A DNA stretch of 64,000 nucleotides from an uncultured Alphaproteobacteria bacterium (GTDB taxonomy: Bacteria; Pseudomonadota; Alphaproteobacteria; Rhizobiales; Xanthobacteraceae): the NCBI GenBank assembly GCA_963817045.1, contig CAWFMZ010000038.1, positions 45,797 to 109,796 on the forward strand, in the 5' to 3' direction. The notes beneath the pieces are model-generated. The model ran no database searches, was not told the origin of the DNA, and saw nothing but the letters and a program-made list of their open reading frames with translations. Positions 1-64,000 of this stretch are shown here, piece by piece. The number at the start of each line of letters is the position of its first letter. Position 1 is the stretch's first letter. The position numbers were made by a program, and so were the translations under genes.

Positions 1-912
1 AACTTAAACATTTTCTCGCCATACATCTTGCGCGCGTCGGTGAGCAGCGGCTGGACGGCGGCGACGAAGGCGGCGTGTTCCTTGGGCGTTAGCTCGACGA
101 TCTCGCAGCCGGCGTCCTCGATGATCTTGCGCGAAGCCTCATGCTCCTCGACCGCGAGCCGGCGCTGGAAGGCGACGGCTTCGATCACCGCAGCCTGCAT
201 CGCCGCTTTAAGATCGTCCGGCCAGGCGTCGAACGACGCGCGGTGCAGGAAAATGGGTCGCGAAATGTAGAAGTGAGACGTGAGCGTGTGGAACTTGTGG
301 AACTTGTGCACGCCATAGGTGACGGTGTTGGCGAGCGGATTTTCCTGCGCGTCGAGCGTGCCGGCCTTGATCATGGCGATGGCCTCGGTCAGGTCCATGC
401 GCATGGCGATGGCGCCGAGCAGTTCGAAGGTGCGCTTCTGGATCTCGCTCGGCAGCACGCGGATTTTCATGGCCCTAAGGTCGGCCGGCAGGTGAACCGG
501 CCGCAGCCGGTTGGAGATGTGGCGGAAGCCGTTCTCGAACCAGCCGAGGATGCGGTAGCCGATGCGCTCCTCGGTCTTAGCGGCCAGGAACGCGCCGAGC
601 GCGCCGTCCATGGCGCGCGCGCGCCTGCGCGTTGTCGGCGAACAAAAACGGCAGATCGACGAAGCCCAGTTCCGGCACGCGATCGGTCAAGTAGCTCGAC
701 GACTGATAGCCGAGCGTCATCTCGCCGTTCTCGACCAAGGTGAGAATGTCCTCGGCCTTGTAGCCGTGCTCCATGATGTTCCAGACGTATTCGATGGCGA
801 CGCGCGGGCCGAACTGGCCTCGCAATTTGTCGCCGATGAATTTCAGCGATTTGCTGAAACCGGTGGTGGGCGGGCCGTAGCCGCCCATGCGGATCGGGAT
901 GGCTTTGCTCAT
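1..912 (-). pseudogene. TRAP transporter substrate-binding protein (DctP family); runs off left edge; apparent frameshift near 625
   Basis: ATG at 912 gives MSKAIPIRMGGYGPPTTGFSKSLKF...LPFLFADNAQARA in the frame of ORF 577..1053. Homology continues in another frame (MDGALGAFLAAKTEERIGYRILGWFENGFRHISN...YGEKMFK) after a (GC)n run at about 615-630. No stop before position 1. Confidence 0.8.
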
Positions 913-995
913 AATGAGTTTCTCTATACTGGTGCGGCGCGATCTGGCCAAGCGCAGCCGCTGTGGTAATCTCCGCGCAAATTGGAGGAAACCCC

Positions 996-1769
996 ATGAA
1001 CACGCGCGCCAAAGTCGCCGCGGTCGCGGCAGTTTCACAGGATCGAATTGCACCGGCGGAATGGCAGGCGCGGGTCGATCTCGCCGCCGTCTATCGGCTG
1101 CTCGCTCATTACGGCTGGGACGACGTGATCTACAACCACTCGTCCATGCGGGTGCCGGGCGAGCCGCGCAATTTCTTGATGAAGCGGCATGAGCTGCTCT
1201 ACACCGAGGTGACCGCGTCTAACCTGGTGAAGGTCAACATGGACGAGGACCTGGACGAAAAGTCTGGGGTCAACCGGCCGGGCTTCACGCTGCACGGCGG
1301 CGTGCTGAGTGCGCGGCCGGACGTGAACTGCGCGGTGCATGTCCACACCGAAAACGGCACGGCGCTGTCGGGCTTGAAGCACGGGCTGCGCATGATTTCG
1401 CAGCAAGCGCTGCGTTTCTACAAGCGCCTCGGCTATCACCCCTATGAAGGCATCACCGAGGATTTCGACGAGCGCGCGCGCATCAACAATGACCTCGGGA
1501 AGAACCGCGCCATGATCATGCAGCACCACGGTCTGCTCACGGTCGGCAAGAGCGCGCGCGAGGCCTTCGTGCTGATGAAATATCTGCTCAGCGCCGCCGA
1601 AATCCAGTTGAAGATGGAAGCAACCGGCGGCGAACTGCTCGAGGTGCCGCCGGAAGTTTGCGCCAAGGTCGCCGAGCAATTCGAGCATCACGATGCCGGC
1701 CGCGGCAGCGCCGACTGGCCGGCTTACCTGCGCGTGCTCGACGGCATCGACAAGAGCTATCGGAACTAG
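996..1769 (+). CDS. class II aldolase/adducin family protein
   Basis: ORF 963..1769. ATG at 996 is preceded by GGAGGA. Sequence is typical of the class II aldolase/adducin domain (AVHVHTENG, MQHHGLLTVGKS). Confidence 0.85.
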   Translation: MNTRAKVAAVAAVSQDRIAPAEWQARVDLAAVYRLLAHYGWDDVIYNHSSMRVPGEPRNFLMKRHELLYTEVTASNLVKVNMDEDLDEKSGVNRPGFTLHGGVLSARPDVNCAVHVHTENGTALSGLKHGLRMISQQALRFYKRLGYHPYEGITEDFDERARINNDLGKNRAMIMQHHGLLTVGKSAREAFVLMKYLLSAAEIQLKMEATGGELLEVPPEVCAKVAEQFEHHDAGRGSADWPAYLRVLDGIDKSYRN

Positions 1770-1781
1770 GACGGTATTCAC

Positions 1782-2768
1782 ATGATTACTGTTCTCAAGA
1801 AGTCCTTTCGCGTGCTGTACCGTGCCGCTCTGCCGGCAATCCTCATTGCCGCAACCGCGTCGGCGAATGCGCAGCAATATCCGAACAGACCCATCAGGGT
1901 GATCAGTCCCTACCCGGCCGGAAGCGCCTCGGATACCGTCACGCGGGTCGTCCTCGATCAGGTGTCGCAGCTGATCGGACAGCCGATGATCATCGAATTG
2001 AAGCCCGGCGCCGGCGGAGCCACCGGCTTCGCGTCCGTCGCCAGGTCTGACCCGGATGGCTACACGCTGGTAACCAGCTCCTCTTCGATGGCCACCGAAA
2101 CCGTGCTGCACAGCAAGCTGCCTTATGATCCCGTCAAGGATTTCGTTCCGGTGGCCTTGCTCGGCACCTCGCCGAACATTCTGGTCGCTTCGGCCAAGAG
2201 TGGGTTCAAGACACTGGCCGACTTGGTCGCCGCCGCGAAGGAGAAGCCAGGTACGCTGACTTTTGCCTCCGCCGGCATTGGCTCCTCCTCGCATATGGCG
2301 GCGGAACGATTCCGGCTCGCGGCCAAGATCGACGTTCGCCACGTGCCGTTCAAGGAAGGCGGCCTCGTGCAAGTGATGGCCGGCAATATCGACTTCTACT
2401 TCATTCCGTTGGCGGCAGCGGCCTCGGCACTCGGAAGCGACAAGCTCACCATCCTGGCTGTGAGCTCACCGCAACGCGTGCCGCGGCTGCCGAACGTGCC
2501 GTCGGTCGTCGAAGCCGGATATCCGGACGCCGTCTTCCGCTTCTGGAACGGCATATCGGCGCCGGCAAAGACACCGCCCGACGTCGTGAAGAAACTGCAC
2601 GACGTGACCCAAGAAGCGCTGAAGGATCCGGCCCTCAAGGACAAACTGGCCAAGCTTGGTGTCGAGCCGGCGCAGATCAGTTCAGAGGAATTCGGCAAGT
2701 TCTTCAAAGACGATCTCGCCGCGACACAGCAGCTTGCCAAAGAAGCCCATATCGAACCGGTCGACTGA
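1782..2768 (+). CDS. Bug family (TctC-like) tripartite tricarboxylate transporter substrate-binding protein
   Basis: 328 aa with a signal peptide. Bug/TctC hallmarks: QQYPNRPIRVISPYPAGSASD, SAGIGSSSHM. Confidence 0.9.
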   Translation: MITVLKKSFRVLYRAALPAILIAATASANAQQYPNRPIRVISPYPAGSASDTVTRVVLDQVSQLIGQPMIIELKPGAGGATGFASVARSDPDGYTLVTSSSSMATETVLHSKLPYDPVKDFVPVALLGTSPNILVASAKSGFKTLADLVAAAKEKPGTLTFASAGIGSSSHMAAERFRLAAKIDVRHVPFKEGGLVQVMAGNIDFYFIPLAAAASALGSDKLTILAVSSPQRVPRLPNVPSVVEAGYPDAVFRFWNGISAPAKTPPDVVKKLHDVTQEALKDPALKDKLAKLGVEPAQISSEEFGKFFKDDLAATQQLAKEAHIEPVD

Positions 2769-2825
2769 GCTTGGGCTAGCGCTCTCGCAGAGCATGACCG
2801 TCTACAAGGTCGAGAAAGACTCACA

Positions 2826-4130
2826 ATGACTATCAGCCCGCCCCGTATCGGCCCGCAGCCGTGGGATGTCGTGCGCACCAAGCTCGACCAGTCGCTGCCC
2901 TTCGCCAATATGCGCGACACGCCCTATTACCGCGACGCCGTGTGGGAGCAGTTCTCGAAGGCCGAATACGACCGCCGCTATCGTGCGTTGCGCGCGAAAA
3001 TGCGCGAGCACAAACTCGATGTGCTGATCGTCCCCGGTGGTCCCAGCCACTGGAGCTTTGGCGGCGGGATGCTGTGGCTGACCGGCCATTGGGAATGGCA
3101 CGCGCTGTCGAGCTACGTGCTCGTCCCGCTCGAAGGTGAGCCCACGTTGATCTATTCCATGGGCGGCACGCATGCCGAAGCCGTGCGCCGCCAGGTCGAG
3201 GTCGCGGTCAAGGACGTCCGCCACAGCCGCAGCGGCCGCTATGCCGACATCATGGTCGAGCGTATCCGCGAACTAAAACTCGAGCGCGGCCGAGTAGGCC
3301 TCATGGAGATCGATCCGCGGCACGGCGACTATCTTCCGGTCAACCAATACAATGTGCTGCGCGAGAATCTGCCCGACGCGGAGCTGGTATTCACCAAGGG
3401 CTTTTTGCACGAGCTGCTGTCGATCCACAGCGCCGAGGAGCTCGACTGCGTCCGCAAGGCCGGGGTGCTGTGCCAAAAGGCCATGGATGCGATGGTGGCG
3501 CGGGCTCGTCCTGGGGTGAAAGAGTACGAGCTGCGCGCAGCGGCGGGCGCGGCCATCCTCGAAGGCGGCGGCGATATCGACTTTCTGATCATCGGCTCGA
3601 CGCCGATGGCGAACCCGACGATGATTTTCGGCAACCCGCGCCCCTCCGGTCGCGTGCTGCAAAAGGGCGACATCGTCAATATGGAGCTGGCCGCCGGCTA
3701 TCGCGGCTACACGGCGCAGATCGGCTCACCCATCTGCGTGGGCGAGCCCACTGAAATGGTGAAGAAGTTCTGGAACGACATCACGCTACCCGGTTATCGG
3801 CGCATCGTTGCCGAGATCGCGCCGAGAAAGCCAGTGGAAGCCATGCGCCTCGCGAGCAAATTCTTTCGCGATAACGGCTACCAATCGCGGCCGACGCAGT
3901 GCCACGGCATTGACCTGGTCACCGACAAGCCGCACGTCGTGGCGGAGCACGTCTCCGCCGAAAAATTCGAGGAGGTGCTGGCGCCCGGCATGGTGATCAT
4001 GGCGGAACCCAATCCGATCACGCCAGACGGTCTTTTCGGCATTTTCCTCGGCCACACATTCATCGTCACCGACAGCGGGCACGAGGTCGTTGACGACTTT
4101 CCACTGGAGATCGCGGTCGCGCGGGGCTGA
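2826..4130 (+). CDS. M24 family metallopeptidase (Xaa-Pro peptidase/creatinase-like)
   Basis: 434 aa with a creatinase/prolidase-type N-domain and a pita-bread C-domain (GDIVNMELAAGYRGYTAQIG, MVIMAEPNP). Confidence 0.8.
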   Translation: MTISPPRIGPQPWDVVRTKLDQSLPFANMRDTPYYRDAVWEQFSKAEYDRRYRALRAKMREHKLDVLIVPGGPSHWSFGGGMLWLTGHWEWHALSSYVLVPLEGEPTLIYSMGGTHAEAVRRQVEVAVKDVRHSRSGRYADIMVERIRELKLERGRVGLMEIDPRHGDYLPVNQYNVLRENLPDAELVFTKGFLHELLSIHSAEELDCVRKAGVLCQKAMDAMVARARPGVKEYELRAAAGAAILEGGGDIDFLIIGSTPMANPTMIFGNPRPSGRVLQKGDIVNMELAAGYRGYTAQIGSPICVGEPTEMVKKFWNDITLPGYRRIVAEIAPRKPVEAMRLASKFFRDNGYQSRPTQCHGIDLVTDKPHVVAEHVSAEKFEEVLAPGMVIMAEPNPITPDGLFGIFLGHTFIVTDSGHEVVDDFPLEIAVARG

Positions 4131-4172
4131 CGCCAGCAAAATCGATCGGTTACTCGCAGCGTTCGCCGCCGT

Positions 4173-5370
4173 CTATCCCCACTTCCAGAAATCGCGGCCC
4201 TCTTCGCGCATGAAGCGGGCGAGCACCATCTTGTGCACTTCCGAGGCGCCGTCGACGAGCCGCGCCGAACGGCCGTAGCGGTAGATCCATTCCAGCACGG
4301 TGTCCTTGGAATAGCCGCGCGCGCCGTTGAGCTGGATCGCCACGTCGGCGGCCTGGTGCAACGTGTCGGCGACCTGCACCTTGGCCATCGAGACTTCCTT
4401 GCGCGCGCGGTCGCCCTGGTCGAGCTTCCAGGCCGCGTGCATGGTGAGCAGGCGGCCGATCTCGATCTGGTGCGCCACCTCGCCGAGCTTGATCTGGATG
4501 CCCTCGCGGCTGGCGAGCTTGCTGCCGAAGGCGTCGCGCCGGCCGACATACTCTTGCGCGATCTCCATGCAGCGCTTGGCGAAGCCGAGCCAGCGCATGC
4601 AGTGCGTCAGCCGCGCCGGCCCGAGCCGGATTTGCGTGACGCGCAAGCCGTCGCCGACATTGAGCAGAATATTTTCTTCGGGGATTTCCAGCCCGTCATA
4701 TTCGATCTCGCAATGGCCGCCGTGCTCGTGCGGCCCCATGATCGGGATGCGGCGCAGGATGCGCCAGCCGGGCTGATCCTTGTGATAGAGGAACGCGGTA
4801 AGGCCGCGGCGCGGCTCGTCCGAGGTGCGCGCCATCAGGATGAAATGCGCGGCGCCTTCGGCGCCGGTGATGAACCATTTGCGCCCGCGGATGATGTAGC
4901 GGTCGCCCTTCTTCTCGGCGCGCGTCAGCATCATGCCGGGATCGGAGCCGGAGCCGGGATGCGGCTCGGTCATGGCGAAGGCCGAGCGCACCTTGCCGTC
5001 GACGATCGGCTTGAGCCATTTGTCCTTCTGCGCGGGCGTGCCGGCGCGCGCCAAGAGATTCATGTTGCCGTCGTCGGGCGCCATGCAATGGATCGCGAGC
5101 GGGCCGAAGATCGAGCGCGCCGCCTCCTCGTAGATCGCCGCCCAGGCCACGATCGGCAGCCCCATGCCGCCGTATTCTTTGGGCGCTTGCGGCGCCCACA
5201 GGCCAGCCTTCTTTGGCTTTCTCGCGCACCGGCGCCAGCCGCGCCGCCGGGATGTTCTCATGCTCGGTGAAATTTTCCTTGTCCGCTTCGAGCGGCAGCA
5301 CGTGCTCCTCGACGAAAGCGCGCACGCGCAGGCGGATGGATTCGATCTCGGGTGAAAGTGTGAAGTCCAT
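4173..5370 (-). pseudogene. acyl-CoA dehydrogenase, apparent frameshift near 5210
   Basis: N-terminus MDFTLSPEIESIRLRVRAFVEEHVLPLEADKENF...REKAK is in the ORF 4696..5370 frame. The rest (KKAGLWAPQAPKEYGGMGL... to the end) is in ORF 4173..5261. The junction has one extra A in an AAA run. Confidence 0.85.
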
Positions 5371-5381
5371 GGTCAGTTCCC

Positions 5382-6158
5382 TTACCCTCTAATTGTCACC
5401 ACCTGTCCGCCATCGACCACGATGGTGGCGCCGGTGATAAAGCGGCCGGCGTCCGAGGCGAGCAGCAGCAGCGCGCCGTCGAGATCGCCATCGATGCCGA
5501 AGCGGCCCATCGGAATCTCGCGCTTGATCGCGTCGCCCGCCTCGCTAAGGAGATACGTGTCGTTCAGTTCGGTCACGAACCAGCCGGGCGCAAGCGCATT
5601 GACGCGCACGCCCTTGAAGGCCAGCTCCACGGCCAGCGCCTTGGTGACCTGTATCACGCCGGCCTTGGCGGTGGCATAGGCGACGGCCCCCTTGGAAACC
5701 GCGAGGCCTAGCACCGAAGCGATGTTGATAATCGCGCCTTGCTTCTTGGCCGCCAGCATGCGGCGCGCCGCCTCCTGCGCCCAGTAGAACACCGCGTCGA
5801 GATTGGTCCCGAGCACCCGGCGCCATTCCTCCGCCGGCATGTCGACGGCGCGGCCGCCGTGCGCGACGCCGGCATTGTTGACCAGGATGGTGACGGTGCC
5901 GAAGGCTGCCTCAGCGGCGTCGAAGGCGCGCAGCATGGCGGCGCGGTCGGTGACGTCGGCCTCGATCGCCACCGCGCGGCCGCCAGCGGCTTCGATCGCG
6001 TTCTTCATGTCCGCCAGCCGGTCGGCCCGCCGCGCCACCAGCGCGACGGCGGCGCCGTTTTCGGCCAGCGCCTTGGCGAATTGCGTGCCCAGCCCGCTGG
6101 AGGCGCCGGTGACCAGCGCGACGCGGCCTTTCAGGCTGAAGAGATCGGCGGCTTTCAT
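5382..6158 (-). CDS. SDR family oxidoreductase
   Basis: 258 aa with Rossmann motif TGASSGLG and catalytic YxxxK (YATAKAG). Confidence 0.9.
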   Translation of the reverse strand: MKAADLFSLKGRVALVTGASSGLGTQFAKALAENGAAVALVARRADRLADMKNAIEAAGGRAVAIEADVTDRAAMLRAFDAAEAAFGTVTILVNNAGVAHGGRAVDMPAEEWRRVLGTNLDAVFYWAQEAARRMLAAKKQGAIINIASVLGLAVSKGAVAYATAKAGVIQVTKALAVELAFKGVRVNALAPGWFVTELNDTYLLSEAGDAIKREIPMGRFGIDGDLDGALLLLASDAGRFITGATIVVDGGQVVTIRG

Positions 6159-6257
6159 GCAGCGTCCTTATACACACCCCGTATGATGGTATGGAATAGA
6201 CTAGCAAAAAGAGCCCGCGTAGTTTGCCCGGGCAGGCCGTTGACGGGGGCGGATGGC

Positions 6258-6617
6258 GTGAAACGACTTTGGCGAGCAACCATCAATAGCTGGCACGGCC
6301 TCGTTGCAGCGACACAATCGGAACAGGCGTTCCGCGAGGAGCTGGCGCTGCTAGCGATCGGAATACCGCTCGCCTGCTTCCTGACCGCAGACGCCGGCAA
6401 GCGCTTTGCACTGATCGGCGCGCTGGTCTTCATCCTCATTGTCGAATTGCTCAATACCGCGATTGAGAAGCTGAGCGATCGCATCACCCTCGATCAAGAT
6501 CCGGCCCTCAAGCGCATCAAGGACATGGGCTCCGCCGCCATCTTTCTGTCGCTGCTGCTGGCCGGCGCGGTGTGGCTCTGGGTTCTGGTCGAGCGATTTT
6601 GGCCGCTGTTGGGCTGA
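6258..6617 (+). CDS. dgkA: diacylglycerol kinase
   Basis: The C-terminal 119 codons of ORF 5739..6617 align with E. coli DgkA from memory (INSWHGL..., ELLNTAIE, KDMGSAA). GTG at 6258 gives the usual length. ATG at 6183 is an alternative start. Confidence 0.8.
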   Translation: MKRLWRATINSWHGLVAATQSEQAFREELALLAIGIPLACFLTADAGKRFALIGALVFILIVELLNTAIEKLSDRITLDQDPALKRIKDMGSAAIFLSLLLAGAVWLWVLVERFWPLLG

Positions 6618-6622
6618 ACGCA

Positions 6623-8014
6623 TCACCGCCCATAAAGCGCATGCGGCAGCGCGGTCGCTAAGTCGGGCAGGAACCACAGCACCACCAGCGCGAAGAGCTG
6701 GATCAGCACGAACGGAATGATGCCCACATAGATATGCCGTGTGGTGATCTCGGGCGGCGCCACGCCGCGCAGATAGAACAGCGTCGGCCCGAGTGGCGGG
6801 TGCATGTAGGAGGTCTGCAGGTTTACCGCCATCATGATGCCGAGCCAGACCGGGTCGACGCCGGGCATGATCAGCAGCGCGGGCGCCACGATCGGCACCA
6901 CTACGAAGATGATCTCGAAGGCGTCCATCACGAAGCCGAGCAGGAACATCGTAAGCATCACCGCCAGCACCGCACCGTTCACGCCGCCCGGCAAATTTGA
7001 GAGTGCGCGATGCACCATGTCGTCGCCGCCGAGCGCGCGGAATACCAGGCTGAATAGCGTGGCCCCGATCAGAATGAGGAAGATCATGGCGGTGATCTGC
7101 GTGGTCTTTTCCACCACCGGCATCATCAGTCCGTGCAAGCCGGCCTTGCGCGCGGCGAGCAAAATGGAACCGACGGCGCCGACCGATGCGGCTTCGGTCG
7201 GCGTCGCCACGCCGCCGAGGATCGAGCCGAGCACGGCCAGAATGAGCAACACCGGCGCGACCAGGACTTCCGCCAGCTTGCGCGCGAGTTTGAGCCCGCG
7301 CGGCGCATTGGGATCGGGCGGCATGGCCGGCGCGGCTTTCGGGCGCAGGATCGCGACCGCGATCAGGTAGAGCAGATAGAGCGCGACCAGCGCGAAGCCA
7401 GGCAGCAGCGCGCCGGCGAACAGGTCGCTTACATTGACCGAACGCGGCGCGAAGATTCCCTTCGACAATTGCGCCGCCTGGTAGGCGTTGCCGAGCTGGT
7501 CGCCGAGCAGCACCAGCACGGTGGCAGGTGGAAATATCTGTGCCAGCGTGGCGGTGGCGGCGACGGTGCCGGCGGCGAGCCGCGGATCGTATCCGAAGCG
7601 CAGCATGGTTGGCAGCACGATCAGGCCCATGGTCACCGTAGTGGCGCCGACCACGCCTTTCGCCGCCGCGAGCAGCGTGCCGACGATGACCACCGAAATG
7701 CCGAGCCCGCCGCGCAGGGTGCCGAACAGCCGGCCCATGGTCTCCAGCAGCTCCTCGGCGACGCGCGAGCGTTCGAGCATGACCCCCATGAAGATGAACA
7801 TCGGGATCGCGAGCAGAACTTCGTTCGTCATCACGCCGAAAATGCGCTGCGGTAATGCTCCTAGAATCCCCAATCCCATGGCGCCGAGCATGTGGCCGAG
7901 CATGCCGAACATCAGCGAGACACCGGCCAGCGTCAGCGCCACCGGATAGCCGGCCATCAGCGCGGCGATGACCGCGGCGACCATGAGGATGGCGAGGGCC
8001 TCAGTGAGCGGCAT
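6623..8014 (-). CDS. dctM: TRAP transporter large permease (DctM family)
   Basis: 463-aa polytopic membrane protein of DctM type. Its start overlaps the dctQ stop (TGATG). Confidence 0.9.
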   Translation of the reverse strand: MPLTEALAILMVAAVIAALMAGYPVALTLAGVSLMFGMLGHMLGAMGLGILGALPQRIFGVMTNEVLLAIPMFIFMGVMLERSRVAEELLETMGRLFGTLRGGLGISVVIVGTLLAAAKGVVGATTVTMGLIVLPTMLRFGYDPRLAAGTVAATATLAQIFPPATVLVLLGDQLGNAYQAAQLSKGIFAPRSVNVSDLFAGALLPGFALVALYLLYLIAVAILRPKAAPAMPPDPNAPRGLKLARKLAEVLVAPVLLILAVLGSILGGVATPTEAASVGAVGSILLAARKAGLHGLMMPVVEKTTQITAMIFLILIGATLFSLVFRALGGDDMVHRALSNLPGGVNGAVLAVMLTMFLLGFVMDAFEIIFVVVPIVAPALLIMPGVDPVWLGIMMAVNLQTSYMHPPLGPTLFYLRGVAPPEITTRHIYVGIIPFVLIQLFALVVLWFLPDLATALPHALYGR

Positions 8015-8571
8015 CAGCCCCCACCCGGTCGACTACGTCGACCACCCTCCCCCGCAAGCGGGGGAGGGATAAGAAGAATGACCGCCCTTATCGCCTGCGC
8101 GATGCCTTGCAGCGCCATCAGCAGCGCGAACAGCGGAATGAGCGTCTTGAGCGCGAACACCAGCGGCAGGCCACTGGTCTCCTGCGAACGCTCGAGGATT
8201 GCCCACGAGCGCGCGGCATAGGGCCAGGCCAGCCACAGCAGCACCAACGCGAACGGCAGCAGCAGCAGCAGCGCCCCGATCAGGTCGATCTTGGCGCGCG
8301 TGCGTGGACTAGCCTCGGCATAGAACACATCGACCCGCACATGGCCGCTGGCCTTTAGCGTCCAGGCCGCCGCCAGCATGAACAGCGTGGCGTGGGCGTA
8401 GATCACCGTTTCGGTGAGCCAGATCGAGCCCAGCCCGAACAGGTAGCGCGCCAGAACCAGCGCGAACTGCAGCAGCACGATGGCCAGTGCCAGCCACGCC
8501 ACCGCGCGCCCGACCGCCGTGGTCAGGCGGTCGATGCGGTCGGCCAGCGCGGTCATGGACGTAAAACGCAT
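8014..8571 (-). CDS. dctQ: TRAP transporter small permease (DctQ family)
   Basis: 185 aa, four TM segments, immediately upstream of dctM. The last ~18 codons (IPPPLAGEGGRRSRPGGG) are read out of a REP element. Confidence 0.8.
   Translation of the reverse strand: MRFTSMTALADRIDRLTTAVGRAVAWLALAIVLLQFALVLARYLFGLGSIWLTETVIYAHATLFMLAAAWTLKASGHVRVDVFYAEASPRTRAKIDLIGALLLLLPFALVLLWLAWPYAARSWAILERSQETSGLPLVFALKTLIPLFALLMALQGIAQAIRAVILLIPPPLAGEGGRRSRPGGG
8019..8075. repeat. REP-like double hairpin (GGTCGAC..GTCGACC and CCCTCCCCC..GGGGGAGGG) inside the dctQ 3' end
   Basis: Two perfect short palindromes read directly from the sequence. The same CCCTCCCC/GGGGAGGG family recurs at 31669, 33103, 34607 and 42850. 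Confidence 0.7.
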
Positions 8572-8618
8572 GGCGCCGATGATGGCATAAGGCCAAGTCT
8601 TTTGCTTATAGTACCGCC

Positions 8619-9248
8619 ATGTCCGGACACGATGACCACCACCACGACCACGACCATTCCGAGCTCACGGAAACCCAGCTGCGCGTGCGCGCGCTGGAAA
8701 CCGTGCTGACCGAGAAGGGCTATGTCGATCCGGCCGCGCTCGACCTGCTGATCGAGACCTACGAGAAGAAAGTCGGTCCGCGCAACGGCGCCCGCGTGGT
8801 GGCCAAGGCCTGGGCCGATCCGGCCTACCGCGCGCGGCTGTTCAAGGACGCCACGCCGGCGATCGCCGAACTCGGCTATGCCGGCCGCCAGGGCGAGCAC
8901 ATCGTCGCGCTGGAGAACACGCCGCAACAGCACAACATGGTCGTGTGTACGCTATGCTCCTGTTATCCGTGGCCGGTGCTCGGCCTGCCACCGGTCTGGT
9001 ACAAGTCGGCGCCCTATCGGTCGCGCGTGGTTTCCGATCCGCGCGGCGTGCTGACCGATTTCGGCGTCGCGCTGCCGACGGACACCGAGATCCGGGTGTG
9101 GGATTCGACCTCCGAGATTCGCTATCTGGTGATCCCGCTGCGGCCCGCCGGCACCGAGGGCTGGAGCGAAGAAAAGCTCGCCGAACTGGTGACGCGCGAC
9201 TCGATGATCGGGACCGGATTGCCGAAGTCGCCGAAGGATTTGAAATGA
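8619..9248 (+). CDS. nthA: nitrile hydratase alpha subunit, cobalt type
   Basis: 209 aa with active-site motif [10 protein letters not shown] (Thr/Tyr variant typical of Co-type enzymes) and His-rich N-terminus [10 protein letters not shown]. Confidence 0.95.
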
Positions 9249-9905
9249 ACGGCGCGCAGGACATGGGCGGCGTGCACGGCTTCGGGCCGGTCGAGCCGGA
9301 GCCGAACGAGCCGGTGTTCCACGCCGACTGGGAGAAGCGCGCCTTCGCGCTCACGCTGGCGATGGCGATGCCGGGCGGCTGGAACATCGACATGGGGCGC
9401 TTCGCGCGCGAGAACCGGCCGCCGGGCGAATACCTGTCGATGAGCTACTATCAGATCTGGTTTGCCGGCGCTGGAACAGATGCTGAAGGAGCGCGGTCTG
9501 GTGGTGGACGACGAGATCGCCGCCGGCCATTCCTTGCATCCGCCGAAGCCGGTCACGCGCATCCTGTCGCCCGGCGACGTCGCGCAGGTGCTTTATCGCG
9601 GCGGGCCGACCGAACGCGAGACCAACACGAAGCCTGCGTTCAAATTCGGCGACAAAGTGCGCGCGAAGAATATCAACCCGCTCACCCACACGCGGCTGCC
9701 GCGCTATGTGCGCGGGCACATCGGTACAATCGAGCGCGTGATCGGCTGCCACGTTTTCCCCGACAGCAATGCCCTAGGGGCCGGCGAGAACCCGCAATGG
9801 CTCTACACGGTGCGCTTCGACGGCCGCGAATTGTGGGGTGAAGACGGCGATCCGACCTTGAAGGTCTCGGTCGATGCCTGGGAGCCGTATCTGGTGCCGG
9901 CATGA
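9245..9905 (+). pseudogene. nthB: nitrile hydratase beta subunit, apparent frameshift near 9462
   Basis: ATGA overlap with the nthA stop. [34 protein letters not shown]...YYQIWF is in the frame of ORF 8945..9841. It continues as ALEQMLKERGLV...DAWEPYLVPA in ORF 9462..9905. Confidence 0.9.
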
Positions 9906-10282
9906 TCGACCAGGCCGCAGCAGCCCGCGCCACGCAGGAAGTGCCGAGCATTCCGCGCGATGCCGACGGGCCGGTATTCCGCGAGCCGTGGGAGGCGCAG
10001 GCCTTTGCCATGACGTTGGCGTTGCATGACCGCGGCGTATTCACCTGGCCGGAATGGGCGGCGGCGCTCGCGGCCGAGATCAAGCGCGCGCAAGACGCCG
10101 GCGATCCCGACACCGGCGAGACCTATTATTCGCATTGGCTGGCGGCGCTGGAAAAACTGGTGGCCGAGAAAGGCGTGACGACCGAGGTCACGCTGCATCG
10201 CTATCGCGACGCCTGGGATCACGCCTGCGACCGCACCCCGCACGGACAGCCGATCGAGCTTAGGAAAGTGGATTTTTCCTAA
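9902..10282 (+). CDS. nitrile hydratase accessory (activator) protein
   Basis: 126 aa with a beta-subunit-like segment FREPWEAQAFAMTLALHDRG. ATGA overlap with the nthB stop. Confidence 0.85.
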   Translation: MIDQAAAARATQEVPSIPRDADGPVFREPWEAQAFAMTLALHDRGVFTWPEWAAALAAEIKRAQDAGDPDTGETYYSHWLAALEKLVAEKGVTTEVTLHRYRDAWDHACDRTPHGQPIELRKVDFS

Positions 10283-10295
10283 CCGATTTCCGCTC

Positions 10296-10355
10296 ATTCC
10301 CGCGCAAGCGGGAATCCAGAGATATGCGGCCCTGGGTCCCCGCTTTCGCGGGGAC
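10296..10355. repeat. REP-like hairpin pair (ATTCCCGC-GCAA-GCGGGAAT and GTCCCCGC-TTTC-GCGGGGAC)
   Basis: Two 8-bp perfect stems with 4-nt loops, between the convergent nitrile hydratase accessory gene and the transporter gene. Confidence 0.7.
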
Positions 10356-10364
10356 GACAATGGA

Positions 10365-11393
10365 TCACACCCCTACCAACCGCTCGCTCACCATGTAGCC
10401 GGTGAGCAGCAGCGCGCCGAAGGCGACGATCAGCGCCGCCGCCGCGGTCTCGAAGGCGCGCAGCAGGAGCATGCCGGCGCCTGGCTTGGCCTTCGCCAGC
10501 TTTCCGGCCAGTCCGCGCGCGCCGACCGCGATGGTGGCGATGGTGGCGACCGTGATCGCGGTGCCGAGCCCCATGACGAAGGTCGAGGCGGCGCCGATCC
10601 AGAACAGCCCCTGCGCCAGCGCGAACACCAGCACGATGATGGCGCCCGAGCACGGCCGCAAACCGACCGCGACGATGGCCGACAAGCCGTGCCGCAGCCA
10701 ATGGCGGCCGGCGAGTTCCTGCGGCTCCGGCGCATGGGCATGGCCCCAGGCGGACGCCTCCTCGTCATCGTCGTGATGATGATGGTCATGGCCATGATCG
10801 TGCGCGTGACCGTGGCCATGTTGATGATCGTGATGGGCGTGGGCGCCCGGACGCAGCAGATGCAAAAGCGCGCGGCCCTTCACCCATAGCAGCCGCAGCC
10901 CGATCAGCACGATCAGGCCGTAGCTCACGATCTCGATGACGCGGACGGCGTTGCCCATAGTCTTGGCGGTAGCGTCGAGCAGCACCGCCGCGATGCCAAC
11001 AATGGCGATCGCGACAAATGCCTGCAGCAGCGCGGAGGCGAACGACAGCACGACGCCGCGCCGCCAGGTCTCGTTATTGGCGACCAGATAGGACGAGATC
11101 ACCGCCTTGCCGTGGCCGGGGCCGGCGGCGTGGAAAATTCCGTACAGAAACGAGATGCCCATTAGCGTATAGGCGGCGCTGCCGTCGGCCTTGGCGGCGC
11201 GGATGGTGCCCGACATCATGCGGTAGAACTCGGCCTGCTTGGCGAAGATCCAGCCGGCGAAACCGCCGACTTCCGGCAGCGGCGCGCCGCGCGTCATGCC
11301 GAACGGCTGCGCCAGCGCGGCGTCGAGCGCGCCGAGCACGAGCAGCAAGCATAAGATGAACAGCGCGCCTTGCGCCAAACGGCCGGACGACAT
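10365..11393 (-). CDS. RcnA-like nickel/cobalt transporter family membrane protein (COG2215-type)
   Basis: 342 aa, multi-TM, with cytoplasmic His/Asp-rich loop HAHHDHQHGHGHAHDHGHDHHHHDDDEE. Paired with a DUF1007 gene upstream. Confidence 0.8.
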   Translation of the reverse strand: MSSGRLAQGALFILCLLLVLGALDAALAQPFGMTRGAPLPEVGGFAGWIFAKQAEFYRMMSGTIRAAKADGSAAYTLMGISFLYGIFHAAGPGHGKAVISSYLVANNETWRRGVVLSFASALLQAFVAIAIVGIAAVLLDATAKTMGNAVRVIEIVSYGLIVLIGLRLLWVKGRALLHLLRPGAHAHHDHQHGHGHAHDHGHDHHHHDDDEEASAWGHAHAPEPQELAGRHWLRHGLSAIVAVGLRPCSGAIIVLVFALAQGLFWIGAASTFVMGLGTAITVATIATIAVGARGLAGKLAKAKPGAGMLLLRAFETAAAALIVAFGALLLTGYMVSERLVGV

Positions 11394-11443
11394 TTTTAGG
11401 CTTCCCCGCGCACGTACGCCGCCCCGCGAACGTTCTAATTACG

Positions 11444-12094
11444 TCAAGGACAGTGTACCAGGATTTTATTGGCGAACTGCGCGCCCCAGGCCATGGTCGT
11501 GTTCTGCTGGTCGGCGGGAATGTTGCTGAGCGCCTTGCCTTCCGCGTAGGTCATTTCGCGCGGCAGCGCGACGTCGAGCTTGCAGGCCGGCGCGCCGACG
11601 AGCTGGACCGGCTTGTCCTTGGCGAATGAAAAATCGACGAAGATGGTCGGATCGTAGATCTCGATCTTCAGCTCCTTCGACTTCACCGGCGTCTTGAACG
11701 GCAGCGTGAAGTTGAGCGTGAGGACGGAATCCTTGTAGTCGAGCCAATAGTCCGACAACGGCTCGGTCATTTCCGTCTTCACTCCGTCGGCGGTCGCATA
11801 GGTGAAATAGTCGTATTCCTTGAGCGACTCGATATTGACCTTGGCGAGCGGGGCCAGCTCCTCGCGGGTAAACTTGTCCTTCTCCTTGCTCTCCAGCCCT
11901 TGCGTGGCGAAGGCGGAGAACATGTCGTCGAAGGCCCAATGGTGGCGCACGCCGGTGACGGTGCCGTCGGGTGCATAGACCAGCTCGGAGTGCATGGTCA
12001 CCCAGACATGCGGATGCGCGCGCACGGGCGCGGCGAAAGCGAGAGTTGTCAGGGCGATCAACAGGATGCGGAGCGAAGCGGTCATGCGGCGCAC
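11444..12094 (-). CDS. DUF1007 family periplasmic protein (partner of RcnA-like permease)
   Basis: 216 aa with a signal peptide followed by the HPHVWV motif typical of DUF1007/COG3683 proteins. Confidence 0.8.
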   Translation of the reverse strand: MRRMTASLRILLIALTTLAFAAPVRAHPHVWVTMHSELVYAPDGTVTGVRHHWAFDDMFSAFATQGLESKEKDKFTREELAPLAKVNIESLKEYDYFTYATADGVKTEMTEPLSDYWLDYKDSVLTLNFTLPFKTPVKSKELKIEIYDPTIFVDFSFAKDKPVQLVGAPACKLDVALPREMTYAEGKALSNIPADQQNTTMAWGAQFANKILVHCP

Positions 12095-12154
12095 ATTATC
12101 ATGGAGTGCGGCATAAAGGTGGCGTGTAACAGTGTTGCAGATTGACTCGGTTAA

Positions 12155-13765
12155 TCAGATGCCCGCCGCGCCGCCATCGGCGCGCGGATCGTGGCCGCCT
12201 TCGAGCGTGCCGTCGGGATGCAAGATGACGGCGCCGGCGTGGCCCATGGTGTCGGAATAGGCGCCGCCGAGTACCTCGACATCATGGCCGGCCGACATCA
12301 GCCGGTCGATCAGATTGCCGTCGAAGCGGGATTCCAGCCGCAGGTTGGTGTGGGTCGAGCCCCAGGTGCGCCCCAGCAGCCAGCGCGGCGCGTCGAGCGC
12401 CTGCTCGAGCGGCTGGCGGAAAAAGACGTGGCGTGTGAACACGGCTGCTTGCGTTTGCGGCTGGCCGTCGCCGCCCATGGTGCCATAGGCGATGACGCGG
12501 CCATCCTTGAGCGCGGCGAGCGCCGGATTGAGCGTGTGGAACGGGCGGCGGCCGGGCGCGAGCGCGTTCAACGCCTTGGGGTCGAGCGAGAAGCTGGCGC
12601 CGCGGTTCTGCATCAACACGCCGGTCGCCGGCAGCACGCAGCCGGAGCCGAATTCCCAGTAGAGCGACTGAATGTAGGACACGACCAGTCCGCTGGCATC
12701 TGCCGCACCCATCCAGACGGTGTCGCCTTCCGTCTCGGACGCCGGCCAGCGCGCGGCTTTCTTGGCGTCGATCTTGGTGGCCTCGGCATCGAGAAATGGC
12801 AGCAACAGAAAATGATTGAGATTGCCGTCGATCTGATCCGGGTCAGTGATGACGCGGTCGCGCACGAGGAAGGCGCGCTTGGTGGATTCGATTAGCCCGT
12901 GGATGTGCTCGAAGCTTTCGGCCTGAGTGACGCGCAAACGATCGAACAGCGCGAGCATCATCAGCGACGCCAAGCCTTGCGTGGGCGCCGGCGTGTTGTA
13001 GAGCGTGCCGGCTCCGATCGGGACGCTGAGCGGCTCGGCGATCCTCGCCTCGAATTTCTCCAGATCGGCGCGCGTCACCGGGCTGCCGATGCGATCGAGA
13101 TCGGCGGCGATCTCGCGGCCGACGTCGCCGCAATAGAAATCCTCCAGCCCGGCTTGTGCAAGTTGCTCAAGGGTTGCGGCGAAGGCGGTTTGCTTGAGCT
13201 TCGCGCCCGCCTCCGGCGCTTTGCCGTCGACCAGGAAGGCTTCCTTGAAGCCGACAGCGTCTTTCATCTCCGGCAGTTTTTTCGCCGTCAGCCGCGCCTG
13301 GCTGCGCGTCACCGTGTAGCCCTCGCGCGCGTGTTTGATGGCGGCTTCAAACAGCACATGCAGCGGCAGCTTGGCGTGCGTGCCTTTGCCGGTTTGCGCC
13401 TTGGCGGCCTCGCTCGCGAGCATCCACCCCGACACCGCGCCCGGCACGGTGAGCGCGGCGAGCGGCCCGCGCGCCGGGATCTCGTGGTGGCCGGCATCGC
13501 GATAAAGCTGCAACGTCGCTTTGGCGCCGGCGCGTCCCGCCCCCATCAGCGCGCGCACGCGGCCCGAAGGCTCGCGGATCAGCCAGAAGCCGTCGCCGCC
13601 CAAATGATTCATGTACGGATAGACCGCCGCGATCGACGCCGCCATCGCCAGCATCGCCTCGATGGCGTTGCCGCCTTCGGCCAGGATGGCGCGGCCGTCC
13701 TCGACGGCGGCGGCATGCGGCGCGCAGACGACGCCGCGGCGATGTCCGGCGCTGTGAAGGTTCAT
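12155..13765 (-). CDS. ggt: gamma-glutamyltransferase family protein
   Basis: 536 aa with a GGT-family processing-site region GDTVWMGAADASGLVVSYIQS. 4-nt overlap with the upstream dcp. Confidence 0.85.
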   Translation of the reverse strand: MNLHSAGHRRGVVCAPHAAAVEDGRAILAEGGNAIEAMLAMAASIAAVYPYMNHLGGDGFWLIREPSGRVRALMGAGRAGAKATLQLYRDAGHHEIPARGPLAALTVPGAVSGWMLASEAAKAQTGKGTHAKLPLHVLFEAAIKHAREGYTVTRSQARLTAKKLPEMKDAVGFKEAFLVDGKAPEAGAKLKQTAFAATLEQLAQAGLEDFYCGDVGREIAADLDRIGSPVTRADLEKFEARIAEPLSVPIGAGTLYNTPAPTQGLASLMMLALFDRLRVTQAESFEHIHGLIESTKRAFLVRDRVITDPDQIDGNLNHFLLLPFLDAEATKIDAKKAARWPASETEGDTVWMGAADASGLVVSYIQSLYWEFGSGCVLPATGVLMQNRGASFSLDPKALNALAPGRRPFHTLNPALAALKDGRVIAYGTMGGDGQPQTQAAVFTRHVFFRQPLEQALDAPRWLLGRTWGSTHTNLRLESRFDGNLIDRLMSAGHDVEVLGGAYSDTMGHAGAVILHPDGTLEGGHDPRADGGAAGI

Positions 13766-15837
13766 GCGGGCGCCGGCGCGGTATCGAGCCCGCGCTTCTT
13801 GAGCAGCGCATCAACCGCCGGCAGGCGGCCGCGGAAGGCTTTGTAGCCTTCCGCCGGCTCACGCAGATTGCCGGCGCTATAAATGTAATCGCGCAATCGC
13901 TGGGCGGTGGTGGGATCGAAGGCGTTGCCGGTCTCCTCGAAGGCCTCGAAGGCGTCGGCGTCGAGCACCTCCGACCACATGTAGGAGTAGTAGGCCGCCG
14001 CATAGCCGCCGCCGGAGAACAGATGCTGGAAATGCGGCAAACGGTGGCGCATGACGATTTCCGCCGGCATGTGGAGCGCATCGAGGCTCTTGCGCTCGAA
14101 TGCGGTGACGTCGAGCGCGTCGGGCTTGGGCAGCGAATGAAGTTCGAGATCGACCAGCGCGCAGGCGGTGTATTCCACGGTGGCGAAGCCCTGGTTGAAG
14201 GTGCGCGTCGCCAGCAGGCGGTCGCGCAGCGGTTTCGGCATCGGTTCGCCGCTGCGCGCGTGACGCGCATATTTCTGCAGGATCTCCGGCACCTCCAGCC
14301 AGTGCTCGTAAAGCTGCGACGGCAGCTCGACGAAATCGCTGGAAACGGCGGTGCCGGCGAGCAGCGGATAGGTCACGTTCGACAGCAGACCGTGCAGCGC
14401 GTGGCCGAATTCGTGGAACAACGTGCGCGCGTCGTCGAACGACAACAGCGCCGGCTCACCCGCCGCCGGCTTGGAGAAATTGCAGACGTTAAGGATGATC
14501 GGACGGACGTCGCCGGCGAGCTTCTCCTGGTCGCGCAGCGACGTCATCCAGGCGCCACTGTGCTTGGAACCGCGCGCGAAATAATCGCCGATGAACAGGC
14601 CGACATGACGGCCAGCCTCGTCCTTCACCTCGAAGGCGCGGGCATCGGCGTGATAGAGCGGGACATCGACGGCGGTGAAGGTGAGGCCGAACAGCCGGTG
14701 CGCCGTTTCGAATGCGGCGTCGATCATTTTGTCGAGCTGGAAGTACGGCTTGATCTCGGCCTCATCCAGATCGAAGCGCGCTTTGCGCAGCTTCTCGGTG
14801 TAGTAGCGCCAGTCGTGCGGCGCCAGCGCGAAGTTGCCGCCTTCCTGCGCGATCATCTCCTGCAGCGCGTCGCGTTCGACCGCGGCCTTGGCGCGCGCGC
14901 GGCCCCAGACCTCGTCGAGCAGGCCGCGCGCGGCTTGCGGGGTCTTGGCCATCTGGTCGTCGAGCCGGTAGTCGGCATAGGTCGCAAAGTCCAGCAGCTT
15001 CGCCCGCTCGGCGCGCAGTGAGACCATCTCGGCGATGATAGCGCGGTTATCGGTTGAGCCGCCGTTCTCGCCGCGCTTGATCCAGGCCTGGAAGATTTTT
15101 TCGCGCAAGTCGCGGCGCGACGAGAATTGCAGAAAGCTCTCGCATAAGGAACGCGCCAGCGTGATGGCGAATTTGCTCGGGTGCCCGCGTTCTTCCGCCG
15201 CCGCGCGGGCGGCGGCGCGGGCAAAGTCCGGCAGGCCCGCGAGATCGCCCTCTTCCAGCACGAGCGCGTAAGCCTTCTCGTCCGCCAGCACGTTCTGCCC
15301 GAACTGGGTGCCGAGGCTCGCCAGCCGCTCGTTGATGACGGCGAGGCGGTCCTGCGCCGACTTGTCGAGCGCAGCCCCGGCCCGCACGAACCTTGTGTGG
15401 TAGCGGTCGAGCACGCGCGCCTGCTCGGCATTGAGGCCGAGGGCCTCACGCCGGCGGTAGAGCTCGGCGATGCGGGCGTAGAGAGCGCGGTCGAGATAGA
15501 GCGCATTGCTGTGGCGGGCGAGCAGCGGCGACACGTCACGCTCGATCGCCTCGATGGCGTCGCCGGTATCGGCGCCGGCCAGCACGAAAAACACGTTGCT
15601 GACGCGGTCGAGATCGCGCCCGCTCCGCTCAAGCGCCACGATGGTGTTGTCGAAGCTCGGCGCCGCCGGATTGGCGGCAATAGCGTCGATCTCGGCACGG
15701 TGCGCGGCGAGCGCGCGGTCGAAGGCCGGGCGGAAATGCTCCGGTTTGATCGCGGGCAGCGGCGGCAGGCCGAACGGGCCGGTCCAGTCGCTCAGCAGCG
15801 GATTTTGCGTGTCGGGGGACGACTGCAGCTGGGTCAT
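13762..15837 (-). CDS. dcp: M3 family metallopeptidase, peptidyl-dipeptidase Dcp-like
   Basis: 691 aa with zinc motif HEFGHALH. Length and architecture are typical of Dcp. Confidence 0.9.
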   Translation of the reverse strand: MTQLQSSPDTQNPLLSDWTGPFGLPPLPAIKPEHFRPAFDRALAAHRAEIDAIAANPAAPSFDNTIVALERSGRDLDRVSNVFFVLAGADTGDAIEAIERDVSPLLARHSNALYLDRALYARIAELYRRREALGLNAEQARVLDRYHTRFVRAGAALDKSAQDRLAVINERLASLGTQFGQNVLADEKAYALVLEEGDLAGLPDFARAAARAAAEERGHPSKFAITLARSLCESFLQFSSRRDLREKIFQAWIKRGENGGSTDNRAIIAEMVSLRAERAKLLDFATYADYRLDDQMAKTPQAARGLLDEVWGRARAKAAVERDALQEMIAQEGGNFALAPHDWRYYTEKLRKARFDLDEAEIKPYFQLDKMIDAAFETAHRLFGLTFTAVDVPLYHADARAFEVKDEAGRHVGLFIGDYFARGSKHSGAWMTSLRDQEKLAGDVRPIILNVCNFSKPAAGEPALLSFDDARTLFHEFGHALHGLLSNVTYPLLAGTAVSSDFVELPSQLYEHWLEVPEILQKYARHARSGEPMPKPLRDRLLATRTFNQGFATVEYTACALVDLELHSLPKPDALDVTAFERKSLDALHMPAEIVMRHRLPHFQHLFSGGGYAAAYYSYMWSEVLDADAFEAFEETGNAFDPTTAQRLRDYIYSAGNLREPAEGYKAFRGRLPAVDALLKKRGLDTAPAPA

Positions 15838-15939
15838 GCGGCCTATCTAGAGCGTGGACACCCAAACGCCAAGCGATAGCCGGCTAAAGCGAAGCTTGAT
15901 TGGGGTCAATGAATGGACTGCCCGAAGGCTTCGTCGCAG

Positions 15940-17529
15940 CTAATCCAAGCCGGCGCGGCGGAACGCTTCCAAATAGTGCTCGCGGTCGGCGTCGCGCTGG
16001 AATGGCATTTCGCTTGCGACCCAGGCCAGCGAAATACTGGGCTGCGCACGGCGTAGCTCCTGCAACGCGGCCGTGGCGACATCGCCGTCGCCGGCCATGC
16101 CCGCGGCGGCGGTCAGCACCCGGTGGGCGCCGACGAAATCGCCGCGCAGACGGATGGCCTCGCGCGCCAACCGCATCGCCTCGTCGTAGTTGCGTCCGAG
16201 GAACTGGGCGTAGGCGGCGACGCCGTAATAGATCGCCGAGAACGGATCGCGCGGGCTCAGCCGCAACGCACGGCGGGCGGCCAAGTCGCCGTCCTCCCAG
16301 CGCCCGCAATAGCACAGCGCCACGCCGTAATAACCCTGGGTTAGCGAGAAGTTCGGATTAAGCCGCAGCGCCAGTTCGAACTCGGCCAGCGAGTCGTCGA
16401 AGCGCCGCGCGAACAAATAAACACCGGCCAACGCGTGGTGCGCCCAGGGGTCCTCGCTGTCGGCCTGGATCGCCGCCAGCGCCGCACGCTCGGCGATCGG
16501 CGCCACTGTCGCCGCGTCCGCCCAACCCATGTGGGCGCTGAAGGTATGGCTGGTGGCCAGCACGCCGAGCGCCTGGCCGTAGTTCGGATCGATGCTGATC
16601 GCTTTTTCCAGCAGCGCCTGCGCGACGACATTGTCCTGCCGCGTCACTCGCCAGTAATGCGACAGCGCGCGCATCACCAGATCCCAGGCGTCCAAGCTAT
16701 CCGGCGGCTTGCGCTGAGCGTGAAAATTTTCCGCGGCATAGAGCTGCGGCTCGATGGCGGCGACGATGGCTTCGGTGATCTCGTCCTGCACGGCGAACAC
16801 GTCGGCGAGGTCGCGGTCGTAACGCTCCGCCCAGAGGTGGCTGCCGGTGGCGACATCGTTGAGCTGCACGGTGATGCGCACGCGGTCGCCGCCTTTGCGC
16901 ACGCTGCCTTCGACCACATAGCCGACGCCGAGCTCCTCGGCGACCTGCTTCATATGGACGGCCTTGCCCTTGTAGATGAACGAAGAGTTGCGGGCGATCA
17001 CGAAGAACCAGCGCAGCTTGGACAGCGCGGTGATGATGTCCTCGCTGATGCCGTCGGAAAAATACTCCTGCTCCGGATCGCCGCTCATGTTGATGAAGGG
17101 AAGCACGGCGATGGCGGGACGGTCGGGCAGCGGCAAGGCCGGCCGTGGCGGCTCGTGGATTTCATCCGGCGGTGGCGCGCTGGCAGGCGCCGGTTCGGCG
17201 CCGTTTGTTTGCGTGCGCACATCAGCCACGAAGCGAATACCTTTGCGCGCGATGGTGCGGATCAGCTTCTGATCTTGGCCGCTGTCGCCGACCGCCTTGC
17301 GCACGGCATTGATGCGGCTGGTCAGCGTCGATTCCGACACGATCCGTCCGCCCCATATTGACGCGATGAGATCGTCCTTGCTGACGACGCGATCGCGGTT
17401 CTGCAGCAGATAGATCAGCAGGTCGAACACCTGCGGCTCCACGGCAACGCGCTCGGAACCGCGGCGCAGCTCGCGCCGGTCTGTATCAAGCATATGATCG
17501 GCAAAGAGAAATTGCACGTTGGGCTCCAA
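15940..17529 (-). CDS. winged-helix (OmpR/CadC-type) DNA-binding protein with C-terminal TPR region
   Basis: 529 aa. The N-terminus (ELRRGSERVAVEPQVFDLLIYLLQNRDRVVSKDDLI...IRTIARKGIRF) is a trans_reg_C-type domain. The C-terminal half is TPR-like. Confidence 0.75.
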   Translation of the reverse strand: MEPNVQFLFADHMLDTDRRELRRGSERVAVEPQVFDLLIYLLQNRDRVVSKDDLIASIWGGRIVSESTLTSRINAVRKAVGDSGQDQKLIRTIARKGIRFVADVRTQTNGAEPAPASAPPPDEIHEPPRPALPLPDRPAIAVLPFINMSGDPEQEYFSDGISEDIITALSKLRWFFVIARNSSFIYKGKAVHMKQVAEELGVGYVVEGSVRKGGDRVRITVQLNDVATGSHLWAERYDRDLADVFAVQDEITEAIVAAIEPQLYAAENFHAQRKPPDSLDAWDLVMRALSHYWRVTRQDNVVAQALLEKAISIDPNYGQALGVLATSHTFSAHMGWADAATVAPIAERAALAAIQADSEDPWAHHALAGVYLFARRFDDSLAEFELALRLNPNFSLTQGYYGVALCYCGRWEDGDLAARRALRLSPRDPFSAIYYGVAAYAQFLGRNYDEAMRLAREAIRLRGDFVGAHRVLTAAAGMAGDGDVATAALQELRRAQPSISLAWVASEMPFQRDADREHYLEAFRRAGLD

Positions 17530-17695
17530 AGCCGGACTACGGCACCGCCCTCAAGGAATAATCAAGCCCATCTCAAGGGCAAATCAAGTTTCCGGCAAAG
17601 CCTTTCGGCCGCGCACTCGGCATCCTCCGCGCATCAGTCGCAGCCCCCGTGATCGCAATCGATGCAGCTGGCGAATGAACACGAAGGAGAGAGCC

Positions 17696-18118
17696 ATGAC
17701 TCACGTCGGAAGCTGCTTTTGCGGCGCGGTTAAACTGGAGGTCACCGGTTCGCCGGAGGCCATGGGCTACTGTCACTGCAGATCCTGCCGTTCGTGGTCG
17801 GCCGCGCCTGTGAACGCCTTCAGCCTCTGGAAGCCGGAGGCCGTACGGATCACGTCGGGTGCCGAACATGTCGCAATGTTCCAGAAGACTAAATTCAGCC
17901 AGCGTCAGTATTGCGCGAAATGCGGCGGGCATCTGATGACCAATCATCCGCCCGTAGGCCTCGTGGATGTGTACGCCGCGACGATCCCGACGCTTAAATT
18001 CACCCCTGGCGTTCATATCAACTACGCCGAGACAGTGCTGCCCATGCGGGACGGCCTGCCCAAGCTGAAAGACTTCCCGGCCGAGTTTGGCGGCTCCGGC
18101 GGGGCGATCGCCGAATGA
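17696..18118 (+). CDS. GFA (CENP-V/glutathione-dependent formaldehyde-activating) family protein
   Basis: ATG at 17696 within ORF 17519..18118. Cys pattern CFCGAV, CHCRSC, CAKCGG. Confidence 0.85.
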   Translation: MTHVGSCFCGAVKLEVTGSPEAMGYCHCRSCRSWSAAPVNAFSLWKPEAVRITSGAEHVAMFQKTKFSQRQYCAKCGGHLMTNHPPVGLVDVYAATIPTLKFTPGVHINYAETVLPMRDGLPKLKDFPAEFGGSGGAIAE

Positions 18119-18158
18119 CGACTGGCGTATCAAACCCAACAAGGCAAGGAATCAACCA

Positions 18159-18989
18159 ATGAACGTTCACGCAGCCACCCCCGCCGCCATTGATCTCGCC
18201 ACGATCAAGAGCCGCCAGCAAGTCGCCTGGGGCTCCGGCGACTACGCCGTGATCGGCACCACGTTGCAGATCGTCGGCGAAACGCTCTGCGAGGCCGTCG
18301 ATCTGCGCAGCAACCAGCGCGTCCTCGATGTCGCCGCCGGAAACGGCAATGCGACGCTCGCCGCAGCCCGCCGCTTCGCCGACGTCGTGTCGACGGACTA
18401 TGTCGGCTCGCTCCTTGAGCGTGGGCGCGAACGTGCCGCAGCCGAGCGTTTGACCGTCGTGTTCCAGGAAGCCGATGCGGAAGCGCTGCCCTTTGCGGAC
18501 GCCAGCTTCGATGTCGTCCTGTCAACCTTCGGCGTCATGTTCACGCCAGATCAGGGGCAAGCGGCGAGCGAACTCCTTCGCGTCTGCCGTCCGGGTGGCA
18601 AAATCGGATTGGCCAACTGGACGCCGGAGAGCTTCATTGGCAAGCTGTTCAAGCTCATCGGCCAATACGTCCCGCCGGCACCCGGCGTGAAGTCGCCGAC
18701 GCTCTGGGGCAACCAGGCGCATCTCGCCAACCTGTTCGGATCCAAGGTGACCATCTCGGCCGAGCGCAAGAACTTTGTCTTCCGCTACAGGTCGCCCGAG
18801 CATTGGGTCGAGATTTTCCGCAACTATTACGGTCCGGTTGTAAAGGCGTTCGCGGCGATCGATCCGCAGGCGCGCGAGGCGCTTGAGTCGGATCTCAATT
18901 ATCTCCTCAACAAACTTAACGTCGCCGCGGACGGCACGCTGGTTATCCCCAGCGAATATCTCGAAGTGGTCATCACCAAGAGGAGCTGA
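18159..18989 (+). CDS. class I SAM-dependent methyltransferase
   Basis: ATG at 18159 within ORF 18087..18989. Motif I VLDVAAGNGNA. Confidence 0.85.
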   Translation: MNVHAATPAAIDLATIKSRQQVAWGSGDYAVIGTTLQIVGETLCEAVDLRSNQRVLDVAAGNGNATLAAARRFADVVSTDYVGSLLERGRERAAAERLTVVFQEADAEALPFADASFDVVLSTFGVMFTPDQGQAASELLRVCRPGGKIGLANWTPESFIGKLFKLIGQYVPPAPGVKSPTLWGNQAHLANLFGSKVTISAERKNFVFRYRSPEHWVEIFRNYYGPVVKAFAAIDPQAREALESDLNYLLNKLNVAADGTLVIPSEYLEVVITKRS

Positions 18990-19077
18990 TCCCGGATCGA
19001 TCGGGCGCGGCGCGCTCGCCGGCATCCTCCGCATATATCGATCACGATCCCCGTAATCACAACGGAGCTGAGAGACC

Positions 19078-19332
19078 ATGAATCCGACCCAATGGATCTG
19101 CCAGGACATCGGCCGCCACCCCGACGATCTCACCGACCTCGATTTCTTTCGCAGACGCGCAACCGAGCTTCGCGCGCGAGGGATGCGGGACACCGTCACA
19201 CTGAAGTCTGCATGTGTGGGCGTTTTAATGATCGTCGTTTTCGCCGTCACCGTTGCTGTCGGGGCGGCATCCGTTCATGCGCTGACCAGGCATGCGGCGG
19301 TGACGCAGACTCACGCGGCGCCGGTCCGGTGA
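19078..19332 (+). CDS. hypothetical small membrane protein
   Basis: 84-aa ORF with one hydrophobic segment (VGVLMIVVFAVTVAVGAA), on the same strand as its neighbours. No recognisable family. Confidence 0.4.
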   Translation: MNPTQWICQDIGRHPDDLTDLDFFRRRATELRARGMRDTVTLKSACVGVLMIVVFAVTVAVGAASVHALTRHAAVTQTHAAPVR

Positions 19333-19394
19333 TCGCAGACCGCATAACATCGCGGAAACCAGCACTAACATCGTTTTCAACGCAGGAGAACCCC

Positions 19395-20198
19395 ATGACG
19401 CAGCTACACGCCGCACATGCACGAGACACCGAGCATCGCCCCGTCCTCGCCAAGAGCGGAGGGGTCGTGGGCCGATTCGTCGCATTTCTTTATGGGCTGG
19501 TGGCCTACGCCGTCTTCTTCGCCACTATCCTCTACGCCATCGGCTTCGTCACCGGACTGGTGGTGCCCAAGACCATCGATACCGGCACGGTCGTGCCACT
19601 GGCTGAAGCGCTGACCGTCAACCTCTTGCTGATGTCGGTGTTTGCCATTCAGCACAGCGTGATGGCGCGCCGGCAGTTCAAGCAATGGTGGACGCAATAC
19701 GTGCCGAAATCGATCGAGCGCAGCACCTACGTGCTGCTCGCGAGCCTCGCCCTGGTCCTGCTGTTCTGGCAATGGCGCCCAATGCCGGCACTCGTGTGGC
19801 AGATCGCCGATCCGCAAACCGCCATGGCGGTAATGGGCCTGTCGTTGGTCGGCTGGCTGATCGTGTTTTCCAGCACTTTCCTGATCAACCATTTCGAACT
19901 GTTCGGATTGCATCAGGTCGCCAACAATCTCGCCGGCAAGCCGATGCCGGCGCCGCGCTTCCGGATGCCGCTGTACTACAAATTCGTGCGGCACCCGATC
20001 TATCTCGGCTTCATCATTGCGTTCTGGGCTGCGCCGACGATGACAGCCGGGCACCTGCTGTTCGCGGCGGTCACCACGGCTTACATCTTCGTCGGCATTC
20101 TGCTGGAGGAGCACGACCTGATCGAGATGTTCGGCGACGAGTATCGGCATTACCGCGAGCGGGTGTCGATGCTGGTGCCCTGGCGCAAGTCGGTCTGA
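19395..20198 (+). CDS. membrane methyltransferase of the ICMT/PEMT superfamily, MddA (methanethiol S-methyltransferase)-like
   Basis: ATG at 19395 within ORF 19092..20198, 267 aa, multi-TM. Motifs INHFELFGL and RHPIYLGFIIAFWAAPTMT. The MddA assignment is from memory of the family and is not verified. Confidence 0.7.
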   Translation: MTQLHAAHARDTEHRPVLAKSGGVVGRFVAFLYGLVAYAVFFATILYAIGFVTGLVVPKTIDTGTVVPLAEALTVNLLLMSVFAIQHSVMARRQFKQWWTQYVPKSIERSTYVLLASLALVLLFWQWRPMPALVWQIADPQTAMAVMGLSLVGWLIVFSSTFLINHFELFGLHQVANNLAGKPMPAPRFRMPLYYKFVRHPIYLGFIIAFWAAPTMTAGHLLFAAVTTAYIFVGILLEEHDLIEMFGDEYRHYRERVSMLVPWRKSV

Positions 20199-20286
20199 GC
20201 AATCATCGCAGCTTTGGATTTTCTGGGCGGTGCCGACACTTTGCCGGTGCCGCTCGCCTTAACCGGGCCTTGCAGGGAGACGATGG

Positions 20287-21141
20287 GTGAACAAATTTCC
20301 AACGATCAAGGCTGATTTCCTTGAGGCCGGGTCCGGTCCACTGGTTATGCTCGTGCATTCGAGCGTGTCGGGCGCTCAGCAATGGCGCCGTCTGATCGAA
20401 GATTTGAAAACGGACTTCCATGTCCGTGCGGTGAATTTGTTTGGATACGGCAAGACTCCGCCTTGGCCAAATGGGACACCACAGTCCCTCGATGATCAGG
20501 CGCGCCTCGTGGAGACTGCGCTGCCGGCGAACGCCGAGAGTATCTGCCTTGTCGGGCACTCCTTCGGCGGGGCGGTCGCGATGAAGTTGGCGGAGCGGCT
20601 GTCGGGCCGGGTCACCAAGCTGGTGCTGCTCGAAACAAACCCATTTTTTCTCCTCAAGCAATCTGGCCGGATGAATGCGTTCGCCGAGGCGATGGAATTG
20701 CGAAATTGCGTCAAGAAGTTTGGAGCGCTTGGCGAATGGGCAACAGCGGCTGAGCGGTTCGCCGATTATTGGGGCGGCGCAGGATCCTGGCGGGACATGT
20801 CACCAAAGCGGCGCAATGCCTTTGCGGAAGCGATGAAGCCAAATTATTTCGAGTGGGACGCGGTGATGAATGAAAAGACCCCCGTGGCGCAATGGGCAGG
20901 ACTGCTCCCCCGCGACACGCTTGTGGTCAGCGATCCCAACACCGTTCTTCCCGTCCGCGAAATCACTGCGATTCTGCGCCGATCATGCCCGATGTGGACT
21001 TATAAGGAGATCGCAGGCGGACACATGGCGCCGCTGACGCGCCCAGATCTGATCAACCCGCTGGTGAGGTCGTTTCTGCAATTGTCGCTTGGCGACGATA
21101 GCGCCAGCGCATGCATCAGGATGGCGGCTTCCGGCGCTTAG
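20287..21141 (+). CDS. alpha/beta hydrolase
   Basis: 284 aa with nucleophile elbow GHSFGG. GTG start as called in the ORF track. Confidence 0.8.
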   Translation: MNKFPTIKADFLEAGSGPLVMLVHSSVSGAQQWRRLIEDLKTDFHVRAVNLFGYGKTPPWPNGTPQSLDDQARLVETALPANAESICLVGHSFGGAVAMKLAERLSGRVTKLVLLETNPFFLLKQSGRMNAFAEAMELRNCVKKFGALGEWATAAERFADYWGGAGSWRDMSPKRRNAFAEAMKPNYFEWDAVMNEKTPVAQWAGLLPRDTLVVSDPNTVLPVREITAILRRSCPMWTYKEIAGGHMAPLTRPDLINPLVRSFLQLSLGDDSASACIRMAASGA

Positions 21142-21299
21142 CGGAGGTTTCGCCAGCGCCCTGGGCGCCTGGTATCTCGGCGTGGCGGGTACGAACGCGT
21201 CGAACGCCGCCCAGAACTGGCCGCGATCGTGATCCTGCTCCTGCCGGATCTGATGCTTGCTGCCGGCCGGAATGAGATGATGGTGGCCGGCGAGCAGCC

Positions 21300-23144
21300 T
21301 TACCCGCGTAGCGCCCGCAGCGCGTTGAAGATGACCGCCACGTCGATCACCTCCTGCAGCAGCGCGCCCTCGACCGGCACGATGTAGCCGAGCGCCGCCG
21401 CGATCATGGCGAGGATTGAGAGCCCCATGCCGGCGATGACGCTTTGCAAGGCGATGAAGCGCGAGCGCCGCGCGATTCGAATGGCAGGCAGCACGCGGTC
21501 GAGCTGATCGACCAGCAGCACCACATCGGCCGCCTCGGCCGAGGCCGCCGCCCCCTTGGCGCCCATCGCCAGCCCGATATCGGCCGCCGCCAGGGCCGGC
21601 GCGTCGTTGATGCCGTCCCCGATCATCATCACCGGGCCGTTCTTGCGCTCCGACAGCACCACCAGGATCTTCTGGTCGGGCGTGAGCTCCGAGCGCACCA
21701 GGTCGATCGACAGGCCGGTGGTGATGAAGCGCGCGACCTCGTGGCGGTCGCCGGTCGCCAGCACGATGCGGTCGATGCCGAGCGCGCGCAGCTCGCGCAG
21801 CAGCACCTCGGTGCCGGCGCGCAGTTCGTCGGCGAGGATCAGGATGCCGGCGAGCTTGCCGTCGACCGCCACGGCGGCGGCGAGCGCGCCGGGTGGCCGG
21901 TCCTGCGCCAACAGCGGCGAAAGACCGCGATCGGCGATCTTGCTCGCGATGAAATGCAGGCCGCCGACCATGACCGGGCGGCCGTCGACCCGCCCGCTGA
22001 TTCCCTCGCCGGGCATTTCCACCACGTCGGTCGGGATCGCCAGCGCCAGACCCTTGCCGCGCGCCTCGGCGACAATGGTCTGCGCGATGATGTGCTTGGA
22101 GGCCTGGTCGAGCGAGGCGGCGATCCGCAGCAGTTCGTCAGGGCGTAATGGTATCGGTCACCCGGGTGGCAGACGAGCTTGGCCTGGCCGTGGGTCAGCG
22201 TTCCGGTCTTGTCGATGACCAGCGAGCGCACCCGCGCCAGCGTCTCGATCGCCTTGCCGCCCTTGATCAGGATGCCGAGCTTGGCCGCGCGCGAGAGGCC
22301 AGCGACGATGGCCACCGGCACCGCCAGGATGAGCGGACAGGGCGTCGCCACCACCAGCACGGCCACTGCCCGGATCGGGTCACCGGTAAGCGCCCAGGCA
22401 GCAGCAGCCAGCGCCGCGGTCACCGCCAGGAATATGATCGCGTAGCGGTCCGCCAGCCGCGACATGGGGGCGCGCGAGCGCTGCGCCGCCTCCACCAGGC
22501 GGATGACGCCGGCATAGGTGCTTTCCGCCGCCAGCCGCGACGCCACCAGATCGAAGGCGTCGCCGACATTGGTCGAGCCGCTCAAGACCGAATCGCCGCT
22601 GCGGTGCTGCGCCGGCAGCGATTCGCCGGTCAGCGCCGACTGGTCGAGCACCGCCACCCCGTCGGCGACCGATGCCGTCCACCGGCACCACGTCGCCCCG
22701 CCGGACCAGCAGCCGGTCGCCGGGCAGGATGAGATCGAGCGCAACCTCCTCCAACTGACCGTCGCGGTGCCGCATGGCGGTGCGCGGCACCCGCGACAGC
22801 AGCGCGGTCATCTCGCGCCGGGCCGCCCGCTCGGCGAAGGCCTCCAGGTACTGGCCGCCGGCATACATCAGCGCGACGATGGCCGCGGCGAGGTTCTCCC
22901 CGACGGCCAGCGCCGCCGTCATCGACAGCGCGGCGACGATGTCGAGCCCGAGATCGCCGCGGCGCAGGCTGGTGACGATCTCCGCCAGCAGGGCCAGCAG
23001 CACCGGCAGGGTGACGGCGGCCCAGATCGCCGGCGACCAGGCGTCGAGCCCGGCGAGCTTGGCAGCGAAGCCGGCGGCAAGGCCGAGCGCCACCAGGACG
23101 GCGAGGAACGGACGGATATTTTTGAGCGCGCTGGCGATCGACAT
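21300..23144 (-). pseudogene. heavy-metal P1B-type ATPase with TPCP transmembrane motif (P1B-5-like), at least two frame disruptions
   Basis: The three thirds of the protein lie in three frames (ORFs 22380..23144, 21839..22744, 21300..22025). TGES, ATPCPL, DKTGTLT and GDGINDAP are present. There is no N-terminal HMA domain. Shifts are near 22690 and 22150-22175. Confidence 0.85.
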
Positions 23145-23267
23145 GGCTGAAACCGTCGCCGCTTCGGCCGGCCGCCGCCATGACCAAAATCAATTCCGCC
23201 AGCGCCGCTATGGACTTGATCTGGCAGGCGGATTCGTGGACATTGCCGACTTCAAGAGGAGACCCGC

Positions 23268-23510
23268 ATGGCCGCCAACCGCCGCATCGTCTGGCTCAAC
23301 GTCATCACCGTCATCAGCGCCGCCATCCTGATCGGCGCCGAGGTGTTCGGCGCGGCCTTCGCCGGCTCCTGGGCGCTCGCCACGCTGTTCGACCTCGGCG
23401 GCATCGGGCAGCGCATCCTCGACGGCGTCTTCGTGCTCTGCGGCATCGCCATCATGGCGCAGTTCATCCGCAACGCGCACCGCATCGAGCCGTTCACCGC
23501 GCGTCAGTAA
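23268..23510 (+). CDS. hypothetical small membrane protein (2 TM)
   Basis: 80 aa with very strong GC3 bias and AAGAGGAG upstream of the ATG. Divergent from the ATPase. Confidence 0.6.
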   Translation: MAANRRIVWLNVITVISAAILIGAEVFGAAFAGSWALATLFDLGGIGQRILDGVFVLCGIAIMAQFIRNAHRIEPFTARQ

Positions 23511-23616
23511 GCTCAGCGCGGCGGCCGTCGAAGCAAACCGTTAAGAAAGTTTTTGCGTGCGGGGAACTAATTCTCTTGCATCGCGCGAAAAATTTGTTAT
23601 TTCAATGGTGCCCAAA

Positions 23617-23895
23617 TTCGCACGTGCCTGTGGCCGTGTGTCGGTCGGTAGGTAGCCGGACAAGAGGCCGGCCAGCCGCCTGGAGAGAAAGTCCAAAGCT
23701 CTCCAAGAAATCTGACCGGCAGCCGGAGGCGAAACCGGCAAACTCTGCTCTCAGCAGGGGACGCGGCTTAAAGCAACGACGATCGGGCTTCCTTGGTCTC
23801 TGCCGGTCTCCACCACCGGCCCGGGTCACCGAAGAGGCTTGTTCATCTTTGCCGGCCGTGCGGACGGGGGTCTCCCCTTTCCAATCCAAGGCAGT
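23617..23895 (+). promoter_or_regulatory. speF-type structured 5' leader RNA upstream of decarboxylase 1
   Basis: ~280 nt, highly similar to 27451..27718, which sits in the same position before the paralogous decarboxylase. Location matches the alphaproteobacterial speF motif (from memory). Possible promoter TTGCAT-16-TATTTC at 23576..23603. Confidence 0.6.
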
Positions 23896-24007
23896 ATGAG
23901 CGGTTCAAGAGCGGAAGCGCTTGCGCGTCCCCATCGCGCGCGGCGGCATGCTCGGAAAACCGCGACATCAGGGGCCTAAACCGCCCCCTTGAGTTGGGGA
24001 GAGCGCC

Positions 24008-25138
24008 ATGACTGAGCGCATCCGCGAGTTTCTACGTAAACGAAACGAGGACGGGCCTTGCCTCGTCGTCGACCTCGACATCGTCCGCGACAACTACAAT
24101 GCCTTCGCCAAGGCGTTGCCTGACACGCGCGTGTTCTACGCCGTGAAGGCCAATCCGGCGCCGGAGGTGTTGACGCTATTGGCCAAGCTCGGCTCCTGCT
24201 TCGACACCGCCTCGATCGCCGAGATCGAGCTGGTGCTGGCGGCGGGCGCCACGCCCGACCGCGTTTCCTATGGCAACACGATCAAGAAGGAGCGCGACAT
24301 CGCGCGCGCCTTCGCGCTCGGCGTCCGCCTCTACGCGGTCGACTGCAAGGCCGAGGTGGAGAAGGTCGCCCGCGCGGCGCCCGGCTCCCGGGTGTTCTGC
24401 CGCATCCTGTCCGACTGCGTCGGGGCGGAATGGCCGCTGTCGCGCAAGTTTGGCTGCGAGCCCGGTATGGCGGTGGACGTGCTGGAGCACGCCCTGCGTC
24501 AGGGCCTCGAGCCGCATGGGGTATCGTTCCATGTCGGTTCGCAGCAGCGCAACCAGCATGCCTGGGACCGTGCCCTCGCCTCGGCGGCGGCCGTGTTCAA
24601 GGAGTGCGGCGAGCGCGGCATCAACCTCGCCATGGTTAACCTCGGCGGCGGCTTCCCGACCAAGTACCTGAAGAACGTGCCGTCGGTGAAAACCTACGGC
24701 ACGGCGATCTTCAAGGCGCTGCGCAAGCACTTCGGCAACCGCATCCCGGAGACCATCATCGAGCCGGGCCGCGGCATGGTCGGCAATGCCGGCGCCATCG
24801 AGGCCGAGGTCGTCCTCGTCTCCAAGAAGAGCGAGGAGGACGACGTGCGCTGGGTCTATCTCGACATCGGCAAGTTCGGCGGCCTGGCCGAGACCATGGA
24901 CGAGTCGATCCGCTACCCGATCCGCACGACGCGGGACGGCGACGCCATGAGCCCTTGCGTGCTGGCAGGCCCGACCTGCGACTCGGCCGACGTGCTGTAC
25001 GAGAAGCAGCCGTACCCGCTCCCGGTGAGCCTCGAGATCGGCGACAAGGTGCTGATCGAGGGCACTGGTGCCTATACGGCGACCTACTCGTCGGTGGCCT
25101 TCAACGGCTTCTCGCCGCTGAAGACCTACCACATCTGA
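24008..25138 (+). CDS. type III PLP-dependent ornithine/lysine decarboxylase (paralogue 1)
   Basis: 376 aa with YAVKANP PLP-lysine motif and GGGFP motif. Eukaryotic-type ODC fold. Confidence 0.9.
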   Translation: MTERIREFLRKRNEDGPCLVVDLDIVRDNYNAFAKALPDTRVFYAVKANPAPEVLTLLAKLGSCFDTASIAEIELVLAAGATPDRVSYGNTIKKERDIARAFALGVRLYAVDCKAEVEKVARAAPGSRVFCRILSDCVGAEWPLSRKFGCEPGMAVDVLEHALRQGLEPHGVSFHVGSQQRNQHAWDRALASAAAVFKECGERGINLAMVNLGGGFPTKYLKNVPSVKTYGTAIFKALRKHFGNRIPETIIEPGRGMVGNAGAIEAEVVLVSKKSEEDDVRWVYLDIGKFGGLAETMDESIRYPIRTTRDGDAMSPCVLAGPTCDSADVLYEKQPYPLPVSLEIGDKVLIEGTGAYTATYSSVAFNGFSPLKTYHI

Positions 25139-25239
25139 CACACGCCGGAGGCGGGCAGCGCCGCCTCCGCTTTCCCTTCATGCGACTGGATGAGCTCGGG
25201 TGAGCGCGCTTGCGCGCGCCGGGCGGGGAATGACCTGAC

Positions 25240-25763
25240 ATGATCACCATTCGTGGCGAACGACCTTCCGATACCGCGGCGCGCGAGGCGCTGCTCGACC
25301 AGGCCTTCGGCGACACGCGGGCGCGCAAGACCTCCGAGCGGCTGCGCGCGGGCCGTCTGCCGGCCGAAGGCCTCGCCTTTGTCGCCGCCGACGGCAAGCG
25401 CGTGATCGGCACCGCCCGGCTCTGGAACGTCGCGTGCGGCAGCGGCCAGCCGGCCTTGCTGCTGGGCCCGGTGGCGGTCGCGGCCGACTGCCGCAGCCGC
25501 GGCATCGGCGCCGCCCTGGTGCGCCATGCGCTGCGCGTAGCGCGCCGGCTCGGCCATGGCGCGGTCATTCTGGTCGGCGATGCGCCCTACTACAGCCGCT
25601 TCGGCTTCGCGGCCGAGAAGGCCGCAAGCCTGAAGCTGCCCGGTCCGTTCGAGCGCCATCGTCTGCTCGCGCTCGAACTCACCCCGGCGCGCTCGACGGC
25701 GCCAGCGGGCTGGTGCGTGCCACCGGCCGCCTGGCGCAAAAGCCGCAGGCGCGCGCGGCCTAG
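25240..25763 (+). pseudogene. GNAT family N-acetyltransferase, apparent frameshift near 25688
   Basis: GNAT core (RSRGIGAALVRHAL). After LELTP the homologous frame is that of ORF 25434..25763 (GALDGASGLVRATG...ARAA stop). As given, the frame instead runs on into hss. Confidence 0.75.
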
Positions 25764-25869
25764 CAAAACCGGCAGAATATCGTGGACGCCGCGCCGGAAT
25801 CGCCGGCGCCGCCCTTCCGTTTGCGCGCCGCGGCGGATATCACCCAAAGTTTGCTGGAGGCTTGGAAAA

Positions 25870-27300
25870 ATGACCGCTTGGCCAGTGCATGCCCGCATCG
25901 ACGGCCCCATCGTGATGATCGGCTTCGGCTCGATCGGCAAAGGCACCCTGCCGCTGATCGAGCGCCATTTCAGTTACGACAAGGCCCGCTTCGTGGTCAT
26001 CGACCCCGAGGACAAGGACCGCAAGATGCTGGACGAGCGCAGCATCCGCTTCATCCATGAGGCGGTCACCAGGGACAATTACCGGCACCTGCTGACGCCG
26101 CTGCTCACCGCCGGCGGCGGCCAGGGCTTTTGCGTCAACGTTTCGGTCGATACGTCTTCACTGGAGCTTATGGAGTTCTGCCGCGAGATCGGTGCGCTCT
26201 ACATCGACACGGTGGTCGAGCCCTGGCCGGGCTTCTACTTTGATTCCAAGCTCGGGCCGGAGGCGCGTTCGAACTATGCGCTGCGCGAATCGGTGCTCGC
26301 CGCGCGCCGCCGCAAGCCGGGCGGTACCACCGCGGTGTCCTGCTGCGGCGCCAATCCGGGCATGGTGTCCTGGTTCGTCAAGCAGGCACTGCTCAACGTC
26401 GCCGGCGACATCGGCCTCAAATTCAAGGAGCCGAAGACGCGCGAGGAATGGGGCCGACTCGCCAAAAAGGCCGGCATCAAAGGCATCCATATCGCCGAGC
26501 GGGACACCCAGCGCGCCAAGCAGCCCAAGCCGCTCGATACTTTCGTCAACACCTGGTCGGTGGAGGGCTTCCTGTCCGAGGGCATGCAGCCGGCCGAACT
26601 CGGCTGGGGCACGCATGAGAAGTGGATGCCCAAGAACGGCTACAAGCACAAAAAAGGCTGCCAAGCCGCGATCTACCTGACGCAGCCCGGCGCCAACACC
26701 CGGGTGCGGTCATGGACACCGACCGCCAAGGCGCAATTCGGCTTCCTGGTCACCCACAACGAATCGATCTCGATTGCCGACTACTTCACGCTGCGCAACG
26801 GCCGCAAAGTCATCTACCGGCCGACCTGCCATTACGCCTATCACCCCTGCAACGACGCGGTGCTATCGCTGCACGAGATTTTCGGCTGGGCGGGAAAGCG
26901 CCAAAGCCACATCCACATCCTCGACGAGCACGAGATCGCCGACGGCATTGACGAACTCGGCGTGCTGCTCTACGGCCACAAGAAGAACGCCTATTGGTAC
27001 GGCTCGCAGCTCTCGATCGACGAGACCCGTGACGTGGCGCCCTATCAGAACGCCACCGGCCTGCAGGTAACCTCCGCGGTGCTCGCCGGCATGGTGTGGG
27101 CCTTGGAGAACCCGAAAGCCGGCATCGTCGAGGCCGACGAAATGGATTTCCGCCGCTGCCTCGAGGTGCAGACGCCCTATCTCGGCCCGGTGATCGGCGC
27201 CTACACCGACTGGACGCCGCTCACCGACCGGCCCGGCCTGTTCCCGGAAGACATCGACAAGCGCGATCCCTGGCAGTTCAGGAACGTACTTGTGCGCTGA
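25870..27300 (+). CDS. hss: homospermidine synthase
   Basis: 476 aa from ATG 25870 (MTAWPVHARIDGPIVMIGFGSIGKGTLPLIERHF...DPWQFRNVLVR). Near full-length resemblance to the Blastochloris viridis enzyme as I remember it. Confidence 0.95.
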   Translation: MTAWPVHARIDGPIVMIGFGSIGKGTLPLIERHFSYDKARFVVIDPEDKDRKMLDERSIRFIHEAVTRDNYRHLLTPLLTAGGGQGFCVNVSVDTSSLELMEFCREIGALYIDTVVEPWPGFYFDSKLGPEARSNYALRESVLAARRRKPGGTTAVSCCGANPGMVSWFVKQALLNVAGDIGLKFKEPKTREEWGRLAKKAGIKGIHIAERDTQRAKQPKPLDTFVNTWSVEGFLSEGMQPAELGWGTHEKWMPKNGYKHKKGCQAAIYLTQPGANTRVRSWTPTAKAQFGFLVTHNESISIADYFTLRNGRKVIYRPTCHYAYHPCNDAVLSLHEIFGWAGKRQSHIHILDEHEIADGIDELGVLLYGHKKNAYWYGSQLSIDETRDVAPYQNATGLQVTSAVLAGMVWALENPKAGIVEADEMDFRRCLEVQTPYLGPVIGAYTDWTPLTDRPGLFPEDIDKRDPWQFRNVLVR

Positions 27301-27450
27301 GTCGCCGGGCGCGCCGTCAGCCGCGCACGCGACCCACAAAAACCAAAAAGTTAACGCGCTCGCATTCACCACGCAGTGGATGCGTTCACTCGCGCGCGAG
27401 ATAAATTGTTGACTCTCAGCACAGTTGGATTATTCCGGTCGTTGCCCTTT

Positions 27451-27718
27451 TTCGCACGTGCCTGTGGCCGTGTGTCGATCGGTGGGCATCCGGACAAGAG
27501 GCCGGACAGCCGCCTAAGGAAGTGCGCTCACTTCCTTGCTCATGCGATCGGTAGCCGGAGGCGAAACCGGCGATCCCCGCGCTCAACGGGGTACGCGGCT
27601 TAAAGCAACGACGGATCGGGCTTTTTTGGTAACCGGCGCGAATGCCGGATGTCCGAAGAGGCTTGTCCATCTTGCCAGGCGCGGAGCGGGGTGCATCCCC
27701 AATCCAGACCATGGCAGC
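27451..27718 (+). promoter_or_regulatory. speF-type structured 5' leader RNA upstream of decarboxylase 2
   Basis: Second copy of the conserved leader, sharing blocks TTCGCACGTGCCTGTGGCCGTGTGTCG, CCGGACAAGAGGCCGG, AGCCGGAGGCGAAACCGGC, ACGCGGCTTAAAGCAACGACG and CCGAAGAGGCTTGT. Possible promoter TTGACT-16-TATTCC at 27409..27436. Confidence 0.6.
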
Positions 27719-27812
27719 AGACGGCTGCAATCAGCCGGGTCGCAGCGGCGTATCTCGCTGGCCCGCAAATCTTGCAGCCATTGGCGCTTTGACCTGAGGG
27801 GACAAATGAGCA

Positions 27813-28947
27813 ATGACCGACCGCATCCGCGAGTTCCTTAAGAACCGCAAAGAGGAAGGGCCCTGCCTGGTGCTCGACCTCGACGTCGTCCGCGACAATT
27901 ACGGCGTCTTCGCCAGGACCCTGCCCGACACCAAGGTCTACTACGCCGTCAAGGCCAATCCGCATCCTGAGATTTTGAGCCTGCTGAACCGTCTCGGCTC
28001 GTCATTCGACGTGGCCTCGGTGCCGGAAACGTTAGCCGTGCTCGCAACCGGCTGCACGCCGGACCGCATTTCCTACGGCAACACGATCAAGAAAGAGAGC
28101 GAGATTGCGGCCGCCTGCAAGCTCGGCGTCACCCTGTTTGCCGTGGACTGCGAGGCGGAAGTGGACAAGGTCGCGCGCGCCGCCCCCGGTGCCCGCGTGA
28201 TCTGCCGCATCCATTGTGACGGCACCGGCGCGGAATGGCCGCTGTCGCGCAAGTTCGGCTGCGAACCGGAATTCGCCGCCGATATCCTGGAGCGCGCCCA
28301 TAAGCAGGGCCTCACCGCCTATGGCCTCTCGTTCCATGTCGGCTCGCAGCAGCACAACGTGGAAGCCTGGGACCGCGCGCTGGCCTCGACCGCGGCGGTG
28401 TTCCGCACCTGCGCCGAGCGCGGCATTGCGCTCTCCACCGTCAATCTCGGCGGCGGCTTCCCGGCCAAATATGTGCGCAAGACGCCGAAGCTGGAATCCT
28501 ACGGCAAGGCGATCTTCCGTTCGCTGCGCCGCCATTTCGGCAACCGCATCCCGGAAACCATCATCGAGCCCGGCCGCGGCATGGTCGGCAATGCCGGCGT
28601 GATCGAGGCCGAGGTGGTGCTGATCGCCAGGCGCAGCCCCGAGGACGAAACCCGCTGGGTCTATCTCGACATCGGCAAGTTTCACGGGCTGGCGGAGACG
28701 ATCGGCGAATCGATCCGCTATCCGATCCGCACCCGCAGGGACCGCGACGAAAGTGGGCCATGCATCGTGGCCGGCCCCACCTGCAATTCGGTGGACGTGC
28801 TGTACGAGAAGACGCCCTACCCGCTGCCGGTTACGCTCGCCATCGGCGACAAGGTGCTGATCGAGGCGACCGGCGCCTATACCTCGACCTATTCCTCGGT
28901 CGGCTTCAACGGTTACCCGCCGCTGAAATCCTATGTGATCGCGCTGA
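27813..28947 (+). CDS. type III PLP-dependent ornithine/lysine decarboxylase (paralogue 2); the ORF as given reads on to 29243
   Basis: Collinear with paralogue 1 for 376 aa up to ...PLKSYVI at 28940. No stop follows in frame. A 1-nt correction would give a stop at 28945-28947. The as-given ORF 27813..29243 crosses a terminator and runs antisense into the next gene. Confidence 0.85.
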
Positions 28948-28996
28948 CCGAGTTCTGCGCTCGCCGCCTAGCCGGCCGCGTCGGTCAGCGAACATG

Positions 28997-29033
28997 CAAC
29001 GGGCGGCCCGCGGGCCGCCCGTTTCATTTGTTT
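28997..29033. terminator. bidirectional rho-independent terminator-like hairpin
   Basis: AACGGGCGGCC-CGCG-GGCCGCCCGTT followed by TCATTTGTTT, between convergent genes. Confidence 0.6.
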
Positions 29034-29048
29034 GCCGATTACCGCCCG

Positions 29049-30500
29049 CTATTTCGGTACGTCCGGCTTGTTCTCGCCCGGTTTCGGCTGTTGCTGCGGC
29101 GGCTTCGGCTGTTGCTGCGGCGGCTTCGGCTGCTGCGGCGGGGGCGCGGGGGCGCGTGCCGCTGGCGGCGGTGGTGGAGGCGCGCTGGGGCGCGTACCGC
29201 CGGCGGCGGCGGCGCAACCGGACGCGGCGGTGGCGCCGACTGAGGCGGAGGCGGCGGTGGCGGCGTTTGCGGCGCGACCCGACGCTCTGGCTTTGCCTGC
29301 GGCTGCGACTGTGCGCCGCTGCGGCTCGCCCTGACGGATGGTGGGGGCAGCACCGCCACCACCACCTGCACCGGCCGGGCTGCCTGTTGGCGGACGAATC
29401 TCGCGGCGCTCCGGCGTTTTCGGCGGAGCCGGCGGCTGTTGCCCTGACGGCGCCGCGCCTGGCGCCAAAGGCTGCGGCGTTGTGGGCGTCGTCACCGGAG
29501 CCGGACCGGTGCGCAGTGGCGCAACTGCCGGCGGCTTAGCCGGCGTCGTCTGCGGTTGCTGCTGCGGAGCAGCGGCCCCGCCTTGCGCGGCGCGCGGCGG
29601 ATGGCTGCCGAGCTGCCCGCGTTCACCCTTGCCGAGCTCCTTCGGCGCCGGCACCGCAGGGCCGGCATTGATCACGGTGGTGGTGCGCTGCACGGACACC
29701 GCATTGATGCGGGGCCCGCCGGCCGGACCGCCCTGGCGGCGTGCACGCAAGTCCTCGGGCCGCACATGGACGGCGCCGGACACGCCTTGCGTCGAGCCGA
29801 GCACGCGCGGGCGCACCCGGTAGGTCGGCAGCGCCGTGCGCGTCGCCGCGGCCACGAAGGCGGGCGAGATGCCCGGATTGACCGCAAGCCGCGCGCCACG
29901 CACGGCTAGCGTGCGGTTGATGATGCGCGTGTTGCGCAGAATGAATACGCGCCGTTCCCGCGGCACGTAGTAGCTGCGCAGCCGTGGCGCCGTCATGTAG
30001 CGCCCGGGCACGAACACCCAGTAGGCGGGCTCGACTTCATAAGTGTCGATGAGATCGTCCGGCGGCAGCGGCGCCCAGCCGACGTAATCCTCGCCATAGC
30101 GCCAATCGACCCAGGCCGGCGCCCATTCGTCGCCGGGCACCCAGAACCAGCCGAGGTCGCGGTCAAACGCCCAGCGGCCGTAGTGATAGGTCACCCAGCC
30201 CCAGTCTTCTTCCTGGTCGTCGGACACCCAGTACCAGCCCCACTCGTCGGTATAGACCCAGTGGCCATTCTCGTAAGGACGCCAGTCGGGCGATAGGCCG
30301 GTCGGCACCCAGACGTCGCCGAAGCGCGGATCGCGACGCCATTCGCCATAGGGCCCGAGCGCGTCCTCGAATTCGGCCGAGACCTGCGCGTAGGCGGGCG
30401 TGAGCGCGCCGACGAAGACCGGCACCGAAACGCCAGCGACAGCGAGCGCGAGGCCGGTCGAGAGGCCGAGCAAGAGGCGGCGGACTAATGAATGGTGCAA
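29049..30500 (-). CDS. secreted YXWGXW-repeat protein with Pro/Gln/Ala-rich C-terminal region
   Basis: ORF 29049..30716. The likely start is TTG at 30500, just before a signal peptide (LLLGLSTGLALAVAGVSVPVFVGALTPAYAQ). W-rich repeats GHWVYTDEWGWYWV, WGWVTYHYGRWAF, LGWFWVPGDEWAPAWVDW. Confidence 0.7.
   Translation of the reverse strand: MHHSLVRRLLLGLSTGLALAVAGVSVPVFVGALTPAYAQVSAEFEDALGPYGEWRRDPRFGDVWVPTGLSPDWRPYENGHWVYTDEWGWYWVSDDQEEDWGWVTYHYGRWAFDRDLGWFWVPGDEWAPAWVDWRYGEDYVGWAPLPPDDLIDTYEVEPAYWVFVPGRYMTAPRLRSYYVPRERRVFILRNTRIINRTLAVRGARLAVNPGISPAFVAAATRTALPTYRVRPRVLGSTQGVSGAVHVRPEDLRARRQGGPAGGPRINAVSVQRTTTVINAGPAVPAPKELGKGERGQLGSHPPRAAQGGAAAPQQQPQTTPAKPPAVAPLRTGPAPVTTPTTPQPLAPGAAPSGQQPPAPPKTPERREIRPPTGSPAGAGGGGGAAPTIRQGEPQRRTVAAAGKARASGRAANAATAASASVGATAASGCAAAAGGTRPSAPPPPPPAARAPAPPPQQPKPPQQQPKPPQQQPKPGENKPDVPK
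29080..29139. repeat. 21-nt tandem repeat (about 2.9 copies) encoding PQQQPKP units
   Basis: GG(T/C)TTCGGCTGTTGCTGCGGC x2 followed by a copy lacking 3 nt, read directly from the sequence. Confidence 0.85.
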
Positions 30501-30636
30501 GCATATTTTCGTTCCTATCGGCGACCTAAAGAGCGGAAGCAGCGGCCGCCAAACTGCATGGTTTCGGATAGTGCCATAAACTCTAGCGCGGCCAAACTGA
30601 ATGGCAGCCGAATTATTATGCGCAATAACGCAGCAA

Positions 30637-31641
30637 TTAAAACGACAAAGCGCCGGCATCCCCCGCCTCGGTGCCGAAGGCGAGCGTCTGCCCGGTGGCA
30701 TCCCAGCCGAGCGCACTGACCGGCGCGGCGCCCGCGCCCTTAACCGAAATCAGCGCGCCGTCGTCGATGCGCACCAGCAGCAAGCGGCCGTCGGCATAAC
30801 CCACCGCCACCACCGGCTGGCGCGGATGGCCAGCCACGACAGCCACGCGCGCCTCGGAGCGGGCGAGGATTTTCGGCTGCCGGCCCATCGGGCCGTCCTT
30901 GCCGTCGAACGGCCAGAGGATGAGCTGCTCGGAGCCCGAGGTGGCGAGGAATTGCCCGTCCGCGGTCCATGCGAGCGAGCGCACGCGCGCCGAATAGCCC
31001 GACATGCGCATGTTCTTGGCATCGGCCAGGCGCCAAGCATGCAGTGTCGGCTCCTGCATGGCGGTGACCAAATATTTGCCGTCCGGGCTGAACGCCACGC
31101 TGAGATGCGAGCCCTTCCATTCCAGCGTCTCCGGCTTGGCTGAGGCGTTGGGAAACCAGAGCGTGGCGCCGTTGTAATGCGCGATTGCCGCGCGAAAGCC
31201 TTTGGGCGCAAACGCCAGGCCCGCCACCGTCGATGGCGCTTCGAAGCTGCGGATGTCGCCCTTTTTGGTGAGCACGTGAGCGGTCTTGCCGGCCGACCAG
31301 GCGACGGCGCCGTCCGGCCCGAGCGCGACTTGATCGATCCATCGTCGCTTATCCTCGGTGGCGAGGACGCGATGCTCGCCGGAAGCATCGGTAGCGACCA
31401 GTGTGCCGTCGTCGCCGCCGCTGAGGATTTTTTTGCCGTCCGACGCGCTCGCCAGAATGCCGCCGGCATGAATGGGCACGCGTTTCTCGCCGCCCTCATC
31501 CGCAAATAGCAACGCTTCCTCGCCCAGCACGAACACCGGCGTATCCTTGAGAAAATGCACGCCGACGATTCCGCCGCCCGCCGCGATCGGGCGGACGCGG
31601 TCGGCGAGGGAGGGAATGGGGGCGGCGGTGTCGGACATCAT
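30637..31641 (-). CDS. WD40 repeat protein
   Basis: 334 aa with repeated beta-propeller-like units (SGGDDGTLVATD, SPDGKYLVTAMQEPTLHAWRL, TADGQFLATSGSEQLILWP). Confidence 0.8.
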   Translation of the reverse strand: MMSDTAAPIPSLADRVRPIAAGGGIVGVHFLKDTPVFVLGEEALLFADEGGEKRVPIHAGGILASASDGKKILSGGDDGTLVATDASGEHRVLATEDKRRWIDQVALGPDGAVAWSAGKTAHVLTKKGDIRSFEAPSTVAGLAFAPKGFRAAIAHYNGATLWFPNASAKPETLEWKGSHLSVAFSPDGKYLVTAMQEPTLHAWRLADAKNMRMSGYSARVRSLAWTADGQFLATSGSEQLILWPFDGKDGPMGRQPKILARSEARVAVVAGHPRQPVVAVGYADGRLLLVRIDDGALISVKGAGAAPVSALGWDATGQTLAFGTEAGDAGALSF

Positions 31642-31668
31642 AAAATTCGCGGGCGTTTCGGATGTTTA

Positions 31669-31794
31669 TCCCTCCCCCGAAGGGGGGGTGGCCGCGAGCG
31701 TGAGCGAGCGGACGGGTGGGGATATCGCAAGATTGAACGAAAGGTAACCCCACCCGGCTCGCTTCGCTCGCCACCCTCCCCTTGCAGGGAGGGA
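31669..31794. repeat. REP-like composite palindromic element
   Basis: CCCTCCCCCGAAGGGGGGG... and ...CCACCCTCCCCTTGCAGGGAGGG arms with an internal long imperfect inverted repeat (GGCCGCGAGCGTGAGCGAGCGG / GGCTCGCTTCGCTCGCC). Confidence 0.7.
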
Positions 31795-32859
31795 CTAAGC
31801 CAAGCAGCTTTCGAACCCGGTACGGATTTTTTCTTCCGGCAGCTTGCGGCCGATGAAGACGATGCGGCTCAGACGTTCCTCATCCTCGCCCCATGCTCGC
31901 TGATGGTCGCCGTCGAGGATCATGTGTACGCCCTGGAACACGAAGCGCTCGGGATCGTCCTTGAACGACAAAATCCCCTTGCAGCGCAGGATGCTCGGCC
32001 CGTCGGTGGCGACCAGATCCTGCACCCAGGGGAAAAACTTGTCCGGATTGAGCGGCTTATCTGTTTTCAGCGCGACCGACTGCATGTCCTCGTCGTGGTA
32101 ATGCTTCAGGCCGTGGTGAACATGGGCATCATCGTGTCTGTCGCCATGATGATGAACGTGATTTTCCCCATGTTCATGCTCGTGCACGTGCGCTTGCTCG
32201 GGCTCGAGGAAGGCCGGCTCGAGGTCGAGGATGCGGTCGAGGTCGAAGGCGTTGCGGCCGAGCACTTCGTCGAGCGCCACATTGGCCCGCTCGGTGCGGT
32301 GCACCTTGGCGTAGGGATTGATGGCGCGGATGCGGGCCTCGATCTCGTCCAAATCCGCCGGCGTCACCAGGTCGGTCTTGTTGATCAGGATCACGTCGGC
32401 GAAGGCGATCTGGTTCTTGACCTCGGGCGCGTCCTTCAGCCGCTCCTTCAGCCACTTGGCGTCGGCGACCGTGACCACGGCGTCGAGCTTGGTCTTGGCG
32501 CCTACAGCCTCGTCCATGAAAAAGGTCTGCGCCACCGGTGCGGGGTCGGCCAGCCCGGTGGTCTCGACGATGATGGCGTCGAACTTTCCTTTGCGCCGCA
32601 TCAGCCCGTCGATGATGCGCACCAGGTCGCCGCGCACGGTGCAGCAGATGCAGCCGTTGTTCATCTCGAACACTTCTTCGTCGGCATTGACCACCAGCTC
32701 GTTGTCGATGCCGATCTCGCCGAATTCGTTGACGATGACGGCGAATTTCTTGCCGTGCGGCTCGGACAAAATGCGGTTGAGCAGCGTGGTCTTGCCGGCG
32801 CCGAGATAGCCGGTGAGCACGGTGACGGGGATTTTGGCAGGGGCGTCGGGGGTGGGCAT
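31795..32859 (-). CDS. COG0523 (CobW/ZigA-like) G3E family metallochaperone GTPase
   Basis: 354 aa with P-loop GYLGAGKTT, CxCC motif GCICCT and His-rich insert [32 protein letters not shown]. Confidence 0.9.
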
Positions 32860-32886
32860 TGGGGATGGGGGCTCCGTGAGGGGGGA

Positions 32887-32915
32887 GATATAGGGGGTCC
32901 GGGGCGGGGGTGCAA
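32887..32915 (-). promoter_or_regulatory. candidate sigma70-type promoter TTGCAC-17-TATATC (shared cassette, copy A)
   Basis: On the minus strand: TTGCAC, a 17-nt GC-rich spacer, then TATATC, followed by CTCACGGAGCCC and the ATG at 32859. Near-identical cassette at 35346..35374. Confidence 0.4.
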
Positions 32916-33149
32916 AAGGCGGGAGGCCTCTTCACTATTGGCCGAGATGGACACATTTCACGGCGATTTTACTCCGCTGCGCTCGCTTCGCCCGTTTGGA
33001 TGATTTTACGACAGCATAAGAGATCGCCACGTCGCGATAGTGACGCAAACACGTTGCTGGGCAGCTCAGAATAACAGGCCAAGTTGAATTGTGTTTTTGC
33101 GACTTACCCCCCTCCCCAACCCTCCCCCACAAGGGGGAGGGAGAAAGAA

Positions 33150-33240
33150 GGGGCGCCGACCGGCACGCGGTCGGTGAGACCGACGCTGTCCCGATTGAAC
33201 AGGCGGATGTCGCCGCTCAAGACGGCCTGGCCGATGGGCC
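33150..33240 (-). pseudogene. 3' fragment of an L,D-transpeptidase paralogue
   Basis: ~80 nt, about 75% identical to the 3' end of the gene at 34690..35319. Translates to IGQAVLSGDIRLFNRDSVGLTDRVPVGAP (catalytic Cys replaced by Asp). Followed by the same REP family. No upstream coding continuation. Confidence 0.5.
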
Positions 33241-33541
33241 AAAACACACAAGACGTTGCGCGTTTAAGCCGCTGCTATTGCAAAAAGACGAATGCGAATA
33301 CCGCCAAGACAAATATACCGGCGACAGCGATATAAGTAACACGGTCAGCCATGCTCATTGCGTGAGGTGGAGCGATGATTTTCGTCATGTCCATAACCCT
33401 TTCAATGAAACGATGCGGCGGCACACGCCCCGCAGCCGCATAATGCAGGTGGTCACGAGCACAAAAAAATGAAGGCGATTTGTTCAAGCAGCTTGGGCCC
33501 TTTTAGATAACAATACAAGCGCGGGGAGGGAGCAGAGAGCC

Positions 33542-34474
33542 TCACTCCTGCACCACCTGGCCGCCGTCATAGCCGCAGGCGATGCGGCCGAGCGAGGCGC
33601 GGAAGGCCTCGCTGCCGACGGTTGTCCGCAGCGCCTCGACCGCGCGCGCGTCCTCGATTCCCCGCGCGCGCGCGAGCAGCGCGGCGATCAGCTCCGGCTC
33701 GAGCCAAGGGAGCGCGGCCCAGAAGCCGCGCGCGAGCTCGCGCGCCAGCGCGTGGTCGGGATGGCTATCGTTCTCCGGCGCGCGGCCGATCTCGTACATG
33801 TGGCGCACCGCGTGCCAGTCGGCGCGCTCGGACGGCAGCCGCGCCAGGATTTCGGGACACTCCTGCGCGACATAAAAACGGTTGAGCGTGTCGAACAGGC
33901 GAAAGCGGTAGCCGTTGGCGGTGAGCAGCGGCTCCCATTCGGCCCAAGCCGGCTCGTTCGAGCCGGGCGCCACTGCCTCGGCGACGATCACCTTGGGGCG
34001 GAAGCGCTTGAAGTCGGCGCCCGCCAGCACGTTGGCCTCGGCGCCCTCGACGTCGATCTTGAGGAAGTCGATCTCGGTGAGGCCATGCGTCTCGCACAAT
34101 GTGGCCAGCGTCATCACCGGCAGGCGCAGCTTGCGATAGCCGGCGCCGAACGCCTGCGCTTTCTGCGCATGCCGCTCGAGCGTGCTGGAGAAGCCGTGCA
34201 GACGGTCGACCAGAAAGAAGTCGCTCTCGCCGTTTTCGCGCCCAATCAGCGCGCGCACCGCGGTGTCGCGCGGGCGCAGCCGCGCATAGAGCGCGGCCAG
34301 TTCGCCCTGCGGCTCGACCGCGATGCCGCGCCAGCCGCGCTCGTAGAACCAGAACGAGACATTGTCGGCGATCGGATGGCCGGCGCCGATATCGATATAG
34401 GTGCCTTTGGCCTGCCCCGCGAAGGCGAGCGCGAGGTGATAGTCCTCGAGATTCTGCGTGTAGGACAGGTCCAT
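33542..34474 (-). CDS. FkbM family methyltransferase
   Basis: 310 aa with YIDIGAGHP, FSSTLE and IDFLKIDVEGAE motifs. Confidence 0.85.
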   Translation of the reverse strand: MDLSYTQNLEDYHLALAFAGQAKGTYIDIGAGHPIADNVSFWFYERGWRGIAVEPQGELAALYARLRPRDTAVRALIGRENGESDFFLVDRLHGFSSTLERHAQKAQAFGAGYRKLRLPVMTLATLCETHGLTEIDFLKIDVEGAEANVLAGADFKRFRPKVIVAEAVAPGSNEPAWAEWEPLLTANGYRFRLFDTLNRFYVAQECPEILARLPSERADWHAVRHMYEIGRAPENDSHPDHALARELARGFWAALPWLEPELIAALLARARGIEDARAVEALRTTVGSEAFRASLGRIACGYDGGQVVQE

Positions 34475-34606
34475 GCGGTGATCCCTCGCTGGTGCCGTGC
34501 AGGCGGCCCTCGAAGGGCAACGGCCCGGGAGTCAGCGCCCGTTCATCCTTCGAGGCTTGCTACGCTCGCACCTCAGTATGACGGATTAATGTTTCTGCGT
34601 TGAAGC

Positions 34607-34685
34607 TTACCCCCTCGCCAACCCTCTCCCGCATCCGCCTTCACCCTGCGGGCTATGGCGCGACAAGCGCGGGGAAGGAGAAGAG
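34607..34685. repeat. REP-like element (CCCCCTCGCCAACCCTCTCCC family)
   Basis: Related to 33103..33143. Lies directly 3' of the L,D-transpeptidase gene. Confidence 0.6.
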
Positions 34686-34689
34686 AGCC

Positions 34690-35319
34690 TCACCCCTGCA
34701 CCACCGTCACACGCGTGCCGAGCGGCACGCGGTCGTAGAGATCGATGATGTCCTGATTGAACAGGCGGATGCAGCCGGAGGAGACGGCCTGGCCGATGGT
34801 CTCCGGCTCGGTGGTGCCGTGCAGGCGGAAAAAAGTGTCGCGGCCGTCGCGGTAGAGATAAAGCGCGCGCGGGCCGAGCGGATTGTCGGGACCGCCCTCC
34901 AAGCCGCCGGCGAAAGGCCTATAGCGCGGCATCGCCGCGATCATGTTGGCGGTCGGCGTCCAATGCGGCCACTTTTCCTTGCGGCCGATCACCGCTTGCC
35001 CACGGAAATTCATCCCCTCGGCGCGGCCGACGCCGACCCCGTAGCGCAGCGCGCGTCCGCCGGCCGCGACCAGATAGAGCCGGCGTTCGGGCACGTTGAC
35101 GACGATGCTGCCCGGCTTCTCCTTGCCGTGCCAGGCGACTTCCTGACGCAACAGGCTGCGATCGACGGTGGTGAGATCGATCGGCGGGACGTTGAATCCG
35201 CCATCCTGAGTGCTGCCGTAGCCGCCCGCGCAGCCGGCGAGCAACATCGGCAGGCCGGCCAGCACCGCGCGCCGGCTCAGCGCGTGCACGGGGATTTTGG
35301 TGGTCGCAAAGGCGGTCAT
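34690..35319 (-). CDS. L,D-transpeptidase (YkuD domain) lipoprotein
   Basis: ATG at 35319 within ORF 34690..35472. Lipobox LLAGC. Catalytic motif HGTTEPETIGQAVSSGCIRL. Confidence 0.9.
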   Translation of the reverse strand: MTAFATTKIPVHALSRRAVLAGLPMLLAGCAGGYGSTQDGGFNVPPIDLTTVDRSLLRQEVAWHGKEKPGSIVVNVPERRLYLVAAGGRALRYGVGVGRAEGMNFRGQAVIGRKEKWPHWTPTANMIAAMPRYRPFAGGLEGGPDNPLGPRALYLYRDGRDTFFRLHGTTEPETIGQAVSSGCIRLFNQDIIDLYDRVPLGTRVTVVQG

Positions 35320-35345
35320 GAAACGACGGGCTCCGTGAGCAGGCT

Positions 35346-35374
35346 GATATAGGCGATGGGTGGCGGGGGTGCAA
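35346..35374 (-). promoter_or_regulatory. candidate sigma70-type promoter TTGCAC-17-TATATC (shared cassette, copy B)
   Basis: Same -35, spacer length, -10 and CTCACGGAGCCC leader as at 32887..32915. Precedes the ATG at 35319. Confidence 0.4.
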
Positions 35375-35547
35375 AAGCCGAACGATCCGCTGCGCGAAAC
35401 CGGCGTCGCGGCCCACTTTCCCGACACTTCCTCCGTAAATCGCGGCCCCGCCCATCCATCTTGACGCCGCATGGCCGGGCTGTGCAGCTATCGCGGGAGA
35501 CCATACGCCTCGTCGCCCGGCGCCATGAACACAAGGGAAAAGCGGAA

Positions 35548-36414
35548 ATGCCTGAAGCCTTCGTGCGCGGAGTTCATATCAATTACGAAGTCATCGGCGC
35601 CCAAGGCCGCTTTATCGCGCTGACGCCGGGCAGCCGGCGGTCCTATGGCGAACTGGTCGAGCTATCCAAATCGATTGCTGGCGCGGGCTACCGCGTGCTG
35701 CTGCACGATCGCCGCAACTGCGGCGCTTCCGACATCGCCTTCGACGGCTCGGGCTCGGAGCACGAGGTCTGGGCCGACGATCTCTACGCGCTGGCCCAGC
35801 AGCTCAAGGCCGCGCCGCTCTATGTCGGCGGCTCCTCGGCCGGCGCGCGGCTTGCGATCCTGTTCGCGATCCGGCACCCGGACGCGCTGCGCGGCCTGCT
35901 GCTGTGGCGCGTCACCGGCGGCCAGGAGGCGGTCGACCGGCTGGCCGAGAACTACTACGGCCAGTTCATCACGCTGGCGCGCGCCGGCGGCATGCAGGCG
36001 GTGTGCGAGAGCGAGCACTTCAGCGAATGCATCGCGGCGCGGCCGGCAAACCGCGCGCGGCTGCTGGCCACCGATGTAAGTGAGTTCATCAAGGTCATGA
36101 CCACGTGGCGCGAGGCTTTCCTGAAATCGGCAACGCTGCCGATCGTCGGCGCCAGCGAGGCGGATTTAAATGCGATCAAGGCGCCGGCCTGCCTGATCGC
36201 CGGCAACGACGTCATCCATACGCCGGCGACGGCGCGCAAGGCCGCGCGGCTCATCCCCAACAGCGAGCTGCACGACGACGTGGTCGAAAAGCGTTCCGAC
36301 GACAAGCTGTTGAAGGAGTGGGACCGCAAGGAATGGCGCGATGCCGAGCCGCGTCTCGCGCAGATCTTCGCGGACTTCCTCAAGCGCGCCGAAGCCAAAC
36401 AAACCGCGGCTTAA
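35548..36414 (+). CDS. alpha/beta hydrolase
   Basis: ATG at 35548 within ORF 35356..36414, 288 aa, nucleophile region YVGGSSAGA. Confidence 0.8.
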   Translation: MPEAFVRGVHINYEVIGAQGRFIALTPGSRRSYGELVELSKSIAGAGYRVLLHDRRNCGASDIAFDGSGSEHEVWADDLYALAQQLKAAPLYVGGSSAGARLAILFAIRHPDALRGLLLWRVTGGQEAVDRLAENYYGQFITLARAGGMQAVCESEHFSECIAARPANRARLLATDVSEFIKVMTTWREAFLKSATLPIVGASEADLNAIKAPACLIAGNDVIHTPATARKAARLIPNSELHDDVVEKRSDDKLLKEWDRKEWRDAEPRLAQIFADFLKRAEAKQTAA

Positions 36415-36450
36415 AGCAACGCGCGGCACGCGGCCGGCAGGCCCCGCGCC

Positions 36451-37410
36451 TCATTGCGGCTCGATGCCCGCCGCCTTCACCGCGTCGGCCGTCGCTTCGA
36501 CCTCCTTGCGGAAGAACACGGCGGTCTCCGCGACGCTGCGCTCGTCGGGGAAATAACCGTCACGCTGCATGACGGCCGCCACCTTCGGATTCTTCAGCGC
36601 CGCGCGGATGGCGGCATTGAGCTGCTCGACGACGGCAGCGGGTGTCTTGGCCGGCGCGAAGAACATGCCCCACGAGCCGATCGGCTTGAAATTCGGCAGC
36701 ACGCTGGTCATCAACGGGACGTCGGGAAACGCCGGGAACGGCTTGGTGCCGGTGAAGGCGAGCGCGCGCACGCGGCCGTCCTTGAGCAGGCCCATGACCG
36801 AGGGCGGCGTCACGAACATCACGTTGACGTTGCCGCCGAGCATCGCGGTCATCACTTCGGATGCGCCTTTGTAAGGAATGTGCTGCATCTTGATGCCCGC
36901 CGCCTTGCTGAACAGCTCGCTCGCCAGATGCAGGCCGTTGCCGACGCCGGGCGAGCCGTAGAGCAACTGCTTCTGCTTCGCCTCGGCGATGAACTGCTGC
37001 AGCGTCTTGAACTCCGATTTGGTGTCGACCAGCATGAACAGGCCGTCGAGCTGGCCGAGGGTGGCGATCGGCTTGAGATCGGTGAATACGTCGTAGCCGA
37101 GGCTCTTGTAGATGTAAGGCGTCGGCGCGATGCCGTTCGACGAGAACAGCAGCGTGTAGCCGTCCGGGTGTGACTGCACGACCGAGCGGGCGGCGATGGT
37201 GCCGTTGGCGCCGAGCCGGTTTTCCACGAAAAAGGATTGGCCGAAGTCGGCGCCGAGTTGCTGCGCGATGGTGCGCGCCTGGATGTCCGGCCCGCTGCCC
37301 GCCGCGTATCCGACGATGACCCGCACCGGACGATCAGGATATTGCTGCGCTTGCGCCGGCGCCAACAAAAACGGCAGGATCGCGGTGAGAAGAAAGAAAG
37401 GCCGAAACAT
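36451..37410 (-). CDS. Bug family (TctC-like) substrate-binding protein
   Basis: 319 aa with a signal peptide. QQYPDRPVRVIVGYAAGSGPD. Confidence 0.9.
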   Translation of the reverse strand: MFRPFFLLTAILPFLLAPAQAQQYPDRPVRVIVGYAAGSGPDIQARTIAQQLGADFGQSFFVENRLGANGTIAARSVVQSHPDGYTLLFSSNGIAPTPYIYKSLGYDVFTDLKPIATLGQLDGLFMLVDTKSEFKTLQQFIAEAKQKQLLYGSPGVGNGLHLASELFSKAAGIKMQHIPYKGASEVMTAMLGGNVNVMFVTPPSVMGLLKDGRVRALAFTGTKPFPAFPDVPLMTSVLPNFKPIGSWGMFFAPAKTPAAVVEQLNAAIRAALKNPKVAAVMQRDGYFPDERSVAETAVFFRKEVEATADAVKAAGIEPQ

Positions 37411-37572
37411 ACTCTTGTCTCCTCCGATTTTATCGTTGCGTCGAAGGCATTTGGCGATTGCACCATCCGGTCAGCGATCCAAACGCTACGTCATCGCCGC
37501 GAGCCAATCCAGCCTTACTGGCGACGGCGCTTCGTAAGGCTCTCGTTTGCGGCAACTCATCATGGATGCCAT

Positions 37573-37655
37573 CCGAACTCGGGCTTGCCCGAGTTCGGGG
37601 ATTTAGATCGCTGCAAGTCGGGTAAACCCGACTTGCAGTGTCAAACCCGGGCATG
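37573..37655. repeat. REP-like hairpins (CCGAACTCGGGC-TTG-CCCGAGTTCGG and CTGCAAGTCGGGT-AAA-CCCGACTTGCAG)
   Basis: Perfect stems read directly from the sequence. A related AGTCGGGC-TTG-CCCGACT is at 39186..39204. Confidence 0.7.
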
Positions 37656-37736
37656 ACGATCTTTGCGCCTTCAGCTAGTCTTCGTTTCGGCCGTTGCGCC
37701 TGAAGCTATACGAACCAAAAAATGGGGAGGGTGGGG

Positions 37737-38723
37737 ATGAAAATCATAACAAAAATAACCGCGGCACTGATCGCCGCGCTGGCGATATTTTCGACAGGCA
37801 ACAACGCCGTTGCGCAAAGCGGTTACCCGGACCGCGCGGTCAGAATGATCCTTGGCTATCCGCCCGCGGGACCGGTGGACATCATCGCACGCATCATGGG
37901 CGACCGGCTGAGCCAGATCTGGGGCCAGCCGGTGGTGGTCGAAAATGTGTCCGGCGCCGGCGGCAACATCGCGGGCGACCGCGTCGCCAAGACCGCGCCC
38001 GACGGCTACACGATTTTGATGGCGACCAACGCGCAGGTCGCCATCAATCCAGGTCTCTACGCCAAAATGACTTACGACCCCGCCAAGGACCTGATGCCGA
38101 TCTCGCAGGCGGTCTACTCGCCCAATATTCTCGTCGTCCCCAATGACGTGCCGGCCAAGACCGTGCAGGAGCTGGTCGCCTATGCGCGCGCGAACCCCGG
38201 CAAGCTGAGCTTCGCCTCGGCCGGCGTCGGCACGACGCAGCACCTCGCCGGCGAGCTGTTCAAGGCGATGGCGCACATCGATATCCAGCACGTGCCCTAT
38301 CGCGGCGCTGGTCCCATGATCACCGACCTGCTGGGCGGACGCATCACCATGTCCTTTATCGCCATCGCGCCTGCGATCCCGCTGGTGCGGGAAGGCAAGT
38401 TGCGCGCGCTGGCCGTCACGTCGGCCAAGCACTTTGGCGCGGCGCCCGAGCTGCCGACCATGATCGAAGCCGGCTATCCGGGCTTTGTCTCGATTCTCTC
38501 GATCGGCCTGATGGCGCCGGCCGGAACCCCGGCCGCGATCATCGAAAAAATTCACCAGGTCTCGGTGAATGCTTTGTCCACGCCGGAGGTGCGCAAAAAA
38601 TTGAGCGACATCGGCATGGAAGTGATTGGCAACTCGCCTAAGGAGTTCGCGGCCGCCCTCGCGGCGGAAACACCGCAATGGGCGAAAGTCATCAAGGACG
38701 CCGGGATCGCGGCGAGTAATTAG
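37737..38723 (+). CDS. Bug family (TctC-like) substrate-binding protein
   Basis: ATG at 37737 within ORF 37722..38723. Signal peptide. SGYPDRAVRMILGYPPAGPVD. Confidence 0.9.
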   Translation: MKIITKITAALIAALAIFSTGNNAVAQSGYPDRAVRMILGYPPAGPVDIIARIMGDRLSQIWGQPVVVENVSGAGGNIAGDRVAKTAPDGYTILMATNAQVAINPGLYAKMTYDPAKDLMPISQAVYSPNILVVPNDVPAKTVQELVAYARANPGKLSFASAGVGTTQHLAGELFKAMAHIDIQHVPYRGAGPMITDLLGGRITMSFIAIAPAIPLVREGKLRALAVTSAKHFGAAPELPTMIEAGYPGFVSILSIGLMAPAGTPAAIIEKIHQVSVNALSTPEVRKKLSDIGMEVIGNSPKEFAAALAAETPQWAKVIKDAGIAASN

Positions 38724-38726
38724 TTC

Positions 38727-38815
38727 GTGGGGCGGATGAGCGCAGTGTCATCCGCCATGCTGACAAAGACGGCGGGTTACGCCTTCGCCTAACCTGCCCT
38801 ACGCAGTGTGTTAGG
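38727..38815. repeat. REP-like element with hairpin GGCGGATGA-N8-TCATCCGCC
   Basis: Palindrome at 38731..38757 plus a GGCGGGTTACGCC...CCTGCCCTACG segment resembling common rhizobial intergenic repeats (from memory). Confidence 0.4.
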
Positions 38816-38824
38816 CTTCACCTT

Positions 38825-39133
38825 ATGCTCCCTTCAGAAGAAAAACCCCTCCCCGCCGTCGGCGCCTATTGGATCGACGAAGCCGACTATTCGGCGGCGC
38901 TGAGAATATTCGACGACGGCAACACGTTGCCGCGCAGCTGGAAGGAATGGCTGAAGATCGCCGAAGAGATGGAGAAAGGGCTCAAAGCCTACGGACACGT
39001 CGTCGAGCGCGTCCGCATCGATCCGGCCACTTTCCCGGCATGGTGCGCCGCCCATGGTACGACCCCGGGCCGGCAAGGGCGAAAAGCTTTCGTGGCGGCC
39101 GCGGTCACTGAGAAATACGGCAAGCAAGACTGA
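38825..39133 (+). CDS. hypothetical protein
   Basis: 102-aa ORF with coding-like composition. No family recognised. Confidence 0.55.
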   Translation: MLPSEEKPLPAVGAYWIDEADYSAALRIFDDGNTLPRSWKEWLKIAEEMEKGLKAYGHVVERVRIDPATFPAWCAAHGTTPGRQGRKAFVAAAVTEKYGKQD

Positions 39134-39387
39134 TCCGCCTTGCCCGCTGGGAAGGCTTGCCCCTCCCCAATCCTCCACCAACGCCAGTCGGGCTTGCCCG
39201 ACTCGGGCTTAACTTTGCAAACCCCAGGGGCAGGTCCGGGTTTCTCGGCGGCGGGAGCAGGCTGCGGCATGCTGCACCGCCAAAGAGAAAGAATGCGCGA
39301 CAATGCCGCAACGCCGTTTTGATCTAGCTCAATGCGCCCGGGCAGTCGTTGTTTCGCAATCACAACCTAAACTAGCAGGAGGGTTCG

Positions 39388-39534
39388 ATGCTCGATCGCA
39401 CCACCGCTACTCATCCACACCACACCGCCACGTTCGGCCGGGCCGCAGCGACCGCGCTTCCCATTATTCTTTTCGCCGCCGTCTTGCTGTTCGCGATTCT
39501 CGTTACGTTGCGATTCGCCTACGGCTGGGTCTAG
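39388..39534 (+). CDS. candidate 48-aa single-TM peptide (below ORF-track cutoff)
   Basis: ATG preceded by AGGAGG with a 7-nt gap. Translates to MLDRTTATHPHHTATFGRAAATALPIILFAAVLLFAILVTLRFAYGWV. Confidence 0.35.
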   Translation: MLDRTTATHPHHTATFGRAAATALPIILFAAVLLFAILVTLRFAYGWV

Positions 39535-39814
39535 GCGGTTTCCGAGGGGGCGGCAGCCACGGTTCCGATGGCCAGCGACGGTCTCGCCGCCTTCGTTTAG
39601 GTTTTGGTCACAGGTGCCGGGACCGTTTGACTCTACGTGAGACACCTCGCTCGCTGGGCAAGCGCAGAACGGGCGTGCCGGCAAAATCAGATTTCGTCCC
39701 GCATGAACGCGCGGGCTCTGGCGTTCCCGCCTGCGCGCCTCACGGGCTGCGGCGAGACGCTACCCACGTTTGCCGCGGCTCGACCAAACGGCCCGCGACG
39801 CTGGCGCCGGAGTC

Positions 39815-40913
39815 TTAATGCGGCAGTTGCTGGCGCGCCTGGCAGGCTTGCCGATAGCCGAGCAGGCGCTCGGCCGATTCGGTCGACAGCCGGCCGTACT
39901 CCGCGCTCATCTCCTCGAGCATTTGCTCGCGGCCGTCGCCCATGCCGGGCAGCGTGTTGAGCACCGCGTGCGCGACCAGCCATTCCAGCCCGATGGCCCT
40001 GCACAACGCCATCGCGTCAAACGGCTCGCTGTCGCAGATCAGCCGCGAGACCAGCACGATCGGGACGCCGCTCAGGATCGAGAGCGCGGCCACCAGTTCG
40101 GCGATGCGGTTGCCGTCGGCGAATTGCAGCACCTTGGAGCGGGTCTGCTCGGTATCCTGGCTGAACGAATGCACCAGACGCCGCGCGGCGGCGAATTCCT
40201 TCGGCGAAACGGTCATGCTGCCGGCCGGGTTGGCGATCTGCGTGAGCACGCGATTGATGGCGTCGCGATCGGCCGGCCCGGCCGCGGCCAGCAGGGGTTG
40301 CCGCGCTTCTTCGGTCGCGTGGCCGAGCAGCCGCTTGAACAATGCGGGCGAGAAGTCGGCGCGCCGGGGGCATCGCCTCGGTGAGTTCGTTGTCGCCGCT
40401 GGCGCGCATCACCAGCATCGACATGCCGGTCTTCGACAGCCGCGCGCCGGAATTGACCGCGACCCTGGTAACGACCTCGCGATCGCCGCGGTCGACCAGC
40501 ACATCGGTGACTACCGGGCTGAGCTGTACACGCTCGGCGATCTTGCTCAGGTGCGGCTGGCCTTTGCTCCCGGCGATTTCGACGGGATTCTGGTCCGTCA
40601 GCCGCGGCGATTGCGCCAGTACCGGCCCGGCGACGGTGATGTTGTCATCCGAGGCAAGGCGGCGAATGACGTTGCACGGCGCATTGGCGAACGGCGCAAG
40701 ACCCCAGCTCAGCTCGACCCGCGCCCGGCTTTCGACATGGTCGACCAAGCGGACGATGACGTCGTCGAAGACCGACGACACTTGCTCGGTGATCCTGTCG
40801 CGGCCGGCCAGAAAAAGGGCGGTGACGCTCTTCAATATCGACAGGTGGCGTTCGGTCGAATTGCTTTTGATCGCATATTCGAGTTCGTCAATAATTTGCA
40901 GAGCTTGAGACAT
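39815..40913 (-). pseudogene. DUF2336 domain protein, apparent frameshift near 40360
   Basis: N-terminal part from ATG 40913 (MSQALQIIDELEYAIKSNSTERHLSILKSV...) is in the ORF 40017..40949 frame. The C-terminal part (ADFSPALFKRLLGHATEE...) is in the ORF 39815..40342 frame. The junction is at a CCCCC/GGCGCGCC context. Confidence 0.75.
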
Positions 40914-41066
40914 TCCTTGTCCTTCTTGGGCAGGAATTCTTCCCGCCATCTTAGCCGCGTAATCGATCGGTCATGCGTCAAACTGCGGCACGTAGTACTA
41001 AGCTGAAAAAAATTAAAGCTGCTTTAATAGGTTCCACGCGACGGCCGCCGCGGCCTTGCCATTTGA

Positions 41067-41083
41067 TATGTTATATTGTTACA
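41067..41083. promoter_or_regulatory. candidate Zur-type operator (imperfect AT-rich palindrome ATGTTATATTGTTACAT)
   Basis: 12 of 17 positions are self-complementary. It is the only AT-rich palindrome in the 220-nt region upstream of the metal ABC transporter. Resembles ATGTTAT..ATAACAT-type Zur boxes as I remember them. Confidence 0.35.
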
Positions 41084-41135
41084 TTAGGCTGTGCGGGGCA
41101 CCCCGATTTCACGCGGAATTGTAGGCTTTCCAACC

Positions 41136-42023
41136 ATGAAGACCGTCTCCGGGCTCGCCGCCGCCCTTGCCCTTCTCCTCGCCATTCCGTCGGCACCCGG
41201 CGCGCGCGCCGCCGACGGCAAGATCGCCGTGGTGGCGGCGGAGAACTTCTATGGCGACATCGCCCGCCAGATCGGCGGCGACCGGGTCGCGGTCGTCAGC
41301 ATCATGAACAACCCCGACCAGGACCCGCATCTGTTCGAAACCACGCCGGGCATCGTGCGCCAGATCGCGGACGCGCAAATCGCGATCGTCAACGGCGCCA
41401 ACTACGACCCGTGGATGGAAAAGCTGCTGGCGGCCGCGACGCGGCCGGGCCGCACCGTCATCACCGTCGCCGACTTGGTCGGCAAAAAGGCCGGCGACAA
41501 CCCGCATCTTTGGTACCATCCCGCCACCATGCCGGCGGCCGCCAAGGCGATCGCCGCCGCGTTCACGACAGCCGACGCCGCGCATGCCGCCGATTATTCG
41601 GTGCGCCTCGCAGCGACGCTGACCGCGCTCGACCGCGTTACCCAGCGCGTCGCGCAGATCAAAGCCAAGCACGCCGGCGCGGCGATCACCGCCACCGAGC
41701 CGGTGTTCGGCCCCATGGCCGAAGCGCTCGGGTTGACCATGCGCAATCAGTCGTTCCAGCTTTCCATGATGAACGATACCGAGCCGAGCGCGCGCGACGT
41801 GGCCGCGTTCGAGAACGACCTTAAAGGCCACAAAGTGAAGGCGCTGCTATACAACAGCCAAGTGTCGGAGAAACTGACTGAGCGGCTGCTCGACATCGCC
41901 CGGCAGGCCAAGGTGCCGGTGGTCGGCGTGACCGAGACCCAGCCGGCCAATATGTCGTTCCAGAATTGGATGCTGGACGAGCTCGATGCGCTCGACAAAG
42001 CGCTGACCGGACCGAATTCATGA
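41136..42023 (+). CDS. metal (Zn/Mn) ABC transporter substrate-binding protein (TroA/ZnuA-like)
   Basis: ATG at 41136 within ORF 41091..42023. Signal peptide. DQDPHLFE and NPHLWY metal-ligand regions. Confidence 0.85.
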   Translation: MKTVSGLAAALALLLAIPSAPGARAADGKIAVVAAENFYGDIARQIGGDRVAVVSIMNNPDQDPHLFETTPGIVRQIADAQIAIVNGANYDPWMEKLLAAATRPGRTVITVADLVGKKAGDNPHLWYHPATMPAAAKAIAAAFTTADAAHAADYSVRLAATLTALDRVTQRVAQIKAKHAGAAITATEPVFGPMAEALGLTMRNQSFQLSMMNDTEPSARDVAAFENDLKGHKVKALLYNSQVSEKLTERLLDIARQAKVPVVGVTETQPANMSFQNWMLDELDALDKALTGPNS

Positions 42024-42847
42024 CCGCTGTCATCGCGCTCGACCGCGCCAGCCTCCGGATCGGCGGCCGCACCGTGCTGGCGGAGGCGAGCTTCGCTATC
42101 AATGCGGGCGAATTCATCGGCGTGCTGGGGCCGAATGGCGCCGGCAAGACCACGTTGATGCGCGCCATTCTCGGGCTGCTGCCGCCGAGCGCCGGAACGT
42201 TGCGCGTGTTCGGCCACGCGCCGCAGCGCGGCGACCGCAGTATCGGCTATCTACCGCAAGTGCGCACCGTTCTGCCGGACTTAAGGGTGCGCGGGCTCGA
42301 TTTCATCGGCTCATCGCTACATGGCGAGCGCTGGGGCCTGCCGTCGCTCGCGGCCTCCGACCGCCACATGATCGAAGCGACGCTTGACGCGGTCGGCGCG
42401 CGCGATCTGGCCAACCGTCCGCTGTCCGAAATGTCCGGCGGCGAGCGGCAGCGGCTGCTGCTGGCGCAGGCGCTGATCGGTTCGCCGAAATTGCTGCTGC
42501 TCGACGAGCCACTGATCAGCCTGGACGCCCGCCATCAGGAAGTGGCGATCGACGTCGTGCGCAAGGTCTGCCGCGAACGCGGGATCACCGTGCTGTTCAG
42601 CGCGCACGAGCTCAACCAACTGCTCGGCACGCTCGACCGCGTGCTCTATCTCGGCAACGGCCAGGCGGTGCTCGGCACCGTGGAAGAGGTGATCACCGCG
42701 CCGGTGCTGTCGCGCCTGTACGGCACCGAGATCCAGGTGGTGCGCGCCGACGGCCACATCTTCGTGATGTCGCGCGGCCGCGAGGTCGAGGCTGCCGACC
42801 ACCTGCACGACGACGACCACGGCCATGGGCATGAGCATCATCATTGA
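42020..42847 (+). CDS. metal ABC transporter ATP-binding protein
   Basis: ATGA overlap with the SBP stop. Walker A GPNGAGKTT, signature SGGERQR, Walker B LLLLDEP. His-rich tail HLHDDDHGHGHEHHH. Confidence 0.9.
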   Translation: MTAVIALDRASLRIGGRTVLAEASFAINAGEFIGVLGPNGAGKTTLMRAILGLLPPSAGTLRVFGHAPQRGDRSIGYLPQVRTVLPDLRVRGLDFIGSSLHGERWGLPSLAASDRHMIEATLDAVGARDLANRPLSEMSGGERQRLLLAQALIGSPKLLLLDEPLISLDARHQEVAIDVVRKVCRERGITVLFSAHELNQLLGTLDRVLYLGNGQAVLGTVEEVITAPVLSRLYGTEIQVVRADGHIFVMSRGREVEAADHLHDDDHGHGHEHHH

Positions 42848-42849
42848 AA

Positions 42850-42995
42850 GCGGCCTCTCACCTCCCCTCCCCCCGCGAAGCGGCGGGGAGGGGTCGGGGG
42901 TGGGGGAACGAAATTCGATTGGGGCGCATAAAGCACCCCCCACCCCTAACCCTTCCCCACCACTCGCAAGAGCTCGTGGGGGGAGGGGAAAAGAA
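42850..42995. repeat. REP-like composite element between ABC ATPase and permease genes
   Basis: CCTCCCCTCCCCCCGC-GAAG-CGGCGGGGAGGGG and CCCTTCCCC...GGGGGGAGGGGAA palindromic units, same family as 8045..8069. Confidence 0.65.
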
Positions 42996-43002
42996 GACTG
43001 AC

Positions 43003-43821
43003 ATGTTCGCCTATGAATTCATGAACAATGCCTTCGCCGCCGCCGGCATCGTGGCGGTGGTGTCGGGCATTGTCGGTTACTTCCTGGTGATGCGCGGGCA
43101 GACTTTCGCCGGCCACGCGCTCTCGCATATCGGCTTTGCCGGCGCAACCGGCGCCGGATTGATCGGACTGGCGCCGCTCTGGGGTCTGCTCGGATTCACG
43201 CTCGCCGCCGGCATCGTGATGGGCATGCTGAGCGAGCGCATCAGCAATCGCGACATCGCCATCGGCATCGTATTGTCGCTCGCGCTCGGCTTCGGCCTGC
43301 TGTTCCTGCACTACTATACGTCGTTCGCCACGCAGGCGACCGCGCTGCTGTTCGGCAACGTGCTGGCGGTCGACCGCCAAATGATCGCGACGCTGGCGGT
43401 GCTCGCCGCCATCACACTGCTCGCGCTCGGGGCGATCATGCGGCCGCTGATCTTCGCCAGCCTGCAGCCGGAACTGGCGGAAGCCAAGGGCGTGCCGCTG
43501 CGTTTCGTGTCGACCGCCTTCCTGGCGATCGTCGCCTTGGCGGTGTCGGAATGCGCGCAGATCGTCGGCGTGCTGCTGGTGTTCACGCTGATGGTCGGCC
43601 CGCCCGCCGCCGCGCAGCGCGTGACCACCGGCCTGTGGAGCGGGCTGCTGTTGTCCGCCGTGCTCGCCTTGGGCGAGGCCTGGCTTGGCATCACGCTCGC
43701 CTATCACACCGACTGGCCGGTGAGCTTCTGCATCGCCGTGCTCAGCGCGCTCGGCTATTTCGCGGCCTTGAGCACGCCGAGACGGGCGCATACGGACGTG
43801 CTAATCAGCCGGCATGACTGA
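43003..43821 (+). CDS. metal ABC transporter permease (ZnuB/TroC-like)
   Basis: ATG at 43003 within ORF 42844..43821, 272 aa, multi-TM. Confidence 0.9.
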   Translation: MFAYEFMNNAFAAAGIVAVVSGIVGYFLVMRGQTFAGHALSHIGFAGATGAGLIGLAPLWGLLGFTLAAGIVMGMLSERISNRDIAIGIVLSLALGFGLLFLHYYTSFATQATALLFGNVLAVDRQMIATLAVLAAITLLALGAIMRPLIFASLQPELAEAKGVPLRFVSTAFLAIVALAVSECAQIVGVLLVFTLMVGPPAAAQRVTTGLWSGLLLSAVLALGEAWLGITLAYHTDWPVSFCIAVLSALGYFAALSTPRRAHTDVLISRHD

Positions 43822-44741
43822 CCCGGGCCAACGCGCAGTCTGCATCGGCGAGGCGATTATTGAGCTCGCGCGCGGCGCCGACGGCCGTTTCGCGCTCGGC
43901 AGTGGCGGCGACACCTTCAACACCGCGATCTATCTGGCGCGCGCCGGCGCTGCCGTGGCGTTTGCGAGTGCGCTCGGCGACGATCCTTTTTCCCACGCGA
44001 TCGTGTCGCTGGCACGGGCGGAAGGCATCGGCACAGACCTCATCCTGCGCGCGCCAGGCCGGCTGCCCGGCCTCGCGCTGATCGACCAGGACAGCAAGGG
44101 CGAACGGCGTTTCCATTATTGGCGCGAGGCGGCGCCGGCGCGCGAACTGTTCGAGCTGCCGCAGTGGAGCCGCATGGCGGAAGGCCTGACGGCGGCGCGG
44201 CTGATCTACTTTACCGGCATCACGCTTTCGCTCTATTCGAACGTGGGGCTCGGGCGCTTTCTTGCCACCGTCGAGATCGCACGCAACAATGGCGCCAAGA
44301 TCGCCTTCGATGGAAATTTCCGCCCGCGCGGCTGGCATGGCGATCTCACGCGCACCCGCACCGTGTTCGCGGAAGCGCTCAAGCGCGTCGACATCGCGCT
44401 GCCGGCCTATGATGACGAGGCGGTGCTGTGGGGCGACCCCAGCCCGGAGGCGACCATCGAGCGGCTGCAAGCCTTCGGCGTGAATGAAATCGTGGTGAAG
44501 AACGGGCCGAACAGCGCGCTGGTGGCGGCTTCAGGTGAGCGCGACGCCGTGCCGGTGCCGGAGGTGGTGGTCCCCGTCGATCCGACCGCCGCCGGCGACG
44601 GCTTCAATGCCGGCTATCTCGCCGCGCGGCTCGAACGGACGCGGGGCCATCGAGGCGGCGCACGCCGCGCACAAGCTCGCCGGTCAAGTGATCCGGCACC
44701 GCGGCGCCATCACGCCGCGCGCCGGCGCGGCGGTGCATTAG
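43814..44741 (+). pseudogene. PfkB family sugar kinase (2-dehydro-3-deoxygluconokinase-like), apparent frameshift near 44632
   Basis: ORF 43814..44941 carries the kinase up to DPTAAGDGFNAGYLAARL. The homologous C-terminus (NGRGAIEAAHAAHKLAGQVIRHRGAI...) is in the ORF 44535..44741 frame. Confidence 0.8.
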
Positions 44742-44744
44742 CGC

Positions 44745-45008
44745 ATGCGACAAGTGAAGGTTTACAAGATCTCCAAGGCGATGGCGTGCCGCATCGTTGC
44801 GCTCTATCTGTTCGGCGCGCAGGGGGCGCTCGCGGCTCCGATGCTTTGCAGCGGCGAGCAAAAAACCTGCATCGCCGTCTGCCAGGGATATCCCCGCGCT
44901 TTGGTCGGGGATTGCATCGCCAATTGCCGCGCCCGGTTTAACTATTGCAGGCAAACGGGGTGCTGGGACGACGGCAGCAACCGGTATTGCGGCCTGGGAC
45001 GGCAGTAA
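44745..45008 (+). CDS. small secreted cysteine-rich protein
   Basis: 87 aa. Signal-like MACRIVALYLFGAQGALA, then 8 Cys in about 55 residues. Confidence 0.55.
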   Translation: MRQVKVYKISKAMACRIVALYLFGAQGALAAPMLCSGEQKTCIAVCQGYPRALVGDCIANCRARFNYCRQTGCWDDGSNRYCGLGRQ

Positions 45009-45014
45009 GATTCA

Positions 45015-45509
45015 TCACGGCTTGGCGAGCAGCATCGCCAGTGCCGCCGCGATGAACGGTAGCGGCAGCGACACCGCGGCGCGCAGCCAGACAATGCGCG
45101 CCGGCATCATCGGCACTTCCCAGATCACCAGCCGGTGGATCGCGTAGAGCGCCCAGGCGGTGGAATAGGCGATCACCTGCGGCGCACCCGCTCCGCCCTT
45201 CAGCGCGGCGGCGCCGATGGAAAAGCCGACCACCGGCCCGCCCGGCGTGAGCGCGCCGCCGAGCGTGGCGATGACGACGCCCGTGAAGCCGGAGCCCGGG
45301 CCGATCCATGCGGCGACCAGGGCCTTCGGCAGCACCTCGGCGATAAAGCCGGAGCCGACCACGCCGGCGCCGATGCGCGGCAGCAGCAGGATGAATTCCA
45401 TCACGCCGTCGCGCGCGCCATTGTTGAGCAGCACGCGTCCGCGATATGCCGCGATGAAGCCAAGCGCGGCGACCACCAGCCACAGCAGGCTGTTGATGGC
45501 GAGCGTCAT
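45015..45509 (-). CDS. permease family membrane protein (second half of a two-gene permease pair)
   Basis: ATG at 45509 within ORF 45015..45641. ATGA overlap with the upstream gene. Multi-TM. Confidence 0.7.
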   Translation of the reverse strand: MTLAINSLLWLVVAALGFIAAYRGRVLLNNGARDGVMEFILLLPRIGAGVVGSGFIAEVLPKALVAAWIGPGSGFTGVVIATLGGALTPGGPVVGFSIGAAALKGGAGAPQVIAYSTAWALYAIHRLVIWEVPMMPARIVWLRAAVSLPLPFIAAALAMLLAKP

Positions 45510-46144
45510 TGCGCGTCGCGCTCGCGTGCGAAGCCGGCGCGCACCGCGATCCGCGCCAGGATGCCGGCGAGGATCGGCAGCGGCAGCGCCTCGACGATGC
45601 GCCAGATCACGAACTCCGAGCCGAAGAACGGCAGCTCCCATACCAGCGCGCGCGTATAGCCGATCAGCGTCCAGCTGACGATGAAAGCCACCACCGCGCC
45701 GGCATCGGCGCCCATGACAAGAAAGGCGCCGGCCACCGGATAGATGGTGATCGGACCGCCAGGTAGCAGAAAGCCGAAGAACGCCGCGATCAGCAGGCCG
45801 GTCATGCCGGATTCGTGGCCGACCCAGCGCGCCACCAGTTCGCGCGGAAGCAGCAGCGTGACAAAGGCGCCGATCAGGCAGCCGGCCAGGACCTTGGGCA
45901 GCATCTCGCCGAACAACGTGAGGTCGCTGCCGAGGATGGCGAGGAAATGCTCACGCCCGTCGCGCCAATAGACCGCCGCCGCGGCGGCAATCGCCACAAC
46001 GGCGATCGCCGCCGTCGACCAGTCGAAGGCGCGCCGACGGCGTTTGATGGTGGGCTCTGACGGCAAGACCGGGATAAAGTCCGCTGCGGGGAGCGCATCC
46101 TGCGTCCGCGCGGCCGCCCGTTCAAGACGGTCGGCCGCACGCAT
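45506..46144 (-). CDS. permease family membrane protein (first half of a two-gene permease pair)
   Basis: 212 aa, multi-TM, translationally coupled to 45015..45509. Confidence 0.7.
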   Translation of the reverse strand: MRAADRLERAAARTQDALPAADFIPVLPSEPTIKRRRRAFDWSTAAIAVVAIAAAAAVYWRDGREHFLAILGSDLTLFGEMLPKVLAGCLIGAFVTLLLPRELVARWVGHESGMTGLLIAAFFGFLLPGGPITIYPVAGAFLVMGADAGAVVAFIVSWTLIGYTRALVWELPFFGSEFVIWRIVEALPLPILAGILARIAVRAGFARERDAQ

Positions 46145-46156
46145 AGATGCAATGCG

Positions 46157-46381
46157 CTAATGCGCGGCGGCGGACGACGCGGCACCGGCGGAGGCGACCA
46201 ATTCGCTCTGGCGCGGCGAGCTTGCGACCGCCGCCACCGCGATCATCGCCAGCACGATCGAGGCATAGACCGGGATCATGATGCCCGCGAGTTTCTTGAC
46301 GTCCTGTTTGTCCTCGGCCGAGAGCGTGACATGGACGTGAACATGGTGGCACATCGGCGCCTCCTGGAAAGCTTGAGTCAT
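46157..46381 (-). CDS. small membrane protein with N-terminal CHHVHVHV motif
   Basis: 74 aa with one TM segment (IMIPVYASIVLAMIAVAAVA), 12 nt upstream of the permease pair. Confidence 0.5.
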   Translation of the reverse strand: MTQAFQEAPMCHHVHVHVTLSAEDKQDVKKLAGIMIPVYASIVLAMIAVAAVASSPRQSELVASAGAASSAAAH

Positions 46382-46459
46382 CGGACTCTAGTCCAATGCC
46401 GGCCGTCTGTCTGCCGGCGCCCGGTTGACCCTGCGCTTGCCGGCCGGTAATTTGACCTG

Positions 46460-46600
46460 CGATGGGGATGGAGTCCCCCGAAACCGCCCGTAACGGCTGA
46501 TGACTCCTACCGTCTTTTTAGTTTGCGCATGATCTTTTCCGAAAACCGGTCCCCATCCCCGATCGGGGTCGAGGACATGCTTTTCGGGATCATGCGCGCG
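46460..46600. repeat. REP-like inverted repeat element (GCGCATGATCTTTTCCGAAAA ... CTTTTCGGGATCATGCGC)
   Basis: Long imperfect palindrome read directly from the sequence. Resembles a widespread rhizobial intergenic repeat (from memory). Confidence 0.55.
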
Positions 46601-46714
46601 GAACGGTAGGATTCGATCGGTCGAGCGAGGCGGATTTTCTATGTCAATTTCGCGCCGCCACGCTTCCGATCCCGCGTCGGCTTGGTGCCGCACGCGCACA
46701 ATGGAGCGTGACTG

Positions 46715-47854
46715 ATGATGGATAATATCTGGCTGGCGTCGGCGGTGTGGACCGCCCTCGCGCTTGCCTCCGCGCTGATTTCAATCCGGGTGGCGCTGTC
46801 GGTCGCCTTGATCGAGATCGTGGTCGGCGCCTTCGGCGGCAACCTGATCGGCCTGCCGCTGACGCCCTGGGTGAACTATCTCGCCGGCTTCGGCGCCATC
46901 CTGCTGACCTTTCTCGCCGGCGCGGAAGTGGACATGGCGGTGGTGCGCCGCAATCTCGGGGCCAGCATCGGCATCGGCTTCGTCAGCTTCCTGTTGCCCT
47001 ATCTCGGCTGCATGCTGGCCGCCCGCTACCTGCTCGGCTGGCCGTGGCCGCAGGCGCAGATCGCCGGCATCTCGCTGTCCACCACCTCGGTGGCCGTGGT
47101 CTACGCGGTGATGGTGGAGACCGGCCTCAACAAGACCGAGCTCGGCAAGATCATCCTGGCCGCCTGTTTCATCACCGATCTCGGCACCGTGCTGGCGCTC
47201 GGCATCGTGTTCGCGTCCTTTACGGTTTGGCTCATCGCCTTTGCCGCGGCAACGATCGCTGTCGTTGCCTTGCTGCCGAAGCTTGCGCCCTGGTTCTTCG
47301 CTTTCGCCGGGCGGCGGGTGAGCGAACCGGAGATCAAGTTCCTGCTGCTCATCCTGTTCGCGCTGGGCGGCTTCGCCACCGCCGTCGGTAGCGAGGCGGT
47401 GCTGCCGGCCTATCTCATCGGCATGGCGCTGGCGCCCGCTTTCCAGCACGACCCCGAGCTGCCGCACCGCATGCGGGTGATCGCCTTCGCGGTGCTCACG
47501 CCGTTCTATTTCCTGAAAGCCGGTTCGCTGGTCGAAGCCAAGGCGCTGGTGGCCGGCGCCGGCTTGATCGCGCTGTTCCTCGGGATGAAGATTGCCACCA
47601 AGTTCGTCGGCATCTTGCCGCTGACGCGCTATTATCGCTTCGACAAACGCGAGGGCATGTACACCACCTTGCTGATGTCGACCGGACTGACGTTCGGCTC
47701 GATCTCGGCGCTCTACGGACTGACCAACCACATCATCGACCAGGAGCAGTACACCATCCTGCTCACGGCCGTGATCGCCAGTGCGGTGGTGCCCACGGTG
47801 ATCGGGCAGAAATGGTTCCTGCCGAAGGCCGGTCTCGCCAAACAGGAGGTGTGA
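46715..47854 (+). CDS. cation:proton antiporter (CPA2/Kef-type)
   Basis: 379 aa with about 11 TM segments and a typical Na_H_Exchanger-like sequence. Confidence 0.9.
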   Translation: MMDNIWLASAVWTALALASALISIRVALSVALIEIVVGAFGGNLIGLPLTPWVNYLAGFGAILLTFLAGAEVDMAVVRRNLGASIGIGFVSFLLPYLGCMLAARYLLGWPWPQAQIAGISLSTTSVAVVYAVMVETGLNKTELGKIILAACFITDLGTVLALGIVFASFTVWLIAFAAATIAVVALLPKLAPWFFAFAGRRVSEPEIKFLLLILFALGGFATAVGSEAVLPAYLIGMALAPAFQHDPELPHRMRVIAFAVLTPFYFLKAGSLVEAKALVAGAGLIALFLGMKIATKFVGILPLTRYYRFDKREGMYTTLLMSTGLTFGSISALYGLTNHIIDQEQYTILLTAVIASAVVPTVIGQKWFLPKAGLAKQEV

Positions 47855-47855
47855 C

Positions 47856-48275
47856 GTGTTCAAACACATCGTGGTCGCCAACGACGGCTCAGAGGGCGGC
47901 CTGAAAGCGCTGACATTGGCCTGCGACATTGCCAAACGGTACCACGCCAATCTGCACATGATTTCGGTCGAGGAAATCCCGAATTTTCCCGCCTCGATCG
48001 ACGAAGTGATCGAAACCAAGACCGAGGAAAATCACAAATTCCACGACGCTCTCGCCAAGGCGAAAGCGGTCGCGAAAAAGAAGGGCGTCAAGCTCGATGC
48101 CGAGGTGGTCGCCGGCCACGCCGTGGCGGCGGTGGTCGCCTTCGTCAAGGCCAAGCATGCCGATCTTCTTGTCGTCGGCTTCATGGGCCATTCGGCGCTC
48201 TACGAGCGGATCATCGGCGGCACCGCTGACCGCTTGGTGCGGCTCGCGCCTTGCCCGGTTCTGGTGGTGAAGTAG
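47856..48275 (+). CDS. universal stress protein (UspA family)
   Basis: 139 aa. MFKHIVVANDGSEG... ends GTADRLVRLAPCPVLVV. Confidence 0.9.
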   Translation: MFKHIVVANDGSEGGLKALTLACDIAKRYHANLHMISVEEIPNFPASIDEVIETKTEENHKFHDALAKAKAVAKKKGVKLDAEVVAGHAVAAVVAFVKAKHADLLVVGFMGHSALYERIIGGTADRLVRLAPCPVLVVK

Positions 48276-48285
48276 CGCGCGGTAC

Positions 48286-49269
48286 TTAAACCATCGGCCG
48301 CAGGCCGAGATTATCCAACAGCGCCATGTCGCGGTCGCGCTCGGGGTTGGGCGTGGTGAGCAGCTTCGGTCCGTAGAAGATCGAATTGGCGCCGGCGAGG
48401 AAACACAAAGCCTGCGTCTCCTCGCTCATGTCCTCGCGCCCGGCCGAGAGCCGCACCACCGAGGCCGGCATGCAGATGCGCGCCACGGCAATGGTGCGCA
48501 CGAAATCGAGCGGATCGAGCTTGGCGCTGGCTGCGAGCGGCGTGCCTTCCACCTGCACCAGCATGTTGATCGGCACGCTCTCCGGATGCACCGGCAGGCT
48601 GGCCAGCGTCGCGATCATGCCGACGCGGTCGTCCAGCCCCTCGCCCATGCCGACGATGCCGCCGCAGCAGACATGGATGCCGGCTGAGCGCACGTGATCG
48701 AGCGTGTCGAGGCGATCCTGGTAGGTGCGCGTGGTGATGATGGCGCCGTAATATTCCGGCGAGGTGTCGAGGTTGTGGTTGTAGTAGTCGAGGCCGGACG
48801 CTTTCAGCCGCGCCGCCTGCTCGCTGGTCAGCATGCCGAGCGTGGCGCAGGTCTCGAGCCCCAACGCCTTCACGCCCTCCACCATGGCGCAGACCTGGTC
48901 GAGTTCGCGGTCCTTAGGGCTGCGCCAGGCCGCGCCCATGCAGAAGCGCGAGGCGCCGCTGGCTTTCGCGGCGCGCGCTTCGCTGAGCACCGCGTCGAGG
49001 CTCATCAGCTTCTCGGCCTTGACGCCGGTGTCGTAGCGCGCGGCCTGCGGGCAATAGCCGCAATCTTCCGGGCAGCCGCCGGTCTTGATCGACAGCAAAG
49101 TCGAGATCTGCACTTCGGTGGGATCGAAGTTCTCCCGATGCACCAAACTGGCGCGGAACATCAATTCCGGGAACGGCAGTTCGAACAGCGCGCGTACCTC
49201 CGCGCGGGTCCAGTCGTGGCGGGGCCGGTTCGCAGCCGTGTGCGGCGCGGTCGCGTGGGCAAGTGACAT
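48286..49269 (-). CDS. bioB: biotin synthase
   Basis: 327 aa with radical-SAM motif [10 protein letters not shown] and typical BioB C-terminal region. Confidence 0.95.
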
Positions 49270-49427
49270 CCGTTACCTCAGTTGCGCCGGAATCTCCGGG
49301 CAGGCTCACGATCGCATTCTAACGAGGCGGCGGCGAAGTTTATAGCCGCCGAAAAGCCTGATTGCGCCGCGATTTCATCGGATTGAGAGCCCAAAGGCGG
49401 CATGCTAGCCTTTTGGACGGGGAACAT

Positions 49428-49679
49428 ATGGGTAGTGCCGTGGCAAGATATATCGTCGCACTGGTGTTGCTGGCCGCCTTCGCGGGGCCTGTTTTCGCCG
49501 AGGAAGCGATACCTGACGATCCGCAGGTGCTGGAGCGCATACAAAAGAAAAAGGAAGCCGAGGCGCTTGATAAGCAATACAAGTCCACGCTCAAGAGTAC
49601 CAACCAGGCGACCACGCCGGTGCGCTCCGATCCGTGGCAAAATATGCGCGGGGCCGACGATTCCAAAACCAAGCGCTAA
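49428..49679 (+). CDS. small secreted hypothetical protein
   Basis: ATG at 49428 within ORF 49362..49679. Signal peptide MGSAVARYIVALVLLAAFAGPVFA followed by a charged tail. Confidence 0.55.
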   Translation: MGSAVARYIVALVLLAAFAGPVFAEEAIPDDPQVLERIQKKKEAEALDKQYKSTLKSTNQATTPVRSDPWQNMRGADDSKTKR

Positions 49680-49691
49680 CGGCCGGCTCGC

Positions 49692-49871
49692 ATGAACCGA
49701 CAGGCGATCGGACGAATTGTCTCGGTGCTGGTCGGCGCCGCCGTGCTGTTCGGACTGCAGCAGGGCCTCGGCCTGCAGCTCTACATCGCCATCCCGCTGG
49801 CCGTGGTCGTTTACCTCGCCGTCAAGGTTGCGTTCGGCCTGCTGTGGGGCGCCGACGACAAGGCGACGTGA
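49692..49871 (+). CDS. candidate 59-aa two-TM membrane peptide (below ORF-track cutoff)
   Basis: MNRQAIGRIVSVLVGAAVLFGLQQGLGLQLYIAIPLAVVVYLAVKVAFGLLWGADDKAT. Strong GC3 bias. Starts 13 nt after the previous stop. Confidence 0.45.
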   Translation: MNRQAIGRIVSVLVGAAVLFGLQQGLGLQLYIAIPLAVVVYLAVKVAFGLLWGADDKAT

Positions 49872-50001
49872 ATCCCGTTTAAGCGACGGCGATCATCGCC
49901 GCCACGTTGACTTGTATCAATGTGTCGATGCGGCTCTTAATGTCGTTATTCTTTTTTGAGTTCGGGTGCGTTCCGGGGAATTCCGGTCGAGGGAGAAACA
50001 T

Positions 50002-50973
50002 ATGTCCATTTTGGCCCGGGCGGTCACGCTATGCGCCCTGATGCTGCTGTCGCTAATCCCTGCCAGCGCGCAGAATTGGCCTAACAGACCGATCAAGATC
50101 ATCGTCTCGCAGGCTGCCGGCGGCACGCCCGACCTGATCTGCCGGATCATCAGCGACAAGTTGTCGATCTTGTTGGGACAACGGGTCTTCGTCGAGAACC
50201 GTCCCGGCGGAGCGAATGTGGTCGGCGCAACGGTGGCCGCTCACGCACCGGCTGACGGCTACACTCTGTTCTTCGCGACCGCTGCCGCGCTGGTGAGCAA
50301 TCCCCATACGTTCAAAACCTTGCCCTACAATCCGGTCAATGATTTCGTCGCGGTTTCCATGGTGGCAAAGAATCCTTTCTTGATTCTCGCCAACGCCAAC
50401 TTGCCGGCCAACAATCTTTCCGAGCTGGTCGCGTACGATAAGGCAAACCCGGGAAAGCTGACCTTCGCGACCGACGGGCCGAGAAATTTCTCCGGCATCC
50501 TGGCCACCTGGCTCAATAAAGTCAGCGGCGCGAACATTCTGCAGGTGCCGTACGCGACCATGCCGCAAGGCGTGCAAGACACGCTGGCGGGGCGCACCCA
50601 ACTCACGATCCTGTCGCCTCCGTCGGCGGCGCCGCACATCGCCAGCGGCGCGCTCAAACCGCTGGCCATCAGCTGGACCAAGCGCTTGCCGCAATACGCG
50701 CAGGTGCCCTCGATTTCCGAAGCCTATCCCGGGATCGAACTCACCGGTTGGTTCGTGATCGCCGCGCCGGCTGGCACGCCGGCGGACGTCATTACGCGGT
50801 TGAATCAAGAGATGGACAAGGTTCTCAAGTCTCAGGACATGGTGCAAAGGCTTGCCGACGTCGGTTTCTTTACCGAGGGCGCCGAGACACCCGAGGCAAC
50901 GCGCACCTTCGTAAAAGCCCAGTACGATCTCTGGAGCAAAGTCGTTCAGGAGATCGGTCTGCAGCCGGAGTGA
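50002..50973 (+). CDS. Bug family (TctC-like) substrate-binding protein
   Basis: ATG at 50002 within ORF 49966..50973. Signal peptide. QNWPNRPIKIIVSQAAGGTPD. Confidence 0.9.
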   Translation: MSILARAVTLCALMLLSLIPASAQNWPNRPIKIIVSQAAGGTPDLICRIISDKLSILLGQRVFVENRPGGANVVGATVAAHAPADGYTLFFATAAALVSNPHTFKTLPYNPVNDFVAVSMVAKNPFLILANANLPANNLSELVAYDKANPGKLTFATDGPRNFSGILATWLNKVSGANILQVPYATMPQGVQDTLAGRTQLTILSPPSAAPHIASGALKPLAISWTKRLPQYAQVPSISEAYPGIELTGWFVIAAPAGTPADVITRLNQEMDKVLKSQDMVQRLADVGFFTEGAETPEATRTFVKAQYDLWSKVVQEIGLQPE

Positions 50974-50990
50974 AGATAGCGTGCGATGCG

Positions 50991-52227
50991 TTACCGCCGC
51001 AGGCGAGCAAATGACGCATGTCCCGCAAAGGCGCTTTCAAAATGAGCAAGCGTGCCCTTCGATGATTTTTGTGGGATTCCCGATCGAGCCGATTCCCACG
51101 GCGCACCGGGCAAGCGCTGCGTCGCGAGAAACCAGTCCGCCGGGCTCTCTCCGACGACGTCGCGAAAATTGCAATGCCTTGCCGGCTCGCTGAGCAGCCC
51201 GAGCCATAAAATCATGAAATCCAGCGCAGAACGCGCCGGTGTCCGCGTTTCCGCGACGTAACGGATGACATTGCGCGAAATTTTTTCGCGTAATTCCGGC
51301 AATAAAAGCAGCATTTGCAACAATGAAACGCATTCCTCGGTGGACTGCGCAACAAATCCGGTCTCGCCATCGCGGACGGTCGCCATTTCCGCGGGATTGT
51401 TCAGCACGACGGGCGTCAGTCCCAGAGACATCGCTTCAATGAGCGCGTTCTCCGCCGTGCCGTAGTGATCACGCTGCAAAGGATAGAAAAAGATGTCGGC
51501 CTCCGAAAGCGCGACAGCGGGCTCTGCTGTTTCGCCACAAAATTTGACGCGCTCTGGATGACGCATGGCGCCAGCGCGGGCAGCCACCGGGCCTGACGGA
51601 TCGACGGAACCCCAAACCGAAACTTCGAAATCGTTGCCGACCAGCCGATCGATGGCGTCGAAAAATCCCGGATGCATTTTGACGAAATCAACAGTCCCGA
51701 GATACGCGATGACAGGTTTTCTGTTTCGCGAGCGCGCGTGTCGCAAGCCATCGGGAAAACCGAAGCCGCTATTGATAACGGAGATTTTCTTTCGTGCCGT
51801 CTCCGGCAGAAGGGCTATCGAGCGGAATCGAGCGCGAAGCTTCAGTCGTGAAGACGAAGCGCCCGGCCTCTTCCATCAGACCGGGTTGAATCAGCGGTTT
51901 GGAGAGGCCTGAAATGTGCGACCAGAACACGCTGCGCATCGCGGGAAAAGCGGACTGGGCAACGCACTCAAACAGACGGGGATGGTTCCAGAACTCGAAC
52001 TGGACAATGTCGGCCGCACTCGCCAATCGCGCTACCTGATCGAGCCCATCGGCGACGATAACGCGCGCTCCGCCGGCTTCGATTATATCCGCGTAGCGGC
52101 GGTCGCGGGGCTCCTCAAGAAGCAGAAAGGTCTGCTGCACCGCCTCTTTGGGCAAGGCGCCGCTGAGGGCCGCATGAGCTTTGCCGACACCTCCGCCCAG
52201 GTGCGGCGTAACATGCAGGATCTTCAT
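50991..52227 (-). pseudogene. glycosyltransferase (GT4-like), apparent frameshift near 51800
   Basis: N-terminal 152 aa (MKILHVTPHLGGGVGKAH..., ORF 51769..52227) and C-terminal 251 aa (ORF 50991..51746, extendable upstream as KKISVINSGFGFPDG) are in different frames. Confidence 0.75.
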
Positions 52228-53301
52228 TCCGCCGCCACGTTGGTGAACTCGCGCGCGCCGCCCGGCGCCTCGATGGCCGGATTGACGGGGACGAGCTTCT
52301 TGAACTTGTCCAGCAGCACCAGGCGGTGAGCGTCGATATTGTCAGGCAGGCAGTGGCTGAGCTGTCCGCAATTGCCGCAGACGCCGTTCTGCTTCCGGCG
52401 GCCCTCGAGATGCTGCAAACGCAGCGCATTCATGCGGTCGGAATTCCAGATCTCCTTCATCGACTGCTGCCGCACGTCGCCGATCACGAGCTTGCGGCCC
52501 CAGTCCAGGAAGCAAGAGCTGACGAGACCATCGGCGTTCACCGAATAGCCGTAGAAAATGTAAGGACATGTGTCGGTTTCGCCGATGTCCTGCTGGTATA
52601 TGCCTTTGCTGATTTTGACGCCGGTATGTTTCTCGATATCGAATTCCGGCCAGCAGGGCGCAAAGTTCTCAACGAAAATGCGGTCGCAATGGTCGCCGAA
52701 CGTGTCGAAGAACTCCTGGCGCTGCGCCTCGGTGATGAGTTCGCCGGGAATCTTGACGACGATTTCGCAGCTGCCTTTGTTGTCGTACAGCCATTTGACG
52801 TTTTCGACGAATTTCTTGAAGTCGAACTTGAATCCGGTGAATTTCGCGTAGGTCTCCTCGGTCATGCCGTCGACCGAGATGTTGATCTTGTCGATCCCGG
52901 CTTCGATCACGGGGCCGACGCGGTCGGGAGAAATGAATGTGCCGTTCGTGGTCGTGTCGATGTAGTCGACATGCTTCGACCGTCTTCGCATAGGCGACCA
53001 TGTCGGCCAGCCGCTTGTTGAGGAACGGCTCGCCGTCCTTGTACATGCGCAGGACTTTGATCGGCTTGTCGAATTCGCCGAGGTCGTCGACGATCTTCTG
53101 AAAGACGTCGAGCTTCATCACGCCCTGAAAGCGCCCGGTCTCGGCGATCATGTCGCGATGGCCGGTCGGGCAGAACGTGCATTTGAAATTGCACGAGCTC
53201 GCCGGATCGACGAAGACGATGAAGGGCGTGGCAAGCGGGATGACCGTCTCCAGCGCCGTGCGTCCCTCGAGATTGATTCGCGGTTCTAGCCGAGCTTTCA
53301 T
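52224..53301 (-). pseudogene. radical SAM/SPASM-like domain protein, apparent frameshift near 52990
   Basis: CNFKCTFCP (CxxxCxxC) in ORF 52669..53301. Continues after ...ADMVAYAK as RSKHVDYIDTTTNG... in ORF 52224..52991, with Cys-rich C-terminus (CPYIF, SSCFLDW, CGNCGQLSHC). Confidence 0.8.
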
Positions 53302-53411
53302 GCGCGTTTTCCTGCAACGAGCGGCGTCGGCTCAATGTCCTATAAGACAATGGTTAACAGGGATTAACCAAGCTTCCGGGGGCGTATCGGGGGCAGGCGA
53401 AAAGCGCCGGT

Positions 53412-54260
53412 CTAGCCGGCGGCGCGCACGCCGACGACGCAGGGCGGATCGACTAAATTGTCCGGACGGGCGCCGAAACAGAGCAAATCGCGGCGCCCGT
53501 ATTCGTCGGCGATTCGCTCGGCAAGCTGTCGTATCGTCATGGGCACGCCGGAGCAGATGTTGACCGGACCTTGCACTGCGCCGAGCGCGGCTTCCACGAT
53601 CATCCGGCCGGCGTCGCGCACATCCAGGTAGTCGCGAATCTGTTTGCCGCTGGTCAGCTCGGCCGGTTCTCCGGCCATGAGTTTGCCGCGCAGATAGGGC
53701 ACCAGCCGCCGCTCGTTCTCGCCCTCCCCGTAGAGATAAAACAGCCGGCACCAGGCAAACTCGAACGCCGTTGCTGCGGCAGCGATCGCGACAGCTGCCG
53801 TGAAGGCGGCGACCTTTGCCTCGGCATAGGGCGTCGATGGCCGCAGCGCCGTATGGATGCTCAAATGGCCGGCGCTCAGGTCATATTCGAAACAGGTGCC
53901 GATACCGACAAAGCGGCGAACCTTGGCCTCGGCCGCCCCTTGCGCAAGCCGCAAGGTTCCCGCCAGACAATCCGAATTCTTCGGCGATTGAAGATACTCG
54001 CCCGGCTCGGCATACCATGCGACGTGGATCACGCTATCGACGCCGCGACAGACATCGGCCCACCATGCGGCGCTTTCGGACCACAAATCCGGCGTCGCGA
54101 CGATCTTTTCGATCGCGGTCGACGGTGCAATCCGATCCTGCGTTCCTGCTCTGACGACGGCACGTACTCGGTAATTTCGCTTGGCAAGCTCTCGCAGCAC
54201 CTGCCGACCGACAAAGCCGGTCGCTCCGGTCAGCAATATCAACGCGGGAGCAGCGGCCAT
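53412..54260 (-). CDS. NAD-dependent epimerase/dehydratase family protein
   Basis: ATG at 54260 within ORF 53412..54302. GATGFVG Rossmann motif, YAEAK catalytic motif. Confidence 0.85.
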   Translation of the reverse strand: MAAAPALILLTGATGFVGRQVLRELAKRNYRVRAVVRAGTQDRIAPSTAIEKIVATPDLWSESAAWWADVCRGVDSVIHVAWYAEPGEYLQSPKNSDCLAGTLRLAQGAAEAKVRRFVGIGTCFEYDLSAGHLSIHTALRPSTPYAEAKVAAFTAAVAIAAAATAFEFAWCRLFYLYGEGENERRLVPYLRGKLMAGEPAELTSGKQIRDYLDVRDAGRMIVEAALGAVQGPVNICSGVPMTIRQLAERIADEYGRRDLLCFGARPDNLVDPPCVVGVRAAG

Positions 54261-54769
54261 TTGGCGTCCTTGTCCGATACGTTCGGAACGGCACGCGGCC
54301 ACTTGATGGCCAGCCGCGGATCGTCAAATCGCAAGCCGCCTTCGGAGTCCGGAGCGTAAAACGAGCTCACCATGTAGAACGCCGTGGCGCCGTCGCTCAG
54401 CGCCTGGTAGCCGTGTGCAAATCCTTTCGGCACGTACATCATCAGTCCGTTTTCTTCCGACAGCTCGGCGCCGAACCAGCGAAGATAGGTTTTTGAGCCT
54501 TCGCGCATATCGACGATGACGTCGTAGATCGTCCCTCTGGTGCAGCGCACGAGCTTGACTTCGGCATGCGGCGCGCGCTGAAAGTGCATTCCGCGCACCG
54601 TGCCGGCACGCGCATTGGTGCTGATATTTGCTTGCACAAACGAAGTTTCGAAACCATGCGCGGCAAATTCCTGCGCACAAAAAGCGCGGGCGAACGTGCC
54701 GCGCTGGTCCACGCGCGGATCGAGGTGGATCAGATATCCGCCGGTTAATGGTATCGTTTCAAATCGCAT
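54239..54769 (-). CDS. dTDP-4-dehydrorhamnose 3,5-epimerase family (RmlC-like cupin) protein
   Basis: 176 aa. DQRGTFARAF, RGMHFQ and GFAHGY motifs. Confidence 0.85.
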   Translation of the reverse strand: MRFETIPLTGGYLIHLDPRVDQRGTFARAFCAQEFAAHGFETSFVQANISTNARAGTVRGMHFQRAPHAEVKLVRCTRGTIYDVIVDMREGSKTYLRWFGAELSEENGLMMYVPKGFAHGYQALSDGATAFYMVSSFYAPDSEGGLRFDDPRLAIKWPRAVPNVSDKDAKWPLLPR

Positions 54770-54799
54770 GGTGTTGCCGGTGCAAGACGCTGCGCCGCG

Positions 54800-55925
54800 T
54801 TAACTGCACATTTTCACGTCGGCAGCCGTCGCGGCAGGCCGGCTCAACGATCGTTTCTCAAAGTCGGAAATATCGGCATCACAGAGCTGCCGTGCATTCG
54901 CACCCGCTTTATGGGCGCGATACCAGGCCATCGTCGCGTTGACCGCTTGCGCCAGCGTCAACGTGGGTGTCACGCCGAGTACCGTTCGCGCTTTAGCAAC
55001 TTCCAGAGTGAGCCATGCGGATTCGTGCGGGCCTTCTGTGCCGTCGCCGTAATGCGCTTCGTCCCTCTCCATATGCGCGACGGGCCATTTCAACGAGTTC
55101 GCCGACGGAAACGGTCTCGCTAGGGCCCGGCCCGAAATTATACGCGTCGGCAGGCGCGGATCGCTCCCACAGTTTGCGCGCCAAAGTCAGATAGGCGGCG
55201 AGCGGCTCCAGCACGTGCTGCCAAGGCCGAACGGCCAACGGGGTCGGACCTGCAAGAATCCGCCCCGCCTGCCAGGCGCGAACAGCATCGGGAATCACGC
55301 GGTCGTCCGACCAGTCGCCGCCGCCGATCACGTTTCCGGACCGGGCGCTCGCCACCGCCACGCCCTGCGCGGACAAGAAACTGGCCCGATAGCTGGCGAT
55401 GACGATTTCGCAGGCGGCCTTGCTGGCGCTGTAAGGGTCCTGTCCGCCGAGCGCATCGTCTTCACGATATGGCCGAGCGATTCGTGATCGCGGTAGACCT
55501 TGTCGGTCGTCACCATCACGGCGACCCGCACGCTGTCGAGCCCACGCAGCGCATCCAGCACATGGGCGGTGCCCATCGCATTGGTCGCGAACGTCGCAAG
55601 CGGTTCTCGATAGCCCGCGCGTACCAGTGGCTGAGCCGCCAAATGGAAAACGATCTCCGGCCGCGCCGCTTGGACGAGATCGGCGAGCGCCGCCAGCATC
55701 GCGAATATCGCAAAAACGGCTCTGGCAAAGAGCGCCGATATCGGCCTCGGAATAAAGGTTGGGCGCTGTCGCCGGCGGCAGGCTGATGCCCGTCACCTCG
55801 GCTCCCAGCCGATGAAGCCAGAGCGTCAGCCAGGAGCCCTTGAAGCCGGTATGACCCGTGAGCAGGACGCGCTTGTCGCGCCAGAACGAAGCACTTGTTG
55901 CGTTCGTCAATGCCAGATTTTCCAT
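54800..55925 (-). pseudogene. rfbG: CDP-glucose 4,6-dehydratase, at least three frame disruptions
   Basis: FWRDKRVLLTGHTGFKGSW (ORF 54993..55946), PEIVFHLAAQPLVR...TTDKVY (ORF 55328..55699), DPYSASKAACE (back in the first frame) and the C-terminus in ORF 54800..55093. Shifts are near 55700, 55460 and 55090. Confidence 0.8.
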
Positions 55926-56682
55926 GGCGCCTTGCCGGATGCCCAAAGCTCTTCCAACATCGTCTTGTCGCGCAAGGTATCCATCGGCTGCCAGAACCCG
56001 CGATGTTCGAACGCCATCATCTGGCCCATGGCTGCGAGACGGATGATGGGCGAGCCTTCCCAGCTGCTGTCATCGCCGTCGATGAGATCGAGACAACTCG
56101 GCGACAGCACAAAAAAGCCGCCATTGATCATGCCGCCGTCACCGCGCGGCTTCTCGATGAACCCGGTCACCTCGTCCCCTGAGCGTTCCAACGCGCCATA
56201 GCGGCCGGGCGGGCTGCACCGCCGTGACCGTGGCAGCTTGCCGTGACGACGATGGAATTCGATCGGATGATCGAATGTTCACATTGCTGACGCCGTCGCC
56301 ATAGGTAAAGCAAAACGCCTCTTCATCTTTGACGTAGTCCGCGACGCGCTTGAGACGCCCGCCGGTCAGCGTGTTTTCGCCGGTATCGACCAGCGTGACG
56401 CGCCACGGCTCGGCCTTTCTCTGATGCACGACCATGCTATTGTCCGCCATGTCGAAGGTGACGTCGGACATGTGCAGGAAGTAGTTGGCGAAATATTCCT
56501 TGATGACATAGCCCTTGTAGCCGCAGCAGATCACGAAATCATTGACGCCGTGCGCGGAATAGATCTTCATGATGTGCCAGAGAATCGGCTTGCCGCCGAT
56601 TTCGATCATCGGCTTGGGCTTCAGGTAGCTCTCCTCGGAAATGCGAGTGCCGAGGCCACCGCGCGAGGATGACGACTTTCAT
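55907..56682 (-). pseudogene. rfbF: glucose-1-phosphate cytidylyltransferase, about four frame disruptions
   Basis: MKVVILA at 56682, then [40 protein letters not shown] (ORF 56139..56609), [14 protein letters not shown] in another frame, ATVTAVQP, then [35 protein letters not shown] (ORF 55907..56191). Confidence 0.85.
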
Positions 56683-56736
56683 GGAATTTCTTGATGCGTT
56701 GACATCCAGCCCCCAGGTAAACAGAACCACGCACTT

Positions 56737-57513
56737 TCAGACTGCACGTCTTTCGGCCACGACGTTGGCAACACGCGGTATCGGCTCGTTTGTTGAGGAT
56801 CGAATTCCAGAATTCAAAATAGTTTCTGCGTGGCCTTTGGAAAACAGAGCGATCAGGCTGCAAATTTCCGTCAGCATGTCCTGAAATGACAGTTGCCCCG
56901 TCGATATCAGCAATTTCGCGCACAGCTTGTCGGCTTCGCCCGTGAAACGGGACTCAAAAGTGAGCCGCGCATGACCTTTGAAGCGCATAAACATTCCTGA
57001 AAACCAGTGGTCCGCGATGACTTGGCGCTGGGCGAGCGTAGTCGAAATTGTCCGTTGGAAAAGAGCGAAATAAAACACTGAAACGAAAACGAATCGCCTT
57101 CGCCAGCCGGAAAGTTTCGGAAAATTCGTAGAATGTCGCACGTCGGCGATGACAATATTGCAATTATCGCGCCGGCAGTGAGCGAGAAATTCGCGCTTTT
57201 GCGCGACGCCCGAACTGCGTGGACGAGGGTTTCGATATCCGGAGAGGCCCAGGAACAGGCCTGGGCGATTTTAGAACATGCCAGCATGCCCGTCCGGTTG
57301 CGTCGCTAGTAAAATTGATAGTTGCATGAATTCGCGCCGGTCGTCGGCGCAATCGATGACGCGCCGACTGCTGGACACCGGGTTTGTGCCGCACTCAGCG
57401 GCGCGTTCAACGTTTGTAAATGTTCGCTCGATAAACACTATAATCTGGCGCTGGCGATTTGTTCTGTCCCTCAGGGTAAACTGGTAGTGCCGGCAAGAGG
57501 TGCTACTATGCAA
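56737..57513 (-). pseudogene. degraded ORF of unknown function (one ~259-codon frame with an in-frame TAA)
   Basis: ORFs 57271..57513 and 56737..57141 are in the same frame. That frame is open throughout except for the TAA that ends the first ORF. Low GC3. Only weak methyltransferase-like hints (VIDCADD, NIVIADV). Confidence 0.25.
57386..57415 (+). repeat. hairpin direct repeat, copy 1 (GTGCCGCACTCAGCGGCGCGTTCAACGTTT)
   Basis: 29 of 31 aligned columns are identical to 58236..58266. GC stem with an ACTCA loop. Confidence 0.8.
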
Positions 57514-57607
57514 AGAATGATAGCGGCGGCCCCCCTTTCATTTCGGCAGAAGTCATTCGGCGCACCGAAGCCGCGCATTCAAAAGGCCACCGGATATCGA
57601 TCAGGCT

Positions 57608-58007
57608 GCAATGCTGCTGGCGGAATTGGCAACGGCGCCGTGCGCATATTCTCCGGTAGCAGCGGACGTGCCACTTGTCTCTATGGCGGGGAAATATGAT
57701 CTATCTATCGCGCGAATTTTGGCCAAGAGTGGACCACGATCCTGTCATGGTGATCGACCGTGATGCGCGACGCTGCACAAGAGCATATATGATGGCGAAC
57801 GGTTGGTGCATCCTGACGAGCGGCGGAACTTGCAAGGATGGGCTTCGCATCGCCGTTAGCGTGGTCACTCTCTCTATGTGCCGCTTGAACGGTCGCTTGC
57901 AGCAACTAGGTTTCGAAGATATCGTGCCGTTCTATGACTTGGCGGAGAGTTTCCGCGGAGTGCATCCATTGTCGAATGGCTGGTTTGCGCACCGCTGTCT
58001 GCGTTAG
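57608..58007 (+). pseudogene. truncated, frameshifted ORF resembling the N-terminal Rossmann-like extension of some FkbM-type methyltransferases
   Basis: PLVSMAGKYDLSIARILAKSG in one frame joins HDPVMVIDRDARR...LQQLGFEDIVPFYDLAESF in ORF 57675..58007 (shift near 57731). No catalytic domain follows. The family assignment is weak. Confidence 0.3.
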
Positions 58008-58020
58008 ACCAGGAGAAGAC

Positions 58021-58234
58021 GGCTAAGGTTATGGGCGTTGGGAGAGATGTGTAAGGTATATTTGAATTTATGGTTGGGCAGATGAGGAGGAATGGGTTTT
58101 GATGGTTTACCTGAATGAAAGTTTTTTATTAGGAAGTGGAAGGTTTAAGAGATGAATTTTGTTAGATGGGGCTAGATGAGGTGTGAAAGTTTTGTGAGTT
58201 TAGAAGGATATTTTGGGATGGATTGAATGAATAA
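58021..58234 (+). other. 214-nt cytosine-depleted, G+T-rich tract (G74 T74 A60 C6)
   Basis: Direct base count. 37% GC against about 65% elsewhere. No ORF of 60 aa or more. 12 ATG. Repeated TAGATGRGG and TGAAAGTTTT words. Confidence 0.9.
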
Positions 58235-58235
58235 C

Positions 58236-58266
58236 GTGCGCGCACTCAGCGCGCGTTCAACGTTTT
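58236..58266 (+). repeat. hairpin direct repeat, copy 2 (GTGCGCGCACTCAGCGCGCGTTCAACGTTTT)
   Basis: Direct repeat of 57386..57415. AACGTGCGCGC-ACTCA-GCGCGCGTT hairpin. Marks the return to core-genome composition. Confidence 0.8.
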
Positions 58267-58317
58267 GATGTCCTTGATGCGGATTGCGGCAGAGGCCGCG
58301 CTGCTAGTCAGGGTGCC

Positions 58318-58665
58318 ATGGGCGACGACGATTTCCGCGATGAGATCGCGCAACTCGAAGCACGCAGCGAGGCGCTGACGGAATCGATCGCGCGCTGCGG
58401 CAAGATTTCGCTGGCCGCCAAGCTCAGCATCGCCGCCGGAGCGATCTGGATCGTGCTCGTGTTGCTGGGAGTGATCCCATTTTTCCCCGGCACCATCATC
58501 GCCGCGCTGGCGGCCGTGATCGGCGGCACCGTGCTGTTGGGTTCGAATGCGACCACGTGGACGCAAGCCGAAGCCGACCTGCGCGCCGCCGAGGCGACGC
58601 GGGCGGACTTGATCGGGCGGATGCAGTTGCCCGTGGTGGGAGAGGAACGGCCCACGTTGAATTGA
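58318..58665 (+). CDS. hypothetical membrane protein
   Basis: 115 aa with an N-terminal coiled segment and two TM segments (LSIAAGAIWIVLVLLGVIPFFPGTIIAALAAVIGGTVLL). High GC3. Confidence 0.65.
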   Translation: MGDDDFRDEIAQLEARSEALTESIARCGKISLAAKLSIAAGAIWIVLVLLGVIPFFPGTIIAALAAVIGGTVLLGSNATTWTQAEADLRAAEATRADLIGRMQLPVVGEERPTLN

Positions 58666-58755
58666 GCGCGGTACATCCCTCCCCGCTCATACCCGAGAAC
58701 GCAGACATCCGGTCATCATGCTACAAAGACACCCACCCCGTCCGAAAGAGCCTCC

Positions 58756-59004
58756 ATGCCAGATGTCCCGCCCGACCGCCTCTGCAACGATCCACGCAGT
58801 CCCTATTTCAACGAGAAAGCGCTCGCGCGCGACGTCGGCATCCGGTTCAAGGGCGTCGAGAAATCCAATGTCGAGGAATACTGCGTCAGTGAAGGATGGA
58901 TTCGGGTCGCGGTCGGCAACGCCAAGGACCGGTTTGGCAATCCGCTAACGATCAAGCTGACCGGGAAAGTCGAGCCTTATTTCAAGAATAAGAAGCCGGC
59001 ATGA
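58756..59004 (+). CDS. DUF3297 family protein
   Basis: 82 aa. PPDRLCNDPRSPYFNE...CVSEGWIRV, typical of DUF3297 as I remember it. Confidence 0.7.
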   Translation: MPDVPPDRLCNDPRSPYFNEKALARDVGIRFKGVEKSNVEEYCVSEGWIRVAVGNAKDRFGNPLTIKLTGKVEPYFKNKKPA

Positions 59005-59035
59005 TGAGATAGGCGAGCGTAAGGTAGAACGCCCC

Positions 59036-61830
59036 CTACTCCGCCGCCTGCTGCCGCGCCCCCGCCGCCTCCACCTTGGCCGCGCAGAATTTGAATTCCG
59101 GAATCTTGCCGAACGGATCGAGCGCCGGGTTGGTCAGGATATTGGCCGCCGCCTCGACGAAGGCGAACGGGATGAACACCACGCCGTCGGGGATGGCGTC
59201 GTCCTGGCGCGCGGCTAGCTCGACCTCGCCGCGGCGCGTGGTGACGCGCAGCATGTCGCCGGGCTTGAGCCGAGCTTCTCGAGCGTGCCGCGCGAGACCG
59301 AGGCGCACGCGCTCGGCTCCAGCGCGTCGAGCACGGAGGCGCGCCGCGTCATGGCGCCGGTGTGCCAATGCTCGAGCTGGCGGCCGGTGGTGAGGATGAA
59401 CGGGTAGTCGTGGTCGGGCGTCTCGTCCGGCGGCGTGAGCTTGGCTGCCACCAGCTTGCCGAAGCCGCCCGGGCGCGGGAAGCCCTTGTCGAACACCACG
59501 TCGCGGCCCGGCTGGTCCGGCGCGTCGGTCGGATAGGTGACGTGATCCTCGCGCTCGACGCGCTCCCAGGTGATGTTGTCGAGCGCCGGCATCAGCTGCG
59601 CCATCTCCTCGAACACTTCGCCGACGTGCTTGTAGTTCCACTTCTCGCCCATGCGCTGGGCGAGATCCTGGATGATCCACAGATCCTGGCGCGTGTCGCC
59701 CGGCAGCGGCAGCGCCTTGCGGCCCATCTGCACCTGGCGGTTGGTGTTGGTGACGGTGCCGTCCTTCTCCGGCCAGGCGCGAGGCCGGCAGGATCACGTC
59801 GGCATAGGAGCAGGTCTCGGTGAGGAAGATGTCCTGCACCACCAGATGTTCGAGATGGGCGAGCGCGCCGCGCGCGTGATTGAGATCGGGGTCCGACATC
59901 GCCGGGTTTTCGCCCATGATGTACATGCCCTTGATCTCGTCGGCATGCACCGCGTCCATGATCTCGACCACGGTCTTGCCGCGCTTGGGATCGAGTTTCT
60001 TGCCCCAGGCCTTTTCGTATTTGGCGATCATCTCCGGGCTCTCCACCGACTTGTAGTCGGGGAAGAACATCGGAATGAGGCCGGCGTCGGAGGCGCCCTG
60101 CACGTTGTTCTGGCCGCGCAGCGGATGCAGGCCGGTGCCGGGACGGCCGACCTGGCCGCAGATCAGCGACAGCGCGATCAGGCAGCGCGCATTGTCGGTG
60201 CCGTGGGTGTGCTGCGACACGCCCATGCCCCAGAAGATGATGGCGCTTTCGGCGCGCGCGTAAGAGCGCGCCACTTCGCGCAGCGTGTCGGCGGGGATGC
60301 CGCAGATCGGCGCCATCTCCTCCGGCGTGAAGTCCTTGATGCTGCTCGGCGAAGGGGGCGAAGCCTTCGACGTAGGTCTGCACATATTGCTGGTCGTACA
60401 GCTTCTCGGTGACGATGACGTTGAGCATGGCGTTGAGCATCGCCACGTCGGTGCCGTTCTTGAACTGCATCATCTGCCAGGCGTGGCGCTTGAGCGCCTG
60501 CCCGCGCGGGTCCATCACCACCAGCTTGGCGCCGCGCTTGGCCGCCTGCTTGAAGAAGGTGGCGGCGACCGGATGGTTCTCGGTCGGGTTGGCGCCGATG
60601 ACGATGATGAAATCGGAATTCTTGCACTCGTTGAAGGTGGCGGTCACCGCCGCCGAGCCGACGCCTTCCAAGAGCGCCGCCACCGACGAAGCGTGACAGA
60701 GCCGCGTGCAGTGATCGACATTGTTGGAGCCGAAGCCGGTGCGCACCAGCTTCTGGAACAGATAGGCCTCTTCGTTCGAGCCCTTGGCCGAGCCGAAACC
60801 GGCGAGCGCACGCGGGCCGTCGCGGTCGCGGATTTTCTTGAGGCCCGAGGCGGCGCGCTGCATCGCCTCTTCCCAGGTCGCTTCGCGGAAATGCGTGAAC
60901 GGGTTGGCCGGATCGACCAGATCGTCGGCGGATTTCGCTACGCCGTCCTTGCGCACCAGCGGCTTCATCAGGCGCTGCGGATTGCTGACATAGTCGAAGC
61001 CGAAGCGGCCTTTCACGCACAGCCGGTTCTGGTTGGCCGGGCCGTCGCGGCCGGTGACGTAGAGCAGCTTGTCGTTCTTGATGTGGTAGGTGAGCTGGCA
61101 GCCGACGCCGCAATAGGGGCACACCGAGTGCACTTCGCGGTCGGGGAATTCGCGTGCGCACGTTCTTGGCGTCGACCAGCGTCGCCGGCATCAGCGCGCC
61201 GGTCGGGCAGGCCTGCACGCATTCGCCGCAGGCCACGCAGGTCGAATTGCCCATCGGATCGTCGAAGTCGAACACGATCTTTTCGCCGTGGCCGCGGCCG
61301 GCCATGCCGATGACGTCGTTGACCTGCACTTCGCGGCAGGCGCGCACACACAGATTGCACTGGATGCAGGCGTCGAGATTGACCGCCATGGCCGGATGGC
61401 TGCGATCGGCCTCGGGATGATGGCGCTTGCCGAAGCGGCTGGTGGCGACGCCCATGCGGTCGGCCCAGGCCCAGAATTTCGACTGCGGATCGTGCGCCAG
61501 CGTCTTGCGCTCGGGCTGGTCGGAAATCAGCAGCTCGAACACCATCGCCCGCGCGGTCTTGGCGCGCTCGGAGGCGGCCTTCACCTTCATGCCGTCGCTC
61601 GGCTTGCGGATGCAGCTCGCCGCCAGCACGCGCTCGCCTTCGATCTCCACCATGCAGGCGCGGCAATTGCCGTCGGCGCGGTAGCCGGGCTCGGGCGAAT
61701 AGCACAGATGCGGGATGTCGGTGCCGAGGCGCTTGGCCACCTGCCAGATGGTCTCGCCCTCGAGCGCCTCGACTTCCTTGCCGTCGAGGATGAATTTCAC
61801 CGATTTGCCGGCGCCGTTGCCTGTGGTCAT
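59036..61830 (-). pseudogene. NAD-dependent formate dehydrogenase alpha subunit (FdsA/Fdh1A-type), four frame disruptions
   Basis: N-terminal Fe-S domains (CRACMVEI, CIQCNLCVRAC, CVACGECVQACP), then the Mo/W-bisPGD domain (VCPYCGVGC, HCTRLCHASSV). Pieces are in ORFs 60178..61830, 59592..61133, 59036..60385 and 59215..59733. Shifts are near 61150, 60360, 59775 and 59280. Confidence 0.9.
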
Positions 61831-61846
61831 TGCGTCGTGCCTTCCG

Positions 61847-63558
61847 TCACCAGGTTCCCAGCGGTTTCGACAGTTCTTCGGGAAAATACTTTAGCACGCA
61901 TAATAGCGGATTGGGCGCCGCCTGGCCGAGGCCGCAGATCGAGGCGTCGCGCATGGCGGCCGAGAGTTCCGTCAGCAGCGCGGGGTCCCAGGGGCCCTGC
62001 GCCATCAGCTTGACCGCCTTTTCGGTGCCGGCCCGACAGGGCGTGCACTGGCCGCAGCTTTCGTCCTCGAAGAACTTCATCAGATTGAGCGCGACCGCCT
62101 TCATATCGTCCTGGTCAGACAGGATGACAACCGCGTGCGAGCCGACGAAGCAGCCGTATTTTTCGAGCGTCCCGAAGTCGAGCGGCTCGTCCGCCATGGA
62201 GGCCGGCAGGATGCCGCCCGACGCCCCGCCCGGCAGATAGCCTTTGAAGGTTTCGCCGTCGATCATGCCGCCGCAGAATTCCTCGATCAGTTCGCGCGCA
62301 GTGACGCCGGCCGGCGCCAGCACCACGCCCGGCTTCTTGACGCGGCCGGAGACCGAGAAGCTGCGCAGGCCTTTGCTACCGCGACGGCCTTGCGAGACAA
62401 ACCAGGGCGCGCCCTTTTCGACAACGTCGCGGATCCAATACAGCGTCTCGACGTTCTGTTCGAGCGTCGGGCGGCCGAACAGGCCGACTTGCGCCACGTA
62501 AGGCGGACGATGGCGCGGCAGCCCGCGCTTGCCTTCGATCGACTCGATCATCGCCGACTCTTCGCCGCAGATATAAGCGCCGGCGCCGCGCCGCAGATGC
62601 AGCTTGGTGTGCGGGGACAGCCCGGCCTTCTCGGCCTTCTCCAATTCCTGCGCCAGCATCAGCCGCAGTTCCGGATATTCGTCGCGGATGTAAATGTAGG
62701 TCTCCGGTGCCTCGACCACCCAAGCCGCGATCAACATGCCTTCGATGAAACGGTGCGGATCGCGTTCGAGATAAAAGCGGTCCTTGAAGGTGCCGGGCTC
62801 GCCTTCGTCGGCGTTGACGGCGAACAGACGCGGCGCGGGTTCCGCGCGCACCAACTGCCATTTGCGGCCTGTCGGGAAGCCCGCGCCGCCGAGGCCGCGC
62901 ACGGCCGCGTCGGTGGCGATCTTGATGAGGTCGTCGCGCGTACGCTTGCCCGACGAGACAATCCTTCAGCAGCGCGTAGCCGCCCGTTTTTTGATAGGCG
63001 GCGAAATCAGCGCCGGGATGCCAGGCGTGCGGATGCTTGTTCGCTTTCACGTCGGCCGCAACTTTGTCGGCCGTCGCCTTGAACGTCTGCAAGTGCCCGA
63101 CCGCGACGACCGGCGCGCGGTCGCAGGCGCCCATGCAGGGCGCGCGCACCACGCGCACGTCCTTGCCGAGAATGGCCGGCAATTTCTTCAACAGTGTCTC
63201 GGCGCCCGGCCATCGCGCAGGACAGCGAATTGCACACCCGCACGGTCACCGCCGGCGGCGCGGGTCCGTCCTTCACCACGTCGAAATGCGAATAGAAGGT
63301 CGCGACCTCGTAGACCTCGGTCTGCGCGAGCTTCATCTCCTGCGCCAGCGCGGCGAGATGGGCGGCGGACAGATAGCCGTAATGATCCTGGATCAGGTGC
63401 AGGTGCTCGATCAGAAGATCGCGCCGGCGCGGCCGGTCGGTGAGCAGCGCGCGCACCTCCTCGAGCGCCGCGGGGTCGACCTGGCGGCCCTTCGGCGTGC
63501 GCGGCGGCCGGCGGCGCTTGCCCGCTTTGTCGTCCGGCGATTGGGTCTTGAGAGCCAT
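61847..63558 (-). pseudogene. formate dehydrogenase flavoprotein subunit, NuoE-NuoF fusion (Fdh1B-type), two frame disruptions
   Basis: ATG at 63558. NuoE-like 2Fe-2S ligands VCNSLSC and APCMGACDRAP, then the NuoF-like domain (GLGGAGFPTGRKW, GAGAYICGEE, ESCGQCTPCR). Shifts are near 63205 (extra G in a G-run) and 62945. Confidence 0.85.
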
Positions 63559-63581
63559 GAACGTCTTTAGCCGGAACTCGG

Positions 63582-64000
63582 TCAGGCCACCTTTACTGTC
63601 ATATGCCGGAACATGGCATTGCGCGCTTCTTCGTCGAACTCGGTCTTGAACTTGTGCTTGCCCCTGAGCTCGTTGGCCCGCGCCGCCGCCGGCCGCGCGG
63701 AGATCTCGTCCACCAGCCGCTTCAGGTTGGGGAACTTGGCCCAGTCTTCCTCGCCCAGCGCGTTCGGAACGAGCCGCGCCCAGCCCCACAGCGCCATGTC
63801 GACGATGGTGTAGCTGTCGCCGACCACGTATTTCTGCTTGGCGAGGCGCGCTATCGAGAATGACCGAAGTGGCGCTGCGCTCTCGTAGGTGTAGCGGTTG
63901 ATGCGCGTAGGGAATCTTTCTCCGGCGCGTATTGGCGGAAATGCACCGACTGGCCGGACGAACGGACCGACGCCGGAAGCGACGAACATCAGCCAGGACA
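63582..64000 (-). CDS. glutathione S-transferase (YghU/YfcG-like), N-terminus beyond right edge
   Basis: C-terminal domain INRYTYE...LAKQKYVVGDSYTIVDMALWGW...ISARPAAARA. A ~17-codon stretch (about 63905-63955) matches the family (GPFVGQSVHFRQYAPEK) only in a shifted frame. Confidence 0.8.
   Translation of the reverse strand, partial: SWLMFVASGVGPFVRPVGAFPPIRAGERFPTRINRYTYESAAPLRSFSIARLAKQKYVVGDSYTIVDMALWGWARLVPNALGEEDWAKFPNLKRLVDEISARPAAARANELRGKHKFKTEFDEEARNAMFRHMTVKVA

What the first reader, a model, noticed from the sequence alone, without database searches (positions are those of the whole stretch)
58021..58234. 214-nt almost cytosine-free tract tiled by gap-free mini-ORFs at the island/core junction
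Direct count on the + strand gives G74, T74, A60, C6, which is 2.8% C and 37% GC. The rest of the window is about 65% GC with balanced G and C, and I saw no other stretch with comparable strand asymmetry. The tract starts 14 nt after the stop (58007) of a truncated ORF. It ends one nucleotide before a conserved hairpin repeat (58236), where composition returns to core values. Internal words recur: AGATGAGG at 58080, TAGATGGGG at 58163 and TAGATGAGG at 58173 (the last two exactly 10 nt apart), and TGAAAGTTTT at 58116 and 58184. ATG occurs 12 times, against about 7 expected from the tract's own composition. Five tiny ORFs of 10, 17, 7, 16 and 13 codons tile 58070-58268 with no gap. Every stop overlaps or abuts the next start: TGATG at 58100, ATGA at 58152, TAG-ATG at 58173 and TGA-ATG at 58224. 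My rough estimate is that such a four-junction chain arises by chance at the 1e-2 to 1e-3 level given the composition. A + strand transcript would be nearly unable to form G-C pairs, and a - strand transcript would be G-free. I cannot match this to any element class I know in alphaproteobacteria. It could be a novel unstructured RNA or a reinitiation cassette, a protein-binding array, foreign DNA, or an assembly artefact.
Basis: seen in the sequence. Interest (0 to 1): 0.8.

Follow-up and report, generated by a model that had tools for sequence, protein, structure and literature searches.

The report
Cytosine-stripped pseudogene remnant at deletion junction
The almost C-free tract is not a new RNA or mini-gene cassette: it is the tail of a broken methyltransferase gene in which nearly every cytosine on one strand was deleted or miscopied, next to a 4.4-kb deletion, and it is more likely a long-read sequencing error than a real mutation scar.

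Summary
Window 58021-58234 has G74 T74 A60 C6, and the next-poorest 214-nt stretch has 41 C.

The tract is not foreign or new sequence. It aligns base for base with the next ~240 nt of a methyltransferase gene that is intact in two related contigs (L007, L011). A, G and T are kept at 87-88%. C is kept at 3-4 of 77-78 sites. Of the lost C, 35-36 are deleted, 20-21 became T, 12 became A and 6 became G.

The loss starts sharply at about 58037. It ends at about 58235, where 4.4 kb present in those relatives is missing and a 26-nt copy of a hairpin from 850 nt upstream is inserted.

The repeated words come from unrelated ancestral words. The mini-ORF tiling is rarer than chance (P about 5e-4, tested after it had been noticed), but it is made entirely of the debris of this event.

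No relative carries the tract, including three same-species contigs. The window's consensus is noisy, with several frameshifted conserved genes.

Best reading: a read or consensus artefact in a noisy, probably nanopore-only assembly at a strain-variable junction (about 0.55). Rival: a real break-associated, strand-specific cytosine hypermutation scar (about 0.3). A functional element is unlikely. Raw reads would decide.

The parts
50991..58235 (.). Strain-variable island of sugar-nucleotide / O-antigen-type genes. It is absent from same-species contigs L012-L014 except for three short remnants.
   Evidence: L012 1-5781 matches window 45221-50990, and L012 5927 onwards matches window 58236 onwards. 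Remnants match 56787-56852, 57046-57081 and 57342-57415.
57508..58234 (+). Pseudogene of a predicted SAM-dependent methyltransferase with an N-terminal Rossmann-like part, homologous to L007 5001 to about 5782. It is frameshifted and truncated.
   Evidence: Searches give protein homologs P0002-P0012. Searches give the DNA alignments. L007 5461-5955 reads as 165 open codons. The Pfam link is indirect: in L010 the ORF that follows the homologous stretch hits PF05050 (FkbM domain) weakly; the L007 stretch itself gives only Methyltransf_23 at E 0.084, and the clear PF05050 hit of L007 (6233-6871) is a separate downstream ORF.
57675..58007 (+). It is one reading-frame fragment of the pseudogene.
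   Evidence: One search lists the ORF. One search finds 45-64% identical homologs. Its last codons are out of frame relative to the homologs.
58021..58234 (+). The tract as flagged (G74, T74, A60, C6).
58037..58234 (+). The cytosine-stripped segment proper. It corresponds to about 240 nt of L007 (5541 to about 5782) and of L011.
   Evidence: C retained 4/77 (against L007) and 3/78 (against L011). Non-C bases retained 146/165 and 141/163. Fisher P about 1e-38. Lost C: 35-36 deleted, 20-21 to T, 12 to A, 6 to G. C retention just before the segment (57940-58036) is normal, 20/25.
58070..58268 (+). Chain of five mini-ORFs with overlapping or abutting stops and starts. It is a by-product of the C loss and no function is inferred.
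58235..58240 (.). Junction. Homology to the methyltransferase gene ends here. About 4.4 kb present in L007 (about 5783-9953) is missing.
57390..57415 (+). Hairpin copy 1 (GCACTCAGCGGCGCGTTCAACGTTT region), at its native position upstream of the pseudogene.
   Evidence: (D11).
58241..58265 (+). Hairpin copy 2, a 26-nt near-copy (96%) of copy 1 placed at the junction. Its right flank is confirmed in L012, L013 and L014.
58276..58289 (+). 7-nt tandem duplication (GCGGATT GCGGATT-like), private to the window.
58318..58665 (+). Conserved core gene for a 115-aa predicted membrane protein. It is the first gene after the junction.

Best explanation
**What it is.** The tract is the last ~200 nt of a truncated, decaying methyltransferase pseudogene. 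Almost every cytosine of the + strand has been dropped (about half) or replaced (T > A > G), while A, G and T were left as they were. It has no function of its own. The excess of ATG and stop codons, the mini-ORF chain and the recurring words are debris of that base-specific loss.

**Most likely cause.** The public sequence is wrong here. The window comes from a noisy, probably nanopore-only, metagenome assembly. The tract lies exactly where co-occurring strains differ in structure. The consensus over these ~200 nt probably rests on one or very few aberrant or strand-discordant reads in which C was systematically not called.

**Shown:**
- the homology to the gene in relatives;
- the C-specific spectrum;
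- the sharp borders;
- the junction;
- the noise level of the consensus;
- the strain heterogeneity at this locus.

**Inferred:**
- that the loss happened in reading or consensus rather than in the cell;
- that the window's contig was made in the same way as its relatives.
For: **Identity**
- The window is syntenic with L007 on both sides of the tract.
- The tract aligns to the continuation of the same gene in two independent references. Non-C positions are 87-88% retained and C positions 4-5%.

**Noisy assembly**
- fdhA (59036-61830) is split over at least three frames, and the dehydratase-like gene 54993-55946 over at least two.
- The same genes are single ORFs of 899-929 aa in L012 and L014.
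- There are 14 indel events in 5.7 kb against L014.
- All close relatives come from one ENA project. The matching published pipeline is nanopore reads, Flye and one round of Medaka (PMC12313526).

**Structural heterogeneity at this spot**
- Sample ERZ25039488 holds both the island form (contig_94154) and the island-less form (contig_94155).

**Uniqueness**
- The pseudogene's protein cluster has one member among about 15 billion proteins.
- The tract was not found in JGI metagenomes, IMG/VR, phages or plasmids.

**No later evolution**
- The T, G and A sites of the tract show 0-1 changes to C. About 3.5 would be expected at the rate seen in the adjacent pseudogene.

**No known in vivo process**
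- I know of no cellular process that removes about 95% of C in all sequence contexts with half of the events being single-base deletions (context table; the comparison rests on my own knowledge).
Against: - I know of no documented sequencing or polishing artefact that erases one base while leaving its neighbours correct. Two literature searches found none.
- Non-C bases in the tract show only the divergence of the adjacent pseudogene, with no collateral errors.
- The window's errors elsewhere are mostly single-base insertions, not C deletions.
- The tract abuts a junction whose right side is confirmed in three independent contigs.
- The affected strand is the one that would be left single-stranded by 5'-to-3' resection of a break at that junction. 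A real event predicts this; an artefact has no reason to produce it.
- The adjacent pseudogene looks genuinely old: 4-5 times more private changes than the flanks, biased GC to AT. The truncated haplotype is therefore probably real.
- I could not confirm the platform or coverage of the window's own contig.
Confidence: 0.55

Rival explanations
1. **A real scar of break repair.** A double-strand break in the methyltransferase gene was resected 5' to 3', leaving about 240 nt of the + strand single-stranded.

Then one of two things happened:
- its cytosines were damaged (for example deaminated to uracil and excised to abasic sites) and an error-prone polymerase copied across them; or
- the complementary strand was refilled without dGTP.

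Either route gives skips (single-base deletions) and misinsertions (T > A > G) at every C.

The end was then joined to the far side of a 4.4-kb deletion, with a 26-nt insertion templated from 850 nt upstream. This would be a bacterial, near-saturated analogue of break-associated mutation showers (kataegis).
For: - The loss is strictly strand-coordinated and base-specific, with sharp borders.
- It ends exactly at a rearrangement junction.
- The polarity is as expected for a 3' overhang (inference).
- The junction carries a locally templated 26-nt duplication. Its right side is seen in L012, L013 and L014.
- The L012-type hairpin looks like a recombinant of copies 1 and 2. That would make the window form ancestral.
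- The substitution order T > A > G and the frequent single-base deletions resemble polymerase behaviour at non-instructive or unmatched template bases (my own knowledge, not tested).
- Neighbouring bases are clean.
- The host pseudogene is old and probably real.
Against: - It has been seen once, in a noisy consensus.
- About 95% of C were hit in all contexts, with no deaminase-like motif. That density is orders of magnitude above known kataegis.
- Bypass of about 73 lesions in 240 nt is hard to credit.
- There is no complementary G loss on the other side of the junction.
- No new C has arisen since, which is in mild tension with an old event.
Confidence: 0.3
2. **A functional element.** On this reading the tract is either a leader of translationally coupled mini-ORFs, an unstructured C-free (or G-free antisense) RNA, or a protein-binding array that regulates the downstream 115-aa gene.
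For: - The mini-ORF chain is rarer than chance: P about 3e-4 to 6e-4 under dinucleotide shuffles and under simulated C-stripping of homologous or random coding sequence.
- ATG is enriched (P about 0.01-0.02).
- The - strand transcript would be almost structureless apart from the hairpin.
Against: - The tract is absent from all relatives, including same-species contigs that have the same downstream gene.
- Every ATG and stop derives from an ancestral coding sequence by loss of C.
- The repeated words have unrelated ancestors and are not significant.
- There is no Rfam hit, promoter or terminator, and the + strand fold is no better than shuffles (z = 0.30).
- The tiling statistic was computed after the pattern had been noticed.
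Confidence: 0.04
3. **Targeted mutagenesis by a reverse transcriptase.** A diversity-generating-retroelement-like system copied an intact template repeat into this site with base-specific infidelity.
For: The loss is base-specific and confined to one strand of a defined segment with a sharp 3' border.
Against: - There is no intact second copy of the segment anywhere in the 64-kb window.
- The base affected is C, not A.
- Half the events are single-base deletions, which destroy the frame.
- The target is a pseudogene.
Confidence: 0.02
4. **Foreign or contaminant DNA.** On this reading the tract is an IS, phage, plasmid, vector or eukaryotic fragment whose composition reflects its source.
For: Only the atypical composition.
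Against: - Non-C positions are 87-88% identical to the syntenic gene of relatives.
- There are no meaningful hits in plasmids, phages, IMG/VR or JGI metagenomes.
Confidence: 0.01

Closest known systems
Consensus errors in low-coverage, strain-mixed nanopore-only metagenome assemblies
   Same: - It occurs once, in a contig with frequent frameshifts in conserved genes.
- It lies at a site where co-assembled strains differ structurally.
   Different: - Known errors are scattered indels, homopolymer errors and methylation-motif substitutions.
- I know of no described error mode that removes one base over about 200 nt while the other three bases stay correct.
Kataegis: break-associated, strand-coordinated cytosine mutation showers (AID/APOBEC on resected single-stranded DNA in yeast and human tumours)
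   Same: - It is C-specific and confined to one strand.
- It is clustered, adjacent to a rearrangement junction, and on the strand expected to be the 3' overhang.
   Different: - About 95% of C were hit, rather than one in hundreds to thousands of bases.
- There is no TpC or WRC context preference.
- Half the events are single-base deletions.
- To my knowledge this has not been described in natural bacterial genomes.
Diversity-generating retroelements (adenine-specific mutagenic retrohoming)
   Same: Base-specific changes confined to a defined segment.
   Different: - The wrong base is affected (C, not A).
- Deletions are present.
- There is no template repeat in the window.
- The target is a dead gene.
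Bisulfite-converted DNA and the synthetic G-less cassette
   Same: One strand almost lacks C, and the complement almost lacks G.
   Different: - Bisulfite gives only C to T and no deletions.
- The G-less cassette is a designed sequence.
- Here the sequence is homologous to a native gene.
Ordinary bacterial pseudogene decay (deletion bias, GC-to-AT bias)
   Same: - The host gene is a decaying pseudogene at the edge of a shrinking island.
- The pre-tract part shows a GC-to-AT-biased excess of changes on both strands.
   Different: Decay affects both strands (G as well as C) and is gradual. The tract is one-stranded, near-complete and sharply bounded.

Membership tests
Remnant of the syntenic methyltransferase gene (pseudogene) | Sequence homology to the gene of relatives, continuing in register from the upstream ORF | tested here: met
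   Non-C positions are retained at 146/165 (L007) and 141/163 (L011). The alignment continues from 57082 to 58234.
Remnant of the syntenic methyltransferase gene (pseudogene) | Conserved gene order on both sides | tested here: met
   Window 54000-57044, 57082-58043 and 58299-58873 match L007 979-4035, 4558-5546 and 9954-10528. L011 gives the same pattern.
Remnant of the syntenic methyltransferase gene (pseudogene) | Assignment of the parent gene to the FkbM methyltransferase family (PF05050) | tested here: inconclusive
   The L007 stretch homologous to the tract gives only a weak Methyltransf_23 hit (E 0.084). In L010 the ORF that follows the homologous stretch hits PF05050 weakly. The clear PF05050 hit of L007 (6233-6871) is a separate downstream ORF.
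Kataegis-like break-associated cytosine hypermutation | Strand-coordinated, C-specific cluster | tested here: met
   C retained 4/77 against G retained 60/72 on the same strand.
Kataegis-like break-associated cytosine hypermutation | Adjacent to a rearrangement breakpoint | tested here: met
   It ends at about 58235, where 4.4 kb of L007 is missing and a 26-nt duplicate is inserted.
Kataegis-like break-associated cytosine hypermutation | Deaminase sequence-context preference (for example TpC) | tested here: not met
   C was lost after A, C, G and T alike. Retained counts are 1, 1, 2 and 0.
Kataegis-like break-associated cytosine hypermutation | Base substitutions (C to T, C to G) rather than deletions | tested here: not met
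   35-36 of 73-75 lost C are single-base deletions.
Kataegis-like break-associated cytosine hypermutation | The mutated sequence is physically present in the organism's DNA | not testable with these tools
   No raw reads are available. No independent contig carries the tract.
Diversity-generating retroelement variable repeat | An intact template repeat nearby | tested here: not met
   L007 5500-9960 has no other match in the window.
Diversity-generating retroelement variable repeat | Adenine-specific substitutions without indels | tested here: not met
   A is retained at 40/45. C is the affected base and half the events are deletions.
Known RNA family (Rfam 15) | Covariance-model match at or near the gathering score | tested here: not met
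   The best overlapping hit scores 13.6 bits against a gathering score of 40, with E = 8.3.
Translationally coupled mini-ORF leader / reinitiation cassette | Stop/start overlaps beyond chance | tested here: met
   P about 3e-4 to 6e-4. The test was done after the pattern had been noticed.
Translationally coupled mini-ORF leader / reinitiation cassette | Conservation upstream of the same gene in relatives | tested here: not met
   Absent from L001-L006, L007 and L011-L014.
Mobile element, phage or plasmid fragment | Similarity to known mobile DNA | tested here: not met
   Only chance-level 25-36-nt matches were found. There was no IMG/VR hit.
Long-read assembly artefact | Independent signs of consensus error in the same contig | tested here: met
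   fdhA and a dehydratase-like gene are frameshifted in the window but fdhA is intact in L012 and L014.
Long-read assembly artefact | Read support is missing, single or strand-discordant over the tract | not testable with these tools
   Neither raw reads nor coverage are available.

The most novel reading that the evidence does not exclude
The tract is physically real. On this reading it is the fossil of one repair event in which about 240 nt of single-stranded DNA at a resected chromosomal break lost the coding capacity of essentially every cytosine. The cause would be enzymatic deamination and excision, or refilling under dGTP starvation (for example during nucleotide-depletion defence). An error-prone polymerase then copied across it, skipping or misreading each site, before end joining with a templated insertion.

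This would be the first natural bacterial example of saturated, strand-specific, break-associated hypermutation. It would also be a direct readout of how a bacterial translesion or end-joining polymerase treats about 75 consecutive uninstructive sites.
Probability: 0.3. Interest if true: 0.8.

Novelty: not a real feature. Interest (0 to 1): 0.35.

Why it matters
**If it is an artefact.** It is a useful warning. Long-read metagenome assemblies can contain base-specific garbage that looks like a striking new element. A single comparison with a syntenic relative exposes it. A scan for base-depleted tracts would be a cheap quality filter for such catalogues.

**If it is real.**
- It would show that bacteria can suffer kataegis-like, strand-specific cytosine hypermutation at chromosomal breaks, at a density never reported.
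- It would preserve the error spectrum of the polymerase that filled the gap: about 47% skips, then T > A > G.
- It would link that spectrum to a deletion that trimmed a surface-polysaccharide island.

Either way, the reading as an RNA or a mini-ORF cassette should be dropped.

Tried and rejected
- **Simple C-to-T deamination (bisulfite- or APOBEC-like).** Rejected. About half of the lost C are deletions, and A and G replacements are common.
- **DGR-type template/variable repeat pair.** Rejected. There is no second copy in the window.
- **Foreign DNA.** Rejected. There were no meaningful hits in plasmids or phages, IMG/VR or JGI metagenomes. The tract is homologous to a native gene.
- **Independent copy of the tract or of the same strain.**
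  - Exact protein look-ups for window genes found no contig in the DNA index.
  - Two JGI metagenome scans found nothing.
  - The GTDB scan gave only relatives at 72% identity or less.
- **Recurring artefact.** I looked for other base-depleted tracts in about 110 kb of related contigs from the same project. None was found; the lowest count was 12 C per 120 nt in L008. The sample is too small to say much.
- **Dislocation signature (substituted base equals a neighbour).** Weak and inconsistent: P = 0.03 with L007 and 0.13 with L011.
- **Sequence-context preference of the lost C.** None was found.
- **RNA structure, promoter, terminator, Rfam.** Nothing was found.
- **Literature searches for a matching nanopore artefact or for bacterial kataegis.** Nothing specific was found.
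- **MAFFT three-way alignment inside the tract.** It misaligns because of the many deletions (third block). Only the pairwise alignments are used for tract counts.

Full report
**1.

- Window 58021-58234 contains G74, T74, A60 and C6. The whole window is 64.5% GC with G about equal to C.
- In 214-nt windows the next-lowest C count anywhere in the 64 kb is 41, and the lowest G count is 47.
- GC skew reaches +0.75 only here.

**2. What the tract is**

- *The upstream ORF.* ORF 57675-58007 has homologs of 45-64% identity. These continue past its stop with '...HPLSNGWFAPPLTAADQE..WDDD.SRAHHLQFLAWRRLREEW...'.
- *A syntenic relative.* The contig encoding the closest homolog (L007) is syntenic with the window:
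  - window 54000-57044 matches L007 979-4035 at 93%;
  - window 57082-58043 matches L007 4558-5546 at 85%;
  - window 58299-58873 matches L007 9954-10528 at 95%.
- *A deletion.* The window therefore lacks about 4.4 kb of L007. That stretch holds the rest of the methyltransferase gene, an FkbM-domain methyltransferase (PF05050), an O-methyltransferase and a B12-binding protein.
- *Homology of the tract.* Aligned with ordinary scoring, the tract is the direct continuation of the gene.
- *The counts.* Against two independent references, for window 58037-58234:

| Reference | C retained | A, G, T retained |
|---|---|---|
| L007 | 4/77 | 146/165 |
| L011 | 3/78 | 141/163 |

  Fisher P is about 1e-38 for both.
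- *Fate of the lost C.* 35-36 were deleted, 20-21 became T, 12 became A and 6 became G.
- *Left border.* In the 97 nt before the tract (57940-58036) C is retained normally, at 20/25. The onset is therefore sharp, between 58036 and 58044.
- *Right border.* Homology runs to about 58234.
- *Context.* All 5' and 3' contexts of C are affected.
- *Ancestral sequence.* The corresponding L007 stretch reads as 165 open codons, so the ancestral sequence was ordinary coding DNA.
- *Summary.* The tract is a cytosine-stripped ghost of coding sequence. It is not foreign DNA and not a sequence class of its own.

**3. The internal 'signals' are debris**

- *Repeated words.* The two TGAAAGTTTT words correspond to the unrelated ancestral words ...GAATTGCGCCCGGTTTTT... 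and ...GTCGCAAGCCTTCGTG.... TAGATGGGG and TAGATGAGG correspond to TGGATGCCGG and CACCATGGCAGCG. Repeats of this size occur in 16% of shuffles.
- *ATG count.* 12 or more ATG has P about 0.012 (shuffles) to 0.02 (simulated C-stripping of the L007 segment).
- *Mini-ORF chain.* This is the one feature I cannot reduce to the process.
  - Chains with at least 4 junctions occur in 0.03% of dinucleotide shuffles.
  - They occur in 0.02-0.06% of simulated C-stripped versions of L007, L008, L010 or random window segments.
  - The test was run after the pattern had been noticed on an already odd sequence.
  - The chain is built entirely from ancestral ATGs and C-loss products.
  - I record it as unexplained and probably coincidental.

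**4. Context: the edge of a decaying, strain-variable island**

- *Same-species contigs.* The 115-aa protein just downstream has near-identical versions (1-2 residues different) on contigs L012, L013 and L014.
- *Four missing blocks.* Those contigs lack window 50991-56786, 56853-57045, 57082-57341 and 57416-58235. A TctC-family gene sits next to three short island remnants.
- *The hairpin.* Their single hairpin equals the left half of window copy 1 (57390-57415) plus the right half and right flank of copy 2 (58241-58265).
- *What is confirmed.* The right side of the junction is seen in three independent contigs. The left side, the tract, is seen only in the window.
- *Both forms coexist.* One sample (ERZ25039488) contains the full-island form (contig_94154, L011) and the island-less form (contig_94155, L014).
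- *Age of the pseudogene.* The part before the tract (57082-58036) carries 4-5 times more window-private changes than the flanks: C 22%, G 13.5%, T 9% and A 7%, against 4%, 4%, 2.6% and 1.5%. The excess is mostly GC to AT, with frameshifts. This looks like an old pseudogene. Non-C sites inside the tract show the same level of change.

**5. Quality of the window sequence**

- fdhA (59036-61830) is split over at least three frames, and the dehydratase-like gene 54993-55946 over at least two.
- fdhA is a single ORF of 899-929 aa in L014 and L012.
- Against L014 the window has 14 indel events in 5.7 kb.
- Private substitutions are rare: 8 in 5.7 kb.
- All relatives come from one ENA project with Flye-style contig names. 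The matching publication describes nanopore-only assemblies polished once with Medaka (PMC12313526).
- That the window's own contig was produced in the same way is an inference.

**6. How it arose**

Two explanations survive.

*(A) Technical.* The consensus over about 200 nt at a strain-variable junction rests on one or a few aberrant or strand-discordant reads in which C was not called.
- For:
  - the tract occurs only once;
  - the contig is noisy;
  - strains differ structurally at exactly this spot;
  - no new C has appeared (0-1 observed against about 3.5 expected at the neighbouring rate);
  - no known cellular process has this completeness and this share of deletions.
- Against:
  - I know of no described artefact that is this base-specific while leaving neighbours clean;
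  - the contig's other errors are insertions.

*(B) Biological.* A break in the gene was resected, leaving the + strand single-stranded.
- Mechanism:
  - either its cytosines became uninstructive (deamination plus excision), or the refill lacked dGTP;
  - an error-prone polymerase then skipped or misread each site (deletion > T > A > G);
  - the end was joined across 4.4 kb with a 26-nt insertion templated from 850 nt upstream.
- For:
  - strand coordination and sharp borders;
  - co-location with the junction;
  - the correct polarity;
  - the templated duplicate;
  - clean neighbouring bases;
  - an old host pseudogene.
- Against:
  - the density is far beyond any known mutation shower;
  - there is no context preference;
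  - there is no matching G loss on the other side of the junction;
  - it is a single observation.

I weigh a strong prior for technical causes in such data against a modest likelihood advantage for B. That gives A about 0.55 and B about 0.3.

**7. Readings rejected**

- *Functional element (unstructured RNA, reinitiation cassette, binding array), about 0.04.* The tract is absent upstream of the same gene in all relatives. There is no Rfam match, promoter or terminator, and the + strand fold has z = 0.30.
- *DGR-like mutagenesis, about 0.02.* There is no template copy, the wrong base is affected and indels are present.
- *Foreign DNA, about 0.01.*

**8. Verdict**

- The composition anomaly is real in the record, and its origin as sequence is now explained. 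It is a C-stripped tail of a methyltransferase pseudogene at a deletion junction on the edge of a shrinking polysaccharide island.
- Whether the stripping happened in a cell or in a sequencing pipeline cannot be settled without reads. I lean towards the pipeline.
- Interest is moderate only because the biological alternative, if confirmed, would be remarkable.

Noticed in passing
window 29067-29170 (wider: 29002-29215): There are 100 nt with no A on the + strand, and 7 A in 214 nt. This is a repetitive GC-rich stretch of GGCGGCTTCGGCTGTTGCTGC-type units. It probably encodes a Pro/Gln/Lys-rich repeat protein on the - strand. It looks like an ordinary low-complexity coding repeat and is unrelated to the C-free tract.
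   Followed up: partly
window 59036-61830 and 54993-55946: The formate dehydrogenase alpha-subunit gene is split over at least three reading frames. A CDP-glucose-dehydratase-like gene is split over at least two. The same fdhA is a single 899-929-aa ORF in the same-species contigs L012 and L014. These are most likely consensus indel errors of the window.
   Followed up: yes
window 50991-58235 against L012, L013 and L014: A roughly 7.2-kb island of sugar-nucleotide / O-antigen-type genes is missing from same-species contigs. Those contigs keep three short remnants (56787-56852, 57046-57081, 57342-57415), so the island was lost by several separate deletions. One soil sample contains both forms (contig_94154 and contig_94155 of ERZ25039488).
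   Followed up: yes
window 57699-57711: 'GATCTATCTATCG' replaces the 'GGGCCGGCTGGCG' found in both L007 and L011. That is three GG-to-AT doublet changes in 12 nt, giving an (ATCT)n-like run. Similar small low-complexity conversions (ATATATGAT, TCTCTCTAT) occur at about 57786 and about 57870. The cause is unknown.
   Followed up: no
window 58276-58289: A 7-nt tandem duplication (GCGGATT) is private to the window. It lies 40 nt after the junction and upstream of the 115-aa gene.
   Followed up: partly
window 57044/57082 against L007 4036-4557: The window lacks a further 522 nt that L007 has inside the degraded gene region on the - strand. A weak glycosyltransferase hit (PF00535) lies at the corresponding place in L011. 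This is another deletion in the same decaying stretch.
   Followed up: partly
window 57205-57232 and 57356-57388: Two similar ~30-nt words (GACGCCCGAACTGCGTGGACGAGGGTTT and GACGCGCCGACTGCTGGACACCGGGTTT) lie 150 nt apart in the window. They are not similar to each other at the corresponding L007 positions. The L012-type sequence looks like a fusion of the two. This suggests deletions between short direct repeats in this region.
   Followed up: no
L014 against window 58236-63908: L014's private differences are strongly GC-to-AT (G to A 37, C to T 23 of 96). Many are spaced at multiples of three, so they look like real synonymous strain polymorphism rather than error.
   Followed up: partly
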